The notes beneath the pieces are model-generated. The model saw only the letters and a list, made by a program, of their open reading frames with translations. It did no database searches and was not told where the DNA came from. A stretch of DNA of 64,000 nt from the IMG/VR virus record IMGVR_UViG_3300032053_000002, positions 62,001 to 126,000 of that record. The stretch is one strand, 5' to 3'. The translations under genes were made by a program, and so were the position numbers. How positions within the stretch are numbered: the first letter of the stretch is position 1; each line of letters begins with the position of its first letter. Positions 1 through 64,000 of the stretch are shown here, piece after piece.

Positions 1-1062
1 AATAGGTTGAATTATTTTTTCAGCTTCTTCGATAATAATGGGATTTTGTTCTGTCGCGGCAGCAGGAAGATTGAAATCATCCGGCGGTGATTGTAATAAA
101 TCGGTTTCTTCTTTTACTACTATTGTTTTTTTTCTCCGCCTTTTTGGTTTTGTGAGTTCTTCCACTCGTTCAGTTTCATCACCACTTATAACCGTACTCA
201 CGCTAACTACTCTTTGTTTTCCTTCAATACTAATTCTTTCTTCCTTTGATTTTTGTATAACCATATTCATGGCGATAATAAGAGCGATCGCCAAAGGATC
301 GAATACAAAAATAATAATAAGAGTAAACCATTTAACGACCGTGTCCATACCAATATTAAACAATCTCGCAATATACAATAACGGCCCAACATCGGCTCCA
401 GTATCAATCAACTCAAGTTTTTTGTCTGAGATTTCATTGCCTATTCTTGAAAGTTTTGCGTTCGTAGAATCCAAGTTGGCGACATACTTAGAAATGTTAT
501 TATCTATTCTCGTTAGTTCTTCATCGTATCGCTTGTAGACCTGACTATTTCTCCAGGAGCGGTTTTTGATTGAAACGGAATCGATTGCTATATTATTGGC
601 TGCGATTTCGCCATTTCTATTCTGAATCGTTGATTGCCGTTCATTTCTTAACGTTGATATATCGTTTATCAATCTTTCACGCTCCGCTACCAGATCACCT
701 TTTCGCTGATCTAGAACCTGGTTCTGAGAATTGATTTTTTCCAATCCAATAGTAGAACCTTGATAAGAACTGGTTAAATATCCGAAAATACCGGCGGAAG
801 TAAGTATCATTAAAATCAACAATCCGATAGTCAAATATACCTTTAACGACTTCGGAACGGCTTTCCAATAACGATATAAAAATGAGGCGGTGATAATTTT
901 AGCGAATTCCAATCCACCCATCATTATGGCGACATAAACAAGAGAACCGGCGTATAACATCGAAACACCAGTAATAGAAAATACTGCTGCCATAGAAGCC
1001 AATAGCATTGCCGAGAAGCCTAATAGAAATGTAAAAAGCCGGCTATTCGTTTTTTCTAGCAT
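1..1062 (-). CDS. Conserved phage membrane/coiled-coil protein (3'-partial; not in ORF track)
   Basis: Manual translation from ATG 1062: MLEKTNSRLFTFLLGFSAMLLASMAAVFSITG...LEFAKIITASFLYRYW...; several TM segments, central coiled coil, FVFDPLAIAL motif; open to window edge. Confidence 0.8.
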   Translation of the reverse strand, partial: MLEKTNSRLFTFLLGFSAMLLASMAAVFSITGVSMLYAGSLVYVAIMMGGLEFAKIITASFLYRYWKAVPKSLKVYLTIGLLILMILTSAGIFGYLTSSYQGSTIGLEKINSQNQVLDQRKGDLVAERERLINDISTLRNERQSTIQNRNGEIAANNIAIDSVSIKNRSWRNSQVYKRYDEELTRIDNNISKYVANLDSTNAKLSRIGNEISDKKLELIDTGADVGPLLYIARLFNIGMDTVVKWFTLIIIFVFDPLAIALIIAMNMVIQKSKEERISIEGKQRVVSVSTVISGDETERVEELTKPKRRRKKTIVVKEETDLLQSPPDDFNLPAAATEQNPIIIEEAEKIIQPI

Positions 1063-1067
1063 TTTGT

Positions 1068-1253
1068 TTATAATCGGTTATCAGTTTCGCGGACAATCAG
1101 GGATTGAATTTGACCTAATTTTGCTTGCAAATATTTTAACGTATCATAAACCTTTTCTTCGGTAATGGTTTTCTTTTCCATTCCAGTTTTAGCCATATCA
1201 AGTTGAGCTGACGCTTCCCCTAAATACTGATCCACTAATTCTTTGTATATCAT
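1068..1253 (-). CDS. Small hypothetical protein
   Basis: 61-aa ORF with upstream GGAG. Confidence 0.6.
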   Translation of the reverse strand: MIYKELVDQYLGEASAQLDMAKTGMEKKTITEEKVYDTLKYLQAKLGQIQSLIVRETDNRL

Positions 1254-1290
1254 AAAAACTCCTTAAAATTTTGTTTACTCATATAAATAT

Positions 1291-1324
1291 AAAAAAAAGA
1301 AAAAGGGGGACAATTTGTCCCCCC
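1291..1324 (-). terminator. Rho-independent terminator after Ro60 gene
   Basis: GGGGGACAA/TTGTCCCCC hairpin followed by a T-tract on the minus strand. Confidence 0.85.
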
Positions 1325-1330
1325 GTTGAT

Positions 1331-3019
1331 TTAGAATTTATCACTAATGAAATCGGACATTATTGTTGGAACGTTTGTATCGAAGCCAACTACATCGAGT
1401 GCGGAAGTATCCATCGGATCCGCTATCGTAAATTCGGTGCTCGTCATTCCGACAACAATAAGTTTCACGTCATGCCCAACTTGGTCTCTGTATTGTTTCA
1501 TTGCTTGAGTTGGATGAATTTTACCTGCCCAAGTTTCGCAATCCGTATAAATAACAATCGCGTCAAAATCCTTTTTGTTATTTTTCGCCCAAATTGCTGG
1601 CAATGCGCAATCAGTTGCTCCAAACGGTAATCCGTTAGTATAATCCGTTATTTCGTTCAAAGACATTCCTGAGTGAACCTTTAACTCGGCGACGTTTGAT
1701 TGCCCAGATAACCAATCTCCTCCAGTGAATCCGATAATAGCGTGATTCTTTTCAGTTCTCATCGTTACCAATGCGAGAGCCGCAGACGCTTCTCTCGGAG
1801 AAAGGTTTAGAATGTTAGCAACACCACCATTAGACATTGAACCGGATACGTCAAGAGCTAACAATATTCTTTTCCCGGTCGGTTCAACATATTTGAACGC
1901 TAAATAAAACGCATCGTTCAGCGCTTTAACAATTTGCGGAACAACATTCCATTGACCAGACCCGCGCATACCGTGACCAGATTCGTAAGTTTTCAGCGCC
2001 ATCAAAATCGCAACAGGATGGATTCTTGCCTTACGCAAATTATCTTCGTTGGTGATTTTATCCACGACAAAGTTTATTTCAGTGAAGTTTCCAGATTCCA
2101 AAATACCGTGTTTGGATAAGTTACCCAGATTACGAATAAGAGCCGTCATGGGAGTTTTTGGCAACAGAGTTTCCCAGACTTTCTTTCCCATGAATTGAGT
2201 CGGAATTGCTTCTCTCGGAATGTTGTATTGGTTTATTAATGCAACGATTTCGTCTTCAGTTGTCGCCTTTTTCGCTAACTCGAATGCGTAAATTAAAGGA
2301 ATATCTTTCACGTCTTCAATGGTATGCGGAAAAGTTTTTTCAGTGCTCTTATCTTTCATCAGTCTTTCGCCACCAACTCCGTGCGTCATCCACGCGAATG
2401 CGAGATTGAATATCCCATCCGTCGCTTGAGCGTGAGACAATCTCAATAAGTCTCGGTGAGACCATCCATCGCGAGATTGATATTTAACGGCCTGGAGTGC
2501 TAAAGAATCGATATTCTTTTCAGTATACCATTTAGCAACTCCATTTCTTAAACCGCGGCCCCACCCACGAAATCCGTTCACGTATTCGGCGAAATGAAAT
2601 AGATGAGTTCCGATTCTGGCGACTTTTGTAAGATTTTCTAATGCATATTTTTTCGCCACGTCGCTACCAAATCCGACTACCATCGCTAGCGCGAACAATG
2701 CCGGGTCGTTGTTTGGAGCACGCCCACTTTCAGACACTTCTACGATTCTATCGACTAATTTTTTCGCCGTGTCTTGCGTTTTACAGTTGTCGATAAGAGT
2801 TTTAATGTTATCCGCATTTTTTACCGTTAACTCTTTCGCGGTTGCGTAATAAGTTGGCTGATCGCTTCCCAGAATTAAAAAGCGATCAAGGACTTTCCAT
2901 TCATCCAATTTGAAAACCACGCCTCCGGCATAGTTTTTAGCCATGTCTTTCTCACGACCTGGAATTACCTGTCGTTGAGAAGTTTTTTTAGTGTTGTAAT
3001 GTTTTTGGTAAGTTTGCAT
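1331..3019 (-). CDS. rsr: Ro60/Rsr TROVE-domain RNA-binding protein (TROVE + vWA)
   Basis: FLILGSD..TYY, RIGTHLFHF, KYQSRDGWSHRDLLRLSH, MTALIRNLG, ALDVSGSM and TDCETW (MIDAS) motifs; 562 aa. Confidence 0.96.
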   Translation of the reverse strand: MQTYQKHYNTKKTSQRQVIPGREKDMAKNYAGGVVFKLDEWKVLDRFLILGSDQPTYYATAKELTVKNADNIKTLIDNCKTQDTAKKLVDRIVEVSESGRAPNNDPALFALAMVVGFGSDVAKKYALENLTKVARIGTHLFHFAEYVNGFRGWGRGLRNGVAKWYTEKNIDSLALQAVKYQSRDGWSHRDLLRLSHAQATDGIFNLAFAWMTHGVGGERLMKDKSTEKTFPHTIEDVKDIPLIYAFELAKKATTEDEIVALINQYNIPREAIPTQFMGKKVWETLLPKTPMTALIRNLGNLSKHGILESGNFTEINFVVDKITNEDNLRKARIHPVAILMALKTYESGHGMRGSGQWNVVPQIVKALNDAFYLAFKYVEPTGKRILLALDVSGSMSNGGVANILNLSPREASAALALVTMRTEKNHAIIGFTGGDWLSGQSNVAELKVHSGMSLNEITDYTNGLPFGATDCALPAIWAKNNKKDFDAIVIYTDCETWAGKIHPTQAMKQYRDQVGHDVKLIVVGMTSTEFTIADPMDTSALDVVGFDTNVPTIMSDFISDKF

Positions 3020-3059
3020 GATTCGACCCTCCTCCGATAAAGATAAAGGTTAATTGTTC

Positions 3060-3347
3060 TTACTGATTATTTATTATGTTTTCGTTTATTATGTTTTCGT
3101 TTAAAGCACATTCTATTTTCGCAATTGTTTTCAGTGTGAGATTCGCGTTTCCCGCCAATATATCATCTAACCGAGATTCTCTCATTTTAAGTTGTGTTGC
3201 GAATTCTTTTTTGTTAATCCCCTTATTTTTTAATATATTAAAAATTCTTATTGCAATGTCACTTTGTATTTGAACATATCTTTTTATTTCAGGTGGTACA
3301 TTTGCAAGAGCCTTTAAAAACGCAGATTTTGTGTCGTACAATTTCAA
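3060..3347 (-). CDS. XRE-family helix-turn-helix protein
   Basis: KGINKKEFATQLKMRESRLDDILAGNANLTLKTIAKIE HTH pattern. Confidence 0.8.
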   Translation of the reverse strand: MKLYDTKSAFLKALANVPPEIKRYVQIQSDIAIRIFNILKNKGINKKEFATQLKMRESRLDDILAGNANLTLKTIAKIECALNENIINENIINNQ

Positions 3348-3734
3348 ATTACCTTTTGTTATTTATTTTTTAATATTTTGCAAGCGATTTCTTTTTTTCT
3401 CACACACTCGGGGCAAACATATTCGTATTCATCTTCATTGAAGTCGTCACCCTCTAATATTATTTTCTGGTCTTTACAATTCGCAATGTCTTTTAGTGCG
3501 CGTTTTAGTTTTCGGTTTTCATCACTGAGTTCCATAATTTGTCTTCCTGCTGCGAATAGTGGTTCTTCTTGTTTTCTTCTTTCTTTACTTTCTTCTTCAG
3601 AAAGATGTCTATCTTCTGGTTCTATTAATCCAACACACATATTTATGTTTCTCCTATTTATGCTATAGCGCTCCCACCACTAGTGGTTTTTAACTATTTA
3701 AAATTAAAAAAGTTCCCCGAATAATTAAATATTT

Positions 3735-3971
3735 TTATATCGTCGCCCAAACTATCCATCCGAATATATTAGATAATAAGAAGATAACCCACAAAGTCAA
3801 CGCCGACCATTCTCGTTTTCTTAACGCCCAATAAATCCAGAAAAAGTTCGAGAATATCCAAACCGGCCAACACCAAATAATCTTAAACGCATTGAGAATA
3901 ATGCCGATCAAAGATAATGATGTTGCAATCCATCCAACAATTTTTAATTTTTTGATTTGATTTTCTTCCAA
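3735..3971 (-). CDS. Small PnuC-like membrane protein
   Basis: GWIATSLSLIGIILNA..WCWPVWIFSN; start moved to TTG 3971 (GGAGG upstream) because the tracked start lies inside the Y RNA. Confidence 0.6.
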   Translation of the reverse strand: MEENQIKKLKIVGWIATSLSLIGIILNAFKIIWCWPVWIFSNFFWIYWALRKREWSALTLWVIFLLSNIFGWIVWATI

Positions 3972-3990
3972 GAAACCTCCGCAAAAATAA

Positions 3991-4141
3991 ATATCGAACA
4001 AGATACGGTGACGACTATGGCCTTTCGGCCAGGCGGACGCTCTACCCCTGAGCTACGGTCGCTAACTAATAGTCTGACCGGCGAAGACTTGAACTTCGCG
4101 ACATTCTGCATAGGATAATCATCAATCCATCGGCTCGATAT
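3991..4141 (-). ncRNA. yrlA: YrlA-type Y RNA (circularly permuted tRNA mimic with Ro-binding stem)
   Basis: ATATCGAGC-C-GA pairs with TT-GTTCGATAT (bulged C); order T-arm (GCGAAG TTCAAGT CTTCGC), loop-closed acceptor (CGGTC/GACCG), D-arm (GCTC AGGGGTA GAGC); about 1 kb upstream of rsr. Confidence 0.88.
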
Positions 4142-4152
4142 ATCAAAGAATA

Positions 4153-4209
4153 GTGAACAAGTAATCTAATAACGGGAGTCTGAATGATAACCGTTATTAT
4201 TCGGCTCAC
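4153..4209 (-). ncRNA. Short Y-like RNA (YrlB-like), copy B
   Basis: GTGAGC-C-GA / TT-GTTCAC stem; upper stem TAATAACGG/CCGTTATTA; GGTTATC motif. Confidence 0.75.
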
Positions 4210-4219
4210 CACGTTCCAG

Positions 4220-4293
4220 TTGCGGGAGCAAGAATCGAACTTGCGTTTGTACGGCTTATGAGACCGTGCTGGCACCACTCCAGTCATCCCACA
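4220..4293 (-). tRNA. tRNA-Met (CAT)
   Basis: Cloverleaf; ACGGT CT CAT AA GCCGT. Confidence 0.9.
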
Positions 4294-4307
4294 ATATAAA
4301 ATAAATT

Positions 4308-4367
4308 GACGGATAATTTGCTGAAAAGCGCTTTTCTCTGACGGTAACGTTTCTCTATCGACCCATC
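4308..4367 (-). ncRNA. Short Y-like RNA, copy C
   Basis: GATGGGT-C-GA / TT-ATCCGTC; GAGAAACG-TTACC ... AAAAG-CGCTTTTC. Confidence 0.65.
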
Positions 4368-4430
4368 AAAATCCCGAATCCGTATTTCTACGAACTCATT
4401 ACTGTTCCTGCACATGGCAGGTCAGCTAAA

Positions 4431-4850
4431 ATAAAAGAGTGGTGAGATTAGCATTTACTCACAAGCCTGAACCCGGACAGATTTTTAGTAGCACACCAGT
4501 TAACAGGCGTCCCGGTTAACTTTATATGGTGGAGAGAACCAGCGTCTCTCAACATTCACTAGTAGTAGCTATGTATGCCAACAAGTGGGGGATTTTAGCA
4601 AAAGCACCGCCTTTTTCGAATGAACCCCCGGAGTTGACCAACTCCCGAGAAAGGCGTCTACTTATCTGTGCGAATCGTGCAACCAACGAAAAACTTTTTC
4701 AAGTTTGTCGCCGTACTTTACCTACCTACATAGGTATTCAGTCACACTCATACTCATCAAATCCGAACAAATATGTAGAACCGATTCTACATAGCTAAAT
4801 AGCATAGTACGGTTTCGATGAGTTTCGTCGCCACGCAGGGCGACAAATAA
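4431..4850 (-). ncRNA. Unidentified large structured RNA(s)
   Basis: No credible minus-strand ORF; several perfect stems and crossing pairings. Confidence 0.55.
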
Positions 4851-4870
4851 TTTTCAAAGAACAAAAAACT

Positions 4871-4973
4871 GACGGATAAAAGTGGACAACGAGATTGGCG
4901 AGCGTCACGTCGTGCTTCATCGCACGGCTTAGCCGTGCTTTCTATTGAGATAACGTTGTTCCGACGACCCATC
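4871..4973 (-). ncRNA. Y-like RNA, copy D
   Basis: GATGGGT-C-G / T-ATCCGTC terminal stem identical to copy C; ACAACG-TTATC; GCACGGC/GCCGTGC hairpin. Confidence 0.6.
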
Positions 4974-4990
4974 AAATTTATATTTATAAA

Positions 4991-5114
4991 TAGCGACTGT
5001 GACTCTATGGGTACTCTTAGTTAAGCATTCCAGCTTAAGGTAAGGAGTTCTATACAGTAAGCCATAGTCTATCTGTATCGATCATATTCCCTACGTATGC
5101 ACGAGTAGTCGCCA
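4991..5114 (-). ncRNA. Unidentified structured RNA
   Basis: TGGCGACT/AGTCGCTA closing stem, AT-rich flanks. Confidence 0.4.
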
Positions 5115-5122
5115 AATAAAAC

Positions 5123-5368
5123 TTTTAGGATAAGGAGCGACCAGGATGGGAATTACTTTTTTTCCCGTGTTTCAAGCCACGTTTTTATTTACATTGTTTT
5201 CTCAATGAGAACTTTTACGAAATCCTAAAACGGGAAATTTTTACGTGTTTCAAGCACGGAACAATTACTCACTACTTATTTTGTTTGAAGTGAATGGTTA
5301 GACGCTCAACCCTAACCTTTTTTCCTAATTACAAGTATTATGATAACCCTGCATCATCGACCCTAAAA
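5123..5368 (-). ncRNA. Long Y-like RNA, copy E (246 nt)
   Basis: TTTTAGGGT-C-GA / TT-ATCCTAAAA; CAGGGT/ATCCTG; GGGTTATC; two CGTG-(G)CTTGAAA-CACG hairpins. Confidence 0.65.
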
Positions 5369-5373
5369 ATTAT

Positions 5374-5450
5374 TGAGAGATCCCACAGGTCGGCATTTCT
5401 GCGTTTGGTACTTTAATAGCGCCACGATTTACTGTGGATTTACTCTCTCA
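5374..5450 (-). ncRNA. Unidentified structured RNA
   Basis: GAGAGA..ATCCACAG / CTGTGGGATCTCTC stem enclosing a GCA-GAAA-TGC hairpin; follows a boxA-like motif. Confidence 0.5.
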
Positions 5451-5622
5451 TACTTCAAAGAACAAAATGCAAGATTCGCGAAAGGAAATGATTCACGCCC
5501 AGAGATTCGCGAATCGAGAGCCCATTCTACGCATGGTAGACGGGACGAATATAAATATATGTATTTTTTATAAACATACTTATTATACAACCATTAAAAT
5601 AAAAAGTTCCATTTTTTTCATT

Positions 5623-5946
5623 TTATTTTTCATTTATTGACGATGTATATTTTATAAGTTCAGCAAAAAATTTTACGTATTCTTCTAATATCTTCGGATT
5701 AATAAATTCATTTTTTTCATAACTATTTTCCAACTTAACAAATTCATTTTTCGCTCTTAGAAAATTCTCCCTCTTCCACGCAAACTCTTCAGCATATCTT
5801 TCGTCTAGAAAAAACGGCTCTTTGTTGAATATTTCTTCTAATTCGACAATAGAATTTTTTATAAACATCATTATGTCAAGCCAGTTCATAACAGATTCTA
5901 TTGTCGCCTTTGAATGTTCCACTTTTTTAATTTCCTTTTTCTTCAT
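5623..5946 (-). CDS. Hypothetical protein
   Basis: 107-aa ORF below a TTGACT-type promoter. Confidence 0.6.
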   Translation of the reverse strand: MKKKEIKKVEHSKATIESVMNWLDIMMFIKNSIVELEEIFNKEPFFLDERYAEEFAWKRENFLRAKNEFVKLENSYEKNEFINPKILEEYVKFFAELIKYTSSINEK

Positions 5947-6209
5947 ATTATAAATATAAGAAAAAAATCGCGAACAGTCAAGTAAATTATTTTATATCTT
6001 CAAACTGAACATCAACCATTTCTTCGCAGAAGAAAAGGGTGCCATCCTTTTTAAGAACCAAATCAGAATTACTATACCACTTAAACCATTCTAATCTATT
6101 CGCAGAGACACCCTCGTCTTTTACTTTTAATTTAACTACGCATTTTTTATCTTGAAAGTTTATAATTTCCATTGTTTTAATAAAAGAAGGCGGCGCAATT
6201 GCGTCCACT

Positions 6210-6629
6210 TTACTTAACTTCGATCTTTTTAAATTTAGTTTGCTCCGTTTTCGGCAAATCTATTGTTAGAATTCCGTTCTCGTACTTCGCATTGATATTT
6301 TCCGAATCAAAAGTGTTCCCGATATATTGCTGGCGAGAAAATGAGCGAGAACCGACTTCTCGATAAATATAACGAGAATTCTTTTCTTCTTTTCCGGCCT
6401 TTTCTTCGCCAGAAATTGAAAGCCATCCATTTTCAAACTTTATATCGAGGTCTTCTTTTTTGAATCCCGGAATATCCAACGACACTTCTATTTTGTCGTC
6501 AAACTCTTTCATATCCATTTTCGGGCCTTTAAAAAGAGCGGGTTTTAAAAAATCACTCAGTACGTCATCAAATTCCTCAAACAAAGATGGCAAGTTACGA
6601 TTAAAATATCTAGTTAAAGATGTGTTCAT
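6210..6629 (-). CDS. hsp20: Small heat-shock protein (Hsp20/alpha-crystallin)
   Basis: DIPGFKKEDLDI, SFSRQ, AKYENGILTIDLPK. Confidence 0.95.
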   Translation of the reverse strand: MNTSLTRYFNRNLPSLFEEFDDVLSDFLKPALFKGPKMDMKEFDDKIEVSLDIPGFKKEDLDIKFENGWLSISGEEKAGKEEKNSRYIYREVGSRSFSRQQYIGNTFDSENINAKYENGILTIDLPKTEQTKFKKIEVK

Positions 6630-6757
6630 GGCAGTTTTCTCCTTTTTAATTCAACGTTTTAATTAATTGACTACCATCTTACTATACAAATATCATACCA
6701 ATTTATAAGTTATTGTTTTTATTTAATCGGGTGTGTGACACAACTAATGTCATTTTG

Positions 6758-7936
6758 TCATAGTTTAAATATGGCTTTCTTATCGTCCAGCATCCCAAAT
6801 ACGACCGCTATAACTGATTGTTTTTTATCCACGATATAATAATAAACATCTATCGGATTTTGAAATGTCCTGGATTCACAATTTTTATACAAAACATCTT
6901 TTCCATTTTTAAAAATTTCATCATACCTAAGCAATCTTCTCATATTTTCATCATACGATACATTAAAGTGATTTTTCGCCTTCGTTTTCATCGGGCGACC
7001 AATAATGTCTGCGCGTTTCAACCCGGTCACTTTTTCAAACGCCTCATTCGCGTCTAATATGATATAATCAACTATATTTCCGTCCTTATCGTATATTAAT
7101 TTTTTATAAACGATTGGATTGAGCGACCTATTAAATAATGTGCGATATTTTGTTTCTTCCTGTTTTAATTTTCCCGCATAATACTTTTTATCAGAAATAT
7201 CTTGAATTAACGCAAGAAAATAAGTAGGCTTCCCACTATCGCCTTTAATGAGAGTGGTTAAAACACTTACCCAGATATAAAATCCGTCTTTTTTCTTGTA
7301 TCTTTTTTGAACCTCAATATAATCTCTATTGCCAGATAATAATTCTTTAGAGATATAATTAACCGTCGCCTCATCTCTTTTATATGTTATATCGTGGGGC
7401 GACAATCCTAACAAATCATTTTTTGAATACCCCAGTAATTTACAAAACGATTCATTGACATCAACATAAATACTGTTTAAATCAATAAACGCGATTCCTA
7501 TTCCAGGATTATTAAATAACTTATCAAATTTATATCTTTCAACTTTTTGACCTTCGCGAGTCATTATTTTTTCTGAAATGTCCGAGCCCATCAATACTAG
7601 ATAATTTTTATCGTTCTTTATAATAATAGAAAAGGAAAAGTTTAGTAACAAGATATTACCATCTTTATTCACCATAAATATATTTTTCTTTTCTTTATTT
7701 TCAGATGAATTAAACATAGTTTTTAAAGACAAGAAAGTTTTTCCAACATCTTCAGAATAAATAAAATTAGTAAAGTCTTTCCCAACTATCGGCTCGGAAT
7801 AACCTATAAACTTAATTGCGTTATCATTCACCAGTTCTATATTATAATTTTCATTCAACACAAAAATTATTAGGTCAGACCCATGAAAAATGCTACTATG
7901 TATATCTAGTGCATCTATTTTGTCCATGTTATTCAA
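6758..7936 (-). CDS. Multi-PAS-domain protein with no output domain
   Basis: Three PAS repeats (VNDNAIKFIGYS; VNESFCKLLGYS..RYKKKDG.YIWV; ANEAFEKVTGL). Confidence 0.85.
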   Translation of the reverse strand: MNNMDKIDALDIHSSIFHGSDLIIFVLNENYNIELVNDNAIKFIGYSEPIVGKDFTNFIYSEDVGKTFLSLKTMFNSSENKEKKNIFMVNKDGNILLLNFSFSIIIKNDKNYLVLMGSDISEKIMTREGQKVERYKFDKLFNNPGIGIAFIDLNSIYVDVNESFCKLLGYSKNDLLGLSPHDITYKRDEATVNYISKELLSGNRDYIEVQKRYKKKDGFYIWVSVLTTLIKGDSGKPTYFLALIQDISDKKYYAGKLKQEETKYRTLFNRSLNPIVYKKLIYDKDGNIVDYIILDANEAFEKVTGLKRADIIGRPMKTKAKNHFNVSYDENMRRLLRYDEIFKNGKDVLYKNCESRTFQNPIDVYYYIVDKKQSVIAVVFGMLDDKKAIFKL

Positions 7937-8189
7937 TTGATTTCCTTGTTTATCAATAAATATTATTTATTTTTTATTCTTTTAGTTGCCTGGATCAATG
8001 ATGCCAGTCCGTTTGTTATACTATTGGACGATTGAATAATAATTTGCCGCATTGAAGTTTGCACATTGTCTAAACTACTCAATATCGTTCTCAACGAAGA
8101 TATTATTATTCCGAGCCCAATAAATAAAACAGTAAAAATTAAAACTAACAAAATATTAGTAATAGTAAACATACTTTCTCCTTAGTCAG

Positions 8190-8261
8190 TGGTATCGGCA
8201 GGGATTGAACCTGCGCGTGTCGGCATGTCGCGCCGATGCCTTTCCACTTGGCTACGATACC
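8190..8261 (-). tRNA. tRNA-Val (GAC), atypical G32/C33
   Basis: TCGGC GC GAC AT GCCGA; A73. Confidence 0.8.
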
Positions 8262-8704
8262 TTCTTTTTAGTTTTCTTTTTAATTTCGAATATCTTGTCG
8301 CCTTTCGCGGCGAGAAGTGCGGAAGAGCTTATCACTCTACCGGATTTCATTATTAAAATAGTCACTCCAGAATGCGGACTTATCACCTTGCTACTTAACG
8401 ATTCTCTTGCCCAATCCCATATATTATTTTGCTCTCTTTTTCCATAGTAATACGTTTGAAGTGTCCACGAATCTTTTTTTACAACATATCGAACCCGTAT
8501 CCACCCTCTTTTCATCAAATCAAACATAATCTCTTCTCTCGCCTTGCCCTCTTGCCCCATTCGATCTCCATGTTCACCAAACTTTTTAGTGATATAATCT
8601 CTTGTTAGTCCGAACACAGACGGTTTTTCTAAAATGGTGGTTATATGATTTATTTTAACTGGTAGTATTTTACCATTAGGTGCAATCCATTGAGCATCAG
8701 CCAT
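8252..8704 (-). CDS. Hypothetical phage protein
   Basis: 150-aa ORF with SD; last codons overlap the tRNA 5' end. Confidence 0.7.
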   Translation of the reverse strand: MADAQWIAPNGKILPVKINHITTILEKPSVFGLTRDYITKKFGEHGDRMGQEGKAREEIMFDLMKRGWIRVRYVVKKDSWTLQTYYYGKREQNNIWDWARESLSSKVISPHSGVTILIMKSGRVISSSALLAAKGDKIFEIKKKTKKKVS

Positions 8705-8719
8705 AAAATCATTCTCCTT

Positions 8720-9301
8720 TTAAACTTTTTCTCGCTCTCGTTTCATCATTTGTTCTATAACTGCATGCATCCAACATTGTGCGGTATATTCAATATATTC
8801 AAATACAAAAGGTTTCCCCTTTATCATAGAATACGCATTAGCTATTTTTTGCGGATGAAACTTTCCCACGTTCTTCATGACGCCATTCATATATACCGTA
8901 TAAATATCGCCACTTGTTTCAGGACCGGAATACAAAATGGCTTCCTGATTATATTTTTTTCCCAATTTTTTCGCCTTACTTAAATCAATGCCGATAACAA
9001 ACAATGATGGCTCGATTACTTGTTCTTTGGACTTTTCATCTTTCCAATACCCCGTTAGCCGAACGAACCCCAGCTGCATTGAACGAATAGTATTTTTTAA
9101 TTTACTAAACAATTCAATGTTTTCTTGTTCGGGCATTTTAACTCCTTCGGCATCATATTCTTTCCACGAGGTCAATATTGCGAATCCAATTTTGGTCGAA
9201 TCTTTATAATGTTGATACAGTCTATTTAAAGACGCCTCGTTTACTTTTTTGAAGTTCCCGTTTAGTTTATATTTTACAATATCAGAAAAAGATACACTCA
9301 C
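8720..9301 (-). CDS. Conserved phage protein, paralog 1 of 3 (DUF3293-like)
   Basis: EASLNRLYQH, FAILTSW, LGF..L.GY, E.SLFV, LGKKYNQEAILY shared with 31911-33072. Confidence 0.7.
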   Translation of the reverse strand: MSVSFSDIVKYKLNGNFKKVNEASLNRLYQHYKDSTKIGFAILTSWKEYDAEGVKMPEQENIELFSKLKNTIRSMQLGFVRLTGYWKDEKSKEQVIEPSLFVIGIDLSKAKKLGKKYNQEAILYSGPETSGDIYTVYMNGVMKNVGKFHPQKIANAYSMIKGKPFVFEYIEYTAQCWMHAVIEQMMKREREKV

Positions 9302-9313
9302 TTTTTCTCTCTC

Positions 9314-27659: not shown

Positions 27660-30299
27660 TTATTTCCACGTATAATACTCCTTTTCTTTTCTATCTATTA
27701 AAGATGTTCCGTCGGCCTGTATTGCCATCGGCTCACTCAATATAGCCATTCGTTTTTTATATTTCCAAAACATATCTAAATACCACAGATCGGCCGCGTG
27801 CCACTTTTCTTTTTGTAATATGTTTATCAGAAATTCTCTGTCCGATTTCTTAAACATAATACATTGCACGCAAATTATTTTATTTGTTTCATACATAAAG
27901 TCTATTCCATCAAAATCTTTTATTTTAGGCGACTCCAAATATCCGGTTTCCATATTTTGTTTGTCGCCGAACGAAAAATAAGTTATATCGTTTTTTTCCA
28001 TCGCTTCACCGACTCTATAAAGCATTTTCACAAAATCTTCTATCGGAACCGTTATCTTGCAGTCGGCTTCCGCTACAATAAAAAAATCTACGTCGTCTGC
28101 GAACTCTCCCAAAATACCGTATTTATGCGCGAGAAAACACCCATAATGTGCAGGAGATAACCGTGCGTCTCCAAAGGATTCGGTTACTCTTTCTGGATAT
28201 GCACAATTTTCCGTCGGGGGTTTTTTCGTATACGGTTCGTTATTATGTATGACATATTCTATACCGAAATCTTTTAACTTGCTTAGTTGCTCAATAGATT
28301 CTTTTTCTCGCGGAGTCTCTGGATTAGTAACCAGATGCACAACTTTTATTTTCTTTTTCGTCGCTCTCTTGGCGATAATTATTCCAAAATCGTCATTTTC
28401 AATGTCCGCTAATTCAACCGTAGATTGTTTGTATACCGCATATGTAAAATCGTTCTGGGTCAGTCTATTTAATATAACTTTCAATTTATTTTTATCAGGT
28501 GTATAATGATATTCCAGTAAAATGTTATCTATATTTTTTAGCATATCACTCGTTATAGTTTCAAATATATCATATTCCGACCCCTCAACGTCCATTTTCA
28601 GCACATCTATTTTTTCTATGCCATATTTTTCAAGCAAACTTTTTAAGGTCACTGTTTTCACCGTTTCTTTAACGAACCTTTTATCACTTAAATAACGGTC
28701 ATGGTCTTCTATTCCCAGTGAACTCCACCCCGACAATTCACCAACAAAAAAATCATGAGTCCCGTCCTCTTTATAAATTGCGGCATTCTCTACAATAATA
28801 TTGTTATATTTACTAAATGTTTTTTTCATATTATTCGCGTTTTTCTCAAATGGCTCAACCGCGATAACTTTACCCGCTCCTCGCGACAGAGAATATAATG
28901 TGAACGACCCGACATGCGCACCCAAATCAATCACCGTTCCATTTTCTTTAAAAGGCAAATCTTTATAAACGTTCCTATAAAAAAACTCAAAATAACTAAA
29001 GAATGAATCGTCCATCGGGTCTGATTCAATTTCCATATTAACCATCGGGGGTTCATTTCTCAATCTCACTTCGTGCGAATGAATCAACGCGCCATTCTTG
29101 TAAAACTCGAGCAAAAACCCGTTAAACCGAGGATAATTATAAAAAGTAATATCTTTAGCCGGAATCGGCACTATCCAATAGCGACAACCGTCTTTCAAAC
29201 TTAATTCGCAATTATACATAGGCAATTTCGTATCAATGTCCCTCGCGCCAACTCTCACATTGCAAGAATCCCCGCGATAAGTAAAGTTTATTCTATTGCT
29301 ATCATTTTCATATACGACATCTGTAATTTTCATCTTGCCTGATTGCGCAGATTTACCTAATAATTGTATTACTTTTTCCGCGTCACTCTCTTCACTTCCG
29401 ATTAAAAAATCAATAGTTTCAACAGAATCGTATCGATGATTATACGATTCCATATTAAACATCAGGACTTTTAATTTCCATCCGAGCGCTTCTTTAACAA
29501 CAAGCGGATTGCATTCCGCTTTTTCATTTGTCGCATACGATGGAAAAATGAGTAAATCACAGGACGAATAAAAATTATCAATATCATTTCTTTCGCCCCA
29601 AATGATACAATTGCGCGGTTTACCTCGCATCAATGGCTTCCAGTACGATTCAAAATTAACCGCTTGATTTCCGACAAAATGAAATTCGTATTGAGGCAAC
29701 AATCTTGCTAAGCCGAATACATACCCTTGATTTTTAAGCGAAGTAAATAATCCTACAACCAATATATGTTTTTTTTCTGCTCTTAATCCTATTTTCGCCA
29801 ACGCCTTTTTTCTATCGGGTCTTTCTTTATACTCTATCGGATAATCGAGCACTTCTTTTGGAATATCTATCCGTTCGTATTGCTCTAACTGATAATCACT
29901 AACAAATAAAAATTTATCCGGAAAAAACACTTTATTTTTCGGGTCAAAATCAACGGTGTGAGAAGTTTCAAAAATAACGTACGGTCTATCTTCCCGATAT
30001 ATTTTTCTGGCGACGCCTTCACTCATAAATATTTCTGGAATTTCTTCTATGTGAATTATATCCGGTGATATTTTATTTATAATATCAAATATTTCGGATT
30101 TATTTTCGCCAAGAGAATAAAACTTATTACCAAGCAACTTTTGTATTTTATCACGTTGAACCACATACGCTGCCGCTATAAATGCATACTCTATCACATA
30201 TAAATCATGGGTGGTATTTAATAACTCTATTTTTTTAAGAAGAAATTGTGGCTGACCGCCGGTAGACAAGTGTGGCGATATGTATAAAACTTTTTTCAT
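27660..30299 (-). CDS. GT4 glycosyltransferase + FkbM methyltransferase + glycosyltransferase multidomain protein
   Basis: HLSTGGQPQ, KNQ, E.NPLV.KEAL; IDLGAHVGSF..KMDVEGSE; YGCFLAH..VAEAD. Confidence 0.85.
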   Translation of the reverse strand: MKKVLYISPHLSTGGQPQFLLKKIELLNTTHDLYVIEYAFIAAAYVVQRDKIQKLLGNKFYSLGENKSEIFDIINKISPDIIHIEEIPEIFMSEGVARKIYREDRPYVIFETSHTVDFDPKNKVFFPDKFLFVSDYQLEQYERIDIPKEVLDYPIEYKERPDRKKALAKIGLRAEKKHILVVGLFTSLKNQGYVFGLARLLPQYEFHFVGNQAVNFESYWKPLMRGKPRNCIIWGERNDIDNFYSSCDLLIFPSYATNEKAECNPLVVKEALGWKLKVLMFNMESYNHRYDSVETIDFLIGSEESDAEKVIQLLGKSAQSGKMKITDVVYENDSNRINFTYRGDSCNVRVGARDIDTKLPMYNCELSLKDGCRYWIVPIPAKDITFYNYPRFNGFLLEFYKNGALIHSHEVRLRNEPPMVNMEIESDPMDDSFFSYFEFFYRNVYKDLPFKENGTVIDLGAHVGSFTLYSLSRGAGKVIAVEPFEKNANNMKKTFSKYNNIIVENAAIYKEDGTHDFFVGELSGWSSLGIEDHDRYLSDKRFVKETVKTVTLKSLLEKYGIEKIDVLKMDVEGSEYDIFETITSDMLKNIDNILLEYHYTPDKNKLKVILNRLTQNDFTYAVYKQSTVELADIENDDFGIIIAKRATKKKIKVVHLVTNPETPREKESIEQLSKLKDFGIEYVIHNNEPYTKKPPTENCAYPERVTESFGDARLSPAHYGCFLAHKYGILGEFADDVDFFIVAEADCKITVPIEDFVKMLYRVGEAMEKNDITYFSFGDKQNMETGYLESPKIKDFDGIDFMYETNKIICVQCIMFKKSDREFLINILQKEKWHAADLWYLDMFWKYKKRMAILSEPMAIQADGTSLIDRKEKEYYTWK

Positions 30300-30800
30300 T
30301 TTCTCCGATTATTACGTTATTGTGTTTCTTATTAAAAAGTAATCATTAAAAGATATTTTCGGATTTTCTTGTGGCCGGTCTTCTATCTTATACGGTCGCA
30401 TATCAATTATAATCACATCCCAAAAGAATCCGACTAAAAATCCCGCTATGAATCCAACCATTAGTACCAAAAGAATTATGATAACCATTCTAAAAAATTC
30501 TCTACTCATCATCTTCCAATCTATTTTCTTGCGAACTATCAAATAAAAACTCGTCATAATCCGATAAGTTTGAAAATTTTAGTTTGGATAGGGATGATAT
30601 TAAAAACGGATTGTTAGTAACTCTGGCTTCGTTGTATACTCTTGCAGAATGGAACATATCTGCCATCTCTGGATATTCTTTAACTATTTCTTCTTCAAAT
30701 GGACAACTCAAACAACATTTTATATTGTCTCGTTTGAGATTGGTTTTACAGAGTTTAATATGATTTTTTAAAAGGTCTATATTCACTTATACCCCATAAA

Positions 30801-31172
30801 TTATTTAACTCCGTGCCAAATTAGCAGTCCTGTTACTCCCGCCGCCACACCCGCTAAAACATATAGATACGGGCTACTATCCCACGACCGATACCTTTCA
30901 CTCCAGCCACTTTCATATCCCATACGATAATATTTTTTCATCAACTTGTTTAATTCATTTTCTTTATCAGCGATTTTCGCGTCAACATTTTTTATTGACC
31001 ACTCGAATCCGTCTATTGTGACAATTATAACATCTATATTATAGTATTGTTTGTCTATATTATAAAACATCGTATCTGTTTTTGTCGTGTCCATCTCCGT
31101 AGTCACAGACTCTTGAGCATGTATAACGCTGACAATAAGAAATAAAAATAAAAGTATTAAAAATTTATTCAT
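30801..31172 (-). CDS. Exported protein with C-terminal membrane anchor
   Basis: Signal peptide and C-terminal hydrophobic helix. Confidence 0.6.
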   Translation of the reverse strand: MNKFLILLFLFLIVSVIHAQESVTTEMDTTKTDTMFYNIDKQYYNIDVIIVTIDGFEWSIKNVDAKIADKENELNKLMKKYYRMGYESGWSERYRSWDSSPYLYVLAGVAAGVTGLLIWHGVK

Positions 31173-31354
31173 TAAGGTTCTCCAAGTTTAAGTTTTCCTT
31201 TTTCCGCCAACCTTTTTAGTTTACGTTCCAATTTTTGTTTTCGCCGTAATTTGTTTTTTTCACGGCGACATTCGTGTTTATACCTTTCGCATTTAACTTT
31301 GTTACGACCCCACTTACGGTGTTTTTTACCGCCTTTGGCTTTTGTTGTTCCCAT
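31172..31354 (-). CDS. Small very basic protein
   Basis: 60 aa, about 40% K/R. Confidence 0.65.
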   Translation of the reverse strand: MGTTKAKGGKKHRKWGRNKVKCERYKHECRREKNKLRRKQKLERKLKRLAEKGKLKLGEP

Positions 31355-31621
31355 GGCGCATCTCCTTAGTTAGTTTCTTAATGCGTCATGGTTCTCTCCT
31401 TTTTTTAAGTTAAATGATTGATTGTTAAAAAATGACCGCACTTAGTCTCGTGTTCGCACGGTCGTGCCCAGTAAAACATTTTCAACCAAACCTGGACATA
31501 TCCAGCACTAAATTGCTTAAAATTCGCCGTCCGGCATTCCCTACCACGGCCCCACACTCCCACAAAAATTAAGTATTCACCGAGCCTGGAATCGAGCTCT
31601 CGCTTCGCACTCGTATGGTTG

Positions 31622-31693
31622 AGCGGGTAATCGGTCTTGAACCGACGTCTCAGGCTTGGGAAGCCCGTATTCTACCAACTGAAATATACCCGC
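31622..31693 (-). tRNA. tRNA-Gly (CCC)
   Basis: CGGGC TT CCC AA GCCTG. Confidence 0.9.
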
Positions 31694-31699
31694 AAAAAT

Positions 31700-31781
31700 A
31701 AAAGGCGACTTATGACTTGTCATGTCAAGGATTAACTTTCGAAATATACATGACTATATTTCGGAATCCCAGTCGCCTTTT
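31700..31781 (-). ncRNA. Unidentified pseudoknotted RNA between Gly tRNAs
   Basis: AAAAGGCGACT/AGTCGCCTTTT; CGAAATATA/TATATTTCG; loop GTCATG complementary to CATGAC. Confidence 0.5.
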
Positions 31782-31820
31782 GAACTCGGTCTTCCGTAGA
31801 AGATACCGCAGTTCCTATTG

Positions 31821-31892
31821 AGCGGGATACGGAATTCGAATCCGTTCCTCGTGATTGGCACTCACGAATGCCACCAAAAACACCTATCCCGC
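31821..31892 (-). tRNA. tRNA-Gly (GCC)
   Basis: CGTGA GT GCC AA TCACG. Confidence 0.88.
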
Positions 31893-31910
31893 ATTTCTAC
31901 CTATAAATAT

Positions 31911-32498
31911 TTACAAAATTTTTATCCACTCTGAAACAAGATCCCGTTCTTTTTGGTAAATATAACTTGTTGGAAAATCCAGTATTAGTCTTTCAGCAAC
32001 AAACGCGAATTTTGCGTCCTTCTTGGAACGTTTTATCAGTGAAGAGAACGCGGCTTTAACTGTCGTTGGATTAAAAGTTAAAGTGCTCTTATCACGTTTG
32101 AAATTCATAAGACGTTTTCCCACACCAACATCGTTTCTCGCGCCAACCAGAGAAAATTCACTCGCATCTTTCCAGATAACAGATTGTTGGCTATATTTCT
32201 GCGCCAGTTTTATGGCGTCACGTTCTTTAATTTCAGGAATGAAATAACTTTTCTCTTCAGCAAATTTTTCTCCGTCATCCGTCTTATATGAATATCCGCT
32301 ATTCATTTCTATAAAACCATATCCGAGTTTTCGTATATCTTTCGCCAACGTCTTATGATTCTTCTCATCGTTTTCATCGTCTAAATATGCCGATATGATA
32401 GCAAAAGACGTGTTTGGATTGTTGATGTGCTGCCAAACTCTTGATAACGAATTCTCTATAAATAAATTTTTCAGTAATAAACTTTTACTTTTATTCAT
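31911..32498 (-). CDS. Conserved phage protein, paralog 2 of 3 (DUF3293-like)
   Basis: ENSLSRVWQH, FAIISAY, LGYGFIE. Confidence 0.7.
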   Translation of the reverse strand: MNKSKSLLLKNLFIENSLSRVWQHINNPNTSFAIISAYLDDENDEKNHKTLAKDIRKLGYGFIEMNSGYSYKTDDGEKFAEEKSYFIPEIKERDAIKLAQKYSQQSVIWKDASEFSLVGARNDVGVGKRLMNFKRDKSTLTFNPTTVKAAFSSLIKRSKKDAKFAFVAERLILDFPTSYIYQKERDLVSEWIKIL

Positions 32499-33072
32499 TT
32501 ATTTCCTCATAAACGGTATACCACTTCAACGGTTCGTCCCGGTGATATGCCATTCTATTAAAAGATGGCGACTCTCTTTCTTGCAATCTAAATAGAAATT
32601 TTCTACCACGATGCGACCCCTTTAATAAAGAAGAAAAAAAGTCCTTTAATATTTTAACATTAAAATCGTAATTGGATTTTCCAGATGATTTAATAAATCT
32701 TTTTAAAATCTCGCCTATTCCGGAATTCATATTAGTTCCTATTTCAATAAATTCATCTTTATCTTTATACAAAACCGAATATTGATCATACTTCTTTCCT
32801 AACTCCACCGCTTGATTTCTACTGATACCGGGAATAAATAAAGAAGATTCTTCTGTAAATCCCGATTCTTCCTGATAACCACCTTTCAGTTCTATAAATC
32901 CTAATCCCATTTTTCTAACCGCTTTTTTTAATTCCAAATATCTTTCTGCATTTTCTTTATCTGAAAATTCTATTCGGGACGCCGAGATAACTCCGAAAGA
33001 CGAGTCGGCATCTTCTATGTGCTGAAATATCCTTGATAATGAACTTTCTTTAATTAAACTTTTCATCTTCAT
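32491..33072 (-). CDS. Conserved phage protein, paralog 3 of 3 (DUF3293-like)
   Basis: ESSLSRIFQH, FGVISAS, LGFIELKGGY, LGKKYDQYSVLY. Confidence 0.7.
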   Translation of the reverse strand: MKMKSLIKESSLSRIFQHIEDADSSFGVISASRIEFSDKENAERYLELKKAVRKMGLGFIELKGGYQEESGFTEESSLFIPGISRNQAVELGKKYDQYSVLYKDKDEFIEIGTNMNSGIGEILKRFIKSSGKSNYDFNVKILKDFFSSLLKGSHRGRKFLFRLQERESPSFNRMAYHRDEPLKWYTVYEEINE

Positions 33073-33110
33073 ATTCTATTAAACCTCGCCAATTGAAATA
33101 AGTTCCAAAA

Positions 33111-33482
33111 TTAAATTTTGTCAATATCAAATTCCTTTATATGTTCCCATTTCGGATGCGCAAACTTTCCATTTTCAATCTCAAAGTAAACTCGGTCGTA
33201 ATCTTCCACGAGTGGATAATGCACCGTCCCTCTTTCAGGATAATGTTCTATCCAGATAAAGTTTTCCGGAATAATTTCCACTTGATAACGCAACTTATTG
33301 AAAATTTCTGTTGCCAGATATTCGGCGAAATTCGTAATAGACGTTCCTGGATTATAGGGAAGTTCAGTTGCGATAACAATCACTCGATTAGTTTTTTCAT
33401 CTAACATGGCTTCAATGTGACACTTACTTTCACATAGTCCGAATCCGCGATACGAATATACATCATCATATAATTTTTTCAT
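33111..33482 (-). CDS. Hypothetical protein
   Basis: TELPYNPGTSITNFAEYLA..WIEHYP. Confidence 0.65.
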   Translation of the reverse strand: MKKLYDDVYSYRGFGLCESKCHIEAMLDEKTNRVIVIATELPYNPGTSITNFAEYLATEIFNKLRYQVEIIPENFIWIEHYPERGTVHYPLVEDYDRVYFEIENGKFAHPKWEHIKEFDIDKI

Positions 33483-33691
33483 ATATCCTCCAATACAAAA
33501 TTATTTATTCCAATCCTTATCTTCAATCACTTTTATAATAAGGCTTATAGCAAAACCAAATAATAAAAATGTGAAGAGTGGTATTAATACAAATAATAGT
33601 ATTTGGTATATATAACATAAACCAGCTAATACAAATAAAAACAAAGTTATACCATATCCAATAATATAAGCACGTTTCATTTTATCTCCTC

Positions 33692-34111
33692 CTATTTAAA
33701 AATTTCTTTATGAATACAAACTACATTATTTTCGTTTGTTTTTTCATCATATTGACTAACATATACGCTATATGATTGATATTCTATTCTTATACTCATA
33801 ACCGCGTCGCGAATCATATGACTCTTAATTATTTTAGTAAACCAATCCACCAATTCCTGTTCATTATCATAATCTCTTAGGTCGCCCCAGAAATTTACAG
33901 TATACGCTGCAAGATGATGATCTTCCGGATTTTCCCATATATTTACTTGAATAGACCCTTCGCTACCACATGGAACATTGCATTCTTTCCACTCTATTTC
34001 GTCATCAGTAAAACCACAAGTCTTAAATTTTGAATTCAAATCCGTATAATCACTCATTACTTTCAAATGATCAATTCTTATTGAACCATTAACATGCGTC
34101 CATTGACTCAT
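33692..34111 (-). CDS. Hypothetical phage protein
   Basis: MSQWTHVNGSIRID, PCGSEGS. Confidence 0.7.
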   Translation of the reverse strand: MSQWTHVNGSIRIDHLKVMSDYTDLNSKFKTCGFTDDEIEWKECNVPCGSEGSIQVNIWENPEDHHLAAYTVNFWGDLRDYDNEQELVDWFTKIIKSHMIRDAVMSIRIEYQSYSVYVSQYDEKTNENNVVCIHKEIFK

Positions 34112-35115
34112 ATTATTACCACCTTATTAAATTCGTTGTATAAAGACCGTTTACCCTTTTCAAACAATTTGTATTTTTTGCGAACAACTCCATCAGGAAC
34201 ATTGGAACGGTCTATACCTTTTTCAATGTCGTCTTTGATACGTCTAATAGCAACTTCAGGGTCTACTTCAAACACAACCGCTATTTTTCTGCAATCATTA
34301 AAATCAGACATAAATTCTATTCTTAACCACTTATCAACACTGGTCGCGTCTAAATAGGTTTTTCCGTATTTTAGCAAATCAACTTTCATTCGCACTTTAG
34401 TCTCTTCCCAAACGTCATCGTTTGCGGCTTGATTGGAAATATTGCCAGTAAACTCACGGCGAATTTCATCCGGGCAAACAATATATTTTTTATCTATGTT
34501 TTTCAAATAACGAGATTTTCCAGATCCTGGAATACCAACCATAACATAAACTTTTTTACTGGAATGTCGTTGTTTAAAATGAACAAACATTTCTTTAATT
34601 TTATTTTTCTTCAAATCGAAATTGGTAGCAAAAGTCGCCCACGCCGCTCTAGATTGTCCTTTATCCATCTGAACAAATCGTCTTAAATCTTCATCTTGAA
34701 TTTTATCATAATCAGAAACATTTTTTATAGAGTGATTCATATGTTCTGCAATTACTTTTACGGTAACATCATAATACTTAATATAATCTTTGTATTCTTC
34801 AATAAATTCTACAGACTTTTTCGCGTGACCGTACGAATAAATCTTTTTTTCGCCAACGGTGGTTTTCCACGCTTTTCCGACATCATGTAAAAAAGCCGCT
34901 TCGATTAGGTTATCGTACCCAAACATTTTAGTTACGTAAACCATATTAAAGGTATGCAACAGTGCATCAAACTCAGGATGATAATAGGTGGATTGCGGAA
35001 TACCATCCAACGCATTCACAACTTTGGAAGTTATGAAGTATTGGCGCATTTCGTATTTCCACGCATCAAAATCAGAGTAATTTGCGTTGTATAGTATGTC
35101 GTAAAAAGTTTTCAT
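34108..35115 (-). CDS. HD-Pnk RNA end-healing enzyme (HD phosphoesterase + polynucleotide kinase)
   Basis: HT..V, AAFLHDVGK (HD); GIPGSGKS P-loop, CPDEIR, LDATS. Confidence 0.85.
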   Translation of the reverse strand: MKTFYDILYNANYSDFDAWKYEMRQYFITSKVVNALDGIPQSTYYHPEFDALLHTFNMVYVTKMFGYDNLIEAAFLHDVGKAWKTTVGEKKIYSYGHAKKSVEFIEEYKDYIKYYDVTVKVIAEHMNHSIKNVSDYDKIQDEDLRRFVQMDKGQSRAAWATFATNFDLKKNKIKEMFVHFKQRHSSKKVYVMVGIPGSGKSRYLKNIDKKYIVCPDEIRREFTGNISNQAANDDVWEETKVRMKVDLLKYGKTYLDATSVDKWLRIEFMSDFNDCRKIAVVFEVDPEVAIRRIKDDIEKGIDRSNVPDGVVRKKYKLFEKGKRSLYNEFNKVVII

Positions 35116-35405
35116 ATTTAAATCGATTTTAAAACTTTAAGCCTGTTTTTTAATCCGCCAACCGTAGTCGCAACCAAATACGTCTTGATATAACTGCGAT
35201 ATCTGGGAGTATTCCACTTAGACATTGAAGTTTTTTTAATCATTAAATCGACAACTTTTGTCGCCAAATACAATTTCTCATTTTTCATCTTTCCAATTTC
35301 CTTTTAAATTATACTATAATATAATCAATAATAACACATCAGTCAACTAAAATCTATTATTTCTTTTAAAATAATGAAGATTGTAACCTACTATTTTTTA
35401 TCAAG

Positions 35406-36005
35406 TTAAACTATTCGTTCTAATAATTTCTTTTCTTCCAATACTCTATGCAATATCTGAATAATAAACAACTCGAATTTTTTACCCGCGTTAGAATATA
35501 AATACATTATAGCTTCAATAGGCGTTTTTGCTTTTCGATAAGGTCTTTCAACAATCATTGCATCATATACGTCCGCAACCGCCAATACTTGAGATAACCC
35601 GTTGAATTTATCTCCACTTAACCCATCCGGATAGCCAGACCCATCCAGTCTTTCATGATGCTGAAGCGCGATTTCGGCTTCATCTAAATAATTTAATGAT
35701 TTTAATATTGTATGACTATATTTCGGGTGTTTTCTCATTTCTTCAAACTCGACATCTGTTAGTTTTTCGCTCTTAAAAATAATGTGATTCGGAACTTTAA
35801 TTTTGCCAACGTCATGATAATATGCGGCGCGAACTAATTTATGAGTTATATCTTTTTCGAATTTTAATTTCCCCGCCATATCATTTACCAGACGCCCAAC
35901 TCGCAACGAATGCTGCATAGTGTATTCTGAATCCTCTACTGCCTTCAAGAGACTCATGGCGGTTAAAAGACTTTCGTAATCCCGAATATATTTTACATCT
36001 ATCAT
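35406..36005 (-). CDS. HD-GYP domain protein
   Basis: HSLRV, HDVGK, HHERLDGSGYP, VADVYDAM...RPYRKA. Confidence 0.95.
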   Translation of the reverse strand: MIDVKYIRDYESLLTAMSLLKAVEDSEYTMQHSLRVGRLVNDMAGKLKFEKDITHKLVRAAYYHDVGKIKVPNHIIFKSEKLTDVEFEEMRKHPKYSHTILKSLNYLDEAEIALQHHERLDGSGYPDGLSGDKFNGLSQVLAVADVYDAMIVERPYRKAKTPIEAIMYLYSNAGKKFELFIIQILHRVLEEKKLLERIV

Positions 36006-36017
36006 CCATTTTCTCGC

Positions 36018-37193
36018 CTATTTTTTCATCAATAAAAACTTAACCTTTTTAGAACCCATCTCACCAAGAACCGACTTCGGGTCTAATTCAAAGTTATCTA
36101 CCATTCTAAAAATTATTCCGGTTAAAGATTTATTAACATTTTCTAAAACCGCGAATGCTAACTCTTTACGAGACATGGTTTTGGACATTCCTCGGTAAAT
36201 CTCTCCTTCTTTCAATAAATAGTCAACCAAATTAGAATATTTTTCCTTTAATGATTTATATTCTTCGCGGACTTTGTCAGGAAGTTTATTTAAGTATACC
36301 TCAAATTCTTTCATTTCATTATTCATTAAAACATTTATTAAATTATTAGTTATTCCTTCGCCAGTTGCGACATGATGTAACTGAATGTATTTCGGAGATT
36401 TAATTTTAACTCTTCCGATAACTTCATCTTCTTCAAACTGAGATACAACAAATCCTTCAAAGTCGTTCCCGTTCAGATTTTCTTTATCTGCAATATTAGA
36501 CAATTCCATTATATCATTTACGTCTTTTAAATCGAAAAGTTTAGGAAATCTAATAGGCAAGCCATTAAAAACACTTTCCATCTTTTTTCGAATAGATTTA
36601 TAGAATATGTTGAAATCTTTAGAAGTTTCATTTTCTTTTAATCCAATAAATACCAATTCTTTTTTAGAATAATCAACAACTATTCGAGCCGACGAGTGAA
36701 CCAACTCAAACATATAAGTTTTGTCTTGCTCAAATTGAGAAGTTAAGATATTAAAATCTTCTCTGGAAATAATATCAAAAAATAACTCTTCAAATGGAAT
36801 TTTATCAGTAGTAGTCGCGTCTTTAGCATCAATAGTTCCATTGGTTGCAATTCGCCATTTTTCATCATAAAAATAAACTTTAATAATTGAACCATCCACT
36901 TTTTCTATAATATAGGATTTTTCTAAATCTATGTTAAATGCATGAGATTCTCCGTAATTCCAGAATTTGAAAAATGGATTACATACTATTTTCCAGGTAC
37001 CATTTTCTAAAATTATTCCGCGAGATTCGCGAACGATTGAATTGGAAAAATCAGAATTAAATTGATTATATTTAAATAAAACAAGATTGTTTTTTGCAGA
37101 AATAATAAGATTAAAGGGGTCTTTTTTTAAGTCCTCTATGGCTCTATTTTCCAAGAATTTTTGTAGAGATAACATTGTAATATTTTCTTTCAT
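36018..37193 (-). CDS. T4 Rnl1-type RNA ligase
   Basis: RESRG, KFWNYGE, EKVDGS (motif I), FELV, EGFVV, KIKSPKY. Confidence 0.93.
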   Translation of the reverse strand: MKENITMLSLQKFLENRAIEDLKKDPFNLIISAKNNLVLFKYNQFNSDFSNSIVRESRGIILENGTWKIVCNPFFKFWNYGESHAFNIDLEKSYIIEKVDGSIIKVYFYDEKWRIATNGTIDAKDATTTDKIPFEELFFDIISREDFNILTSQFEQDKTYMFELVHSSARIVVDYSKKELVFIGLKENETSKDFNIFYKSIRKKMESVFNGLPIRFPKLFDLKDVNDIMELSNIADKENLNGNDFEGFVVSQFEEDEVIGRVKIKSPKYIQLHHVATGEGITNNLINVLMNNEMKEFEVYLNKLPDKVREEYKSLKEKYSNLVDYLLKEGEIYRGMSKTMSRKELAFAVLENVNKSLTGIIFRMVDNFELDPKSVLGEMGSKKVKFLLMKK

Positions 37194-37345
37194 AAAGTAA
37201 ATATACTCATATTATACATCACAGTCAACCGATTTCTTTGTATTCCGTATGCTATTCAAGAATTTTATGTTTTCTATACTTAACTCGTTGTATAACAACG
37301 GGTTAAACCTTATTCTTTCAAGTTCGTTCAATTCTGTTTTTCTGA

Positions 37346-37903
37346 CTAAAATTTTTCACTTTTATATTTATTCAATAAAGTTAAGTCCGAAACCATCTTT
37401 CGTTTCCAACCCGGATTACGCAACGCTGCGGCCGGATGGTAAGTGCCCATAAAATCGTACCTTCCTCGATTAAAAATTTTTCCATGATGAATGTCGTGAA
37501 TATATCCTTTCATCATTATTCCAGAAGATATTCGCCCGATCCCAACTATTATACTGGGATTGGCGAAAGTTGTTATTTGGTCTATTAGATAACGCCCACA
37601 AATATTTAACTCGTCGGGTTCGGGATCTCTATTATTCGGTGGGCGGCATTTCACTATATTGGTAATATAAACATCTCTTTTCAAAGATAGTCCTATTTCA
37701 CGTAAAATGGTTCTAAGTAGTTGCCCTGACCTACCGATGAACGGCAATCCTATGCTATCCTCGTCCGCTCCAGGTGCTTCTCCGATAAGCATAATGGGAG
37801 CTGTTACGCTCCCATCCGCTACGACAACCTGTGTTCGGGTTTGACATAGTTTGCATTTTTGGCAACCGAGTAACTCGGTTACCCAGTTTTCGTAAGATTG
37901 CAT
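37346..37903 (-). CDS. udg: Uracil-DNA glycosylase family 4
   Basis: CQKCKLC, GEAPGADE, FIGRSG, NIVKCRPP, YHPAA. Confidence 0.93.
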   Translation of the reverse strand: MQSYENWVTELLGCQKCKLCQTRTQVVVADGSVTAPIMLIGEAPGADEDSIGLPFIGRSGQLLRTILREIGLSLKRDVYITNIVKCRPPNNRDPEPDELNICGRYLIDQITTFANPSIIVGIGRISSGIMMKGYIHDIHHGKIFNRGRYDFMGTYHPAAALRNPGWKRKMVSDLTLLNKYKSEKF

Positions 37904-37922
37904 ATTAAAAATTACATTCTAT

Positions 37923-38501
37923 CTAGAATTGATAAGTCAAACTAAGCATTACTGGGATAACGGTTTGTTCATTGCCCCCACTTATACCTATCTCTTCCTC
38001 GTAGGATTCTAATATACTCTTTGACCGATCCGTATATATGGGATAACCGACCCATCCGTTAAATGCTATCTTTTGAGATAGAAAATATCTTATTCCAACG
38101 TGAATTTCATAATAAGTAATACTTCCTGTCCAACTCTCATCGCTATACGCAGATGTTGTTCCAACTCGTTCACTTAATATCCCGGCCCCAATTCCCAATA
38201 GCCATTTAGTTCGTGAAATAGATACATAGTCACCGAGAAAAATATTCCAACCGAACCATCCACCACCGCTTGTCGGTTTGTTTATCAAGTCTTCGTTATT
38301 TTCCCAATCAAATGCATGATATTCAAGAAAGAATTCGCCACTGCCTTGTGTTATTGTTAAAACGGGGCCGAGAACACTACACCCAACATTATAACTAGTT
38401 TCTTCTTTGCCAAATTCGTCTTGAGCATAAATCATAGAAAACAACATAAAAACAAAAAACATAACAATTAATTTTTTCATAACACACTCCTTTTTTATCA
38501 A
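37923..38501 (-). CDS. Outer-membrane beta-barrel protein
   Basis: Signal peptide, alternating beta strands, C-terminal LTYQF. Confidence 0.75.
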   Translation of the reverse strand: MIKKECVMKKLIVMFFVFMLFSMIYAQDEFGKEETSYNVGCSVLGPVLTITQGSGEFFLEYHAFDWENNEDLINKPTSGGGWFGWNIFLGDYVSISRTKWLLGIGAGILSERVGTTSAYSDESWTGSITYYEIHVGIRYFLSQKIAFNGWVGYPIYTDRSKSILESYEEEIGISGGNEQTVIPVMLSLTYQF

Positions 38502-38635
38502 CTTAAACTGATATACCTATTTTTAAAGCATTAGGTATAGTTCCGAGCAAATAATCTATTTCTAACATCATATTAGTTTTTTTGTTAATTTTTATCTTTT
38601 TCTTTCTTTTCTTAACTTTTTTCATTTACACCTCA

Positions 38636-39004
38636 TTATTCTTCATATACTCCGGTATTTTTAACAACGACATGCAATTCACTGTTATATGGGACTTTCA
38701 CATTACCAGATACGTAAAACGCCGTTGTTTCATATTCTGCACTTTCAATAGAAAATGAATGCCATTGATCATCTGCCATCGTAATTTTTCTGGTTTGACC
38801 ATAGTATGTATTTCCTTTGAAAGTTCCATCGATATAAGTATATATATCAAGTTGTTCGCTAGCATCAAAATAACTGACTACCGCATTCCTGATATATAAT
38901 ACACCGGGATTTTTCTTCGCAGGTGGATTTGATTCGGTTGGTGTTTCGCAACTGATGCCTATTAATCCAATCAACAATAAAATAAAAATTAAAAACTTTT
39001 TCAT
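38636..39004 (-). CDS. Lipoprotein
   Basis: LIGIS-C lipobox. Confidence 0.75.
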   Translation of the reverse strand: MKKFLIFILLLIGLIGISCETPTESNPPAKKNPGVLYIRNAVVSYFDASEQLDIYTYIDGTFKGNTYYGQTRKITMADDQWHSFSIESAEYETTAFYVSGNVKVPYNSELHVVVKNTGVYEE

Positions 39005-39016
39005 TTTGTTGTTCTC

Positions 39017-39490
39017 CTATCGTAAATTGATTTCTTTTAATGATTCGCAACTATCCGTTTTAATAACGGATTTTTTAATCGATGATAAGGTATCTGCTTT
39101 TATATTTTCTCCCATCATACTATACGAAGTACCTAACTCGACGCCATATCCGTCTAAATATAACCCGTAATAACTATCTTCACCATCTTTCATAAATTCA
39201 CCCGGATTTGCGGATAACTTATATGTCCCATAGTAATAATATAATTCATCGTACCCAGAATAATAATTATATTTCCACGCCGTCATATTATAACTATAAG
39301 TCCCGGGGGAACATTTATATTTCTGACCGTACGAAAAATATGAAGGTATACCAGAATTATTATCCCAATACGACTCTACTTCAGATGTCCAATAGATAGC
39401 TAAGTAGACATCACCATCGTCACCGGTGCAACTAATCATCGTAAACATTATTGACGACAGTATAAATAAAAAAATAATTAAACGTTTCAT
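39017..39490 (-). CDS. Lipoprotein
   Basis: MIS-C lipobox; Tyr-rich. Confidence 0.75.
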   Translation of the reverse strand: MKRLIIFLFILSSIMFTMISCTGDDGDVYLAIYWTSEVESYWDNNSGIPSYFSYGQKYKCSPGTYSYNMTAWKYNYYSGYDELYYYYGTYKLSANPGEFMKDGEDSYYGLYLDGYGVELGTSYSMMGENIKADTLSSIKKSVIKTDSCESLKEINLR

Positions 39491-40225
39491 GACTTTTTTC
39501 TCCTATTATTTAAAAAATTACACTGAACCAACCGGTTATTTTTAATAATTTTACGGTTGCATATAGTGTTGCACCAACTCCCCATGTTATTACGGAAATA
39601 ATCCCCACAACATACTCGTTTAAAAAAGCCGTCCCACACATTAAAAAAAGTATAGTCAAACTACTTATAAAAGTATATGCGCATATGTTTCTCAGAGAGT
39701 TACAAATCTCTGAAGGCCCATCTTCAAGACGCAATTTACTTCCATAATACATCCATAATGCAAAAACAAATAAGCTGAACATTATTAAAAATCCATAACA
39801 TACCATTGATACGCAAAGTAAAAATTCTGGATTATTCATTTTTTATTTCCTTTTCTATAAAATTGTTATAACCTCTATACCACACGATTTACATTCTAAG
39901 ACTTTAATATCGGAATGAATAATCGGCGTAAATCTATTGATTTCCGATTTACATATGGGGCAAAAACACATATATTGGTGGCTACCTTCTTCCAATATAG
40001 CCATTTTAGCGTTTGGATGTTCGTGTTTAATTTGTTCAAGTTCATCTTCTCCGAAATTCTCTTTATTAACTAATTCATAGCAGTGACCGCAATAAACGTG
40101 TCCATTATATCTTCTTGATGCTACATTGTCGCAATTTATTACGAAGCATTTCCCGAAAATTTTTAATGCCGCATTTTTCACAGAAAGTTTCTTAAAAAAT
40201 TCTTTCAAAGCGTTTTTAATACTCA

Positions 40226-40543
40226 TTATTTAACTTCTTCTTTCTTTACTTTCATTTCTCGCTTGAATTTTTTCTTTTCTTTTATTGGATCTTCGCCTTT
40301 CTTTACCTTGAATTTCTTTTCTTCTTCGGCAACAGCTTCCTCGGCCTGTTTTGGTTTGTTTGAGTGTTCGATAACAGCTTTTAGCCGAGTTCTTTCCTTT
40401 TGCGCACCAACTCCCACACCCAACATTTCGTCCAACCGTTTTAGTTGGTCTTGCGGGGTTCGTTTATCTCGTTGTTCCTGACGAACCTTTGCGTCTTCTT
40501 TGCGAGTTTTGACATTTTTTACGCTTTTGTTTCTACCTTTCAT
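40226..40543 (-). CDS. Basic, charged hypothetical protein
   Basis: RTPQDQLKRLD..LGVGVGAQKER. Confidence 0.65.
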   Translation of the reverse strand: MKGRNKSVKNVKTRKEDAKVRQEQRDKRTPQDQLKRLDEMLGVGVGAQKERTRLKAVIEHSNKPKQAEEAVAEEEKKFKVKKGEDPIKEKKKFKREMKVKKEEVK

Positions 40544-41926
40544 GGCGAATTCCTTTCTAATTATCTTGTGTACGTATAGTTTTTTTCGGACGAAACGCCC
40601 GTGGCAATAGTTTTAATAATCTAAATATAAACGTTTCGCGGTTCTTTATTTTTTCATCCAAGTACTGTTGCGCCGCTTCGTCGGTAGAAAAAGTTTGATT
40701 GTACGCAATCCAAAAATATAACATATACCACGTTTTTCGTTCAACCAAATAAACTTTATCGTATTCATCATATGATATTCGATAACGATAAAAATCACCG
40801 TCGGAATCTGCCCACCGCAATGCGACCTGTATAATAAGCGCAAACACATATAAAATTAAAATTGTTGCGGTCAATTCAAGTGGAGCAACCATAATAAAAC
40901 ACCCCAACAGTATTAAAAGAATTAATTTAAATAGTGAAGACTTCTTAAATAACATATTTCCTCCGAGTTTATATTATACCCCCCGCACCCATAGTGTTTT
41001 TAACTATCGAAGCGAGAAAAAGTTCCCGATTATTTTTAATTCATTGAAATACACGTGCTATTTTTTTGTATATTGGAAATAGTATCGTTTTCGTCTTCTT
41101 CAAATCGTTTCCTAGCTGCCAACAATATCCAAATGACTACTACGGCTACACAAACACTTAGCATATATAAAGATGCGATAATAAAATGCCCAGTGGCTGC
41201 CATAAAACCAATCAACACGCAATCCAATATAAATAAAATGTTTCTTTTAACCGATTTTTCTTTTAAGTTACGAAAGTTTTTATAACTCATCATCTTTTCT
41301 TTATCATCAAGCATTCCCATTTCATACATTGGAATTAGCAATATAGCTAATATAACAAACAAAACTAATTGAACCATGATTAAAAAAATAGTGAGATTCG
41401 CAGCGTATATCGCATATTCACTTTTGGAAAGTATTCCGTATACAACTAAAAACGGAAAAATGATAAAATCCATAAACCAAACAAATAATCTAATCATTTT
41501 TATTTCTCCTTTATAGTTATAGTAGGCATATCAATAGAAAACAATATCGCCAATATGATAAATCCCCAACCGTAAATACATATACCTATTATGGTAATAG
41601 TTATCATATATAAAAATCTAAACGGTCGTATTGTCCAATATCTACTTATTTGCATTTTTATTTTCCTTTATTTTTAATTTGTTTCGCGTCCGTCTATCTT
41701 GTCTTTTTTGAGATTCGTGGTTTTCAAGCGCGATAAGCATCTCTTGAAGATTTTTTCTATCTTCTAAAGAAGTCATATCACATCTTGATAAATAATTAAT
41801 GAAATCTTGGGCGACAAGAAACCCTCTTTTACAATAGACGTTATAAACATTTTTTCTTAATATATGATATTCTAACATAACTAAATATACGAAAATAAAA
41901 CCCCAATGTCAACTGATTTTTTATAG

Positions 41927-42010
41927 TGGTCGATGTGGGAGTTGAACCCACACGAACTTTCGCTCACGAGCTCCTTAGGCTCGCGCGTCTGCCAATTCCG
42001 CCAATCGACC
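41927..42010 (-). tRNA. tRNA-Leu (AAG)
   Basis: CGAGC CT AAG GA GCTCG; long variable arm, A73. Confidence 0.9.
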
Positions 42011-42264
42011 TCACTCCAATTTTTTATATTCACTGCATTCGACTAATACTTTATATCCGCAATCTTTCCACTTTTTACAGTGTTTGCATAAAGACGCATC
42101 ATATCGAGTTTCAAATTCTTCGGCATTATGTTCAATCCAATCTCCCACATAACCAAGTTCAAACGGGTCGCGTTTTATTCTTAGGCCTTCATACCATTTA
42201 TCGACATCAATTCGATGCAGTTGCATCTCCATAAATTTTCTGAACGGAGTGACTTTCATGACTT

Positions 42265-42624
42265 CTACCTAGATACTTGCTCCAAAACAAATTCAATATC
42301 TTCCGCCGTAAATGGTTTATGTAGAAAAAATACATTTATGTCGTTGGAAAGTTCGGCTAGCGGATATCCGCTCATCAAAACAATTTTAATATCCGAAGAC
42401 AGTGCTCTAATTTTTTCATATGCTTCTATACCGGATGTTTCCGGCATAATCATATCTAAAAACACAACACTTAAATTTTCAATATTGTCTTTTACTTTTT
42501 GAACGCCTGCATCACCGCCGTCCGCAGTAATAATTTCAAAATCCAATTCAAATGAATTTAATGTATCTCTGAAATAATCTATTAAATTTTCATCGTCGTC
42601 AACAATCAATATTAATTTTCCCAT
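42265..42624 (-). CDS. Stand-alone response-regulator receiver
   Basis: ILIVDDD, VFLDMIMP, LMSGY, LHKPF. Confidence 0.95.
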   Translation of the reverse strand: MGKLILIVDDDENLIDYFRDTLNSFELDFEIITADGGDAGVQKVKDNIENLSVVFLDMIMPETSGIEAYEKIRALSSDIKIVLMSGYPLAELSNDINVFFLHKPFTAEDIEFVLEQVSR

Positions 42625-42696
42625 TTTTCATTCTCCAAATCTAAATACCGCATAACCCTATATTATGATAATAAATATAAAAATAATATAATTATC

Positions 42697-43194
42697 TTAT
42701 TTGCAAAATCTATTTGCGGCATACGTGGCCGCGAAAGCATTAGGTTTGATCTGAACGTTGAATCCGCGGCCTCTCAGATATCCGATTGCAGAATCCTTGA
42801 TCATGTTGGATGCAAATTTTTCGTTTTCATTTGCATCAACATGCGCTTCAAATTCTGTAACATTAAATCCGTTGTCGCGAAGATACTCAGATACTTCCGC
42901 AAGTTTTTCTACTTCTTTCCAAAGTCTAGTGAAAATTCCGCCGCGGCTCTCATCATATTTTCTTTCTTTTTCTCTAGTATGAATAACATGAACTCCGCGA
43001 CCGATTCCATCAGTTACTCTGCGAATGCCAACGGCAACAGAATAAATAGTATGGATTCTATTTACCTGAGAATCGCAACCGACATAAATTTCGTATTGCG
43101 CAGTATTGTCCTTTTCCATATACTCACGAATATATTTCGCCAAATCAGAAATTTTCTTTCCGCTCTGAGTATAAAAAAGTCTGGTCTTGTTCAT
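42697..43194 (-). CDS. RNase H-like YkuK-family protein
   Basis: YVGCDSQ, RLWKEVE, HVDAN, IKPNAFAATYAAN. Confidence 0.85.
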   Translation of the reverse strand: MNKTRLFYTQSGKKISDLAKYIREYMEKDNTAQYEIYVGCDSQVNRIHTIYSVAVGIRRVTDGIGRGVHVIHTREKERKYDESRGGIFTRLWKEVEKLAEVSEYLRDNGFNVTEFEAHVDANENEKFASNMIKDSAIGYLRGRGFNVQIKPNAFAATYAANRFCK

Positions 43195-43475
43195 GTTGTT
43201 TTTCCTCTTTTAATTAAATATAACCTTTATTCTTCTTTTTTAATATTATGTCTAAAAAATCTCATTTCGGCGACAAATAATTCTAATAATTCTATTATTT
43301 TCGCCACTCCGAAACTAATTGCTCCGAAGAAAAAATATATCATGGACATCGATGCTACTTCGCGCATATATGTCCCTCTCGTTACAAATTCTACCACCAC
43401 TCCAGTAAAATAAATCAACCCGAGAAACACACAGGTCGCGGCGAGCAAATTAATAAAAATTTTCATCTATCCCCC

Positions 43476-43946
43476 CTATTTGATAAACTTGTTTTTGTTT
43501 TGTTCTTCGATTCGAAATCCTTCACGTATCTCCATCAGCATTTTTCCTAGCATATTATATCCGAGACCTTTCTTATTTCTCCCCCAGTAAAAATCTTTTT
43601 CGCTTAATTCTATTATTTCCGCGGTTCCCGTTGATAATAATAAATTTCTAAAACATGGAATACGAAATTTTGTTTTTAACGCCTCGAGCATTATGAAATC
43701 TTTTTTTTCGTTCCAGTTTTTTCTTATATACGGCCGTAATTCTTCTTTCCACGCAGCTTCCTTAGCGAGTATAGCCGTCAGCTTCATCCGTATGTATTCT
43801 TCCCACTCCGTTCCAGCAAACTTTTGTGATTGATAGAAATTTTCTACGGATGAATAATTCTTACCATTTATCTCTAATGAAACGGGATAAAAGTTACTGA
43901 ATTCGCCGTACGGATCTTTTAATTTGCTAAAGTATATCGTTTCCAT
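43476..43946 (-). CDS. NADAR-family protein
   Basis: FSNFY, SVENFYQSQKF, KF...LLLSTG...E.S..D.YWG, NMLGKMLM. Confidence 0.93.
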   Translation of the reverse strand: METIYFSKLKDPYGEFSNFYPVSLEINGKNYSSVENFYQSQKFAGTEWEEYIRMKLTAILAKEAAWKEELRPYIRKNWNEKKDFIMLEALKTKFRIPCFRNLLLSTGTAEIIELSEKDFYWGRNKKGLGYNMLGKMLMEIREGFRIEEQNKNKFIK

Positions 43947-44659
43947 TTTTTAAGTATAATTTGCTCTCTTATATTAACTTGATTCCACGGAATATCATTT
44001 CCGATATTTTCATCAATTTCATATGTGATGCGAGCCAGTGGCGGTAAACAAACAAATAGCGTTCCATTGATATATTCCGCAATAGATTCGTGCCAGTGCC
44101 CAAATATCCAAATTTTTGGTTTATGTATTCCAAACATCGCATCCATCGCCATTGTTGTACGAGTACTGTGCACGTTCAGCAATCTAAAAAGTTGCGCAGA
44201 AACATTTTTCGGGCATTCGTGGCAAATCACTATTTCAGGTTTAACTTTTTCATATAAATTAATCGCTTTCGCCAATTCTTCATGCGACAATTCTTCCTGT
44301 GGCCACCAATCTATTCCAATCGTTCTAAAATCTCTGTCTATTGAATATGCGCCTCTGACCGTAAAAAATTTAAACCACGCATTTTCATGAGTTATGGGTT
44401 CTTTAAAATCAGAACCGACATACCAGTTAATATAACCATAATCTTTGAGCGCGTATTCTCTCCGTATCCCGTGATAATCTTCATGGTTTCCCAGAACAAT
44501 TTTATGTCTATGCGGATCTATATTAAAGTCCACCAATTTTTTCCACTCGGTCGCAAATCCGAAATCACCCACTTGAATAGAATATTGCGCGTCTTTTATT
44601 ATATTCAGATATTGTTCAAAACAACCGTGAACATCTCCGATAATGGTAATTTTTGTCAA
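43919..44659 (-). CDS. Metallophosphoesterase
   Basis: GDVHG, VGD, GNHE, CHECP, FGHWH. Confidence 0.9.
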   Translation of the reverse strand: MTKITIIGDVHGCFEQYLNIIKDAQYSIQVGDFGFATEWKKLVDFNIDPHRHKIVLGNHEDYHGIRREYALKDYGYINWYVGSDFKEPITHENAWFKFFTVRGAYSIDRDFRTIGIDWWPQEELSHEELAKAINLYEKVKPEIVICHECPKNVSAQLFRLLNVHSTRTTMAMDAMFGIHKPKIWIFGHWHESIAEYINGTLFVCLPPLARITYEIDENIGNDIPWNQVNIREQIILKKWKRYTLAN

Positions 44660-44660
44660 C

Positions 44661-45131
44661 TCATAACTCCAATTTATATTTATATACGCAACTTTCTATT
44701 GTCGCGATAGTGTCGTGGTATGCGCCTCCGTGTGATATAACACAAATATGTTCAACTTTAAATCCGCGTGTTTCTCCCATAGAAACGGACTGATACCCGA
44801 AAGTTATTACCTTAGTTCCTAACTTGCACAACTTCGGTAACTCGTCTTTTATTTTCCTAAACTTACTGACTACTCGGCCACCGTATTTTTCCATAGATTT
44901 CCGATACGAATATGGCGGGTCTAATATAATCATATCGAATATCATTTTTTGTTCTGTCGCCAACAAAACGTAATCGAACGCGTCCATACAATACTCAGGT
45001 GTCACGGCTTCATCAATATCAACGCGAATCTCTTTTATATTGCTATCGAATAGGCGAGTTTTTCCAGCAAACAAATTTAAAACGTTTTCGCCAACCGCAT
45101 TTTCTATAACCCACTTACCGACTTCAGGCAT
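44661..45131 (-). CDS. Small amino-methyltransferase-like protein (start may be further upstream)
   Basis: LNLFAG, DPPY motif. Confidence 0.7.
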   Translation of the reverse strand: MPEVGKWVIENAVGENVLNLFAGKTRLFDSNIKEIRVDIDEAVTPEYCMDAFDYVLLATEQKMIFDMIILDPPYSYRKSMEKYGGRVVSKFRKIKDELPKLCKLGTKVITFGYQSVSMGETRGFKVEHICVISHGGAYHDTIATIESCVYKYKLEL

Positions 45132-46200
45132 CTCAAACGTATATCGTCTCGGATTTTGTTTTAAATAAGTAAATTGTATTTTAATGGCGTTTACGATTTT
45201 TAATTACCTCGTAAATAAGACAAATTGCGACGACACATAAAATAATTAATATTACCATTTTAATCCCACCACTTCTTAAAGTGTTTTAATTGGTTAAACA
45301 ATAATTCAGTATCCTGCGCTTCATGATCATCCAACCATTTAAAAGCTTTTTCGCGATTTACCGATAATAAAACTTTATATTGTTTTGAAGATGCATAGTT
45401 ATCTTTTATTATTCGGCCTATCAGATTTTTGCACGTTTTCATGCGGCGAGTTTCTCTTTCCGTTCCCACAAAAGTGTCCGCCTTTTCGTGATATGACTCC
45501 ATCAGCGACAACTTCTTTTTTAGAATGACCATTAAAAAATACCAATCCCAATCCCGGTCGTTCCACATTATTTCAATCCAAATAAGTAAATTTTTTATTC
45601 CATACCAAAAATCTCGAGGCGCGTTTATCATAAAAAATCGTGCTCGATTCCACCGACATGAAATGCTTTCCAAAAAAGTGTATCGATGTTGTTTTAATGA
45701 GAAAATCATTTCATCTACCGAATCAAACGTTAAATATTCATCTTTTTTCATTTTAAACCTTATCTTGTTTAACTTTACTTTCAGATTGTTCCATGGCTCT
45801 TTCTATTTTGGATTTTACTTGCGATAGATATTCCATTAAAACAAGTATGTCCCCATCACTTATTTCAATATAAAAAGGCAATTTTGCCAACCAATCTATT
45901 ATGAATTTCCAATTGGGGCGAAATTCTTGTAACAATTCTTCTTTAGATTTCATTTTATCAACGAATCGATTTCTTTTGCGAATTTGTTTATATCAATAAT
46001 CATTTTTTGCAATTTTTTAGAATACTTTTCCATTCGCTTTCTTATTTTCTTTGGCGTGTCTTCATTTGAAAATAAAAATTTAATACGAGTTACCGCATTT
46101 GAAATTTCTCCACCAACTTTTTTAATTTGTTCGGCGAGTAAAATGTTGCCACTACTTACTGACATCTATATTTCTCCCATTTTTTATCAAATATAAATAG

Positions 46201-46458
46201 ATTAAAAGATTGCTTCTATAACCAGGATTCTGTATGGTATTTCTACCACGGTAATCATTTCTCTACCGGCGTTCTACCCGACCGTAAGTCCCGCTTACAA
46301 ACCGGTCTGCTCGAACTTGCACGAAATCGTTCATTCGTTTCGCGTGGTACCGCGATATACTATAAAACTATCTCCCACACCAAGCGGCCCGTGTCCTGAG
46401 TTTCCTCTCGCGCCACTTATCGTGGTCTGCGAGCGATTACCCGAAACAATCTTTTAAT
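46201..46458 (-). ncRNA. rnpB: RNase P RNA (compact)
   Basis: P1 AAAAGATTGTTTC/GAAGCAATCTTTT; P2 GGTAATCG/TGATTACC; P3; GAGGAAACTCAGGA pairs with ACAGAATCCTGGTTAT (P4 with bulged U); P15 with GGGTA loop; P19 TGGTA-GAAA-TACCA. Confidence 0.92.
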
Positions 46459-46627
46459 CAAAGAACGAATTTTTGAATCTGATTCCTTGTGAGAACTACG
46501 AGTAAAGTTATATACTGTGTAATCTTTATTTCCGGTGATATAATCTTCTGGATTAAAACTTTTTGTATTCATTTTATTAAACCTTTTTATTTTAACTAGT
46601 TAAATATACAAAATTTTATGATGTTTG

Positions 46628-47113
46628 TCAAGTATTATTATATCTTTCCGTATTTTTATTATAAAAATTTATAATCGTATCATAAATTAACGTATTATAA
46701 AATCTTTTATCATACAACGATTCCACATATTTATCCGAATCTTCGCCGTTAAGTATTTTGGATACGGCTAATGCAACCGCAACCGATCTAGACATTCCGG
46801 CTTCGCAATTTATTAAAATATCGTTTACGTCATGTTTATATCTAAGAACGAAATCTACAATACGTTTAGCAAGAAATTCCGAAAAATGAATAAGATCATT
46901 CATGTCTACTCGATAAAATGAATTAACGTCACCGTCATAATTTATATCATGAAATTCCAGATACAAAACATCTTTACAAAAAGAAGTCTCAGGCAACCTA
47001 TAAAATGGAGCTCCCGGAGAAAATATGGAAATGGCGACGAACGGAATTTTAATTCCATCGATAAATACCTTATCGGTAGCCATACGTTTATTTATCGCAA
47101 CTATTTTATACAT
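46628..47113 (-). CDS. Cys-based protein tyrosine/dual-specificity phosphatase
   Basis: NCEAGMSRS (Cx5R); FHD acid loop. Confidence 0.88.
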   Translation of the reverse strand: MYKIVAINKRMATDKVFIDGIKIPFVAISIFSPGAPFYRLPETSFCKDVLYLEFHDINYDGDVNSFYRVDMNDLIHFSEFLAKRIVDFVLRYKHDVNDILINCEAGMSRSVAVALAVSKILNGEDSDKYVESLYDKRFYNTLIYDTIINFYNKNTERYNNT

Positions 47114-47347
47114 AGTATAATATAACCAATTTTTTATAGAAAGTCAACCGCTACTTTAACAGAAAATTCGCCAGCCTAATTATAAAAATAATTACGAATG
47201 CCCAGAATCCTATTCCGAAAGCAGTTCGGTCAAACACCGTCGATTTACCTCGGGAATCAAAGATGATATACAACACCATTAGTCCACCGAATAAAAACAA
47301 CAAACCAACACCGATATAAATTAATAAGTTTAACATTCCATTTCCTT

Positions 47348-47647
47348 TTAACTTTTTATGTATGTTTTAGCAACATGCGCGATATCGCGAATTCGTTTAG
47401 TATGACCAGAAGTTTCCAATTTTTCAAGACAAACCACAATCTTTTCATAGTCTAATTGCGGATAATAATATTTCATTTTAATCAGATTGACAATAGAAGA
47501 TTCCACAACTCCGTCGTTATTGTGTTGTAATCCATTTAAATAATTAGCGAGACCCCGCTCAATTTTAATAGCCGAATCATTTACTTGCGACAATACTTGC
47601 GAAAACATTACGCTAATCAATATCACTACTAAAAAAAGTTTTTTCAT
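47348..47647 (-). CDS. Secreted protein, probably host-derived
   Basis: Signal peptide; NYLNGLQHNNDGVVESSI. Confidence 0.65.
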   Translation of the reverse strand: MKKLFLVVILISVMFSQVLSQVNDSAIKIERGLANYLNGLQHNNDGVVESSIVNLIKMKYYYPQLDYEKIVVCLEKLETSGHTKRIRDIAHVAKTYIKS

Positions 47648-47735
47648 TTTCTCTCTCCTTTTGTTTACATACTATTAAACGAAAAGAAAGAGTAAATGTT
47701 GTCACATCCAAGTAAACAATTGTAAAAAATTGTCA

Positions 47736-47825
47736 TGGCGGAGAGCATAGGATTTGAACCTACGCTGCGTTACCGCAGGCCTCGCCTTTCCAGGGCGGCA
47801 CAATACCTGATTCTGTCAACTCTCC
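47736..47825 (-). tRNA. tRNA-Ser (GGA), CCA encoded
   Basis: CGCC CT GGA AA GGCG; long arm, G73. Confidence 0.93.
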
Positions 47826-48130
47826 ATCTTTCTTTACTGATCCAACTTTAAAAAATTATAAAATTTTTTTAACTCTCGCATAGTCATCACAACCCTTTTT
47901 ACTCCATATACCACAGAATAAACGGCATCGAGTTCTGGAGTATAAACAAAACTCTCGGATTCTTTTCCGGTATCTAATAAATGTTTATCTTTAATCCACA
48001 CCATTTTTCCGTTAAACGGATATTTTTCAATAAATGTCCAACCATCTTTTCGTAATCGTCTCGGTGTAATTTTGAGCATCCATAAGTCTCCTTTGTATCG
48101 CGTTACGAATTTCATTTTTTAAGTTTTTCG

Positions 48131-48217
48131 CGGAGAGCATAGGATTTGAACCTACACGACTTTTCAGTCGACCTCGCATTTCGAGTGCGGTACAATACCG
48201 GATTCTGTCAACTCTCC
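48131..48217 (-). tRNA. tRNA-Ser (CGA)
   Basis: CGCA CT CGA AA TGCG. Confidence 0.93.
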
Positions 48218-48427
48218 ATAATATTAATATTTCCTTTTAGATTTTCTGAAAGTCTCCAATACGTTCGGATCGGTTGTTGGTGATTTCTTTTCCGCCCACT
48301 TTTTCTCTTTATTTTCCGTCCACTTTGTTAATTGTTTATTCACAAAATATAAAATAAATACGGCGACTAAAACAATCAATCCAATAAATAAAACGTTCAT
48401 ATGTATTTCCTTTCTATTGGCTTTTCG

Positions 48428-48513
48428 CGGAAGATGAAGGATTTGAACCCTCGCGTCCAAAGGACGACCTCAGCTTTCAAGGCTGGTGCGATGCCGGACT
48501 CCGCCAATCTTCC
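48428..48513 (-). tRNA. tRNA-Ser (TGA)
   Basis: CAGC CT TGA AA GCTG. Confidence 0.93.
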
Positions 48514-48772
48514 AATACTATTTTTCTTTATCTTCTTTTCTTTTATTAAGGAATATTTTATTTATCAACGTCCATGCACTTAATCCAATAGAAATTAAAA
48601 CTCCTAATTCCTTAACTACATCTAATAAATAATAAATGTTTAATTTTTGAAGTATGTATGTTAATAAAAACGCTCCCGCTGCCGCAGAAACTAAAAATTC
48701 TGTTACCGCGTGCCACATCCGTGACTTCCAAAACTTACCTGTTATGTTTTTCATAACATAAACTCCAATTAG

Positions 48773-48858
48773 CGGAGAGTATAGGATTTGAACCTATGTG
48801 CCCAAAGGGCAACCTCGGTTTAGCAAACCGGTACAATACCTGACTCTGCCAACTCTCC
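48773..48858 (-). tRNA. tRNA-Ser (GCT)
   Basis: CGGT TT GCT AA ACCG. Confidence 0.93.
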
Positions 48859-48964
48859 AGAACGATCTTTATTTCATTTTTATCGCCATGGTGTTTCTCC
48901 AAATTTTTATATATAGATAAATATACGAAAATAAAATATACAAGTCAAGTTATTTGTTGAGTAT

Positions 48965-49435
48965 TTATAACTCAAAACTTTCTACTTCTTCTGGCGACAA
49001 ATCATACACACTAGAAAATAGTGTTTTAAGATTGCTGTGCCAGTCGACTCCGTATTTCTTAACTATTATATAAAATTCGTTAATATCATGTCTTCTAATC
49101 CGATATTCCCATTCGCCAGATTTATCATTTGTTATCGCTAAAACATGCAATAACTCGTGCCATAACAGTATCATTCGCTGTTCTTCTGTTATTTTATCCC
49201 AAAACTCCCCAGATAATTCTATAACATAATCGCATTCACCAAACACTTTTAATAAGTTACTGGCTCTGGTGCATCTTCCGGCCGTTGTTTTGCTTATTGT
49301 GGGATAAACTAATAGATACTTTATTCTTGCGTTACCTATTTGAATTAGTTTATCTTTGATAACTTCTTCCGCCAAATTTTCCACATCTGGCGACTTAACA
49401 TACTCTTTTTTCTTAATTTTTGTTGTGTTGGACAT
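48965..49435 (-). CDS. Putative phage metallopeptidase
   Basis: LLWHELLH (HExxH), RRHDINEF. Confidence 0.8.
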   Translation of the reverse strand: MSNTTKIKKKEYVKSPDVENLAEEVIKDKLIQIGNARIKYLLVYPTISKTTAGRCTRASNLLKVFGECDYVIELSGEFWDKITEEQRMILLWHELLHVLAITNDKSGEWEYRIRRHDINEFYIIVKKYGVDWHSNLKTLFSSVYDLSPEEVESFEL

Positions 49436-49492
49436 GACATACCTCCGTTAATATATTACTATAAGTTAAACGAAATTTTTCAAAAAAAGTTC

Positions 49493-50995
49493 CTATTTCG
49501 AATCCAAAACATCTCGTACCCGTTTAAGTATAGTCAGTGGAGTAACCGGTTTTTCAATAAAATTAATATTTTCGTGTAGTATTCCATAATGTACTATTGT
49601 ATTATCAGTATATCCTGACATATATAATGTTTTAATTTTTGGGTATTTTTTGATTAGATTTTCTACTAATTCTACTCCATTCATTTTTGGCATAACGACA
49701 TCAGTTAATACAATGTCGATTGGAACATTAAGTGTTTCCACTTTTTCTAATGCGATCACACCATTTGAAGCCATAATTACGGTATATCCAGAATTTTCTA
49801 AACGGTCTTTTATAAGATTTCTAACTTCTAGTTCATCTTCTACTAATAATACTGTTTCGGTTCCTCTTATATCGTTTTCATTTATTTTATCAACCAAAAA
49901 GCGTTTTACGGCAATATCATCAGTTGAAGGAAAATAAATATAAAATGTTGCTCCGTGCCCAGGTTCACTTTCTGCCCAAATATGTCCATTACTTTGTTTA
50001 ACAATGCCGTATACCACAGGCAAGCCAAGACCGGTTCCTCTTCCCAATGGTTTAGTCGTAAAAAATGGTTCAAATAATCGATCCTTTACTTCTTTAGTCA
50101 TTCCTACGCCAGTATCTGAAATAGAAATCAAAACAAATGAACCTCTTTTATCAAATGGTTCGATGGATTCAACGTTTTCAGTTTTTATTACCAATTTTCC
50201 CCCATCTGGCATAGCATCAATCGCGTTTATACAAATATTTATTAAAACTGATTGAAATTGAACCGTATCTATTTTAATATTTTTAATATCTGGGGATAGA
50301 TTTAAAGAAAAATCAATGTCTTCTTTTATAAACTGACTTAAAAAATCTTTTTGTTCGGATAAAAATTGATTTGGGTCAACAGTTTCCATTTTCATCATTT
50401 GTTTTTTACTAAATGCTAAAAGTCGTTTTACAAATTTTTCTGCCCGTTCACTCGCACGAAAAATTTTTCCAACTTTAACTTGTTCATTTGAATCTGGAAC
50501 TAATTTATTCATTAGCTCTTCGCTATATCCTTTTATAACGGTTAAAATATTATTAAAATCATGTGCGATACCGCCCGCTAATAAACCAACGGCTTCTAAT
50601 TTAGAAGTATTTTTTAATTGGTCTTCTAAAACAGTTTTTTCATTTTCAAGGCACGTTATATCTCTAACATAAACAATCCCAAGCGTTTCATTGTCATGAT
50701 TAAAAAATTTTGCATATACTTCGCATGAAAATGAACTACCATCTTTTTTTCTATTAATAGTTCTAGTAAAGAATTTTCCTGTTTTTTTACCGATTTCCAT
50801 TAATTTAGGCAGAGTCATTTTATAATATTCTTCCGAAGTTAAATCATGTACATTTAATATAGATTTAAATTCTTCGCGTGTATATCCGTATAATTCAATG
50901 GCAGTTTGATTACAATCTAAAATAGTACCATCTAATTTTTCTAAAAAAATTGCGTCCGGTGACGTATCAAGTATTAAATCAAAAAATCTTTTCAT
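49493..50995 (-). CDS. Hybrid sensor histidine kinase (PAS-HisKA-HATPase-REC)
   Basis: GIAHDFNN H-box, NAIDAM, DTGVG, FEPFFTTK, GTGLGL; receiver LVEDE..TDVVMP..EKP. Confidence 0.96.
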   Translation of the reverse strand: MKRFFDLILDTSPDAIFLEKLDGTILDCNQTAIELYGYTREEFKSILNVHDLTSEEYYKMTLPKLMEIGKKTGKFFTRTINRKKDGSSFSCEVYAKFFNHDNETLGIVYVRDITCLENEKTVLEDQLKNTSKLEAVGLLAGGIAHDFNNILTVIKGYSEELMNKLVPDSNEQVKVGKIFRASERAEKFVKRLLAFSKKQMMKMETVDPNQFLSEQKDFLSQFIKEDIDFSLNLSPDIKNIKIDTVQFQSVLINICINAIDAMPDGGKLVIKTENVESIEPFDKRGSFVLISISDTGVGMTKEVKDRLFEPFFTTKPLGRGTGLGLPVVYGIVKQSNGHIWAESEPGHGATFYIYFPSTDDIAVKRFLVDKINENDIRGTETVLLVEDELEVRNLIKDRLENSGYTVIMASNGVIALEKVETLNVPIDIVLTDVVMPKMNGVELVENLIKKYPKIKTLYMSGYTDNTIVHYGILHENINFIEKPVTPLTILKRVRDVLDSK

Positions 50996-51017
50996 TGCCG
51001 ATCTCCTTCAATAAAAG

Positions 51018-51097
51018 AACCCCGAGCGGGATTTGAACCCGCCTTTTCAGCTCCATCTACGAATAGAAGTTTAGGAAACTCCCTCGGCTATCGGGGC
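51018..51097 (-). tRNA. Non-cloverleaf tRNA-Arg-like RNA (CCT)
   Basis: GGAGT TT CCT AA ACTTC after GCCGAG; ATTCGTAGATGGAGCTGAAAAG; T-arm. Confidence 0.75.
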
Positions 51098-51395
51098 AAA
51101 ATTATTTTTTCCTCTTTTTTCTGGCCGCTGGCGGTATAGGTGGACGAGAAGTAGATGGCGGATAATTTTTTCCACCCTTAACAGTTTTGCCTTCGGTCAA
51201 TAATGGAAAGTCGGGTTTAGAATTTTTCACGACTTCCGATAAAGCATCAACCACAACTTGCTCCATTGTTTTTCCAACTTTGTTGGCATACGCTTCCAAC
51301 TTTTTAAATAAGTCATTATCCAAATCGATTTCCACGTCCACATACTTTTTCATTTTTTCTTTTTTCATAACTCTTTCCTTTATTTAATATAAATA

Positions 51396-52073
51396 TCATT
51401 TATTTCCGAAATATTTATTTATTTTATCATTTATTGTTTCCACCATTTTCATATTTTCGAATATTATGTCGCGAAACTCTTTTAAGTTTTTCGCCGTTGG
51501 AAATTTCACGGTTTTCTTCTGGCGAAAATAATACTCATTTTCTCTGGTAATATTTAAAACGCCTATTTTCTGAAATGGAATGTGAAAGCGCTCAATCATT
51601 TGCGGTTTATCATCCAATAAATAATCACCGTTAAATAATTGTTTCTCTTTGGTAAAAATCAAATCATCATATACATTATCAACATTTTCATTCAACCATT
51701 CTATTGTCGCAATTCTCGCCGCCGTTGTTTCCTGATGCGTAGAAATGACTATTCGACAACCTGGTATTTTGTTTTTTAATATGACGATATGATTTTTCCA
51801 CTCATCCACCGATATTAACGGCTTCGCATTTCTGAAAATGTCGTAACTGGTTTTCGGGTTTTCAAAGAATACCGTGTTGCATAACTCTTCCGCCTTCTTG
51901 GCTACTTTTGGATCGAACATTCCATCAAATCCCCAACCCGTTGATTTGCCGCGAGGCAATTCATACTTTTTAAGTTCCGGATGAACTTTATAAAGCACTA
52001 CCATCGCATAACCGATGAAATTTCTTAAAACGCCGTCGCAATCATGATGTATAGTTATTATTTTATTTTCCAT
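51396..52073 (-). CDS. 5'(3')-deoxyribonucleotidase-like HAD protein
   Basis: DCDGVL, ISTH, K..F.GDYLLDDKP. Confidence 0.82.
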   Translation of the reverse strand: MENKIITIHHDCDGVLRNFIGYAMVVLYKVHPELKKYELPRGKSTGWGFDGMFDPKVAKKAEELCNTVFFENPKTSYDIFRNAKPLISVDEWKNHIVILKNKIPGCRIVISTHQETTAARIATIEWLNENVDNVYDDLIFTKEKQLFNGDYLLDDKPQMIERFHIPFQKIGVLNITRENEYYFRQKKTVKFPTAKNLKEFRDIIFENMKMVETINDKINKYFGNK

Positions 52074-52343
52074 TTTACTTTTCTTCCAGTTTAATGTCGT
52101 GATATATTTTGTTAATTATATTTAATATATGTTTTGATATAGTTATTTCCATATCCGCAACTATAAGCCTTCTTAACTTGCCAATGGATGAATAAATGGC
52201 TCGAATATCATTTTCAGTATAAAAGTTTACTGAATTTGACGAACGCAAAAACGTCCACCCGGGTGCATTACTCAACAGCCAATCAATTTTATTTAAAATA
52301 ATATTTTTATCAGCGAAATCAAATATTCTATAATAAGTAAAAC

Positions 52344-52760
52344 TCATGTAGCTATCACTTTCGAAACAAGTTCTAGTGCTTCTCGCAACGATAACAGTTC
52401 TCCTTTTTCATTTATCATATTTTCTCGTGCATACTTTACCGCGTGAATTTTTCCATGTAATTTATAAATGTGAAAAATGTGTAATTTATGTATTTCATCT
52501 TCGGGCATTTCTTTTATCGTTACCCCCTTTTCGGTCATATACTTTTCTATCAATTTGTGTTTTTTATAAATAAAATTCGCACGCGCCATATCTTCAATAG
52601 AAAAACGAGAATTTTTTTCTATTTCATCAACTATTTTTAGAATGTCTAACAAATCTGGCGGAAATAACCACGAATCGTCGTCTTCATAATTTTTTTTAAT
52701 TAGTACGGTAACCGTACGCAATTTTTTTAAAATTTCTGTTTTCTTTTCGGCTTCTTCCAT
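52344..52760 (-). CDS. Protein with bL12 C-terminal-like motif
   Basis: KIHAVKYARE...LSLREALELV. Confidence 0.5.
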   Translation of the reverse strand: MEEAEKKTEILKKLRTVTVLIKKNYEDDDSWLFPPDLLDILKIVDEIEKNSRFSIEDMARANFIYKKHKLIEKYMTEKGVTIKEMPEDEIHKLHIFHIYKLHGKIHAVKYARENMINEKGELLSLREALELVSKVIAT

Positions 52761-53758
52761 TTTCTAACAACTTAATTTTCGTTCAATATATCAAGTCTTT
52801 CTGGCGCAGTAACATTCCAAATAGATTTGCTCTCTAAATAAATACTTTTTCGCCACTCTTTAAGCATAGTGATAGCCGTCTTATAATCTTCATCTATAAG
52901 AACCCATAAAATTCGTCTGGCTTCAAGTCCTCGATAATTATCAAATCTCGCAAATATTTGCGATAAATCATCTTCCACCAGTTTAGAATTTCCGGATGAT
53001 ATTTCCTGTATCCACGTTGTTATGTCGTGAATAAGCTTTGGATTTTGCCTACTCCGTTTTGTTCGAAACGTCATTTTTGCTGCGTCCATATTTTTTACTC
53101 CCAATTATTTTTTTATGTTGTTTATTTCTAATGTCTTCTATGTCGATTTCTTGCTTCATTTCAACTTCAATTTGAAGTTTCATTCTAAATGGATTTGTCA
53201 TACTCCATGTTCTTTTGACCGAAATAATATTATATTTTTTCTTTAAATTATTCAATACTTTATTCACATTAAAAAAATAAGTATTAAATGATATTTCAAA
53301 GGTGTATCTTTTCTGAATTATTTTATCCATAATACAATATACTAAAATGAACGTTAAAAGTCAAGTAATATTTTATTCGTCAGATTCTTCGGATATGTTA
53401 TCAATAACGTCTAAATCAAAATTATCTATTAAAAAATGCCACGAAGGCGTTCTGTCTTCCAGTGGAACGGTAGATAGTATTTTACCAACATCGAGACGAC
53501 CAACTTTAAACGCAGTATACTCTTTATCACTATCAATATATTCTATCAGCTCCGGCACATTCGCGCGGTTGCATATATATTCCAACAGAAGTGAAAATAT
53601 ATCAAGCTCCCACAAGAAAGTATCCAGTCCCTCAACCTGTTCCTTAACAAAATCTGAAAATTCCTTCGCGTCTATTGCCGATCCTTCCATCCATTCAATG
53701 AATTCATCTAATTGGTTATCATCAAGGTTAAACAATTCTTTTATTAAGTCATCCATAA

Positions 53759-54058
53759 TCATGCCGCATCTCCTTTTTGGATTTTTGTTACTATTCCCAG
53801 TTTGTCAAATTGTTTTTTTAAATTATTTATATAATCATTGTCGCCGTCGGCGATAATGGTTTCTCCGGTATAGTGTGCTTCAGCGGCTCGTTTCAGCGCG
53901 TCATCAAACTCCATATCGCAGACTTCCACCAGCGCGTCCATGATATATTCCGCTTCATTGGTATCATCGTTCACCAGAACCAACACGGCGAAAGACCTAT
54001 CAATGTTTATATCGTGTTTTATTCCTTCATCATTTAAAATACTCGTCAACTCTTTCAT
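53759..54058 (-). CDS. clpS: ClpS-like protease adaptor
   Basis: VLVNDDTNEAEYIMDAL...A...A.EAHYTG. Confidence 0.75.
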   Translation of the reverse strand: MKELTSILNDEGIKHDINIDRSFAVLVLVNDDTNEAEYIMDALVEVCDMEFDDALKRAAEAHYTGETIIADGDNDYINNLKKQFDKLGIVTKIQKGDAA

Positions 54059-54279
54059 TTTTTATTTACTCCTTAATTTTTGTAACATTCTAATAAAACT
54101 CTCGTATATTAATATAAATAGAAGAGAACGATGATATGAAACACTTTCTAATTTATATAGTATGTTTTTTAATTTCATTTCCATTTGCGTATATAATTGT
54201 CGCGGATATAATCGATATTTATAAACGATTTCACTCGTATCTGTATATAATTATATCCAAAATATTTTAGGAGAATATT

Positions 54280-54597
54280 ATGCATTCGCTAGTACCTATT
54301 GCGTTTTTTGCAATGATTGTTCTAATAGTCAAATTTATTTCTGACAACAAGATACGAAAAAAAATCATAGAGGCCGGAAATCTTAACCAGAGTTTAAAAT
54401 ACCTCTGGGAAAAGTCATACGCACGTAAACCGTTACAATCACTTAAAGTTGGAGCAATTGCTGTCGCGATTGGACTAATCTTTTTAGTCGGCTCAATTAG
54501 CAAATTTGAAGAGTTGGTTATCGCCGGTGCGTCTCTAGTTTCAGTTGGAATCATATACATCATATATTATTTTATTGAACATAAAAAAGAAAATTAA
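54280..54597 (+). CDS. Small membrane protein (DUF6249-like)
   Basis: Plus-strand gene with AGGAG SD; three hydrophobic segments, SLKVGAIAVAIGL. Confidence 0.65.
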   Translation: MHSLVPIAFFAMIVLIVKFISDNKIRKKIIEAGNLNQSLKYLWEKSYARKPLQSLKVGAIAVAIGLIFLVGSISKFEELVIAGASLVSVGIIYIIYYFIEHKKEN

Positions 54598-55481
54598 AAA
54601 CCGATTTCTTTAGATAGTTGCGGAGTCCATCCACCAAGTTCTCGAAATCGATATGATATTAGGTTCTGGATTTCAACCTCTTCTTCCAATTTTTCGCGGA
54701 AATTAGTTTCGTCGATGAAGTTCATCCCCGGACTCGGCAAAAATCTTTGCCAAATCGCCAATCGAAATTTATCCGCATTCATGACTTGCTCTTTTGTTGG
54801 ATAATTCATTTTAAATCCTCTTTTTTTATATTATGTTTTTTTATTATTTTATTTATTCCTTCAATCGCACTAGCACGAAATACATCGTTTTCCTGTAATT
54901 CAGTTAACGCGCTAGATATATAAAAACTTTCGTAATCCGTATCTGTTCTTTCATCAATTTTACTTAGTAATTTCGACAACGCATTGATAATAAATTCTTT
55001 TTTATATTTTATTATAACGGTTATCCATTCCGGAATAGCCATATCATATTTTTTAAAATGTTCTTTCGCCATCGGCACGTTCTCGATATATAATATATCA
55101 TTGTTACCCACAACTCTAAAATATATGTTTTCAATTCTGTGTAATAGTAATATAGAATCCGCTACAATTTTTTCTGAATTTCGTAACATTTCAGGAATAG
55201 ATTTATATTTCGAAAATGGATACGGAACTTTATCCATTTTTACGGCCAAATCAAATCTTCCCGTCCCACCCAAAAAGCAATCTTCACTATCCGTAATTTC
55301 TACTATTCCCGGAATAGCCGTGCACATTTGCGGTTGGTCTTTAAATCTAAACGCTCTCATGTTTGTTTAGAAAACCAATTCTTCTGATTTTTCGTTTTTA
55401 TTGGGAATCGAATTCAGCATTTCCAATTCTTCTTCCAAAGTTAAATAAAACTTGTAATCGTCATTAAACATTTTTATATCC

Positions 55482-55910
55482 TCATTTTTTGTATTTTTTA
55501 TAAATCGTATTCAATTGTTTAACATCTTCTTCTGTTAGTTTTGTAGATAAAAACCGAGTTGTACTGATTCTTCCGGTGCCGTCTATTTGAACGAATTTGT
55601 CTTTCAACATTTTCACATATTTTTTGTCGGCTCTAAACATCGAATCTCCCATTCCACCCGTTGTTTTAGTTAATACTTCATACAAACGATACACCCTCAG
55701 CCATATATAAAACTTGTCGCAAATGTATTTAAGTCTTTCCAGTTGATTGCGAAATGTGTAATTAGTGCTTAACATCTGATTTAACAATATAATGTTAATT
55801 CTATTGTCAGGACCGACTTCAATGTCGGTAATTTTTATTTCGTCGACATAATAACTATACCTTTGCAGATTTGACGTTGGCGAATTCCTAATTAATGTGG
55901 TTTTTTTCAT
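55482..55910 (-). CDS. Tandem paralog family member
   Basis: CDKFYIWLR..RLYE..KYV..LK..LNTIYKKY. Confidence 0.75.
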   Translation of the reverse strand: MKKTTLIRNSPTSNLQRYSYYVDEIKITDIEVGPDNRINIILLNQMLSTNYTFRNQLERLKYICDKFYIWLRVYRLYEVLTKTTGGMGDSMFRADKKYVKMLKDKFVQIDGTGRISTTRFLSTKLTEEDVKQLNTIYKKYKK

Positions 55911-55915
55911 TCTAT

Positions 55916-56368
55916 CTATCTATACTTTTTATAAATTTCATTTAACTTAAAAATATCGGCTTCTTCTATACTATTGACTCTAGAAAGAAACCAGGTCATT
56001 AACTTTCCACTGTTCATGTTGGCAATACCATCTTTTAATTCTTTTACATAATTCAACGTTCCAACTTTAGCATTTTTAGAAATTAAAAGTTCGTATAAAG
56101 TATGCAATCGTAGCCATATATAAAACTTATCACACGCATACAAAACTTCTTCCGTAATTTTTTGTTTATCTCCGCCAAAATGAGAGATCGGAACCGTATA
56201 ATCTATATTAAATATTTGATTTAGTAATGAAATCCTAATGGCCGGCCCCAGCGACTTTTCACCCCTATCAAATACTTCGATTTCTGTAATGCAATTCCCG
56301 CGTGAATGGTACTCATACACGGCGGATTTTGAATCGATATTAATTTCAACTAATTTAGATGTTTTCAT
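55916..56368 (-). CDS. Tandem paralog family member
   Basis: CDKFYIWLRL..LNEIYKKY. Confidence 0.75.
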   Translation of the reverse strand: MKTSKLVEINIDSKSAVYEYHSRGNCITEIEVFDRGEKSLGPAIRISLLNQIFNIDYTVPISHFGGDKQKITEEVLYACDKFYIWLRLHTLYELLISKNAKVGTLNYVKELKDGIANMNSGKLMTWFLSRVNSIEEADIFKLNEIYKKYR

Positions 56369-56471
56369 TTTTTATCTTATCTTTTAATATAACTAATATA
56401 ATCATTCCCGAACTACCAGTCAAGAATTATTTTTAAATATTGTGATTTTTTTCACATACCCGAATCCTTAC

Positions 56472-56987
56472 CTAATATGGGTTCGCACCTTTATACTTTT
56501 TATAAATTTCATTTAACTTAAAAATATCGGTTTCAGTTATACGCGCCGCCGTAATAGTCAGTCTTGTGTTTTTATCTTTAATGAATCGGCTTTTCAATTC
56601 ATTTACATAACGCAAATCGTTCGCAAATGAAGACAAATCCACACTTACTCCGATAGTTATTAAATCGGCGCCAACATAATATCTTTCTATCATCTTGTAA
56701 AGTTTGTCTAATCGTCGCCAGATATAATATCTATTACACGTTATCAAGCAATTATCCTGATTTGAAACCGCAAAAGTATAGTCGTGTAATTCCAAACGTT
56801 CATTTAATTCAGGAATCAATATTTCGTAGCAACTCATTGTTTCTCGGATGTCAACGCGAAAAAGTTGATATTTACCCATACGATATAGATATACTCGCCA
56901 GGTACCGAACAACGCTCCAGTTATTATCTGATAAGATTTGTCAGTATATAATAAACTTCTATTGCCGATTTTTATTATACTTCGCAT
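56472..56987 (-). CDS. Tandem paralog family member
   Basis: CNRYYIWRRL..LNEIYKKY. Confidence 0.75.
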   Translation of the reverse strand: MRSIIKIGNRSLLYTDKSYQIITGALFGTWRVYLYRMGKYQLFRVDIRETMSCYEILIPELNERLELHDYTFAVSNQDNCLITCNRYYIWRRLDKLYKMIERYYVGADLITIGVSVDLSSFANDLRYVNELKSRFIKDKNTRLTITAARITETDIFKLNEIYKKYKGANPY

Positions 56988-57471
56988 ATATTCCGTTTAA
57001 TTTTTTAATAGTTGATTTGCATATTTTTGGAGTGTGTCCTGCAAAATTAGTATAAATTGCGCCCTTAGAAATATGAGAAAACCCCACTTTTAGTTTGGAA
57101 ACATATCTTTTGTCTTTCAAATCAAAATTTTTCGCGGAAGAATTTATTAGCTCAAAAAGATTCTGTAGCCTTTTCCAAAAATAAAATCTATTACATATTC
57201 TTAAACACTCCGCAAGACACTCCGACGGTATTGCAAAAAAATCATTGTTGGGATCAGAAGAAAGCGTCGGCACGTATATGGTATAGTCAGGTATCGATAA
57301 ATATTTTTGGAGTTCCATTATTTGTATTTTATTAAACGTATGACAAATATCAACTCTCGAAATAAGTACATCGTTTACTTTATAATGATATACGTACCAG
57401 AGATCATCCAGGGTATCAAACACGGTAGTAATATAGTCCAATTTTCTATTATTAATTTCGGAGTTTTGCAT
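56959..57471 (-). CDS. Tandem paralog family member
   Basis: CNRFYFWKRL..LNGIYAKY. Confidence 0.75.
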   Translation of the reverse strand: MQNSEINNRKLDYITTVFDTLDDLWYVYHYKVNDVLISRVDICHTFNKIQIMELQKYLSIPDYTIYVPTLSSDPNNDFFAIPSECLAECLRICNRFYFWKRLQNLFELINSSAKNFDLKDKRYVSKLKVGFSHISKGAIYTNFAGHTPKICKSTIKKLNGIYAKYNKNRQ

Positions 57472-57946
57472 ATATTTTATTCAGTTTTATAATGTCTTCT
57501 TTAGTTAAAATCGGCCCGGTCCGGGCTTGAAAATCGGTGAATAATATCCTATTTTTATCCTGTATGGCGAATTTATGCATTAAAGATACGACATATTGCT
57601 GCATTTTCGCCATTTCATCCGAACCATCTTTACTATAAACGGTTGCGAGATAAAGGTTATTTAACCTGTACCATATATAAAATCTATTGCATATTTTTAA
57701 GTATTCGTCCATTGATTGTGCGACTTTTTTTACTCGTATACAATAATCTGGTCTGTCATAATATTCATTTAAGAAAATTATTTTTATCAATCCCCCAGGA
57801 TCTAAAGAAATGTAAACATTAGTTATGGCGACATCATCTACTTTATATTCATATACGTCCCACTGGGTAATCGTGGCGACCTTTCCCGTAGAATCTTTCA
57901 CTATTTCACTACGACCACCAACTTTTGTTAAAGTTTTATTTTCCAT
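57452..57946 (-). CDS. Tandem paralog family member
   Basis: CNRFYIWYRL..LNKIYAKL. Confidence 0.75.
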   Translation of the reverse strand: MENKTLTKVGGRSEIVKDSTGKVATITQWDVYEYKVDDVAITNVYISLDPGGLIKIIFLNEYYDRPDYCIRVKKVAQSMDEYLKICNRFYIWYRLNNLYLATVYSKDGSDEMAKMQQYVVSLMHKFAIQDKNRILFTDFQARTGPILTKEDIIKLNKIYAKLRN

Positions 57947-58448
57947 ACGGCGGTCTATATATTTTATAAAGTTTATTTAAAAGTTTAACTTCGTTGGGGA
58001 CTAGTCCCAATTTTGAGTGGTGTTCTATGTGGTACGGAATTTTATTCAATATTCCACCGCGCGGACATTTCACAAAAAGGTGTTTTTTTAAATTTTCAAC
58101 ATACCGGAGGTTCTCTTCGTGTATTCCAAGTTCGTGTCTGGTTAGTTCATTAACTACACTATAATTAGACATCATAACAGACAATAATTGTAGTCTATAC
58201 CAAATATAAAATACATCACACGCGACGTTTAAATTACCGGTAATAGTTTGATGTGGTCTCGGAGTTATTTTGATACTATAACTTTGGTCGCCTATAATAT
58301 CGTTTAATATCTGGATTCGAATTACCCAACTATTGTTGTGATTTTGGCTCAAATAAACACGAGTTAGAAAGTTGCCGTTAGTATCGTAATTGTACTCGAA
58401 TAAATCTTCGTCTCGCTCGTGTCTAATATAAACTAATTTTTTATCCAT
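57936..58448 (-). CDS. Tandem paralog family member
   Basis: CDVFYIWYRL..LNKLYKIY. Confidence 0.75.
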   Translation of the reverse strand: MDKKLVYIRHERDEDLFEYNYDTNGNFLTRVYLSQNHNNSWVIRIQILNDIIGDQSYSIKITPRPHQTITGNLNVACDVFYIWYRLQLLSVMMSNYSVVNELTRHELGIHEENLRYVENLKKHLFVKCPRGGILNKIPYHIEHHSKLGLVPNEVKLLNKLYKIYRPPYGK

Positions 58449-58532
58449 TTTTTCCCGCGGGTTTCAATTATAAAATAAAATCTTGCTTGCCGTGCAAATC
58501 TTGCCCGGACACTTTTTGCAACCAATATATTT

Positions 58533-58641
58533 CGCAACCATATTTATTAACTTCTCGCTCGCAACCATATTTATTAACTTCTCGCTCGCAACCATATTTA
58601 TTAACTTCTCGCACGCAACCACATTCATTAATCTTTCGTTA
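58533..58641. repeat. 27-bp tandem repeat (3 near-identical + 1 degenerate copy)
   Basis: CGCAACCATATTTATTAACTTCTCGCT units; encodes VASEKLINM repeats in ORF 58464-58646. Confidence 0.9.
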
Positions 58642-58958
58642 CGCAACGAACACTTTTCTTTAATCTAATCTCAATATCTATTAATTTTTCGCATAGTGGG
58701 CACTTAAATGGAAACCAATTCCAATTCATCATCGTATTTTTTTCACCGCAGTGAGGACACGTAAAATCGGCCGTTATCTGTTTAATTTTAATCATAATAA
58801 CACCTCAATCAATAATATCCAAAGACTAACTAAAATAATATTTAAAATCGCTCCCATAGGATTAAACTTGAATTTTTCAGTATACCAACCGTATCCTTAT
58901 GCTGCCGTACACGCTCCAATAGTAAAACATCCCGCAAAAATCAAAAGTCGGTTCATAT

Positions 58959-59576
58959 TTAACCCTTGCTAAAAAACTCTTTCATTAAATAACTTATTAT
59001 TAATTTACTCTTATTCTTAATATGCAATTTAAGTTCGGAGTGTACTTCTAAACCAATCCTAATACGCAAACATTCAACTGGCGACAAACATTTCTTTGCT
59101 AAAGTCATTATATAATTACGTGCCGCTTCTTCAGTATGATTCTCATTTTCTTTTATACAAAAATGATGCCCTACCTCATGCGCAAGAGTATATATATCAA
59201 AATCTTTTATCAATTCAATACATGGATATTCTGGTATTGTTTTTATGGCAAACCCTTTCGGAAATCCAAACGTCTTTTCAATATCTCTGATTTGATTATA
59301 TAATTCTTTTCCTTTATCATTCAAATAAACATATCTCCCACATGCGGCTTGAAGCATCGTTTCTTTATCGGCTAAAGGCGATATATTATTTAGTTTATAT
59401 ATATCGTCATAAAGTTTTATTGGGATGCCTTCCTGTTCGCAAATCCCTAACAGCTTGCTTCTGAATTTCTCTAATACCTTTTTTTCTTCTTTCCTGTTTA
59501 ACTCAAAGAAAGAAATTTTCATTGAAAATATTAAACACGCCCATGTAATTATGGCGCAAATAATAATAATTATCAT
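58959..59576 (-). CDS. Membrane-anchored HExxH protein
   Basis: N-terminal TM; TLAHEVGHH. Confidence 0.65.
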   Translation of the reverse strand: MIIIIICAIITWACLIFSMKISFFELNRKEEKKVLEKFRSKLLGICEQEGIPIKLYDDIYKLNNISPLADKETMLQAACGRYVYLNDKGKELYNQIRDIEKTFGFPKGFAIKTIPEYPCIELIKDFDIYTLAHEVGHHFCIKENENHTEEAARNYIMTLAKKCLSPVECLRIRIGLEVHSELKLHIKNKSKLIISYLMKEFFSKG

Positions 59577-60782
59577 AATATTTTCTCCGGAAACAAAATT
59601 TTGCGTCGTCTTTCGAGTTCCTTTTTGGTATCAGACGGAATCAGTTGCACTTTCATTACTCTGTCGCCGTTTCTCCAGCATGCTTTCCACGATTTATTAG
59701 CAGATTTTGCGTGTTCTTTTACGGCCTGTCGCCGAGTGAGCCACGTTTTTGGGTAGAATCCATCTTTACCGATGATTGCCCACATAATGATTTTTTTCAT
59801 GTTGTGTCTTTCCATATTTTATTTAATTCCTTAATATCATTTAGAGATAGTTTTCCGTTATTCATAAAGTTTTTATATATATTTATAGTATCAGCTGAGC
59901 GAATCGTTTCAAATAACTTTGCAAATTTATCGTAAATACGATTGAACTTTTCAATGTGTTCTATATTAGATATATGAAATTCGACTGCAGAATGATTTGT
60001 CTTTGTTTGATATGCTATTTCATCTTTAATTTCTTTAATGTCCGAATATACAAATATATAATTTGTGTTCCGATTTCCATAAAAAAATGTTTTTTCGATT
60101 CGGTATAGGTCATTTGTATCATTTACGAATACTAAATGCGGATGATGATATATTTCGCGTATTAACGAAAAATGCTGAAATACATCGGGAAGTTTTGTTT
60201 TTTTTATATCCGATAGGTAAATATACGGGTTCATCGCATTCTGTAACTTCTAATATTCCGGGAATGGTGTGTATATACTTATACTTTTTTGTAAATTCAA
60301 ATGTATTTAACATAATTTATTTACTTTTCAATTTAAAGTTAGCCGTCAATCGTATTGTCGACATATCCGGTTACTTTATGCCAATATAACCAAATATTCG
60401 CCTCTTCTGCTGATTTGAACTTTGGAGCACCTGGAAACGCTTCTTCGTTATTATCGTTTCGTGTTAGTTGCCCAGTTTTTAAGTTCAGAGTGTAATAGTA
60501 ATTTTCTTCTTGATTTTCCATGATTTTCTTTCTTTTTATTTATAATTAAATATAACAAATTTAATACTCAAAGTCAACTGTTATTTTTTGTTGTAAATTA
60601 CTATAATAGTAACGGCCGTTATTTCAAATATAATACTTAAAGTCAACTGTTATTTGTTATAAACTATTATAATGATGACGGTTACCTGTTATACTGCTAA
60701 TAGGTTATCGTTAGGGTATTGTATTCTCTATTTATTATTAGTGTATTATTATTTTAAATTTTAATTTAGGGGAGAAAATATT

Positions 60783-64000: not shown

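Follow-up and report, generated by a model that had tools for sequence, protein, structure and literature searches.

Gene content of the Ro60 locus

The window, i.e., the whole 64,000-nt stretch of DNA that was analyzed, is part of the 292,723-bp contig of a jumbo phage, and 8 kb of it had no nucleotide match among GenBank phages. Its features of interest comprise a Ro60 gene, a group of small structured RNAs upstream of this gene on the same strand, further small RNAs within distant tRNA arrays, and a set of RNA-repair genes (Table 1).

Table 1. Features of the window that are discussed in the text, with the evidence for each assignment
Feature	Position	Strand	Evidence
Intrinsic-terminator-like hairpin with T-run	1304..1324	minus	Consensus scan: 9-bp stem, 6 G-C pairs, T-rich tail
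Ro60 (TROVE + Ro60-type vWA), 562 aa	1331..3019	minus	Pfam and phmmer
Small HTH (Cro/C1-type) ORF	3060..3347	minus	Pfam HTH_3, 9.3e-06; lies between Y RNAs and Ro60
93-aa ORF	3359..3640	minus	ORF list; no Pfam match
88-aa ORF, like C-terminal part of NMN transporters	3735..4001	minus	Pfam NMN_transporter, 31 bits, profile 104-174/175
YrlA-type Y RNA, 151 nt	3991..4141	minus	R1 59.6 bits; fold z = -3.0; permuted tRNA-like module
Short Y RNA (YrlB-like)	4150..4212, core 4209..4153	minus	R1 29.8 bits; fold z = -3.35
tRNA-Met (CAT)	4219..4293	minus	ARAGORN; Rfam tRNA 42.1 bits; 8 nt upstream of short Y RNA 4150..4212
Tentative "type B" Y-like hairpin	4306..4369	minus	R1 16.6 bits; GAUGGGU-C-GA / UU-AUCCGUC, inner GUUACC
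Conserved structured RNA, 320-340 nt, weak manA-motif similarity	4433..4775	minus	Rfam, RNAalifold
Tentative "type B" Y-like RNA, about 103 nt	4869..4975	minus	nhmmer homologs; RNAalifold; R1 only 8.8 bits
Second short Y RNA, GAGC-C-GA type	16149..16214	minus	Sequence; R1 28.0 bits, E 3.6e-05; fold
Third short Y RNA, GAGC-C-GA type	21485..21572	minus	R1 29.7 bits, E 1.4e-05; fold z = -3.1
HD phosphohydrolase fused to P-loop kinase ("HD-Pnk")	34108..35115	minus	Pfam HD 3.5e-06, AAA_33 5.8e-11
Separate HD_5 protein	35406-36005		Pfam
Rnl1-type RNA ligase	36018..37193	minus	Pfam RNA_lig_T4_1, 3.6e-20

The full-length TROVE and vWA protein noted in the preliminary description was confirmed. Pfam places TROVE (PF05731, 4.1e-36) at residues 28-341 and matches vWA_Ro60 (PF25045, 4.4e-59) over its full profile (1-165), while phmmer aligns residues 14-560 end to end with the solved Ro60 structures 9nen (1.8e-112), 2nvo (2.5e-111), and 1yvp (2.2e-108). 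A MIDAS-type DVSGS is aligned to DVSAS of 9nen and DVSGS of 2nvo. By its sequence the protein is thus classified as a canonical ring-type Ro60, for which RNA binding is predicted. The terminator-like hairpin follows immediately after its stop codon, and three ORFs separate the gene from the upstream Y RNAs. The listed TTG start of the most distal one, the 88-aa ORF, overlaps the 3' end of the 151-nt Y RNA.

Structure of the 151-nt YrlA-type RNA

A distance of 972 nt separates the 3' end of the 151-nt RNA (3991) from the Ro60 start (3019), which is downstream on the same minus strand. The RNA is thus inside the 4-kb rule for Ro60-linked Y RNAs and at the position of about 1 kb described earlier. 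The bulged-C ends described earlier are also borne out. They pair over 9 bp, followed by a bulged C (4132) and by a G·U and an A-U pair, so that the closing helix reads GAGC-C-GA / UU-GUUC; the upper stem has 10 bp. Inside is the hallmark of YrlA, a circularly permuted tRNA-like module. This module consists of a T-arm (4099..4081), whose 7-nt loop is UUCAAGU, a loop-closed acceptor-like stem (4080..4056) followed by UA, and a D-arm (4053..4039) with the loop AGGGGUA, an order that is given by the sequence and by both covariance-model alignments. The residual anticodon-stem strands that had been recognized earlier are also present, with 4/5 bp formed between GCAGA (4109..4105) and UCCGC (4037..4033). 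An extra GNRA hairpin is located at 4030..4019. These helices are retained in the minimum free energy fold (-52.2 kcal/mol, z = -3.0), which was equaled by 2/200 shuffles.

The 5' motif of this RNA is GCCGAUGG. The Ro-binding motif GNCGA that had been claimed for it is present, whereas the longer published form GNCGAAN0-1G is departed from at the sixth base, which is U. Among 17 viral YrlA RNAs, 10 have A at this position, 4 have U, and 3 have C. The G·U and A-U pairs past the bulged C likewise vary across the YrlA class, as do the two bases that precede the 3' strand.

Covariance-model analyses

The Rfam YrlA model (RF02553) scores the 151-nt RNA at 22.3 bits, below its gathering score of 69, in an alignment that covers the T-arm, the acceptor-like stem, and the D-arm. 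This miss is uninformative because tRNA-tRNA junctions in the window tie with it (22.6 and 21.8 bits) and because the gathering score was reached by none of 13 other Ro60-linked viral loci, nor by the RNA that directly precedes Ro60 in mycobacteriophage Ava3 (36.1 bits). A second covariance model, R1, was trained on 17 YrlA RNAs that are linked to Ro60 in other viral contigs, with the window left out; the training loci derive from about 25 Ro60 loci that turned up by luck among the results of two degenerate pattern scans. R1 gives 78 bits for the same Ava3 RNA, which served as positive control, and 59.6 bits (E 5.8e-13 in the whole 64-kb window) for the 151-nt RNA, matched over model positions 1-139/139 and with exactly the ends given in the preliminary description. 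Matches outside the seed that lie beside other Ro60 genes reach 55-93 bits, a range that includes the 151-nt RNA.

Of the 25 consensus pairs in the alignment of the 17 training RNAs, 15 show compensatory changes. In an alignment of 34 YrlA sequences, 95.4% of the cells pair, 22/25 pairs change on both sides, and 0/500 shuffles reached the observed value by any measure.

Pattern-based approaches were less selective. Both degenerate scans of viral contigs yielded mainly neighboring tRNA pairs, and two generic descriptors were dropped, one for helix + CGA + UU with 100 matches versus about 50 in shuffles and one for helix + CG + UUAYC with 62 versus about 33, the DNA being AT-rich.

Short Y RNAs with the same scaffold

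The 57-nt RNA that had been reported directly 5' of the YrlA-type RNA with the same bulged-C stem is found at 4209..4153, 8 nt further 5', with the closing helix GUGAGC-C-GA / UU-GUUCAC. Its fold (z = -3.35) was equaled by 0/200 shuffles. With filters off, R1 matches 4150..4212 at 29.8 bits (E 3e-07 in 1.4 kb, 1.4e-05 in 64 kb) but aligns the scaffold only, i.e., GAGCCGAA...GGUUAUC together with the closing helix; the tRNA module is missing. The R1 scores of the two neighbors thus uphold a YrlA-type and a short YrlB-like RNA in tandem upstream of Ro60. The adjacent tRNA-Met and this short RNA are probably part of the same precursor transcript.

Two further short Y RNAs are located in tRNA arrays, one beginning 2 nt after tRNA-Pro (16214..16149) and the other abutting the 3' side of tRNA-Thr (21572..21485). 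The closing helix of the latter, GAGC/GCUC, differs from that of the others by a change of G·U to G-C. Both contain the published motif GNCGAAN0-1G exactly (GCCGAACG), and the 5' motif of the short RNA at 4212..4150 is GCCGAAUA. All three are scaffold-only hairpins like YrlB, which has been reported to be conserved within S. enterica only (PMC4201824), so that homology to the Salmonella YrlB is not to be expected. They score 28-30 bits with R1 (E about 1e-05 in 64 kb) and lie on the coding strand in gene-free gaps. The window contains 10 copies of the heptamer GAGCCGA where 3.3 would be expected, a threefold enrichment, and 0/100 shuffles reached 10.

Hence, the Ro60-binding scaffold known from Y RNAs of bacteria and phages recurs in at least four small RNAs encoded on the same strand, which are predicted to bind Ro60. 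Its terminal helix is followed by an unpaired C, by G-A (5' strand GAGC-C-GA), and by an inner helix ending in (G)GUUAUC.

Variant hairpins and a manA-like RNA

Upstream of tRNA-Met, the window encodes two tentative Y-like RNAs of a variant type and, between them, a large structured RNA. A hairpin beside Ro60 in related phages resembles the one at 4306..4369 and has the closing helix UUUGGGU / AUCCAAG; the window sequence was misplaced in the MAFFT alignment of these hairpins. The RNA at 4869..4975 has homologs in three related phages (loci L003, L007, and L004; nhmmer), and RNAalifold predicts 28 pairs, 8 with compensatory changes. The Rfam manA motif (RF01745), whose gathering score is 55.2 bits, matches the RNA at 4433..4775 at only 34.3 bits (E 1.4e-06 in 2.4 kb) and with a 182-nt insertion; the counterparts of this RNA in relatives reach 18-20 bits. 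RNAalifold finds 87 pairs across 5 phages, 46 of them compensatory. Among the loci examined, this RNA is restricted to contigs of the clade and lies beside Ro60 each time.

At some distance, a candidate tRNA-shaped RNA (20086..19950) has a long stem with Y-scaffold motifs in place of the anticodon arm. With introns allowed, ARAGORN models 20100..19930 as tRNA-Ile; the 55-nt intron of this model sits at a non-canonical position, and its anticodon stem is poor. The call is convincing in neither direction.

Ro60 loci in related phages

In the four closest Ro60 relatives (62-67% identity), no YrlA-type RNA is present within 5 kb of the gene, which means that a Ro60 of this lineage need not be accompanied by the tRNA-like RNA. 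Regular expressions, Rfam, and R1 found no counterpart of the 151-nt RNA in loci L003-L012 (62-67% identity), and covariation is therefore not available from close relatives. The closest lineage thus lacks a canonical YrlA near the gene and keeps the variant hairpin scaffold and the large manA-like RNA beside Ro60. The Ro60 neighbors in related phages encode RNase T, HSP20, and a helicase but not ligases; a Thg1-like gene is located 4 kb downstream of Ro60 in one relative.

The phage-trained model recovers dozens of YrlA RNAs, often as arrays of 2-5 copies per locus, in uncultivated viral contigs (e.g., L214, L234, L131, and L154). As in the window, the same scaffold lies beside Ro60 in these contigs, although their Ro60 proteins are only 37-48% identical to the one of the window.

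Proposed function and alternative explanations

The locus very likely encodes a phage Ro60/Y-RNA ribonucleoprotein module, as judged from the sequence of the protein and of its RNAs. The Y RNAs would be excised from tRNA-containing precursor transcripts, given that in three cases the distance from a tRNA to the start of the Y RNA is only 0-8 nt. Each Y RNA would then bind the outer surface of the Ro60 ring via its GAGC-C-GA strand, and the variable module of the Y RNA would set the action of the particle. Judging from the analogous systems of Deinococcus, Salmonella, and Thermus phage phiLo, the particle would most likely gate the central Ro60 cavity and tether a 3'-5' exoribonuclease, e.g., the host PNPase, so that structured or damaged RNAs could be handled during infection. 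The published functions of Ro60 and Y RNAs are described in PMC4201824, PMC12135203, and PMC7790460. tRNAs are plausible targets, given that ARAGORN finds 44 tRNA genes in the window.

It is unlikely that the particle senses or handles cleaved tRNAs together with Rnl1 and the HD-kinase and would thereby, as a functional analog of the Salmonella rsr-yrlBA-rtcBA operon, counter host anticodon nucleases. The window does contain Rnl1, the HD_5 protein, HD-Pnk, an RNase P RNA-like gene, and the tRNA genes. The Salmonella operon joins rsr and the Y RNAs with RtcB and RtcA and is induced by damaged tRNA (PMC7790460), and a survey of jumbo phages groups TROVE proteins with RNA-repair systems (PMC7824862); the Thg1-like gene of one relative points in the same direction. 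However, the repair genes are 31-34 kb away from Ro60 and outside its transcription unit, the Ro60 neighbors of related phages offer no ligase, no experiment is known to link Ro60 to ligation in any system, and PNPase is the partner documented for Ro60 in phage phiLo and in the bacteria studied so far. The earlier suggestion that the phage uses Rnl1/HD-Pnk instead of RtcB therefore stands as far as gene content is concerned, both genes being present and no RtcB-sized ORF being found in the 64-kb window, but not as regards their use by the Ro60/Y ribonucleoprotein. The coupled role in tRNA damage or surveillance had the shared genome as its sole basis and is not sustained.

A main role of the tRNA-like Y RNA as decoy or sponge that captures host tRNA-binding factors, such as modification enzymes, nucleases, or defense sensors, with Ro60 only stabilizing it, is improbable. 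All positions for tertiary interactions of the tRNA elbow are indeed kept (the T-loop, GG in the D-loop, and the U8/A9 equivalents), and tRNA enzymes act on bacterial YrlA RNAs (PMC4201824), but a decoy leaves the three scaffold-only RNAs without tRNA module unexplained. Still far less credible, and already disfavored, is a decayed tandem-tRNA junction, i.e., a 3' half joined to the next 5' half, with no link to Ro60. The window is full of tRNA genes, and its junctions score as high as the 151-nt RNA with the Rfam model; with R1, by contrast, they match the model center only (44-108, at most 38.9 bits), whereas the 151-nt RNA is matched end to end. Moreover, its flanks form the 9-bp and 10-bp helices, its acceptor strands pair across a loop, and its GAGCCGA and UUAUC scaffold does not vary among the Ro60-linked RNAs that unrelated phages encode.

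An extension of the Ro60/Y-RNA module is also doubtful, namely that in this clade of jumbo phages a whole set of partner RNAs, beyond one or two, serves Ro60. This set may include the canonical Y RNAs spread across tRNA arrays and freed by tRNA processing, and the clade-specific variant scaffold GGGU-C-G / AUCC may belong to it. The tRNA-shaped RNA 20086..19950 may be a member as well, and so may the manA-like RNA, as leader, partner, or substrate of Ro60. If the manA-like RNA binds or controls Ro60, an orphan family of riboswitch candidates would gain a functional context.

Comparison with known Ro60/Y-RNA systems

The novelty implied in the preliminary description was overstated, as reports of Ro60 and YrlA in phages date back to 2014 and include large phages (PMC4201824, PMC12135203, PMC7824862). 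The uncultivated 293-kb phage adds a well-supported module of a known kind. It leaves current views of Ro60 biology unchanged, while the catalog becomes wider and provides several compact RNAs for binding studies. For searches, the Rfam YrlA threshold misses phage YrlA RNAs altogether, those of mycobacteriophages included. In addition, Y RNAs can be located 12-18 kb from Ro60, directly after tRNAs in tRNA arrays, and would therefore be missed by the usual rule of searching within 4 kb of Ro60. The less ordinary extras beside Ro60 are the 320-340-nt manA-like RNA and the variant "GGGU-C-G" Y-like scaffold.

In Bxz1-type mycobacteriophages, a YrlA-type RNA also precedes a Ro-like gene on the same strand and near tRNA genes (Chen et al. 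2014, PMC4201824). It combines the scaffold with a permuted tRNA module as in the window and is flanked by scaffold-only hairpins, which in Ava3 score 26.5 and 21.2 bits with R1. The Ro60 proteins, however, are only 41% identical. The window further differs from these phages by the three small ORFs between the RNAs and Ro60, by the extra GNRA hairpin and the U at motif position 6 of its YrlA, and by the additional Y RNAs 12-18 kb away inside tRNA arrays. The Salmonella Typhimurium rsr-yrlBA-rtcBA locus (PMC7790460, PMC4201824) resembles the window in combining Ro60 with a tRNA-like YrlA and a short YrlB in tandem, the two RNAs having the 5' motif GNCGA in common. In contrast to this operon, RtcB, RtcA, and RtcR were not found in the window, and its ligase is distant and of the Rnl1 type. 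Thermus phage phiLo, like the window, encodes Ro60 with upstream Y-like RNAs, in this case the two RNAs Yrl1 and Yrl2, and it offers the strongest experimental precedent for the mechanism, as both the binding of RNA and the formation of a ternary complex that includes host PNPase have been shown (PMC12135203). Its Ro60 is very divergent from that of the window (E 6e-04 versus 1e-112 for canonical Ro60).

Metazoan Y RNAs lack a tRNA-like module, unlike the YrlA-type RNA of the window, and the window Y RNAs have no evident poly-U/La site, unlike metazoan ones. The pairing in metazoan Y RNAs is GGUC-C-GA / UU-GACU, with which GAGC-C-GA / UU-GUUC appears to be isosteric. The terminal helix, the bulged C, and the G·U and A-U pairs known from metazoan Y RNAs, including the Xenopus Ro60-Y RNA structure (PMC4201824, PMC12135203), are all found in the Y RNAs of the window.

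The Ro60 gene and its genomic setting

The window belongs to the IMG/VR contig UViG_3300032053_000002, whose length of 292,723 bp is a jumbo-phage size, and all 44 tRNA genes in the window lie on the minus strand. The 562-aa product of the Ro60 ORF matches the TROVE domain (4.1e-36) and, over the full profile, the Ro60-specific vWA domain (4.4e-59) of Pfam. In phmmer searches of PDB sequences, its residues 14-560 align with RO60 9nen (1.8e-112), Deinococcus Rsr 2nvo (2.5e-111), and Xenopus Ro60 1yvp (2.2e-108), whereas the divergent Thermus-phage Ro60 (9kop/9l5y) is matched with just 6e-04. Because of these domains, the near-full alignments, and the presence of DVSGS, a MIDAS-type motif, the protein is by its sequence a canonical Ro60, which agrees with the Ro60 named in the preliminary description. 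Ro60 is encoded in 361 GenBank phage records, mostly from Mycobacterium, Streptomyces, and Gordonia phages and also from the 469-kb Sinorhizobium phage Phosso, with a best identity of 44% to the window protein. The nearest proteins in the metagenome protein collection (62-67% identity) are encoded on contigs whose lengths reach 309 kb, and the next-nearest are bacterial MAG proteins (~50%).

Further cargo that is unusual in phages comprises a PAS-domain protein, a hybrid PAS/histidine-kinase/receiver protein, three DUF3293/SAM-lyase paralogues, and a NADAR-domain protein. Among the tRNAs called by ARAGORN, one has the anticodon CUA and would read amber stop codons, and another has four anticodon bases (caga).

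Features of the Ro60 locus (in 5'->3' order down to the terminator-like hairpin), of the rest of the window, and of related viral contigs (handles beginning with L)
Feature	Position	Strand	Remark
~103-nt hairpin RNA	4975..4869	-	type B
Large structured RNA (320-340 nt)	4775..4433	-	relatives L003:4480-4819, L007:4432-4769, L004:4435-4778, L010:97-441
~60-nt hairpin	4369..4306	-	type B
tRNA-Met	4293..4219	-	
57-nt hairpin	4209..4153	-	
151-nt RNA	4141..3991	-	
Three small ORFs		-	PnuC-like fragment, function-unassigned ORF, Cro/C1-type HTH protein
Ro60 ORF, 562 aa	3019..1331	-	
Terminator-like hairpin	1324..1304	-	
Short Y RNA, canonical scaffold	16149-16214	-	R1 28.0 bits; starts 2 nt after tRNA-Pro
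Short Y RNA, canonical scaffold	21485-21572	-	R1 29.7 bits; abuts tRNA-Thr
tRNAs with CUA and caga anticodons	12629-12702, 19704-19779	-	
tRNA-shaped RNA	19950-20086	-	
HD+P-loop kinase	34108-35115		
HD_5 protein	35406-36005		
Rnl1-type ligase	36018-37193		
RNase P RNA homologue	46203-46452	-	250 nt
PAS, histidine-kinase, DUF3293, and NADAR cargo	6758-7936, 49493-50995, 8720-9301, 31911-33072, 43476-43946	-	
Type B hairpin relatives	L003:4028-4253, 4263-4368; L007:3937-4167, 4176-4285; L004:4342-4428, 4847-4912; L010:511-574		
tRNA-Met homologue	L007:4304-4421		upstream of Ro60
Y RNA arrays beside Ro60 (examples)	L214:1321-2240, L234:1720-2240, L131:1250-1736, L154:3114-4557, L124:948-1589, L176:5980-6669		

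The 151-nt RNA

The ends of the 151-nt RNA form 9 bp (AUAUCGAGC with GUUCGAUAU, one G.U), followed by an unpaired C at 4132 and by a G.U and an A-U pair, which agrees with the bulged-C stem claimed before. The upper stem of 10 bp (4124..4115 with 4018..4009) opens into a junction with a GGCC-GAAA-GGCC hairpin and a stem of GCAGA with UCCGC, in which 4 of 5 bp are paired. The core begins with five unpaired bases and a 6-bp T-arm (loop UUCAAGU) and continues with a 5-bp stem carrying a 15-nt loop, UA, and a D-arm (GCUC, loop AGGGGUA, GAGC); the MFE of the fold corresponds to z = -3.0. A tRNA cut open at its anticodon loop and joined at its acceptor end would have its elements in this order, so that the circularly permuted tRNA of the preliminary description is recovered. 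The same arrangement is the YrlA design (PMC4201824).

The proposed search with a YrlA covariance model was uninformative with the Rfam model: the RNA scored 22.3 bits versus a gathering score of 69, which is no evidence for or against because two ordinary tRNA-tRNA junctions score alike (22.6 and 21.8 bits) when the model is applied to the whole window. A pattern scan of viral contigs yielded about 25 loci that encode Ro60 (tblastn) with adjoining RNAs of the same build. Seventeen of these RNAs were aligned, and the covariance model R1 was trained on them with the window left out. Across this alignment no variation occurs in GAGCCGA, UU..C of UUAUC, the T-loop, or the D-arm, and 15 of its 25 pairs are compensatory (RNAalifold). 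R1 matched 3991-4141 over the whole model with 59.6 bits (E 5.8e-13); tRNA junctions reached at most 38.9 bits with matches confined to the middle of the model, and non-seed matches adjoining other Ro60 genes scored 55-93 bits. When 34 sequences including the window were aligned, 95.4% of cells were paired and 22 of 25 pairs had changes on both sides, which neither any of 500 shuffles nor any slid register approached. R1 also matched an RNA that precedes the Ro-like gene of mycobacteriophage Ava3 by 160 nt (78 bits); Ava3 is a member of the species Bxz1, the group in which phage YrlA was first reported (PMC4201824). The Rfam model gave this RNA 36 bits, below a threshold that none of 13 viral Ro60 loci reached. 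Based on the R1, pairing-change, and Ava3 results and the Rfam misses, sequence and covariation place the 151-nt RNA among the YrlA-type Y RNAs, and the threshold set by Rfam is too stringent for members from phages.

Short and variant Y RNAs

The 57-nt RNA directly 5' of the 151-nt RNA is closed at its ends by the same helix (GUGAGC-C-GA with UU-GUUCAC), as noticed earlier, and its scaffold GAGCCGAA..GGUUAUC is invariant throughout the class. R1 aligned the scaffold alone (29.8 bits), the fold has z = -3.35, and 'YrlB-like' is a fair descriptive label. GAGCCGA occurs 10 times in the window, a threefold enrichment over the 3.3 expected. Besides the copy in the 57-nt RNA, two belong to short Y RNAs inside tRNA arrays 12-18 kb from Ro60, which would escape the usual search within 4 kb of Ro60 (≤4 kb); the hairpin at 21572..21485 has a G-C pair where other short Y RNAs have G.U. 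In Ava3, as in many viral loci, YrlA has scaffold-only hairpins at its flanks, one example being a 72-nt RNA on an uncultivated viral contig (L176:6598-6669). On many such contigs, Ro60 adjoins an array of 2-5 Y RNAs, YrlA-type and scaffold-only, that are often interleaved with tRNAs; current annotation pipelines overlook these RNAs because none attains the Rfam YrlA gathering score.

In the two type B hairpins, GAUGGGU-C-G pairs with AUCCGUC as the terminal helix, and GUUAYC occurs as an inner motif. Similarly built hairpins with different outer bases (NNNGGGU-C-G / AUCCNNN) adjoin Ro60 in four related phages, in which no canonical YrlA was found within 5 kb of Ro60. Both helices of the ~103-nt hairpin are kept by compensatory changes (8 of 28 pairs, four sequences). 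Since R1 gives just a marginal 9-17 bits, type B hairpins are tentatively regarded as variant Y RNAs.

Between them lies a conserved RNA of 320-340 nt, present in 5/5 phages, with compensatory changes in 46 of 87 predicted pairs and a weak resemblance to the Rfam manA motif (34 bits versus a gathering score of 55). Among the loci examined it is confined to this phage clade and always adjoins Ro60. In the relatives it lies just upstream of Ro60 in a leader-like order (RNA, hairpin, terminator, Ro60 start codon), and in the window ~1.4 kb separate it from Ro60. It may act as a leader, as an element similar to a riboswitch, or as a partner of Ro60.

In the tRNA-shaped RNA, a D-arm and a T-arm accompany a perfect acceptor stem of 7-8 bp, and a ~75-nt stem containing GGGUCG and GUUAUC motifs takes the place of the anticodon arm. 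R1 scored an overlapping stretch with 42 bits, and ARAGORN could fit the RNA solely as a tRNA-Ile whose 55-nt intron sits at a non-canonical site. An un-permuted chimera of tRNA and Y RNA and an odd tRNA with an intron are both candidate readings. The tRNA-Met homologue of the related phage L007 has, compared with L003, a 44-nt anticodon-loop insertion that includes a T-loop-like GGUUCGA.

Possible function and relation to known systems

Besides the canonical Ro60, RNAs were shown that carry the conserved, predicted Ro60-binding scaffold, in one case with a tRNA-like module. The Y RNAs would be cut from tRNA-containing precursors by tRNA end-processing, their GAGC-C-GA strand would be bound by Ro60, and the variable module would recruit an effector. 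Since the documented effector is PNPase, in Deinococcus, Salmonella, and phage phiLo (PMC4201824, PMC12135203), a RYPER-type RNA-degradation particle would, by analogy, be the first choice.

A Ro60/Y RNP coupled to Rnl1 and HD-kinase for tRNA repair, as the preliminary description suggested, is possible, and such a link has been hypothesized in print for the TROVE proteins of jumbo phages (PMC7824862). The predicted Rnl1-type ligase and HD+P-loop kinase were indeed found, and the 64-kb window showed no ORF that matches RtcB in size and family. However, the one basis for the coupling here is the genome shared with Ro60: the ligase, HD_5, and kinase genes are 31-34 kb away from Ro60, whose neighbors in relatives are RNase T, HSP20, a ResIII helicase, and in one case a Thg1-like gene.

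The window also contains a reduced homologue of class A RNase P RNA (66 bits versus a gathering score of 100, E 9e-20), in which the catalytic core is kept (P1-P4, GAGGAAA, ACAGAAUCC) and the specificity domain is mostly absent. It may have a bearing on how the tRNA-like Y RNA and the 44 tRNAs are processed.

The manA-like RNA, the variant scaffold, and the Y RNAs located within tRNA arrays should be taken as leads rather than results. YrlA-type RNAs adjoining Ro60 were reported for 22 phages in 2014 (PMC4201824), a later paper counts CcrColossus and Bacillus phage G, both of them large, among these, and the structure of a phage Ro60 in complex with a Y RNA has been determined (both PMC12135203). 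Phage Ro60 with a YrlA-type RNA is therefore already known, and the locus in the window adds another case.

What the first reader, a model, noticed from the sequence alone, without database searches (positions are those of the whole stretch)
5123..5368. 246-nt Y-like RNA with twin UUGAAA-loop hairpins
Seen: the largest Y-type member carries two near-identical hairpins CGTG-(G)CTTGAAA-CACG (5244-5258 and 5166-5181) in an A-rich body. Known: UGAAA-type loops form T-loop motifs, and paired T-loops grip the tRNA elbow in T-boxes, RNase P and the L1 stalk. Inference: this RNA may clamp tRNA elbows and present tRNAs or fragments to Ro60.
Basis: inference. Interest (0 to 1): 0.7.

Follow-up and report, generated by a model that had tools for sequence, protein, structure and literature searches.

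The report
Large phage Y-like RNA beside Ro60
The 246-base stretch is a real, conserved, folded non-coding RNA that very probably partners the Ro60 protein of a jumbo phage, but its two look-alike hairpin loops are a quirk of this one strain and not a conserved tRNA-gripping device.

Summary
On the minus strand, 5123-5368 carries CGUG-CUUGAAA-CACG (5258-5244) and CGUG-GCUUGAAA-CACG (5181-5166). They share a 12-nt exact repeat (shuffle P about 0.008).

The RNA is real. Eleven distinct homologs of 214-329 nt lie upstream of Ro60 genes 55-67% identical to the window's Ro60 (1331-3019, minus). All come from uncultured large-phage contigs.

The 17-bp closing stem, hairpin H4 and hairpin H5 show compensatory changes. 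The stem carries 5'-GGGUCG / UUAUCC-3'. This module occurs three times in the window, all in the Ro60-upstream RNA cluster. It recurs next to other phage Ro60 genes, 46 of 50 times on the Ro60 strand. So this is best read as an oversized Y-like RNA.

The tRNA-elbow clamp idea is not supported:
- H5 is a conserved hairpin, but each of the 11 sequences has a different loop.
- H3 sits where relatives have unrelated hairpins.
- Near-identical strains in two other sediment metagenomes read CUGGGAA in H3 while H5 is unchanged.
- UGAAA is not in the loop register used by known T-loop hairpins.

No Rfam family matches the RNA. No expression data were found. I class it as a new variant of a known kind, of moderate interest.

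The parts
5123..5368 (-). Whole large Y-like RNA, 246 nt. A closing stem P1 encloses five hairpins, H1-H5, joined by A-rich linkers.
   Evidence: Eleven distinct homologs align end to end. No Rfam match. No minus-strand ORF of 20 aa or more lies inside it; one of 20 aa only touches its 5' end.
5360..5367 (-). P1a 5' strand (UUUAGGGU). Together with 5358-5359 it gives the invariant GGGUCG (5358-5363), the presumed Ro60 contact.
   Evidence: Invariant in all 11 sequences. Two of the eight P1a pairs show compensatory changes (UA to CG, UA to AU). It resembles GGUCCGA / GNCGAAN0-1G (PMC4201824).
5124..5131 (-). P1a 3' strand (AUCCUAAA), preceded by the conserved UU of UUAUCC (5132-5133).
   Evidence: 98.9% of cells paired in helix 1.
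5347..5356 (-). P1b 5' strand (UGAUGCAGGG, with G bulged).
   Evidence: Pairs 20/319 (GC 6, AU 5) and 21/318 (CG 6, AU 4, GC 1) covary.
5138..5146 (-). P1b 3' strand (UCCUGGUCG). It holds a second, nearly invariant GGUCG.
5296..5317 (-). H1 hairpin (GGUUAG...CUAACC).
   Evidence: MFE. A hairpin occupies the same position in homologs, with compensatory changes (cols 76-82/110-116).
5267..5295 (-). H2 hairpin. The sequence is specific to this lineage.
   Evidence: MFE only. Relatives have a different, longer H2.
5244..5258 (-). H3, the first 'twin' hairpin: CGUG-CUUGAAA-CACG.
   Evidence: Variable among homologs. The loop is polymorphic in strains (5250 T>C, 5252 A>C).
5192..5207 (-). H4 hairpin: CAUUG-AGAAAA-CAAUG.
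   Evidence: Conserved, with AU to GC covariation.
5182..5191 (-). Conserved single-stranded A-tract UAAAUAAAAA, between H4 and H5.
   Evidence: Nearly invariant columns.
5166..5181 (-). H5, the second 'twin' hairpin: CGUG-GCUUGAAA-CACG.
   Evidence: The stem is conserved with covariation (GC/AU/GU). The loop is not conserved.
5156..5165 (-). Conserved GGAAAAAAAG tract, 3' of H5.
   Evidence: GGAAAAA is nearly invariant.
1331..3019 (-). Phage Ro60/Rsr gene, the presumed protein partner.
   Evidence: Pfam TROVE 4e-36 and vWA_Ro60 4e-59.
4870..4974 (-). Second Y-like unit with the same GGGUCG/UUAUCC stem, 105 nt.
   Evidence: Homologs in relatives.
4307..4368 (-). Third Y-like unit with the same stem, 62 nt.

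Best explanation
This is a phage-encoded non-coding RNA of the Y-RNA kind, about twice the usual size. Its 5' and 3' ends pair into a 17-bp bulged stem that carries GGGUCG opposite UUAUCC. The same module closes two smaller RNAs beside it, and small RNAs next to Ro60 genes of many other phages. I infer that this stem docks on the phage Ro60 ring.

The stem encloses five hairpins. Only the 3' part is conserved: hairpin H4, a nine-A-rich linker, hairpin H5 and a GGAAAAAA tract. I infer that this platform is the effector side, which ties Ro60 to a host partner. By analogy with the Ro60-Y RNA-PNPase complexes of Deinococcus, Salmonella and Thermus phage phiLo, the most likely partner is a 3'-5' exoribonuclease such as PNPase.

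The two look-alike hairpins are H3 and H5. H5 is kept as a hairpin whose loop is free to vary. H3 is a variable hairpin. Their likeness in this strain is a local accident, either duplication or conversion, and not a functional pair.

Shown: conservation, the fold, linkage to Ro60, and non-conservation of the loops. Inferred: Ro60 binding, and the identity of the partner.
For: - Ro60 gene on the same strand, 2.1 kb downstream.
- Homologs of the RNA lie upstream of Ro60 in every related contig that reaches far enough.
- P1: 17 pairs, 98.4% of cells paired against 30-46% when the partner is slid. There are 17 cells with changes on both sides, and 0 of 500 shuffles reach the covariation score.
- H4 and H5: 94% paired, 6 pairs with changes on both sides, 0 of 500 shuffles.
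- The stem module occurs three times in 64 kb, all within 4307-5367 on the minus strand.
- In 79 other phage Ro60 loci the module occurs 50 times. Of these, 46 are on the Ro60 strand, and many lie within about 150 nt upstream of the gene.
- GGGUCG resembles the Ro60-contacting GGUCCGA and the bacterial GNCGAAN0-1G (PMC4201824).
- Phage Y-like RNAs that bind phage Ro60 and host PNPase are known (PMC12135203).
- Natural strain variants spare P1, H4 and H5. They cluster in the H3 loop and its linker.
Against: - No direct evidence of transcription: no RNA run was listed for this stretch.
- Binding to Ro60 is untested. The complex predictor does not fold protein-RNA pairs.
- The RNA is 214-329 nt, whereas characterised Y RNAs are 80-130 nt (PMC4201824).
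- The motif keeps GNCG but not the AA of GNCGAA.
- No hit to Rfam YrlA or Y_RNA, even at E up to 10.
- Only 11 sequences support the covariation, and they are related.
- The effector partner is pure analogy.
Confidence: 0.62

Rival explanations
1. The two UUGAAA loops fold as T-loops, interdigitate, and grip the elbow of a tRNA or tRNA fragment, presenting it to Ro60.
For: - Interdigitated T-loops are the known RNA device for elbow recognition (PMC4810234, PMC3664808).
- UGNRA pentamers are the commonest T-loop sequence (bioRxiv 10.1101/2022.12.26.521914).
- One relative, L055, has an H3 loop (UGAAA)AU that fits that consensus exactly.
- The window's H3 read as (CUUGA)AA fits a relaxed Y[G/U]NRA.
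- The phage is rich in tRNA biology: 44 tRNAs and an RNA ligase.
Against: - H5 loops differ in all 11 sequences, and none fits a T-loop in register.
- Most H3 loops are unrelated, for example GUAUG, GUGAG, AUGUG.
- Strains 99% identical carry CUGGGAA in H3, which loses the position-5 A, while H5 is unchanged. The pair is therefore not co-maintained.
- UGAAA lies at loop positions 3-7 and 4-8, not 1-5.
- The stems are only 4 bp.
Confidence: 0.04
2. The long closing stems are processing signals, for example RNase III sites, that cut a polycistronic transcript of tRNA and non-coding RNAs into pieces. On this reading the 246-nt unit is a spacer or by-product with no Ro60 role.
For: - The RNAs lie head to tail with tRNA-Met behind one conserved promoter-like element.
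- M. smegmatis Y RNAs are cut from one precursor (PMC4201824).
- Each unit is closed by a stem.
Against: - A mere processing stem need not keep GGGUCG/UUAUCC invariant while its flanking pairs covary.
- Nor need it recur beside Ro60 genes of distant phages on the same strand.
- The inner H4-H5 platform is conserved too.
Confidence: 0.12
3. It is a protein sponge or regulatory small RNA that works without Ro60. The A-tracts (ARN-like triplets) and GGA motifs would bind Hfq, CsrA or ribosomal protein S1 of the host.
For: - The single-stranded UAAAUAAAAA and GGAAAAAA tracts are conserved.
- AGGA-like motifs occur in the 5' part of several homologs.
Against: - This does not explain the strict linkage to Ro60 or the shared stem module.
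- There are only two or three such motifs.
- The host is unknown.
Confidence: 0.1
4. It is a cis-acting leader, riboswitch or attenuator for downstream genes.
For: It lies at the head of a transcription unit, after a promoter-like element.
Against: - What follows is more non-coding RNA and a tRNA, not an ORF.
- There is no expression-platform-like alternative pairing.
- No Rfam riboswitch hit.
Confidence: 0.03

Closest known systems
Bacterial Y RNAs: YrlA/YrlB of Salmonella and Mycobacterium, Yrn1/Yrn2 of Deinococcus (Rfam RF02553; PMC4201824)
   Same: Encoded within about 2 kb of Ro60 on the same strand, and several per locus. The ends pair into a long stem that carries a GNCG-type motif near the 5' end. 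They are probably cut from a common precursor.
   Different: Two to three times longer. There is no tRNA-like T-arm/D-arm module; that module sits in a separate RNA at 4005-4125. The motif is GGGUCG-NN-G rather than GNCGAAN0-1G. No score against the Rfam model.
Yrl1/Yrl2 of Thermus phage phiLo (PMC12135203)
   Same: Phage-encoded Y-like RNAs upstream of a phage Ro60. They offer the model of hijacking host PNPase.
   Different: There is no sequence relation. The phiLo RNAs have ordinary Y-RNA architecture (stem, bulge, stem) with a CGAA motif. Here a five-hairpin insert replaces the loop.
Metazoan Y RNAs (Rfam RF00019)
   Same: A bulged terminal stem with GGUC-C-GA opposite UUGACU, compared with GGGU-C-G opposite UUAUCC here. 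A U-rich tail follows the stem.
   Different: Size, loop content (pyrimidine-rich there, A-rich here), and no homology.
Interdigitated T-loop module of T-box Stem I, RNase P and the L1 stalk (PMC3664808, PMC4810234)
   Same: Only that a UGAAA pentamer occurs in two loops.
   Different: The register is wrong. The loops are not conserved, not co-maintained in strains, and about 60 nt apart with a hairpin between them.

Membership tests
Y RNA (functional class) | Encoded next to Ro60, on the same strand | tested here: met
   Ro60 is at 1331-3019 on the minus strand. Homologs lie upstream of Ro60 in related contigs; in L055 the RNA is about 2.4 kb upstream.
Y RNA (functional class) | 5' and 3' ends pair into a long stem | tested here: met
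   17 pairs, 98.4% of cells paired, compensatory changes at 4 pairs.
Y RNA (functional class) | Stem carries the Ro60-binding motif (GGUCCGA / GNCGAAN0-1G) | tested here: inconclusive
   GGGUCG is invariant and matches GNCG, but the AA is absent. The module does track Ro60 genes across phages.
Y RNA (functional class) | Length 80-130 nt | tested here: not met
   246 nt here; homologs are 214-329 nt.
Y RNA (functional class) | Physically bound and stabilised by Ro60 | not testable with these tools
YrlA (Rfam RF02553) | Covariance-model score at or above 69 bits | tested here: not met
   No hit on 5123-5368 at E up to 10, nor on homologs at E up to 1.
YrlA (Rfam RF02553) | tRNA-like module (T-arm plus D-arm) | tested here: not met
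   No tRNA or YrlA signal in the RNA. The module is present instead at 4005-4125.
T-loop hairpin | Pentamer Y[G/U]NRA at loop positions 1-5, followed by two nucleotides | tested here: inconclusive
   H3 read as (CUUGA)AA fits only the relaxed form. H5, GCUUGAAA, does not fit. UGAAA is out of register (consensus from bioRxiv 10.1101/2022.12.26.521914).
Interdigitated T-loop elbow clamp | Both T-loops conserved across homologs | tested here: not met
   The H5 loop is different in all 11 sequences. The H3 loop is unrelated in most, and polymorphic in strains.
Interdigitated T-loop elbow clamp | Head-to-tail intercalated three-dimensional core that stacks on the tRNA elbow | not testable with these tools
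   Needs structure probing or a solved structure.

The most novel reading that the evidence does not exclude
A clade of uncultured jumbo phages carries a new, oversized class of Y RNA. A standard Ro60-docking stem is fused to a five-hairpin, A-tract-studded platform. This RNA heads an 'RNA operon' of three Y-like RNAs, a tRNA-mimicking YrlA-like RNA, a manA-like RNA and tRNA-Met. Together these would re-programme Ro60 towards several different host partners during infection.
Probability: 0.45. Interest if true: 0.6.

Novelty: new variant of a known kind. Interest (0 to 1): 0.4.

Why it matters
Y RNAs are thought to decide what Ro60 does, by gating it or tethering it to other enzymes. All characterised examples are small. 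A conserved family twice that size, with an invariant docking stem and a separate conserved platform, would give a clean natural experiment on how the effector side of a Y RNA is built.

The family sits in a cluster of several Y-like RNAs in phages that also carry dozens of tRNAs and RNA-repair enzymes. It also gives a simple sequence rule, GGGUCG...UUAUCC closed by four covarying pairs, that finds Y-like RNAs beside phage Ro60 genes which the Rfam model misses.

The specific tRNA-clamp idea should be dropped.

Tried and rejected
- Exact scan of IMG/VR for the hairpin CGTGCTTGAAACACG gave 25 hits, all unrelated contexts and judged chance.
- blastn of the whole 1.65-kb RNA cluster against GenBank phages found no match.
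- A single-protein Ro60 scan of IMG/VR found only one 42% relative. An alignment-based scan was needed.
- The 3' stem pattern CTGGTCGNNNNTTATCCT in IMG/VR gave 108 stretches; none of the 106 newly fetched ones has both the upstream GGGTCG and the A-tract, so no new member was found.
- A covariance model of the 3' 100 nt, run over 96 loci including 79 other phage Ro60 loci, found no member outside the clade. It found no second copy in the 293-kb genome either.
- Rfam at E up to 10 on the locus, and at E up to 1 on eight homolog loci, gave nothing on this RNA.
- The protein-RNA complex prediction was not folded by the tool, so it is no evidence either way.
- The RNA-seq run search listed none for 5100-5400. 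The one metatranscriptome contig found covers only 4658-4829.
- Two reviews on bacterial Y RNAs were not held in the library.
- A coding reading was rejected. No minus-strand ORF of 20 aa or more lies inside the RNA, and indels among homologs are not in threes.

Full report
**Setting.** The window is bases 62001-126000 of a 292.7-kb IMG/VR virus record, estimated 91% complete. The genome is AT-rich, with GC mostly 31-40% across the window. Nearly all genes and 44 tRNA genes lie on the minus strand. ORF 1331-3019 (minus) is a Ro60/Rsr orthologue: TROVE 4e-36, Ro60 vWA 4e-59. Between 4001 and 5620 there is no credible ORF. The finding lies in this gap.

**The observation.** On the minus strand the stretch reads UUUUAGGGUCGAUGAUGCAGGG ... 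CCUGGUCGCUCCUUAUCCUAAAA. CGUG-CUUGAAA-CACG lies at 5258-5244 and CGUG-GCUUGAAA-CACG at 5181-5166.
- The copies share a 12-nt exact repeat, which only 0.8% of dinucleotide shuffles reach.
- The repeat extends into the flanks at 89% identity over 18 nt.
- The minus strand folds with z = -2.4; the plus strand with z = -0.9.

**Is it a real RNA?** Ro60 proteins 55-67% identical to the window's exist in metagenomes. I fetched their contigs. I also scanned IMG/VR and JGI metagenomes for the 5' stem motif. Together these gave ten further distinct homologs besides the window, 214-329 nt long. Where the contig reaches far enough, they sit upstream of Ro60 on its strand.

In the alignments the two ends and the last ~100 nt are strongly conserved, and the middle is not.
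- The closing stem has 17 pairs in two helices around an internal loop. 98.4% of cells are paired, against 30-46% when the 3' partner is slid.
- Pairs 20/319 (GC 6, AU 5) and 21/318 (CG 6, AU 4, GC 1) covary, as do two pairs of the outer helix. No shuffle of 500 reaches the covariation score.
- Hairpins H4 (5207-5192) and H5 (5181-5166) are 94% paired, with six pairs changed on both sides. That alignment was fitted to the model, so it leans towards the structure. RNAalifold on the plain MAFFT alignment finds the same helices.
- No minus-strand ORF of 20 aa or more lies inside the RNA.

I conclude that this is a conserved structured RNA.

**Link to Ro60.** The stem has an invariant 5'-GGGUCG opposite UUAUCC-3'. 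GGGU pairs with AUCC, and four covarying pairs lie outside them.
- A scan for this module finds three units in the 64-kb window: 5124-5367, 4870-4974 and 4307-4368. All are on the minus strand and inside the Ro60-upstream gap.
- Relatives have the same series of a large, a medium and a small unit.
- In 79 other phage Ro60 loci, 42-56% identical, the module occurs 50 times. Of these, 46 are on the Ro60 strand, many within about 150 nt upstream of the gene. Most are 60-135 nt long. My rough estimate is that about 14 would occur by chance on both strands together. A few hits lie inside the Ro60 coding sequence and are false.
- The motif resembles the Ro60-contacting GGUCCGA of animal Y RNAs and the GNCGAAN0-1G of bacterial YrlA (PMC4201824).

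This is the basis for calling the RNA Y-like. Binding itself is inferred, because the complex predictor does not handle protein-RNA pairs.

**What is unusual.** Characterised Y RNAs are 80-130 nt (PMC4201824). This class is 214-329 nt.
- A covariance model of its 3' 100 nt finds it only in the clade with Ro60 at least 55% identical. It is present once in the genome.
- No Rfam family matches it or its homologs.
- The tRNA-like Y RNA expected from the literature is a different element, at 4005-4125. It has a T-arm (GCGAAGUUCAAGUCUUCGC) and a D-arm (GUAGCUCAGGGGUAGAGC), and a sub-threshold YrlA score of 22 bits against a cut-off of 69.

**The twin hairpins.** H5 is a universally kept hairpin. Its stem covaries (CGUG/CACG, CGUAG/CUACG, CGUGA/UCACG, CAUG/CAUG).

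Its loop, including the closing fifth pair where one forms, reads:

| Sequence | H5 loop |
|---|---|
| window | GCUUGAAA |
| L053 | GCUCGACA |
| L055 | GUUUGGUU |
| L048 | GUUUAGUU |
| L028 | GAAUAAAC |
| L050 | GAGUAAAC |
| L030 | AUAGUUU |
| L037 / L044 | GUGAAUC |
| L041 | GUGGUUC |
| L043 | GUGAUUC |

H3 occupies a position where relatives have other hairpins, for example CUUGUC-GUAUG-GACAAG or CAUGUC-GUGAG-GACAUG. Within the nearest subclade a UGAAA-containing element does recur. L055 has CCUUG-UGAAAAU-CAAGG, and L053 has UUGUUCCGCUUGAAAU without a convincing stem.

Contigs from two other sediment metagenomes carry the same phage at about 99% identity (X2 across the whole RNA cluster, X3 over 5066-5605).
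- They read 5250 T>C and 5252 A>C, which turns the H3 loop into CUGGGAA.
- H5, H4 and P1 are untouched.
- Five of the seven differences inside the RNA in run X2 fall between 5231 and 5252.

So the likeness of the two loops is not maintained even within the species.

**T-loop criteria.** In tRNA and in FMN and cobalamin riboswitches the T-loop is the first five nucleotides of a seven-nucleotide loop. The consensus is UUCRA or (YGNRA)NY (bioRxiv 10.1101/2022.12.26.521914). The elbow clamp needs two such motifs interdigitated (PMC4810234).
- Here UGAAA is at loop positions 3-7 in H3 and 4-8 in H5.
- In the proper register H3 reads (CUUGA)AA, which is only a relaxed fit. H5 does not fit.
- Only the H3 of L055 fits well.
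- The stems are 4 bp and marginally stable.

The clamp model therefore fails its own stated test. I give it about 4%.

**Mechanism.** Best supported: a Ro60-docking stem plus an effector platform. The conserved part of that platform is H4, UAAAUAAAAA, H5 and GGAAAAAA. By analogy with the Ro60-Y RNA-PNPase complexes, including that of phage phiLo (PMC12135203), I propose that the platform tethers Ro60 to a host exoribonuclease. This step is inference only.

Context fits RNA surveillance or repair:
- 44 tRNAs;
- an Rnl1-like RNA ligase at 36018-37193;
- an RNase T-like gene and Thg1 near Ro60 in relatives.

The rivals are scored in their own sections: processing stems without a Ro60 role, a protein sponge, and a cis-regulatory leader.

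**Limits.**
- Eleven related sequences are few for covariation statistics.
- No transcript evidence exists for this stretch.
- The host is unknown.
- The middle of the alignment (H1-H3) is unreliable.

Noticed in passing
window 4005-4125 (-): A YrlA-like RNA with a clear tRNA-like T-arm and D-arm. It scores below the Rfam cut-off (22 bits against 69). It is probably the phage's true tRNA-mimicking Y RNA.
   Followed up: partly
window 4432-4769 (-); also L030:5435-5779: A manA-like RNA with a 182-nt insert (34 bits, E 1e-6, below the cut-off of 55). It sits inside the Ro60 RNA cluster and is conserved in relatives. One metatranscriptome contig (run X9) covers 4658-4829 at 95-99% identity.
   Followed up: partly
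window 4987-5112 (-) and 5369-5560 (-): Two further non-coding stretches in the cluster. The first is closed by a GGCGACU/AGUCGCU stem and folds with z = -2.5. The second is a ~190-nt leader that is absent from relatives; two of them, L028 and L050, have a 53-54 aa Arg/Lys-rich ORF there instead.
   Followed up: partly
window 5575-5612 (-), 15195-15241 (-); L028, L030, L048, L053, L055: A conserved promoter-like element, AATGGAACTTT followed 18-20 nt later by TATAAT/TATAAA/TATACT. It heads the RNA cluster in all relatives and recurs inside the cluster. It is not a sigma-70 -35 box, so it may be a phage-specific promoter.
   Followed up: partly
window 4870-4974 (-) and 4307-4368 (-): Two smaller Y-like RNAs (105 and 62 nt) with the same GGGUCG/UUAUCC stem. 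The motif UUCUUUGAA recurs near two of the units, a few nt 3' of the 105-nt Y-like RNA and inside the 5369-5560 leader (4853-4866 and 5454-5467), and may be a processing site.
   Followed up: partly
window 12629-12702 (-), 19704-19779 (-), 15422-15502 (-): An amber-suppressor-type tRNA (anticodon CUA), a tRNA with a four-base anticodon call (caga), and a tRNA-Asp with anticodon AUC. All lie within a 44-tRNA set, which hints at stop-codon or frameshift decoding.
   Followed up: no
window 3735-4001 (-): An 88-aa ORF that matches only the C-terminal third of the NMN transporter PnuC. It is a likely gene fragment, lying between the RNA cluster and Ro60. Relatives have Ro60 directly after the RNAs.
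   Followed up: no
L036:1780-1802, L045:1709-1731: The 5' stem motif TTTTTAGGGTCGGAGATGCAATGTTA occurs without the rest of the RNA, in what looks like coding sequence. It may be a relic of the RNA or a chance match.
   Followed up: no
window 5138-5146 (-): The 3' strand of the stem holds a second nearly invariant GGUCG (CUGGUCG) facing the 5' GGGUCG. This makes the stem pseudo-symmetric, and raises the possibility of two Ro60 contacts.
   Followed up: no

What the first reader, a model, noticed from the sequence alone, without database searches (positions are those of the whole stretch)
34108..37193. tRNA repair pair (HD-Pnk + Rnl1) completing a supply-mature-repair-survey module
Seen: an HD-phosphoesterase/P-loop kinase fusion and an Rnl1-type ligase one gene apart. 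Known: T4 Pnkp/Rnl1 repair PrrC-cut tRNA, and bacterial HD-Pnk heals RNA ends. Inference: with 48 tRNA-like genes, RNase P, PTH2-like, nucleotidyltransferase, YkuK-like and Ro/Y genes, the window encodes an unusually complete counter-measure to tRNA-targeting immunity.
Basis: partly seen in the sequence, partly recalled or inferred. Interest (0 to 1): 0.62.

Follow-up and report, generated by a model that had tools for sequence, protein, structure and literature searches.

The report
Phage RNA heal-and-seal repair cassette
A 293-kb uncultured sediment phage carries a tightly linked gene cluster (an RNA ligase of the T4 Rnl1 type, an HD-GYP phosphodiesterase, and an HD-phosphoesterase/polynucleotide-kinase fusion) that most likely mends RNA, probably tRNA, cut by host defence nucleases; this is a recognisable variation on a well-known phage strategy, not a new kind of system.

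Summary
Window 34108-35115(-) encodes a 335-aa N-terminal HD / C-terminal P-loop polynucleotide kinase fusion, with all HD and kinase motif residues invariant across its family. Window 36018-37193(-) encodes a 391-aa Rnl1-type ligase with motifs I, III, IV and V intact and a full-length fold match to T4 Rnl1.

They are separated by an HD-GYP gene (35406-36005) and a doubtful 56-aa ORF. Linkage is conserved and non-random. Rnl1 lies within 8 kb in 7 of 7 HD>kinase loci and in 13 of 19 HD-containing kinase loci, against 1 of 53 kinase-only loci (p = 5e-9). One virus fuses kinase, HD and Rnl1 in a single 680-aa protein.

The HD-kinase is homologous in both halves, and in the same order, to bacterial HD-Pnk, which pairs with a different ligase family (PF09414).

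The wider "supply-mature-repair-survey module" is only partly supported.
- Confirmed: Ro60, a YkuK-type RNase H-like gene, a nucleotidyltransferase, 44-45 tRNAs, and a sub-threshold but conserved mini RNase P-like RNA.
- Weak: PTH2 and Y RNA.
- Not found in the genome: CCA-adding enzyme, RtcB, Rnl2 and tRNA-Arg.

These parts are scattered over about 47 kb. The concept is already published for jumbo phages (PMC7824862). Verdict: a new member of a known kind, of moderate interest.

The parts
36018..37193 (-). Rnl1-type ATP-dependent RNA ligase, 391 aa (P0002); first gene of the cassette
   Evidence: PF09511 at 73.2 bits; phrog_562 at 6e-49. Invariant in the family alignment: R58-G59, F77/N79, K98-x-D100-G101 (motif I), F162-E163 (III), E246-G247 (IV), K263-x-K265 (V). 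AF2 model pLDDT 88. Best PDB fold is T4 Rnl1 over the full length, E 4e-17, TM 0.62-0.67. It is the only Rnl1 in the genome.
35406..36005 (-). Stand-alone HD-GYP phosphodiesterase, 199 aa (P0003), lying between ligase and HD-Pnk
   Evidence: HD_5 at 2.6e-34. It carries the HD motif and a complete HHExxDGxGYP motif. Nearest solved structures are the PmGH c-di-GMP phosphodiesterase (4mcw, 2.5e-28) and the V. cholerae 3'3'-cGAMP phosphodiesterase (5z7c, 1.9e-27). It occupies the same slot in L001/L002/L014 and L005. Thirteen relatives share their longest-contig length with HD-Pnk relatives.
35118..35288 (-). 56-aa ORF (P0004), doubtful gene
   Evidence: No Pfam or PHROG hit. No counterpart in relatives, where HD-GYP and HD-Pnk are only about 40 nt apart.
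34108..35115 (-). HD-Pnk: N-terminal HD 2',3'-phosphoesterase-type domain plus C-terminal 5'-OH polynucleotide kinase, 335 aa (P0001)
   Evidence: HD and AAA_33. Invariant across 18 family members: H46-P47-E48, H54, H77-D78, H97, H125, D151; G194, GSGK 197-200, D216, R219, D256, R265, R292, R303. AF2 pLDDT 95.2. Kinase half: Z 19.1 to CthPnkp kinase, 16.1 to Pnkp1, 15.2 to T4 Pnk. HD half: Z about 9 to HD hydrolases. Both halves match bacterial HD-Pnk frames in the same order. Single copy in the genome.
42697..43194 (-). YkuK/DUF458 RNase H-like protein, 165 aa; recurrent upstream neighbour of the cassette
   Evidence: PF04308 at 1.8e-26. Homologs lie 0.5-3 kb upstream of Rnl1 in L001/L002, L005 and L006. 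The family is biochemically uncharacterised (PMC3985635).
42265..42624 (-). Receiver-like (Rec) single-domain protein, 119 aa, next to YkuK
   Evidence: A Response_reg hit was found among the window ORFs. Homolog of the Rec ORFs beside YkuK in L002 and L005 (E 6.5e-42 and 4.6e-38). It may correspond to the 'cRec' domain that PMC7824862 links to RNA ligases; this was not tested.
43476..43946 (-). NADAR-domain protein, 156 aa, in the conserved upstream block
   Evidence: A NADAR hit at 3e-26 was found among the window ORFs. Homolog of the L002 NADAR ORF (4e-30); phrog_1017.

Best explanation
The three co-directional, tightly spaced genes Rnl1 / HD-GYP / HD-Pnk form a phage 'heal-and-seal' RNA repair cassette.

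Host defence ribonucleases that cut without metal leave a 2',3'-cyclic phosphate and a 5'-OH. These include anticodon nucleases and many toxin or CRISPR-accessory RNases. The proposed steps are:
1. The HD domain of HD-Pnk opens and removes the cyclic or 3' phosphate to give a 3'-OH.
2. Its P-loop kinase domain puts a phosphate on the 5'-OH.
3. The Rnl1-type ligase adenylylates itself at K98, transfers AMP to the 5'-phosphate, and seals the break.

The most likely physiological substrate is tRNA broken in the anticodon loop, as in T4 Pnkp/Rnl1 against PrrC. The HD-GYP enzyme in the middle most likely hydrolyses cyclic di- or oligonucleotide signals.

Shown here: domain identities, intact catalytic residues, folds, conserved linkage, a natural fusion, and homology to bacterial HD-Pnk. 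Inferred: all enzymatic activities, tRNA as the substrate, and the role in counter-defence.
For: Domains and motifs.

Folds: the kinase half is closest to bona fide polynucleotide kinases of RNA repair systems (Z 19.1, 16.1, 15.2, against 13.4 or less for other P-loop kinases; Foldseek). The ligase is closest to T4 Rnl1 over its whole length, including the C-terminal helical domain.

Homology to biochemically characterised types: the A2 profile hits both halves of 370-400-aa frames, in the same order, in about 20 of 151 Cytophagales genomes. Direct BLASTP gives 24% identity, E 6e-8. Those bacterial genes sit directly downstream of a ligase, as published for Runella HD-Pnk (PMC6097658).

Linkage: 7 of 7 HD>kinase loci and 6 of 12 kinase>HD loci have Rnl1 within 8 kb, against 1 of 53 kinase-only loci. 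Fisher p = 5e-9. The genes abut in L006. L088 encodes a 680-aa kinase-HD-Rnl1 fusion.

Genome context: 45 tRNAs, 44 of them in this window. No other RNA ligase or PNK in the genome.

Literature: phage RM378 PNK has an HD-domain 3'-phosphatase (PMC1997131). The jumbo-phage RNA repair scheme is in PMC7824862.
Against: No biochemical or expression data exist; no RNA run holds this DNA.

The host and its nucleases are unknown.

Runella HD-Pnk also heals DNA ends (title of Munir and Shuman 2017, as cited in PMC6097658), so specificity for RNA, let alone tRNA, is not established.

The HD half matches solved HD hydrolases only at Z about 9, which is in the grey zone for helical domains.

The promoter and terminator scan was no better than shuffled sequence, so the operon structure rests on spacing alone.

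The complex prediction for ligase plus HD-Pnk gave no verdict.
Confidence: 0.62

Rival explanations
1. This is a general-purpose nucleic-acid end repair system, not a tRNA-specific one. The cassette would mend any RNA with 2',3'-cyclic-P/5'-OH ends, such as phage mRNA or rRNA cut by toxin RNases, Cas13 or Csm6/Csx1. Alternatively, HD-Pnk would heal DNA 3'-phosphate/5'-OH ends.
For: Bacterial HD-Pnk is described as a DNA/RNA end-healing enzyme whose natural substrate is unknown (PMC6097658). A uracil-DNA glycosylase gene lies immediately upstream in the window and two genes upstream of the ligase in L003. An HD-GYP that probably removes signals activating non-specific RNases sits in the same cluster.
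Against: The ligase is Rnl1-type, with the C-terminal helical domain matched to T4 Rnl1. From general knowledge of T4 Rnl1, that domain confers tRNA preference. The cassette lies inside the tRNA-rich part of the genome.
Confidence: 0.25
2. This is a maturation function for the phage's own RNAs. The pair would process or join phage tRNA or other ncRNA precursors (splicing of intron-bearing or split tRNAs, RNA circularisation) rather than repair damage.
For: It lies close to 44 phage tRNA genes and an RNase P-like RNA. Several tRNAs are unusually long, at 79-87 nt. Heal-and-seal enzymes carry out tRNA splicing in fungi (PMC6379707 abstract).
Against: ARAGORN in intron mode predicts no intron in any tRNA of the window. 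No splicing endonuclease turned up in the ORF scans. In distant relatives the cassette is conserved without shared neighbours such as the window's tRNA arrays.
Confidence: 0.07
3. The two genes are functionally unrelated neighbours. Rnl1 would act mainly as a tail-fibre attachment factor (the T4 gp63 moonlighting role), and the HD-kinase would act on small-molecule nucleotides.
For: PHROG labels the ligase family 'RNA ligase and tail fiber protein attachment catalyst'. AAA_33 kinases and HD domains include small-molecule enzymes.
Against: Linkage is conserved across 28-54% identity, and a natural kinase-HD-Rnl1 fusion exists. All ligase catalytic residues are invariant. The kinase fold ranks polynucleotide kinases clearly first.
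Confidence: 0.04

Closest known systems
Phage T4 Pnkp + Rnl1 tRNA repair pathway (counter to the PrrC anticodon nuclease)
   Same: The logic is the same: a bifunctional end-healing enzyme (5' kinase plus 3' phosphoesterase) working with an Rnl1-family ligase. The kinase fold matches T4 Pnk (Z 15.2). The ligase fold matches T4 Rnl1 full length, and the ligase motifs are conserved.
   Different: The 3'-end-healing domain is an HD metal-dependent phosphohydrolase placed N-terminally, not T4's C-terminal DxDxT (HAD) phosphatase. The genes are tightly linked and have an HD-GYP gene inserted between them. Sequence identity to T4 Rnl1 is only about 20%.
Bacterial HD-Pnk (Runella slithyformis type; also the D. 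radiodurans PNKP with an N-terminal HD)
   Same: The domain order is the same (N-terminal HD, C-terminal P-loop kinase), both halves are detectably homologous, and the gene lies directly downstream of an ATP-dependent ligase gene (PMC6097658; PMC1997131).
   Different: The partner ligase in bacteria is a small PF09414-type enzyme (231 aa in G001). The phage's partner is a PF09511 Rnl1. Identity is only 24%. The phage clade has no close cellular relatives among 185,579 species genomes scanned by pattern. No Tpt1 or MTase-HIT partners were seen in the ORFs scanned.
Rhodothermus phage RM378 polynucleotide kinase (kinase + HD 3'-phosphatase) and RM378 Rnl1
   Same: A phage that has both an HD-type PNKP and an Rnl1-family ligase. 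HD-domain 3'-phosphatase activity has been measured (PMC1997131). The RM378 ligase is a hit of P0002 (H32). From memory of the 2005 study (not re-checked here), the RM378 enzyme has the kinase>HD domain order. Proteins of that order are common in IMG/VR and keep the HD motifs.
   Different: The domain order is reversed (kinase first). In RM378 the two genes flanking the ligase downstream are not the PNK, so the genes are not adjacent there.
Clostridium thermocellum Pnkp / Pnkp1-Rnl-Hen1 bacterial RNA repair systems
   Same: These give the closest solved kinase structures (Z 19.1 and 16.1). They have the same healing-plus-sealing organisation.
   Different: Those systems use a calcineurin-type metallophosphoesterase and add a Hen1 methyltransferase. 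No Hen1 was found among the window ORFs scanned here.
Jumbo-phage RNA-repair and tRNA-provisioning repertoire described by Iyer et al. 2021 (PMC7824862)
   Same: It is the same set of component classes: many tRNAs, Rnl1, PNK, a phosphoesterase, a Pol-beta-type nucleotidyltransferase, a TROVE protein, NADAR, a Rec-like domain and HD-GYP.
   Different: [quoted passage not shown] The conserved Rnl1/HD-GYP/HD-Pnk gene order and the RNase P-like RNA are not mentioned in the passages read ('RNase P' has 0 occurrences).

Membership tests
Rnl1 (T4 RNA ligase 1 family, PF09511) | Score above the curated Pfam threshold | tested here: met
   73.2 bits against a cut-off of 28.3. Confirmed on the genome at 74.5 bits.
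Rnl1 (T4 RNA ligase 1 family, PF09511) | Covalent nucleotidyltransferase motifs I (KxDG), III, IV and V, with the adenylylated lysine | tested here: met
   K98-x-D100-G101, F162-E163, E246-G247 and K263-x-K265 are invariant in 9 family members. The N-terminal part aligns to T4 Rnl1.
Rnl1 (T4 RNA ligase 1 family, PF09511) | Full-length fold, including the all-helical C-terminal domain | tested here: met
   Foldseek best hits are 2c5u, 5tt6 and 9do4 (T4 Rnl1), 378-407 aligned columns, TM 0.60-0.67, E down to 4e-17. These rank ahead of Rnl3 and Trl1 ligases. The model has helices through 267-389.
Rnl1 (T4 RNA ligase 1 family, PF09511) | ATP-dependent sealing of 5'-P/3'-OH breaks in the tRNA anticodon loop | not testable with these tools
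   Needs biochemistry.
HD-Pnk (bacterial bifunctional end-healing enzyme) | N-terminal HD domain with the H...HD...H...H...D metal-ligand set | tested here: met
   H54, H77-D78, H97, H125 and D151, plus H46-P47-E48, are invariant in 18 sequences. Pfam HD at E 3.5e-6. HD-hydrolase folds at Z about 9 over residues 1-170.
HD-Pnk (bacterial bifunctional end-healing enzyme) | C-terminal P-loop 5'-OH polynucleotide kinase domain (GxxGxGKS, an Asp at the general-base position, substrate-binding Arg residues) | tested here: met
   G194, GSGK 197-200, D216, R219, D256, R265, R292 and R303 are invariant. The segment holding D216/R219 aligns with the corresponding segment of the CthPnkp kinase. Z 19.1, 16.1 and 15.2 to CthPnkp, Pnkp1 and T4 Pnk.
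HD-Pnk (bacterial bifunctional end-healing enzyme) | Detectable homology of both halves, in the same order, to bacterial HD-Pnk proteins | tested here: met
   The profile hits HD (E 8.5e-11) and kinase (E 2.4e-10) in one 373-aa frame of G001, and similar frames in about 20 of 151 Cytophagales genomes. BLASTP E 6e-8, 24% identity. No Runella sequence was available for direct comparison.
HD-Pnk (bacterial bifunctional end-healing enzyme) | Operon with an ATP-dependent polynucleotide ligase | tested here: met
   A ligase lies upstream in all seven HD>kinase loci. It belongs to a different ligase family (PF09511) from the bacterial partner (PF09414).
HD-Pnk (bacterial bifunctional end-healing enzyme) | Kinase and 2',3'-phosphoesterase activities on polynucleotide ends | not testable with these tools
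   Needs purified protein.
T4-type Pnkp (kinase + DxDxT/HAD phosphatase) | C-terminal acyl-phosphatase (HAD) domain following an N-terminal kinase | tested here: not met
   No HAD domain is present. The phosphoesterase is an HD domain and is N-terminal. It works like T4 Pnkp but is not a member.
HD-GYP cyclic-dinucleotide phosphodiesterases (for P0003) | HD_5 domain with the HD dyad and the HHExxDGxGYP motif | tested here: met
   HD_5 at 2.6e-34. Both motifs are visible in the translation. PmGH at 2.5e-28 and V-cGAP3 at 1.9e-27. Substrate not testable.
   Ro60 is clear (vWA_Ro60 at 4.4e-59, TROVE at 4.1e-36; phrog_850). The YrlA model gives only 22.3 bits (gathering score 69), E 0.16, at 4005-4125(-).
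   66.1 bits, below the gathering score of 100, but E 7e-18 with the whole model spanned in 250 nt. Similar hits occur in two related phages. The P4 strands are invariant and P1 shows compensatory changes. Most of the specificity domain is missing.
   No match in the whole genome at E <= 0.001 or among window ORFs at E <= 0.01. Only window 13935-14369 is homologous (E 6e-18) to a relative's ORF that carries a precomputed PTH2 label.

The most novel reading that the evidence does not exclude
The conserved order Rnl1 / HD-GYP / HD-Pnk is a functionally integrated 'quench-and-repair' operon. The HD-GYP enzyme would destroy the cyclic di- or oligonucleotide second messengers (CBASS, type III CRISPR) that switch on collateral RNases. 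HD-Pnk and Rnl1 would repair the 2',3'-cyclic-P/5'-OH breaks those RNases have already made. Alternatively, this HD-GYP has been recruited as the RNA 2',3'-cyclic phosphodiesterase step of the repair pathway. Either way, a cyclic-nucleotide phosphodiesterase would be a dedicated third component of a phage RNA repair system.
Probability: 0.15. Interest if true: 0.65.

Novelty: new member of a known kind. Interest (0 to 1): 0.36.

Why it matters
The finding shows that bacterial-type HD-Pnk has a phage-borne sister clade, so far seen only in metagenomes, that is coupled to an Rnl1-type ligase. A natural kinase-HD-Rnl1 fusion gives independent genomic evidence that these enzymes work together. This extends the list of end-healing modules that phages plug into the T4-style tRNA/RNA repair pathway.

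It also gives compact, well-modelled candidates (pLDDT 95 and 88) for biochemical work and for RNA-ligation tools.

The embedded HD-GYP gene suggests a testable link between removing defence signals and repairing RNA damage.

The conceptual framework is already published, however, so the advance is incremental.

Tried and rejected
- Megablast of the 5.5-kb region against 50,697 phage records: no match.
- tBLASTn of P0001 against the same records: HD-only or kinase-only partial hits, no full-length relative.
- Promoter and terminator consensus scan of 33400-38000: counts equal to shuffles, uninformative.
- RM378: the two genes downstream of its ligase are not kinase or HD proteins. The full text of Munir and Shuman 2017 is not held.
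- Complex prediction for ligase plus HD-Pnk: score 0.01, no verdict. This is not evidence either way.
- Genome-wide searches for PTH2, CCA-adding enzyme (PolyA_pol), Rnl2-type ligase and RtcB: none found.
- TAG recoding to explain the suppressor tRNA(CUA): no support. ORF coverage is already 0.67-0.99 under code 11, and reading TAG as sense gains no more than the TGA control.
- tRNA introns as a reason for a ligase: none predicted in the window.
- Sequencing-run search: only DNA contigs from sediment metagenomes and no RNA runs.
- The large representative protein search was not run, because the word search and family scans had settled the protein identities.

Full report
**Setting.** The window is bases 62001-126000 of a 292,723-bp IMG/VR virus record that CheckV rates 91% complete. 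It is AT-rich (31-46% GC), and almost all genes are on the minus strand. ARAGORN finds 44 tRNA genes in the window and 45 in the whole genome. Near-identical DNA occurs in several sediment metagenome runs, and no RNA run is on record. There is no nucleotide-level match to 50,697 deposited phage genomes. This is an uncultured jumbo phage.

**The observation.** The interval's two ends are exactly two minus-strand ORFs.

P0001 (34108-35115, 335 aa) has an N-terminal HD domain and a C-terminal AAA_33 P-loop kinase domain. It hits PHROG 'polynucleotide kinase' and the kinase domain of C. thermocellum Pnkp in PDB.

P0002 (36018-37193, 391 aa) is RNA_lig_T4_1 well above threshold. It hits phrog_562 at 6e-49 over nearly its whole length and T4 Rnl1 in PDB.

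Between them lie P0003 (35406-36005, 199 aa), a stand-alone HD-GYP protein, and a 56-aa ORF without hits or conservation. Gaps between the genes are 12, 117 and 2 nt, and the next ORF downstream overlaps by 4 nt, so the cluster looks operon-like. The consensus promoter/terminator scan was no better than shuffles and adds nothing.

**Are the enzymes intact?** An alignment of P0001 with 17 relatives (30-57% identity) keeps two residue sets invariant.
- HD metal ligands: H54, H77-D78, H97, H125 and D151, together with an H46-P47-E48 motif. The HD part also resembles the HD domains of phage CCA-adding enzymes.
- Polynucleotide-kinase set: G194, GSGK 197-200, D216, R219, D256, R265, R292 and R303.

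The AlphaFold model is excellent (pLDDT 95.2). Its C-terminal half aligns best with true polynucleotide kinases of RNA repair systems: CthPnkp Z 19.1, Pnkp1 of the Pnkp1/Rnl/Hen1 complex Z 16.1, T4 Pnk Z 15.2. Other P-loop kinases score 13.4 or less (Foldseek agrees). Residues 1-170 align with HD hydrolases at Z about 9. That is modest for a helical domain but consistent with the motifs.

For the ligase, nine family members keep R58-G59, F77/N79, motif I K98-x-D100-G101, motif III F162-E163, motif IV E246-G247 and motif V K263-x-K265. The model (pLDDT 88) matches T4 Rnl1 over its full length, C-terminal helical domain included. That match ranks ahead of Rnl3 and fungal Trl1 ligases.

**Is the pairing meaningful?** The word search found about 45 full-length relatives of P0001, all from metagenomes, several on contigs of 130-309 kb.

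In four diverged relatives the order is Rnl1, then HD-GYP or a small ORF or nothing, then HD-kinase. In the most distant of these (38% identity) the two genes abut.

A scan of IMG/VR gave 80 more loci. I classified all non-redundant kinase-bearing ORFs with profiles built from the family.

| Kinase-bearing ORF class | Loci with Rnl1 within 8 kb |
|---|---|
| HD>kinase | 7 of 7 (six of them within 1 kb) |
| Kinase>HD, about 300-336 aa | 6 of 12 |
| Kinase with an unclassified extension | 3 of 9 |
| Short kinase-only | 1 of 53 |

Comparing all HD-containing loci (13 of 19) with kinase-only loci gives p = 5e-9. One virus (L088) encodes a single 680-aa protein with kinase, HD and Rnl1 domains in series. 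That is a Rosetta-stone fusion. The kinase>HD proteins retain the HD signature. Both genes are single-copy in this genome, which has no Rnl2-type ligase and no RtcB.

**Relation to known enzymes.** The family profile hits both halves, in the same order, of 370-400-aa frames in about 20 of 151 sampled Cytophagales genomes. Bacterial HD-Pnk was characterised in Runella slithyformis, which by general taxonomic knowledge belongs to that order.

One such protein is 24% identical to P0001 (E 6e-8). It sits directly downstream of a 231-aa PF09414 ligase, matching the published Runella operon (PMC6097658). The phage clade instead uses a PF09511 Rnl1.

The literature also records PNKPs made of a kinase and an HD phosphohydrolase. 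Phage RM378's enzyme has measured HD-domain 3'-phosphatase activity, and D. radiodurans PNKP has an N-terminal HD (PMC1997131). RM378 also has an Rnl1, but the two genes next to it are not the kinase.

The window's enzyme is therefore a divergent member of the HD-Pnk type and works like T4 Pnkp. It is not a T4-type Pnkp, because it has no HAD phosphatase domain.

**Mechanism proposed.** Healing of 2',3'-cyclic-P or 3'-P ends by the HD domain, phosphorylation of 5'-OH ends by the kinase, and sealing by Rnl1 through a K98-AMP intermediate.

tRNA is the favoured substrate for two reasons. The ligase is Rnl1-type with the C-terminal domain, and the cassette lies in the tRNA-rich region. This step is inferred, not shown. 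Repair of other RNAs, or DNA end healing, remains a serious alternative.

**The middle gene.** P0003 has the HD dyad and a complete HHExxDGxGYP motif. Its nearest solved relatives are a c-di-GMP phosphodiesterase (4mcw, 2.5e-28) and a 3'3'-cGAMP-specific phosphodiesterase (5z7c, 1.9e-27).

About 40 stand-alone relatives at 48-59% identity exist. Thirteen of them share their longest-contig length with HD-kinase relatives, which suggests, indirectly, that they lie on the same contigs. The gene occupies the same slot in two other lineages.

Jumbo-phage HD-GYP enzymes have been predicted to degrade defence signals (PMC7824862). Its stable place inside the repair cassette is the most interesting unexplained feature, and it underlies the 'quench-and-repair' reading (probability about 0.15).

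| Component | Result |
|---|---|
| Ro60 | Confirmed: TROVE + vWA, 1331-3019 |
| YkuK/DUF458 RNase H-like | Confirmed: 42697-43194 |
| Pol-beta-type nucleotidyltransferase | Confirmed: 11659-12381 (phrog_388) |
| NADAR/YkuK/Rec-like block | Recurs upstream of the cassette in relatives |
| RNase P | Partly confirmed: RF00010 match at 46203-46452(-), below gathering score (66 against 100 bits) but E 7e-18, spanning the whole model in 250 nt with the P4 strands kept and most of the specificity domain missing. Similar RNAs occur in two related phages, and the P1 stem shows compensatory changes |
| Y RNA | Weak: YrlA 22.3 bits, E 0.16, at 4005-4125 |
| PTH2 | Weak: no Pfam match, only a transitive homolog at 13935-14369 |
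| CCA-adding enzyme, RtcB, Rnl2 | Not found |
| tRNA-Arg | Not found |

These elements are scattered over about 47 kb among unrelated genes. The general scheme has been described for jumbo phages, with HD-type phosphatases noted as rare (PMC7824862). Ro/YrlA pairs are also known in phages (PMC4201824).

**Verdict.** This is a new, metagenome-only member of the known phage heal-and-seal RNA repair kind. Its distinguishing features are the bacterial-type HD-Pnk domain order, tight linkage to Rnl1, and an embedded HD-GYP gene. Interest is moderate (0.36). Nothing in this work required a referred step.

Noticed in passing
window 46203-46452 (-); also L109 (about 1500-1755) and L110 (about 1500-1703): A miniaturised RNase P class A-like RNA of 250 nt. 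It scores 66.1 bits (gathering score 100), E 7e-18. P1-P4 are matched and both P4 strands are conserved, but about 110 model positions of the specificity domain are replaced by 31 nt. Similar RNAs occur in two related phages (75.6 and 50.7 bits), and the P1 stem shows compensatory changes. I found no paper describing a phage-encoded RNase P RNA in two literature searches. This may deserve its own follow-up.
   Followed up: partly
window 35406-36005 (-): A stand-alone HD-GYP phosphodiesterase embedded between the RNA ligase and HD-Pnk. It has a full HHExxDGxGYP motif. Its closest solved structures are c-di-GMP and 3'3'-cGAMP phosphodiesterases. It holds this slot in several relatives.
   Followed up: partly
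window 12629-12702 (-) and whole genome: A suppressor tRNA with anticodon CUA, which ARAGORN labels 'Pyl'. A six-frame coverage test shows no sign that TAG is read as sense anywhere in the genome.
   Followed up: yes
whole genome (45 tRNAs); window 19704-19779 (-): ARAGORN finds no tRNA-Arg although the other 19 amino acids are covered. One tRNA has a predicted four-base anticodon (caga). Rfam finds one further tRNA at 17919-17995 whose identity was not determined.
   Followed up: no
window 8720-9301, 31911-32498, 32491-33072 (all -): Three paralogous DUF3293 / S-adenosylmethionine-lyase-like genes, two of them in tandem. They are possible anti-restriction SAM lyases.
   Followed up: no
window 4432-4769 (-) and 4005-4125 (-): A sub-threshold manA RNA-like match (34.3 bits, gathering score 55.2, E 3.8e-5) next to tRNA-Met. 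A non-significant YrlA (Y RNA-like) match lies about 1 kb upstream of the Ro60 gene (1331-3019).
   Followed up: partly
window 49493-50995, 6758-7936, 42265-42624 (all -): Phage-encoded signalling proteins: a hybrid PAS-histidine kinase-receiver protein (500 aa), a multi-PAS protein (392 aa), and a single-domain receiver-like protein next to YkuK. The last may be the 'cRec' domain of PMC7824862.
   Followed up: no
window 24227-30299 (-): A block of a radical-SAM/SPASM protein, a 569-aa methyltransferase-glycosyltransferase and an 879-aa glycosyltransferase-FkbM methyltransferase. They suggest glycan or DNA/surface modification.
   Followed up: no
L088 7992-10034 (+) (IMG/VR 3300021400_000128): A single 680-aa ORF that fuses a polynucleotide kinase, an HD-like domain and an Rnl1 ligase. 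This is a natural one-protein heal-and-seal enzyme in another virus.
   Followed up: partly
window 43919-44659 and 10207-10722 (-); 13935-14369 (-): Two calcineurin-like metallophosphoesterases, which could be further end-healing or nucleotide-degrading enzymes. The third ORF is homologous to a PTH2-annotated protein of a related phage but is not itself recognised by the PTH2 model.
   Followed up: partly

Follow-up and report, generated by a model that had tools for sequence, protein, structure and literature searches.

RNase P is, as far as we know, regarded as a universal and essential enzyme that is encoded by the cell, and phages are assumed to depend on the host enzyme for the 5' ends of their tRNAs. 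The catalytic domain (C-domain) of bacterial RNase P RNA is by itself catalytically competent when protein is present, and in archaea the type T RNase P RNA of the Thermoproteaceae (Pyrobaculum; Rfam family RF02357), which is only about 200 nt long, has lost its specificity domain (S-domain) almost wholly and is yet active. Type T RNA has an archaeal-type catalytic domain, works with several protein partners and is the sole RNase P of its cell. The RNA described here, encoded by a phage, is comparable to type T in that type T sets a precedent for a workable design without an S-domain, but it descends from bacterial type A RNA and exists in addition to the RNase P RNA of the host. With the bacterial type A RNA (E. 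coli M1 RNA, RF00010) it shares helices P1-P5, the P4 and P6 pseudoknots, P15-P17 with the GGU loop, and CR-I, CR-IV and CR-V. It differs from type A in being phage-encoded and about 260 nt long instead of 350-400 nt, in lacking P18 and P8-P14, in having one P4 pair flipped to C-G, and in scoring below the gathering score of RF00010.

Four further systems invite comparison. Engineered ribozymes that consist of the C-domain only ('Micro P') or of separate S and C parts (bimolecular S+C designs, discussed in PMC6783828) indicate that the catalytic domain is autonomous; the phage RNAs resemble natural counterparts of such constructs, but retain P7 with a cap, and their P6 is longer, at 6-8 bp. 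Mycobacterium austroafricanum and M. sp. YC-RL4 have extra RPR homologues whose S-domains are altered and which were probably gained by horizontal transfer (PMC9569102). These are likewise additional copies with a modified S-domain, in a genus with phage-linked large tRNA clusters, but they are chromosomal and are mentioned briefly with no family analysis, and phage origin, miniaturisation and linkage to tRNA arrays are not shown there (PMC9569102). Theta ribozymes, which are minimal HDV-like ribozymes, adjoin phage tRNA genes and have been proposed to make tRNA maturation independent of the host, with the 5' ends of phage tRNAs explicitly left to host RNase P (PMC10879173). They are thus also encoded in phage tRNA regions, but are small, cis-cleaving and placed at tRNA 3' ends, whereas the RNA considered here is proposed to be a 5' processing ribozyme that acts in trans. 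Finally, camelpox virus encodes an RNase P-like RNA of loose structural similarity, which is inactive in vitro (PMC3001073); the phage RNA differs from it in that its model match is statistically strong and its core covaries. A full-text literature search returned no description of a phage-encoded RNase P RNA, though one may have been reported in a journal beyond the search.

The stretch of DNA analysed here (the window, 64,000 nucleotides) covers positions 62,001-126,000 of the 292,723-bp IMG/VR contig UViG_3300032053_000002 (Ga0315284_10000017). A sequence-only reading of it had placed a phage-encoded minimal RNase P RNA at 46201-46458, and the present analysis supports such an assignment for region 46200-46459 on the minus strand. 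Model match and fold together delimit an RNA of about 260 nt, homologous to bacterial RNase P RNA, in which P1 runs from G46459 to C46200, so that the earlier boundaries were right within 1-2 nt. In a permissive scan of positions 46000-46700, RF00010 (bacterial RNase P class A) matches 46452 to 46203 on the minus strand over model positions 1-367, with 66.1 bits and an E-value of 7.6e-20; in the numbering of the RNA, nucleotide 1 is position 46452 and nucleotide n is position 46453 - n. This match, the covariation in a family of related viral RNAs and the phage context of the locus carry the identification.

The gathering score of RF00010 is 100 bits, and the 66.1 bits of the window copy are seen in E-value mode only; with Rfam at its gathering thresholds the window gives tRNAs only and no RNase P. 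From this it follows that routine annotation misses the RNA, and also that the Rfam search suggested along with the sequence-only reading bears it out by E-value but falls short by gathering score. The low score results from the treatment of the S-domain as unaligned local ends (18 + 17 + 31 nt against 15 + 15 + 110 model positions in the RF00010 alignment) and from the reduction of the P18 segment to a single nucleotide. In clan CL00002, where the scan suppresses lower-scoring members, bacterial class A is the top-scoring family, and type T RNA (RF02357), with its archaeal-type catalytic domain, was rejected as an identity on this ground.

The RNA region is an island of 43-53% GC between flanks of 15-30% GC, and it sits in an intergenic gap, with an ORF ending at 46628 on one side and a small ORF starting at 46165 on the other. 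Its minus strand folds with -94.5 kcal/mol at a z value of -5.76, and none of 200 shuffled sequences does as well. A plus-strand reading was dropped, since the fold is weaker (z -4.15) and the model match lies on the minus strand; two overlapping ORFs, 46317-46457 on the plus and 46417-46572 on the minus strand, were judged spurious, being short and having no Pfam match.

The blocks of the catalytic domain follow one another in the RF00010 alignment as in the model: GAGGAAA-CUCAGGAC, then GCAAG, then P15-P17 with CGGGUAGAAC, then GUAGAGAAAUG and ACAGAAUCCUGGUUA. A fold in which the pseudoknot strands are held open recovers P1, P2, P3, P15, P16 and P19 (Table 1). Alignment and folding between them contain every helix that the sequence-only reading had named, i.e., P1, P2, P3, P4, P15 and P19, and the loop of P15 has the GGU that it had noticed, within GGGUA. 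Its description of P4 as changed in a compensatory way around a retained bulged U was accurate as well: the window RNA has C-G as its third pair and A-U as its fifth, in place of the G-C and C-G of the bacterial consensus. The second pseudoknot, P6, joins J5/7 with L17 as CCGC(UUG)/(UAA)GCGG.

Table 1. Predicted features of the window RNA and its upstream region (window coordinates)
Feature	Position	Strand	Basis and remarks
Whole mini RNase P RNA	46200..46459	minus	RF00010 match 46452..46203; P1 extends the ends to 46459/46200; GC island
P1, 5' strand	46443..46459	minus	17 bp with 46200-46216; constrained and free folds
P1, 3' strand	46200..46216	minus	Constrained and free folds; family pairing test
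P2, 5' strand GGUAAUC	46435..46441	minus	Pairs with 46250-46256 (GAUUACC), 7-8 bp; model and fold
P3 hairpin	46407..46433	minus	About 10 bp, two bulges; model alignment and fold
CR-I: GAGGAAA and P4 5' strand ACUCAGGA	46394..46407	minus	Bulged U at 46399
P4, AACUCAGGA/UCCUGGUU		minus	8 bp and bulged U at 46399
P5, 5' strand CACG	46390..46393	minus	Pairs with 46320-46323 (CGUG)
P6 pseudoknot, 5' strand CCGC, extendable to CCGCUUG	46381..46387	minus	Pairs with P17 loop and stem 46291-46297; duplex -10.7 kcal/mol
Specificity-domain remnant	46324..46389	minus	P7 46375-46380/46342-46347; cap hairpin about 46354-46372; extra hairpin about 46324-46340
J5/15 adenines	46317..46318	minus	GCAA at least 90% conserved in the 40-sequence family alignment
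P15-P16-P17 arm	46271..46316	minus	Aligns to model P15-P17; P15 and P16 recovered by fold
L15 internal loop GGGUA	46275..46279	minus	GGU loop; G175/G176 at least 90% conserved in family
CR-IV, AGAGAAAUG	46256..46264	minus	A189, G190, A195 and U196 invariant in family; leads into P2 3' strand
P19-like hairpin in J2/4	46234..46249	minus	6 bp, GAAA tetraloop; model and fold
CR-V: ACAGAA and P4 3' strand UCCUGGUU and A	46219..46233	minus	Model alignment and family conservation
Promoter-like site TTGACA-17-TATATT	46603..46631	minus	Agrees with the consensus at 11 of 12 positions; RNA starts about 145 nt downstream

What is missing has been removed in two places. The first is the specificity domain for T-loop binding (P7-P14, with CR-II and CR-III), of which only P7 and short hairpins are left in the window RNA: 66 nt separate the P5 strands, against about 140 in the model, P8-P14 are absent together with CR-II and CR-III, and the S-domain is as strongly shortened as had been said. 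The exact fold of this stub is uncertain, and the predicted minimum free energy fold differs from that given in Table 1. The second is P18, whose absence had also been recognised; the 23-position segment of the model shrinks to 1 nt, and CR-IV thus abuts P15. The P19-like hairpin is shared with just a few of the related viral RNAs described below, a minority of which keep an insert at the position of P18.

No close relative of the window copy was found in any collection searched, and a metagenome scan contained no near relative of its own variant. BLAST with the window RNA and two other family members gave no match in 50,697 deposited phage genomes, which is weak evidence of absence, given that BLAST needs longer conserved blocks than these RNAs offer. 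Since close relatives are lacking, the long P3, the canonical-looking P16 and P17, P19 and the extra hairpin between P7 and P5 have folding as their sole support; comparison with shuffled sequences gave no information on the P3 hairpin (mean z -0.75).

More distant relatives are numerous, and together they form a widespread viral family. IMG/VR was scanned with patterns for both strands of P4 at a required short spacing, first with the P4 sequence of the window RNA and later with any base allowed where P4 covaries; an initial 15-mer scan had given mostly chance matches, which were filtered locally afterwards. The relaxed patterns identify 50 short copies with 46 distinct sequences on viral contigs, most of them on contigs of 40-416 kb. 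The P4 strands are here 131-232 nt apart (174 nt in the window), against about 275-300 nt at full size, and the total lengths are about 190-295 nt with a median of about 230. The variant with flipped P4 occurs at 29 further loci of one metagenome scan, and a spacing class of 193-223 nt adds 16 viral copies. At full-size spacing there are 52 'viral' matches, about half of which lie in tRNA arrays (25 with at least 5 tRNAs in the locus), while the remaining ones come from host DNA that flanks prophage calls in genomes of isolates. Phage tRNA regions thus carry RNase P RNAs along a continuum of sizes, with the window copy at its reduced end, and that such RNAs are regular components of phage tRNA arrays is a more important result than the single copy from which the search began.

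The family is mostly hidden from model-based annotation. One relative scores 46 bits with Rfam, two score 55 and 67 bits, and five give no RF00010 match at E <= 0.001; most viral copies are therefore invisible at the gathering threshold, and this would explain why they lack annotation. The window copy carries the signature of the family in its stub, which consists of a P6 strand GCUU.. followed by GGUG.GGGAG ... UACCAC, and which reads GCUUGGUGUGGGAG ... UACCACG in the window and GCUUAAGGUGGGAG ... UACCACCG in the main group.

Conservation of this architecture can be read from an alignment of 40 family sequences (MAFFT). All 40 have GAGGAAA, U, C and GG of CR-I, and the columns for AGA and AU of CR-IV and for ACAGAA, G and UUA of CR-V are invariant too; the invariant columns coincide exactly with the universal core of RNase P RNA. 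GCAA of J5/15 and GG of L15 are conserved in at least 90% of the sequences. In P4, 309 of 312 cells are paired, the bulged U is present in 39 of 39 sequences, and three pairs switch on both sides, such that pair 3 is G-C, C-G or U-A, pair 5 is A-U, C-G or G-C, and pair 8 has four forms. P5 is paired in 151 of 156 cells, with switches between AU, UA, CG and GC. RNAalifold arrives at P4 and P5 independently from this alignment, and 10 of 15 pairs show compensatory changes on both sides.

For helices that MAFFT could not align, an alignment-free test was used, in which the pairing of two strands from the same molecule (cognate) is compared with the pairing of strands from different molecules (non-cognate). 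For P1, scored on its innermost helix only, the cognate value is -14.2 kcal/mol and the non-cognate value -7.6 kcal/mol (p 1e-15). For P2, the corresponding values are -7.8 and -3.9 kcal/mol (p 1e-11), and many variants are fully compensatory. Cognate strands are also preferred in P6 (p 1.6e-5), which has 6-8 bp and entirely different sequences among the members, exemplified by UGGAAC/GUUCCA, GCUGCUC/GAGCAGC and GACCAACU/AGUUGGUC, and in P7 (p 1.7e-8), with GGUGG/CCACC, GGUAG/CUACC, GGAAG/CUUCC and CGAGG/CCUCG. The pairing evidence defines the predicted architecture of the family as a complete type-A catalytic domain with P7 and a cap.

When the same relaxed short-spacing pattern is applied to GTDB contigs with one genome per species, 46 cellular matches are obtained. 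Most are short rnpB genes that are particular to a lineage and have no tRNA array with them, among them a syntenic Elusimicrobia group, Patescibacteria groups and a group of gut 'Pseudomonadales' MAGs. The signature of the phage family occurs in only two of the matches. One of these two adjoins 11 tRNAs and scores 55 bits, and it probably stems from a prophage or from a phage contig that was binned wrongly. The lack of a flipped P4, the rarity of the signature and the scarcity of tRNA arrays among the cellular matches imply that the viral family is not simply copied from a known cellular short form. The change from G-C to C-G in P4 of the window RNA is compensatory but found in 0 of the 46 cellular copies, a point that counts against the catalytic reading given below.

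The family is physically linked to tRNA arrays. In 35 of the 46 distinct short-copy loci the RNA has a tRNA gene no more than 100 nt away, and in 41 of 41 tRNA-bearing loci all tRNAs are on the strand of the RNA, with a median of 10 tRNAs per locus of about 10 kb. The same linkage is seen for 14 of the 16 mid-size copies and for about half of those with full-size spacing. In several family loci tRNA ends directly abut P1, which suggests that processing of a polycistronic tRNA transcript releases the RNA in the same steps in which the tRNAs mature.

The window conforms to this pattern in strand and in number of tRNAs but not in distance. ARAGORN finds 44 tRNA genes in it, all on the minus strand like the RNA, and essentially all credible ORFs in the 64 kb have this orientation too. 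Unlike in most relatives, no tRNA adjoins the RNA: the nearest are 1.3 kb upstream, where four tRNA-Ser genes lie at 1.3-2.4 kb, one of them at 47736-47825, and 4.2 kb downstream, where there is a tRNA-Leu. Immediately upstream is an ORF for a DUSP-like phosphatase (46628-47113). The window as a whole is an island of RNA metabolism, with a Ro60 orthologue (TROVE and vWA_Ro60), an RNA ligase of T4 Rnl1 type, a PNK-like protein, methyltransferases, and HD and metallophosphoesterase proteins, and a Thg1-like gene is located about 13 kb past its low-coordinate end. There are also an amber-suppressor tRNA (CUA) at 12629-12702 and a tRNA-like gene with an 8-nt anticodon loop. The ORFs match 43 PHROG families; on the strength of these, the 44 tRNAs on one strand and the origin of the contig in IMG/VR, the possibility that the contig is cellular DNA was rejected.

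The mechanism that we propose, and regard as fairly probable, is that the RNA is a catalytic subunit which recruits the RnpA protein of the host and processes phage pre-tRNAs without recognition of the T-loop. The phage gene encodes a miniaturised bacterial type-A RNase P RNA that would remove the 5' leaders of pre-tRNAs, with the catalytic domain kept whole (P1-P5, the P4 and P6 pseudoknots, P15 with its CCA-binding L15 loop, CR-I, CR-IV and CR-V) and with P18 and nearly all of the T-loop-reading specificity domain lost. It would be transcribed with the minus-strand gene block, possibly from a promoter of its own, and would most likely assemble with host RnpA. This holoenzyme would trim the leaders off the many pre-tRNAs of the phage, 44 of which are encoded in the window alone, and the phage would benefit from a supply of its own of tRNA 5'-processing capacity during infection.

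In this mechanism substrates would be recognised by their acceptor stem, 3' end and -1 base, and not by the T-loop. The two adenines of J5/15 are the equivalents of E. coli A248 and A249, which contact the -1 base of the leader, and the L15 loop we take to be the 3'-CCA binding site, as in type A RNAs. The rule for the contact between A248 and N-1 is treated in PMC6582537. Of the 44 window tRNA genes, 33 have U(-1), and tRNA-His, at 16067-16139, encodes G(-1), so that the leaders appear to have the features expected of substrates of bacterial RNase P. CCA is encoded in 5 of the 44 genes, and in all remaining ones the discriminator is followed by one C; with so few encoded CCAs, the GG of L15 would find an incomplete CCA to pair with if CCA has not been completed beforehand, and the contact between L15 and CCA may therefore be partial at the time of cleavage. 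This counts against the mechanism, as do the sub-threshold score, the lack of a close relative and the distance to the nearest tRNA genes. Loss of the module that reads the T-loop is compatible with a relaxed choice of substrates; the suggestion of the sequence-only reading that non-cloverleaf tRNAs and Y RNAs may be accepted is speculative, and the window does contain a Ro60 gene.

As to the protein subunit, the Pfam family of RnpA (PF00825) is absent from 57 RnpA-sized ORFs in the window, which matched 21 families, from ten neighbour ORFs and from the precomputed Pfam matches of two flanking loci, a total coverage of about 82 kb of the 293-kb contig. A narrow profile made from close Enterobacterales RnpA found nothing in any family locus, and is too narrow to weigh much. 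The suggestion of the sequence-only reading that the RNA borrows RnpA from its host stays a reasonable inference over the 82 kb covered, and is the simplest reading.

The proposal may be carried further, to a phage that has a self-sufficient toolkit for tRNA maturation, built on an orthogonal RNase P ribozyme of its own without T-loop proof-reading. The cofactor would then possibly be a phage protein other than RnpA, or minimal protein help would suffice; phage transcripts, including the suppressor and non-canonical tRNAs, would be matured preferentially or exclusively, and the ends of the RNA would be cut from the array by RNase P and by tRNA 3' processing. This extension we hold to be possible but doubtful. 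If it is true, the phage can keep translating when the RNase P or the tRNAs of the host are shut down or attacked, and nature has provided a series of progressively minimised RNase P ribozymes from about 190 to 370 nt.

The strongest rival to an RnpA-dependent subunit is an orthogonal or specialised enzyme, which is active with an unrecognised phage protein or with none, or which has shifted its substrate range rather than topping up host RNase P, and which may act on odd phage tRNAs, the suppressor tRNA, Y-RNA-like molecules or polycistronic spacers. It would account for the loss of the T-loop-reading S-domain, for the company of the amber-suppressor and tRNA-like genes described above, of Ro60 and of the nearby Thg1-like gene, and for the frequent abutment of RNA ends and tRNA ends in the family, where the 3' end of the RNA itself may be made by RNase P. 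The canonical look of the tRNA leaders, however, speaks for ordinary substrates, and in the family loci no conserved candidate for a protein partner was found beside the RNA, which makes such an enzyme unlikely.

A quite improbable rival is a sponge or regulator, i.e., a catalytically dead RNA that binds host RnpA or pre-tRNAs, starves the host holoenzyme and so stops the maturation of host tRNAs. The protein-binding surface of type A RNA (P3, CR-IV, CR-V and the P15 region) is indeed retained, no rnpA was found in the roughly 82 kb examined, and the inactive camelpox RNA is a viral precedent (PMC3001073). Against this stands the invariance of positions that serve chemistry and substrate rather than protein binding, namely the bulged U, the J3/4 adenines, GG of L15 and AA of J5/15; a mere protein decoy would not need the substrate-binding guanines of L15 and adenines of J5/15. 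A phage that makes at least 44 tRNAs in need of 5' processing, from a family embedded in same-strand tRNA arrays, also points away from a sponge. Finally, it is very improbable that the RNA is a decaying passenger, in the form of a functionless fragment of a host rnpB or of mis-assembled or mis-binned cellular DNA, because, in spite of the sub-threshold score, the large deletions and the half or so of the full-size-spaced 'viral' matches that are host flanks of prophage calls, the deletions remove peripheral modules precisely and spare every core helix, at least 46 distinct viral copies keep their pairing by compensatory changes, the flipped P4 is in no cellular genome of the scan, and the locus has 43 PHROG families and the one-strand, tRNA-rich layout of a phage.

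With the RNA read as a catalytic subunit that uses host RnpA, the widespread viral lineage would add a 5'-processing ribozyme to the translation-related functions of large phages. The copies amount to a natural deletion series, from near full size down to about 190 nt, which is useful for defining the minimal functional RNase P and for the study of substrate recognition without a specificity domain. They may also have a bearing on the arms race over tRNA, with its anticodon nucleases, tRNA repair and code switching by suppressor tRNAs, and could serve as compact RNase P scaffolds in RNA engineering.

Transcription of the window RNA may be served by the promoter-like site listed in Table 1, which is possibly a sigma-70-like promoter; no terminator-like site was found 3' of the RNA. 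The boxA-like motif that had been thought to precede the RNA does not hold up, since the region next to it (46460-46520) has no match to the boxA 13-mer within 3 mismatches, and in the window as a whole such matches are at chance level (37 found, 33 +/- 6 expected). What had been taken for the motif belongs mostly to the long P1, as part of its 5' strand.

The third base pair of P4, a pseudoknot helix of the catalytic core, differs between cellular and many viral RNase P RNAs. The Rfam consensus has G-C at this place, as do the 46 cellular hits without exception, whereas in many viral copies, whatever their size, the pair has either been flipped to C-G or been replaced by U-A. The change has the look of a relaxation or signature specific to viruses.

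Short RNase P RNAs occur in cellular genomes as well. In some cellular lineages there are rnpB-like genes in which the two strands of P4 are only 170-192 nt apart, and among these the Elusimicrobia loci are syntenic, with a tRNA-Val gene about 1.2 kb away. The short cellular genes are apparently genuine chromosomal RNase P RNAs, separate from the phage family. The RNase P RNA of a Pseudomonas isolate has the canonical Pseudomonas sequence minus an internal stretch. It may be an additional copy, may truly have lost that stretch, or may be an artefact of assembly.

Features of the window and of the compared loci. L-numbers denote individual viral or cellular loci; L337 flanks the window on the same contig.
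Feature	Locus	Coordinates	Strand	Remarks
Third P4 pair U-A	L276, L288, L305, L317, L295, L323, L334, L189			viral
Third P4 pair C-G	L294, L325 and the window's group			viral
Short rnpB-like gene	L193, L207, L209-L211, L213, L215, L221, L229			Elusimicrobia MAGs
Short rnpB-like gene	L203, L216, L232, L234			Shapirobacteria
Short rnpB-like gene	L194, L220			Dojkabacteria
249-nt RNase P RNA	L237	1169-1417	+	Pseudomonas sp. NPDC096917 isolate; 187 bits
tmRNA gene	L022	3493-3838
tmRNA gene	L038	11755-12167
Ro60 orthologue	window	1334-3019	-	TROVE and vWA_Ro60; phrog_850 'RNA-binding protein'
PNK-like protein	window	34111-35115	-
T4 Rnl1-type RNA ligase	window	36021-37193	-
DUSP-like (Rit1-DUSP-like) phosphatase	window	46628-47113	-	matches phrog_5614, function unknown
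51-codon ORF	window	46417-46572	-	starts downstream of a promoter-like site; runs 36 nt into the 5' end of the RNase P RNA
Thg1-like protein	L337	16913-17683		PF04446; Ga0315284_10000017, ~57.3-58.1 kb
tRNA, CUA anticodon	window	12629-12702	-	amber suppressor; labelled Pyl by ARAGORN
tRNA-like gene	window	19704-19779	-	8-nt anticodon loop (caga)
tRNA-Asp(AUC)	window	15422-15502	-
tRNA-Ile(UAU)	window	16586-16658	-

On two related viral contigs (L022 and L038) a tmRNA gene is no more than a few kb from the mini RNase P RNA, which means that several stable-RNA genes are grouped with the tRNA arrays. In the window, the genes for a PNK-like protein and an Rnl1-type ligase share one island with the tRNAs and the RNase P RNA. 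Together, PNK and an Rnl1-type ligase form the classic tRNA-repair pair against anticodon nucleases. The immediate upstream neighbour of the RNase P RNA encodes a DUSP-like phosphatase, the substrates of which might be RNA ends. Since the phage also encodes a Ro60 orthologue, it may carry Y-RNA-like partners, in line with what the sequence-only reading had assumed; an Rfam search at gathering thresholds detected no Y RNA. The short ORF that overlaps the 5' end of the RNase P RNA has no Pfam match and is probably spurious; if real, it would be positioned in the leader of the transcript of this RNA.

The 44 tRNA genes of the window, all on the minus strand, include those at 4219-4293 and 48772-48858. 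Full 3' CCA is encoded by only five of the 44, and in the other 39 the discriminator is followed by exactly one C, which looks like a non-random pattern in a genome with about 30% GC. The leader base at position -1 is U in 33 of the 44 genes. About 4 kb outside the window, adjoining NUDIX and SNF2 helicase genes, there is a gene for a Thg1-like protein, a member of the tRNA-His guanylyltransferase or 3'-5' polymerase family. If an RNase P lacking the specificity domain cuts at +1, this protein could put G(-1) back on tRNA-His or mend the 5' ends of tRNAs.

Four of the tRNA genes are unusual (the last four lines of the table), yet the ORFs on the minus strand follow one another closely and show no obvious interruption by in-frame stops. 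This viral genome also contains two-component-like signalling genes, which encode PAS-domain proteins, a HATPase_c histidine-kinase-like protein and response-regulator receiver domains (at about 5093-6262 in L337 and elsewhere in the window).
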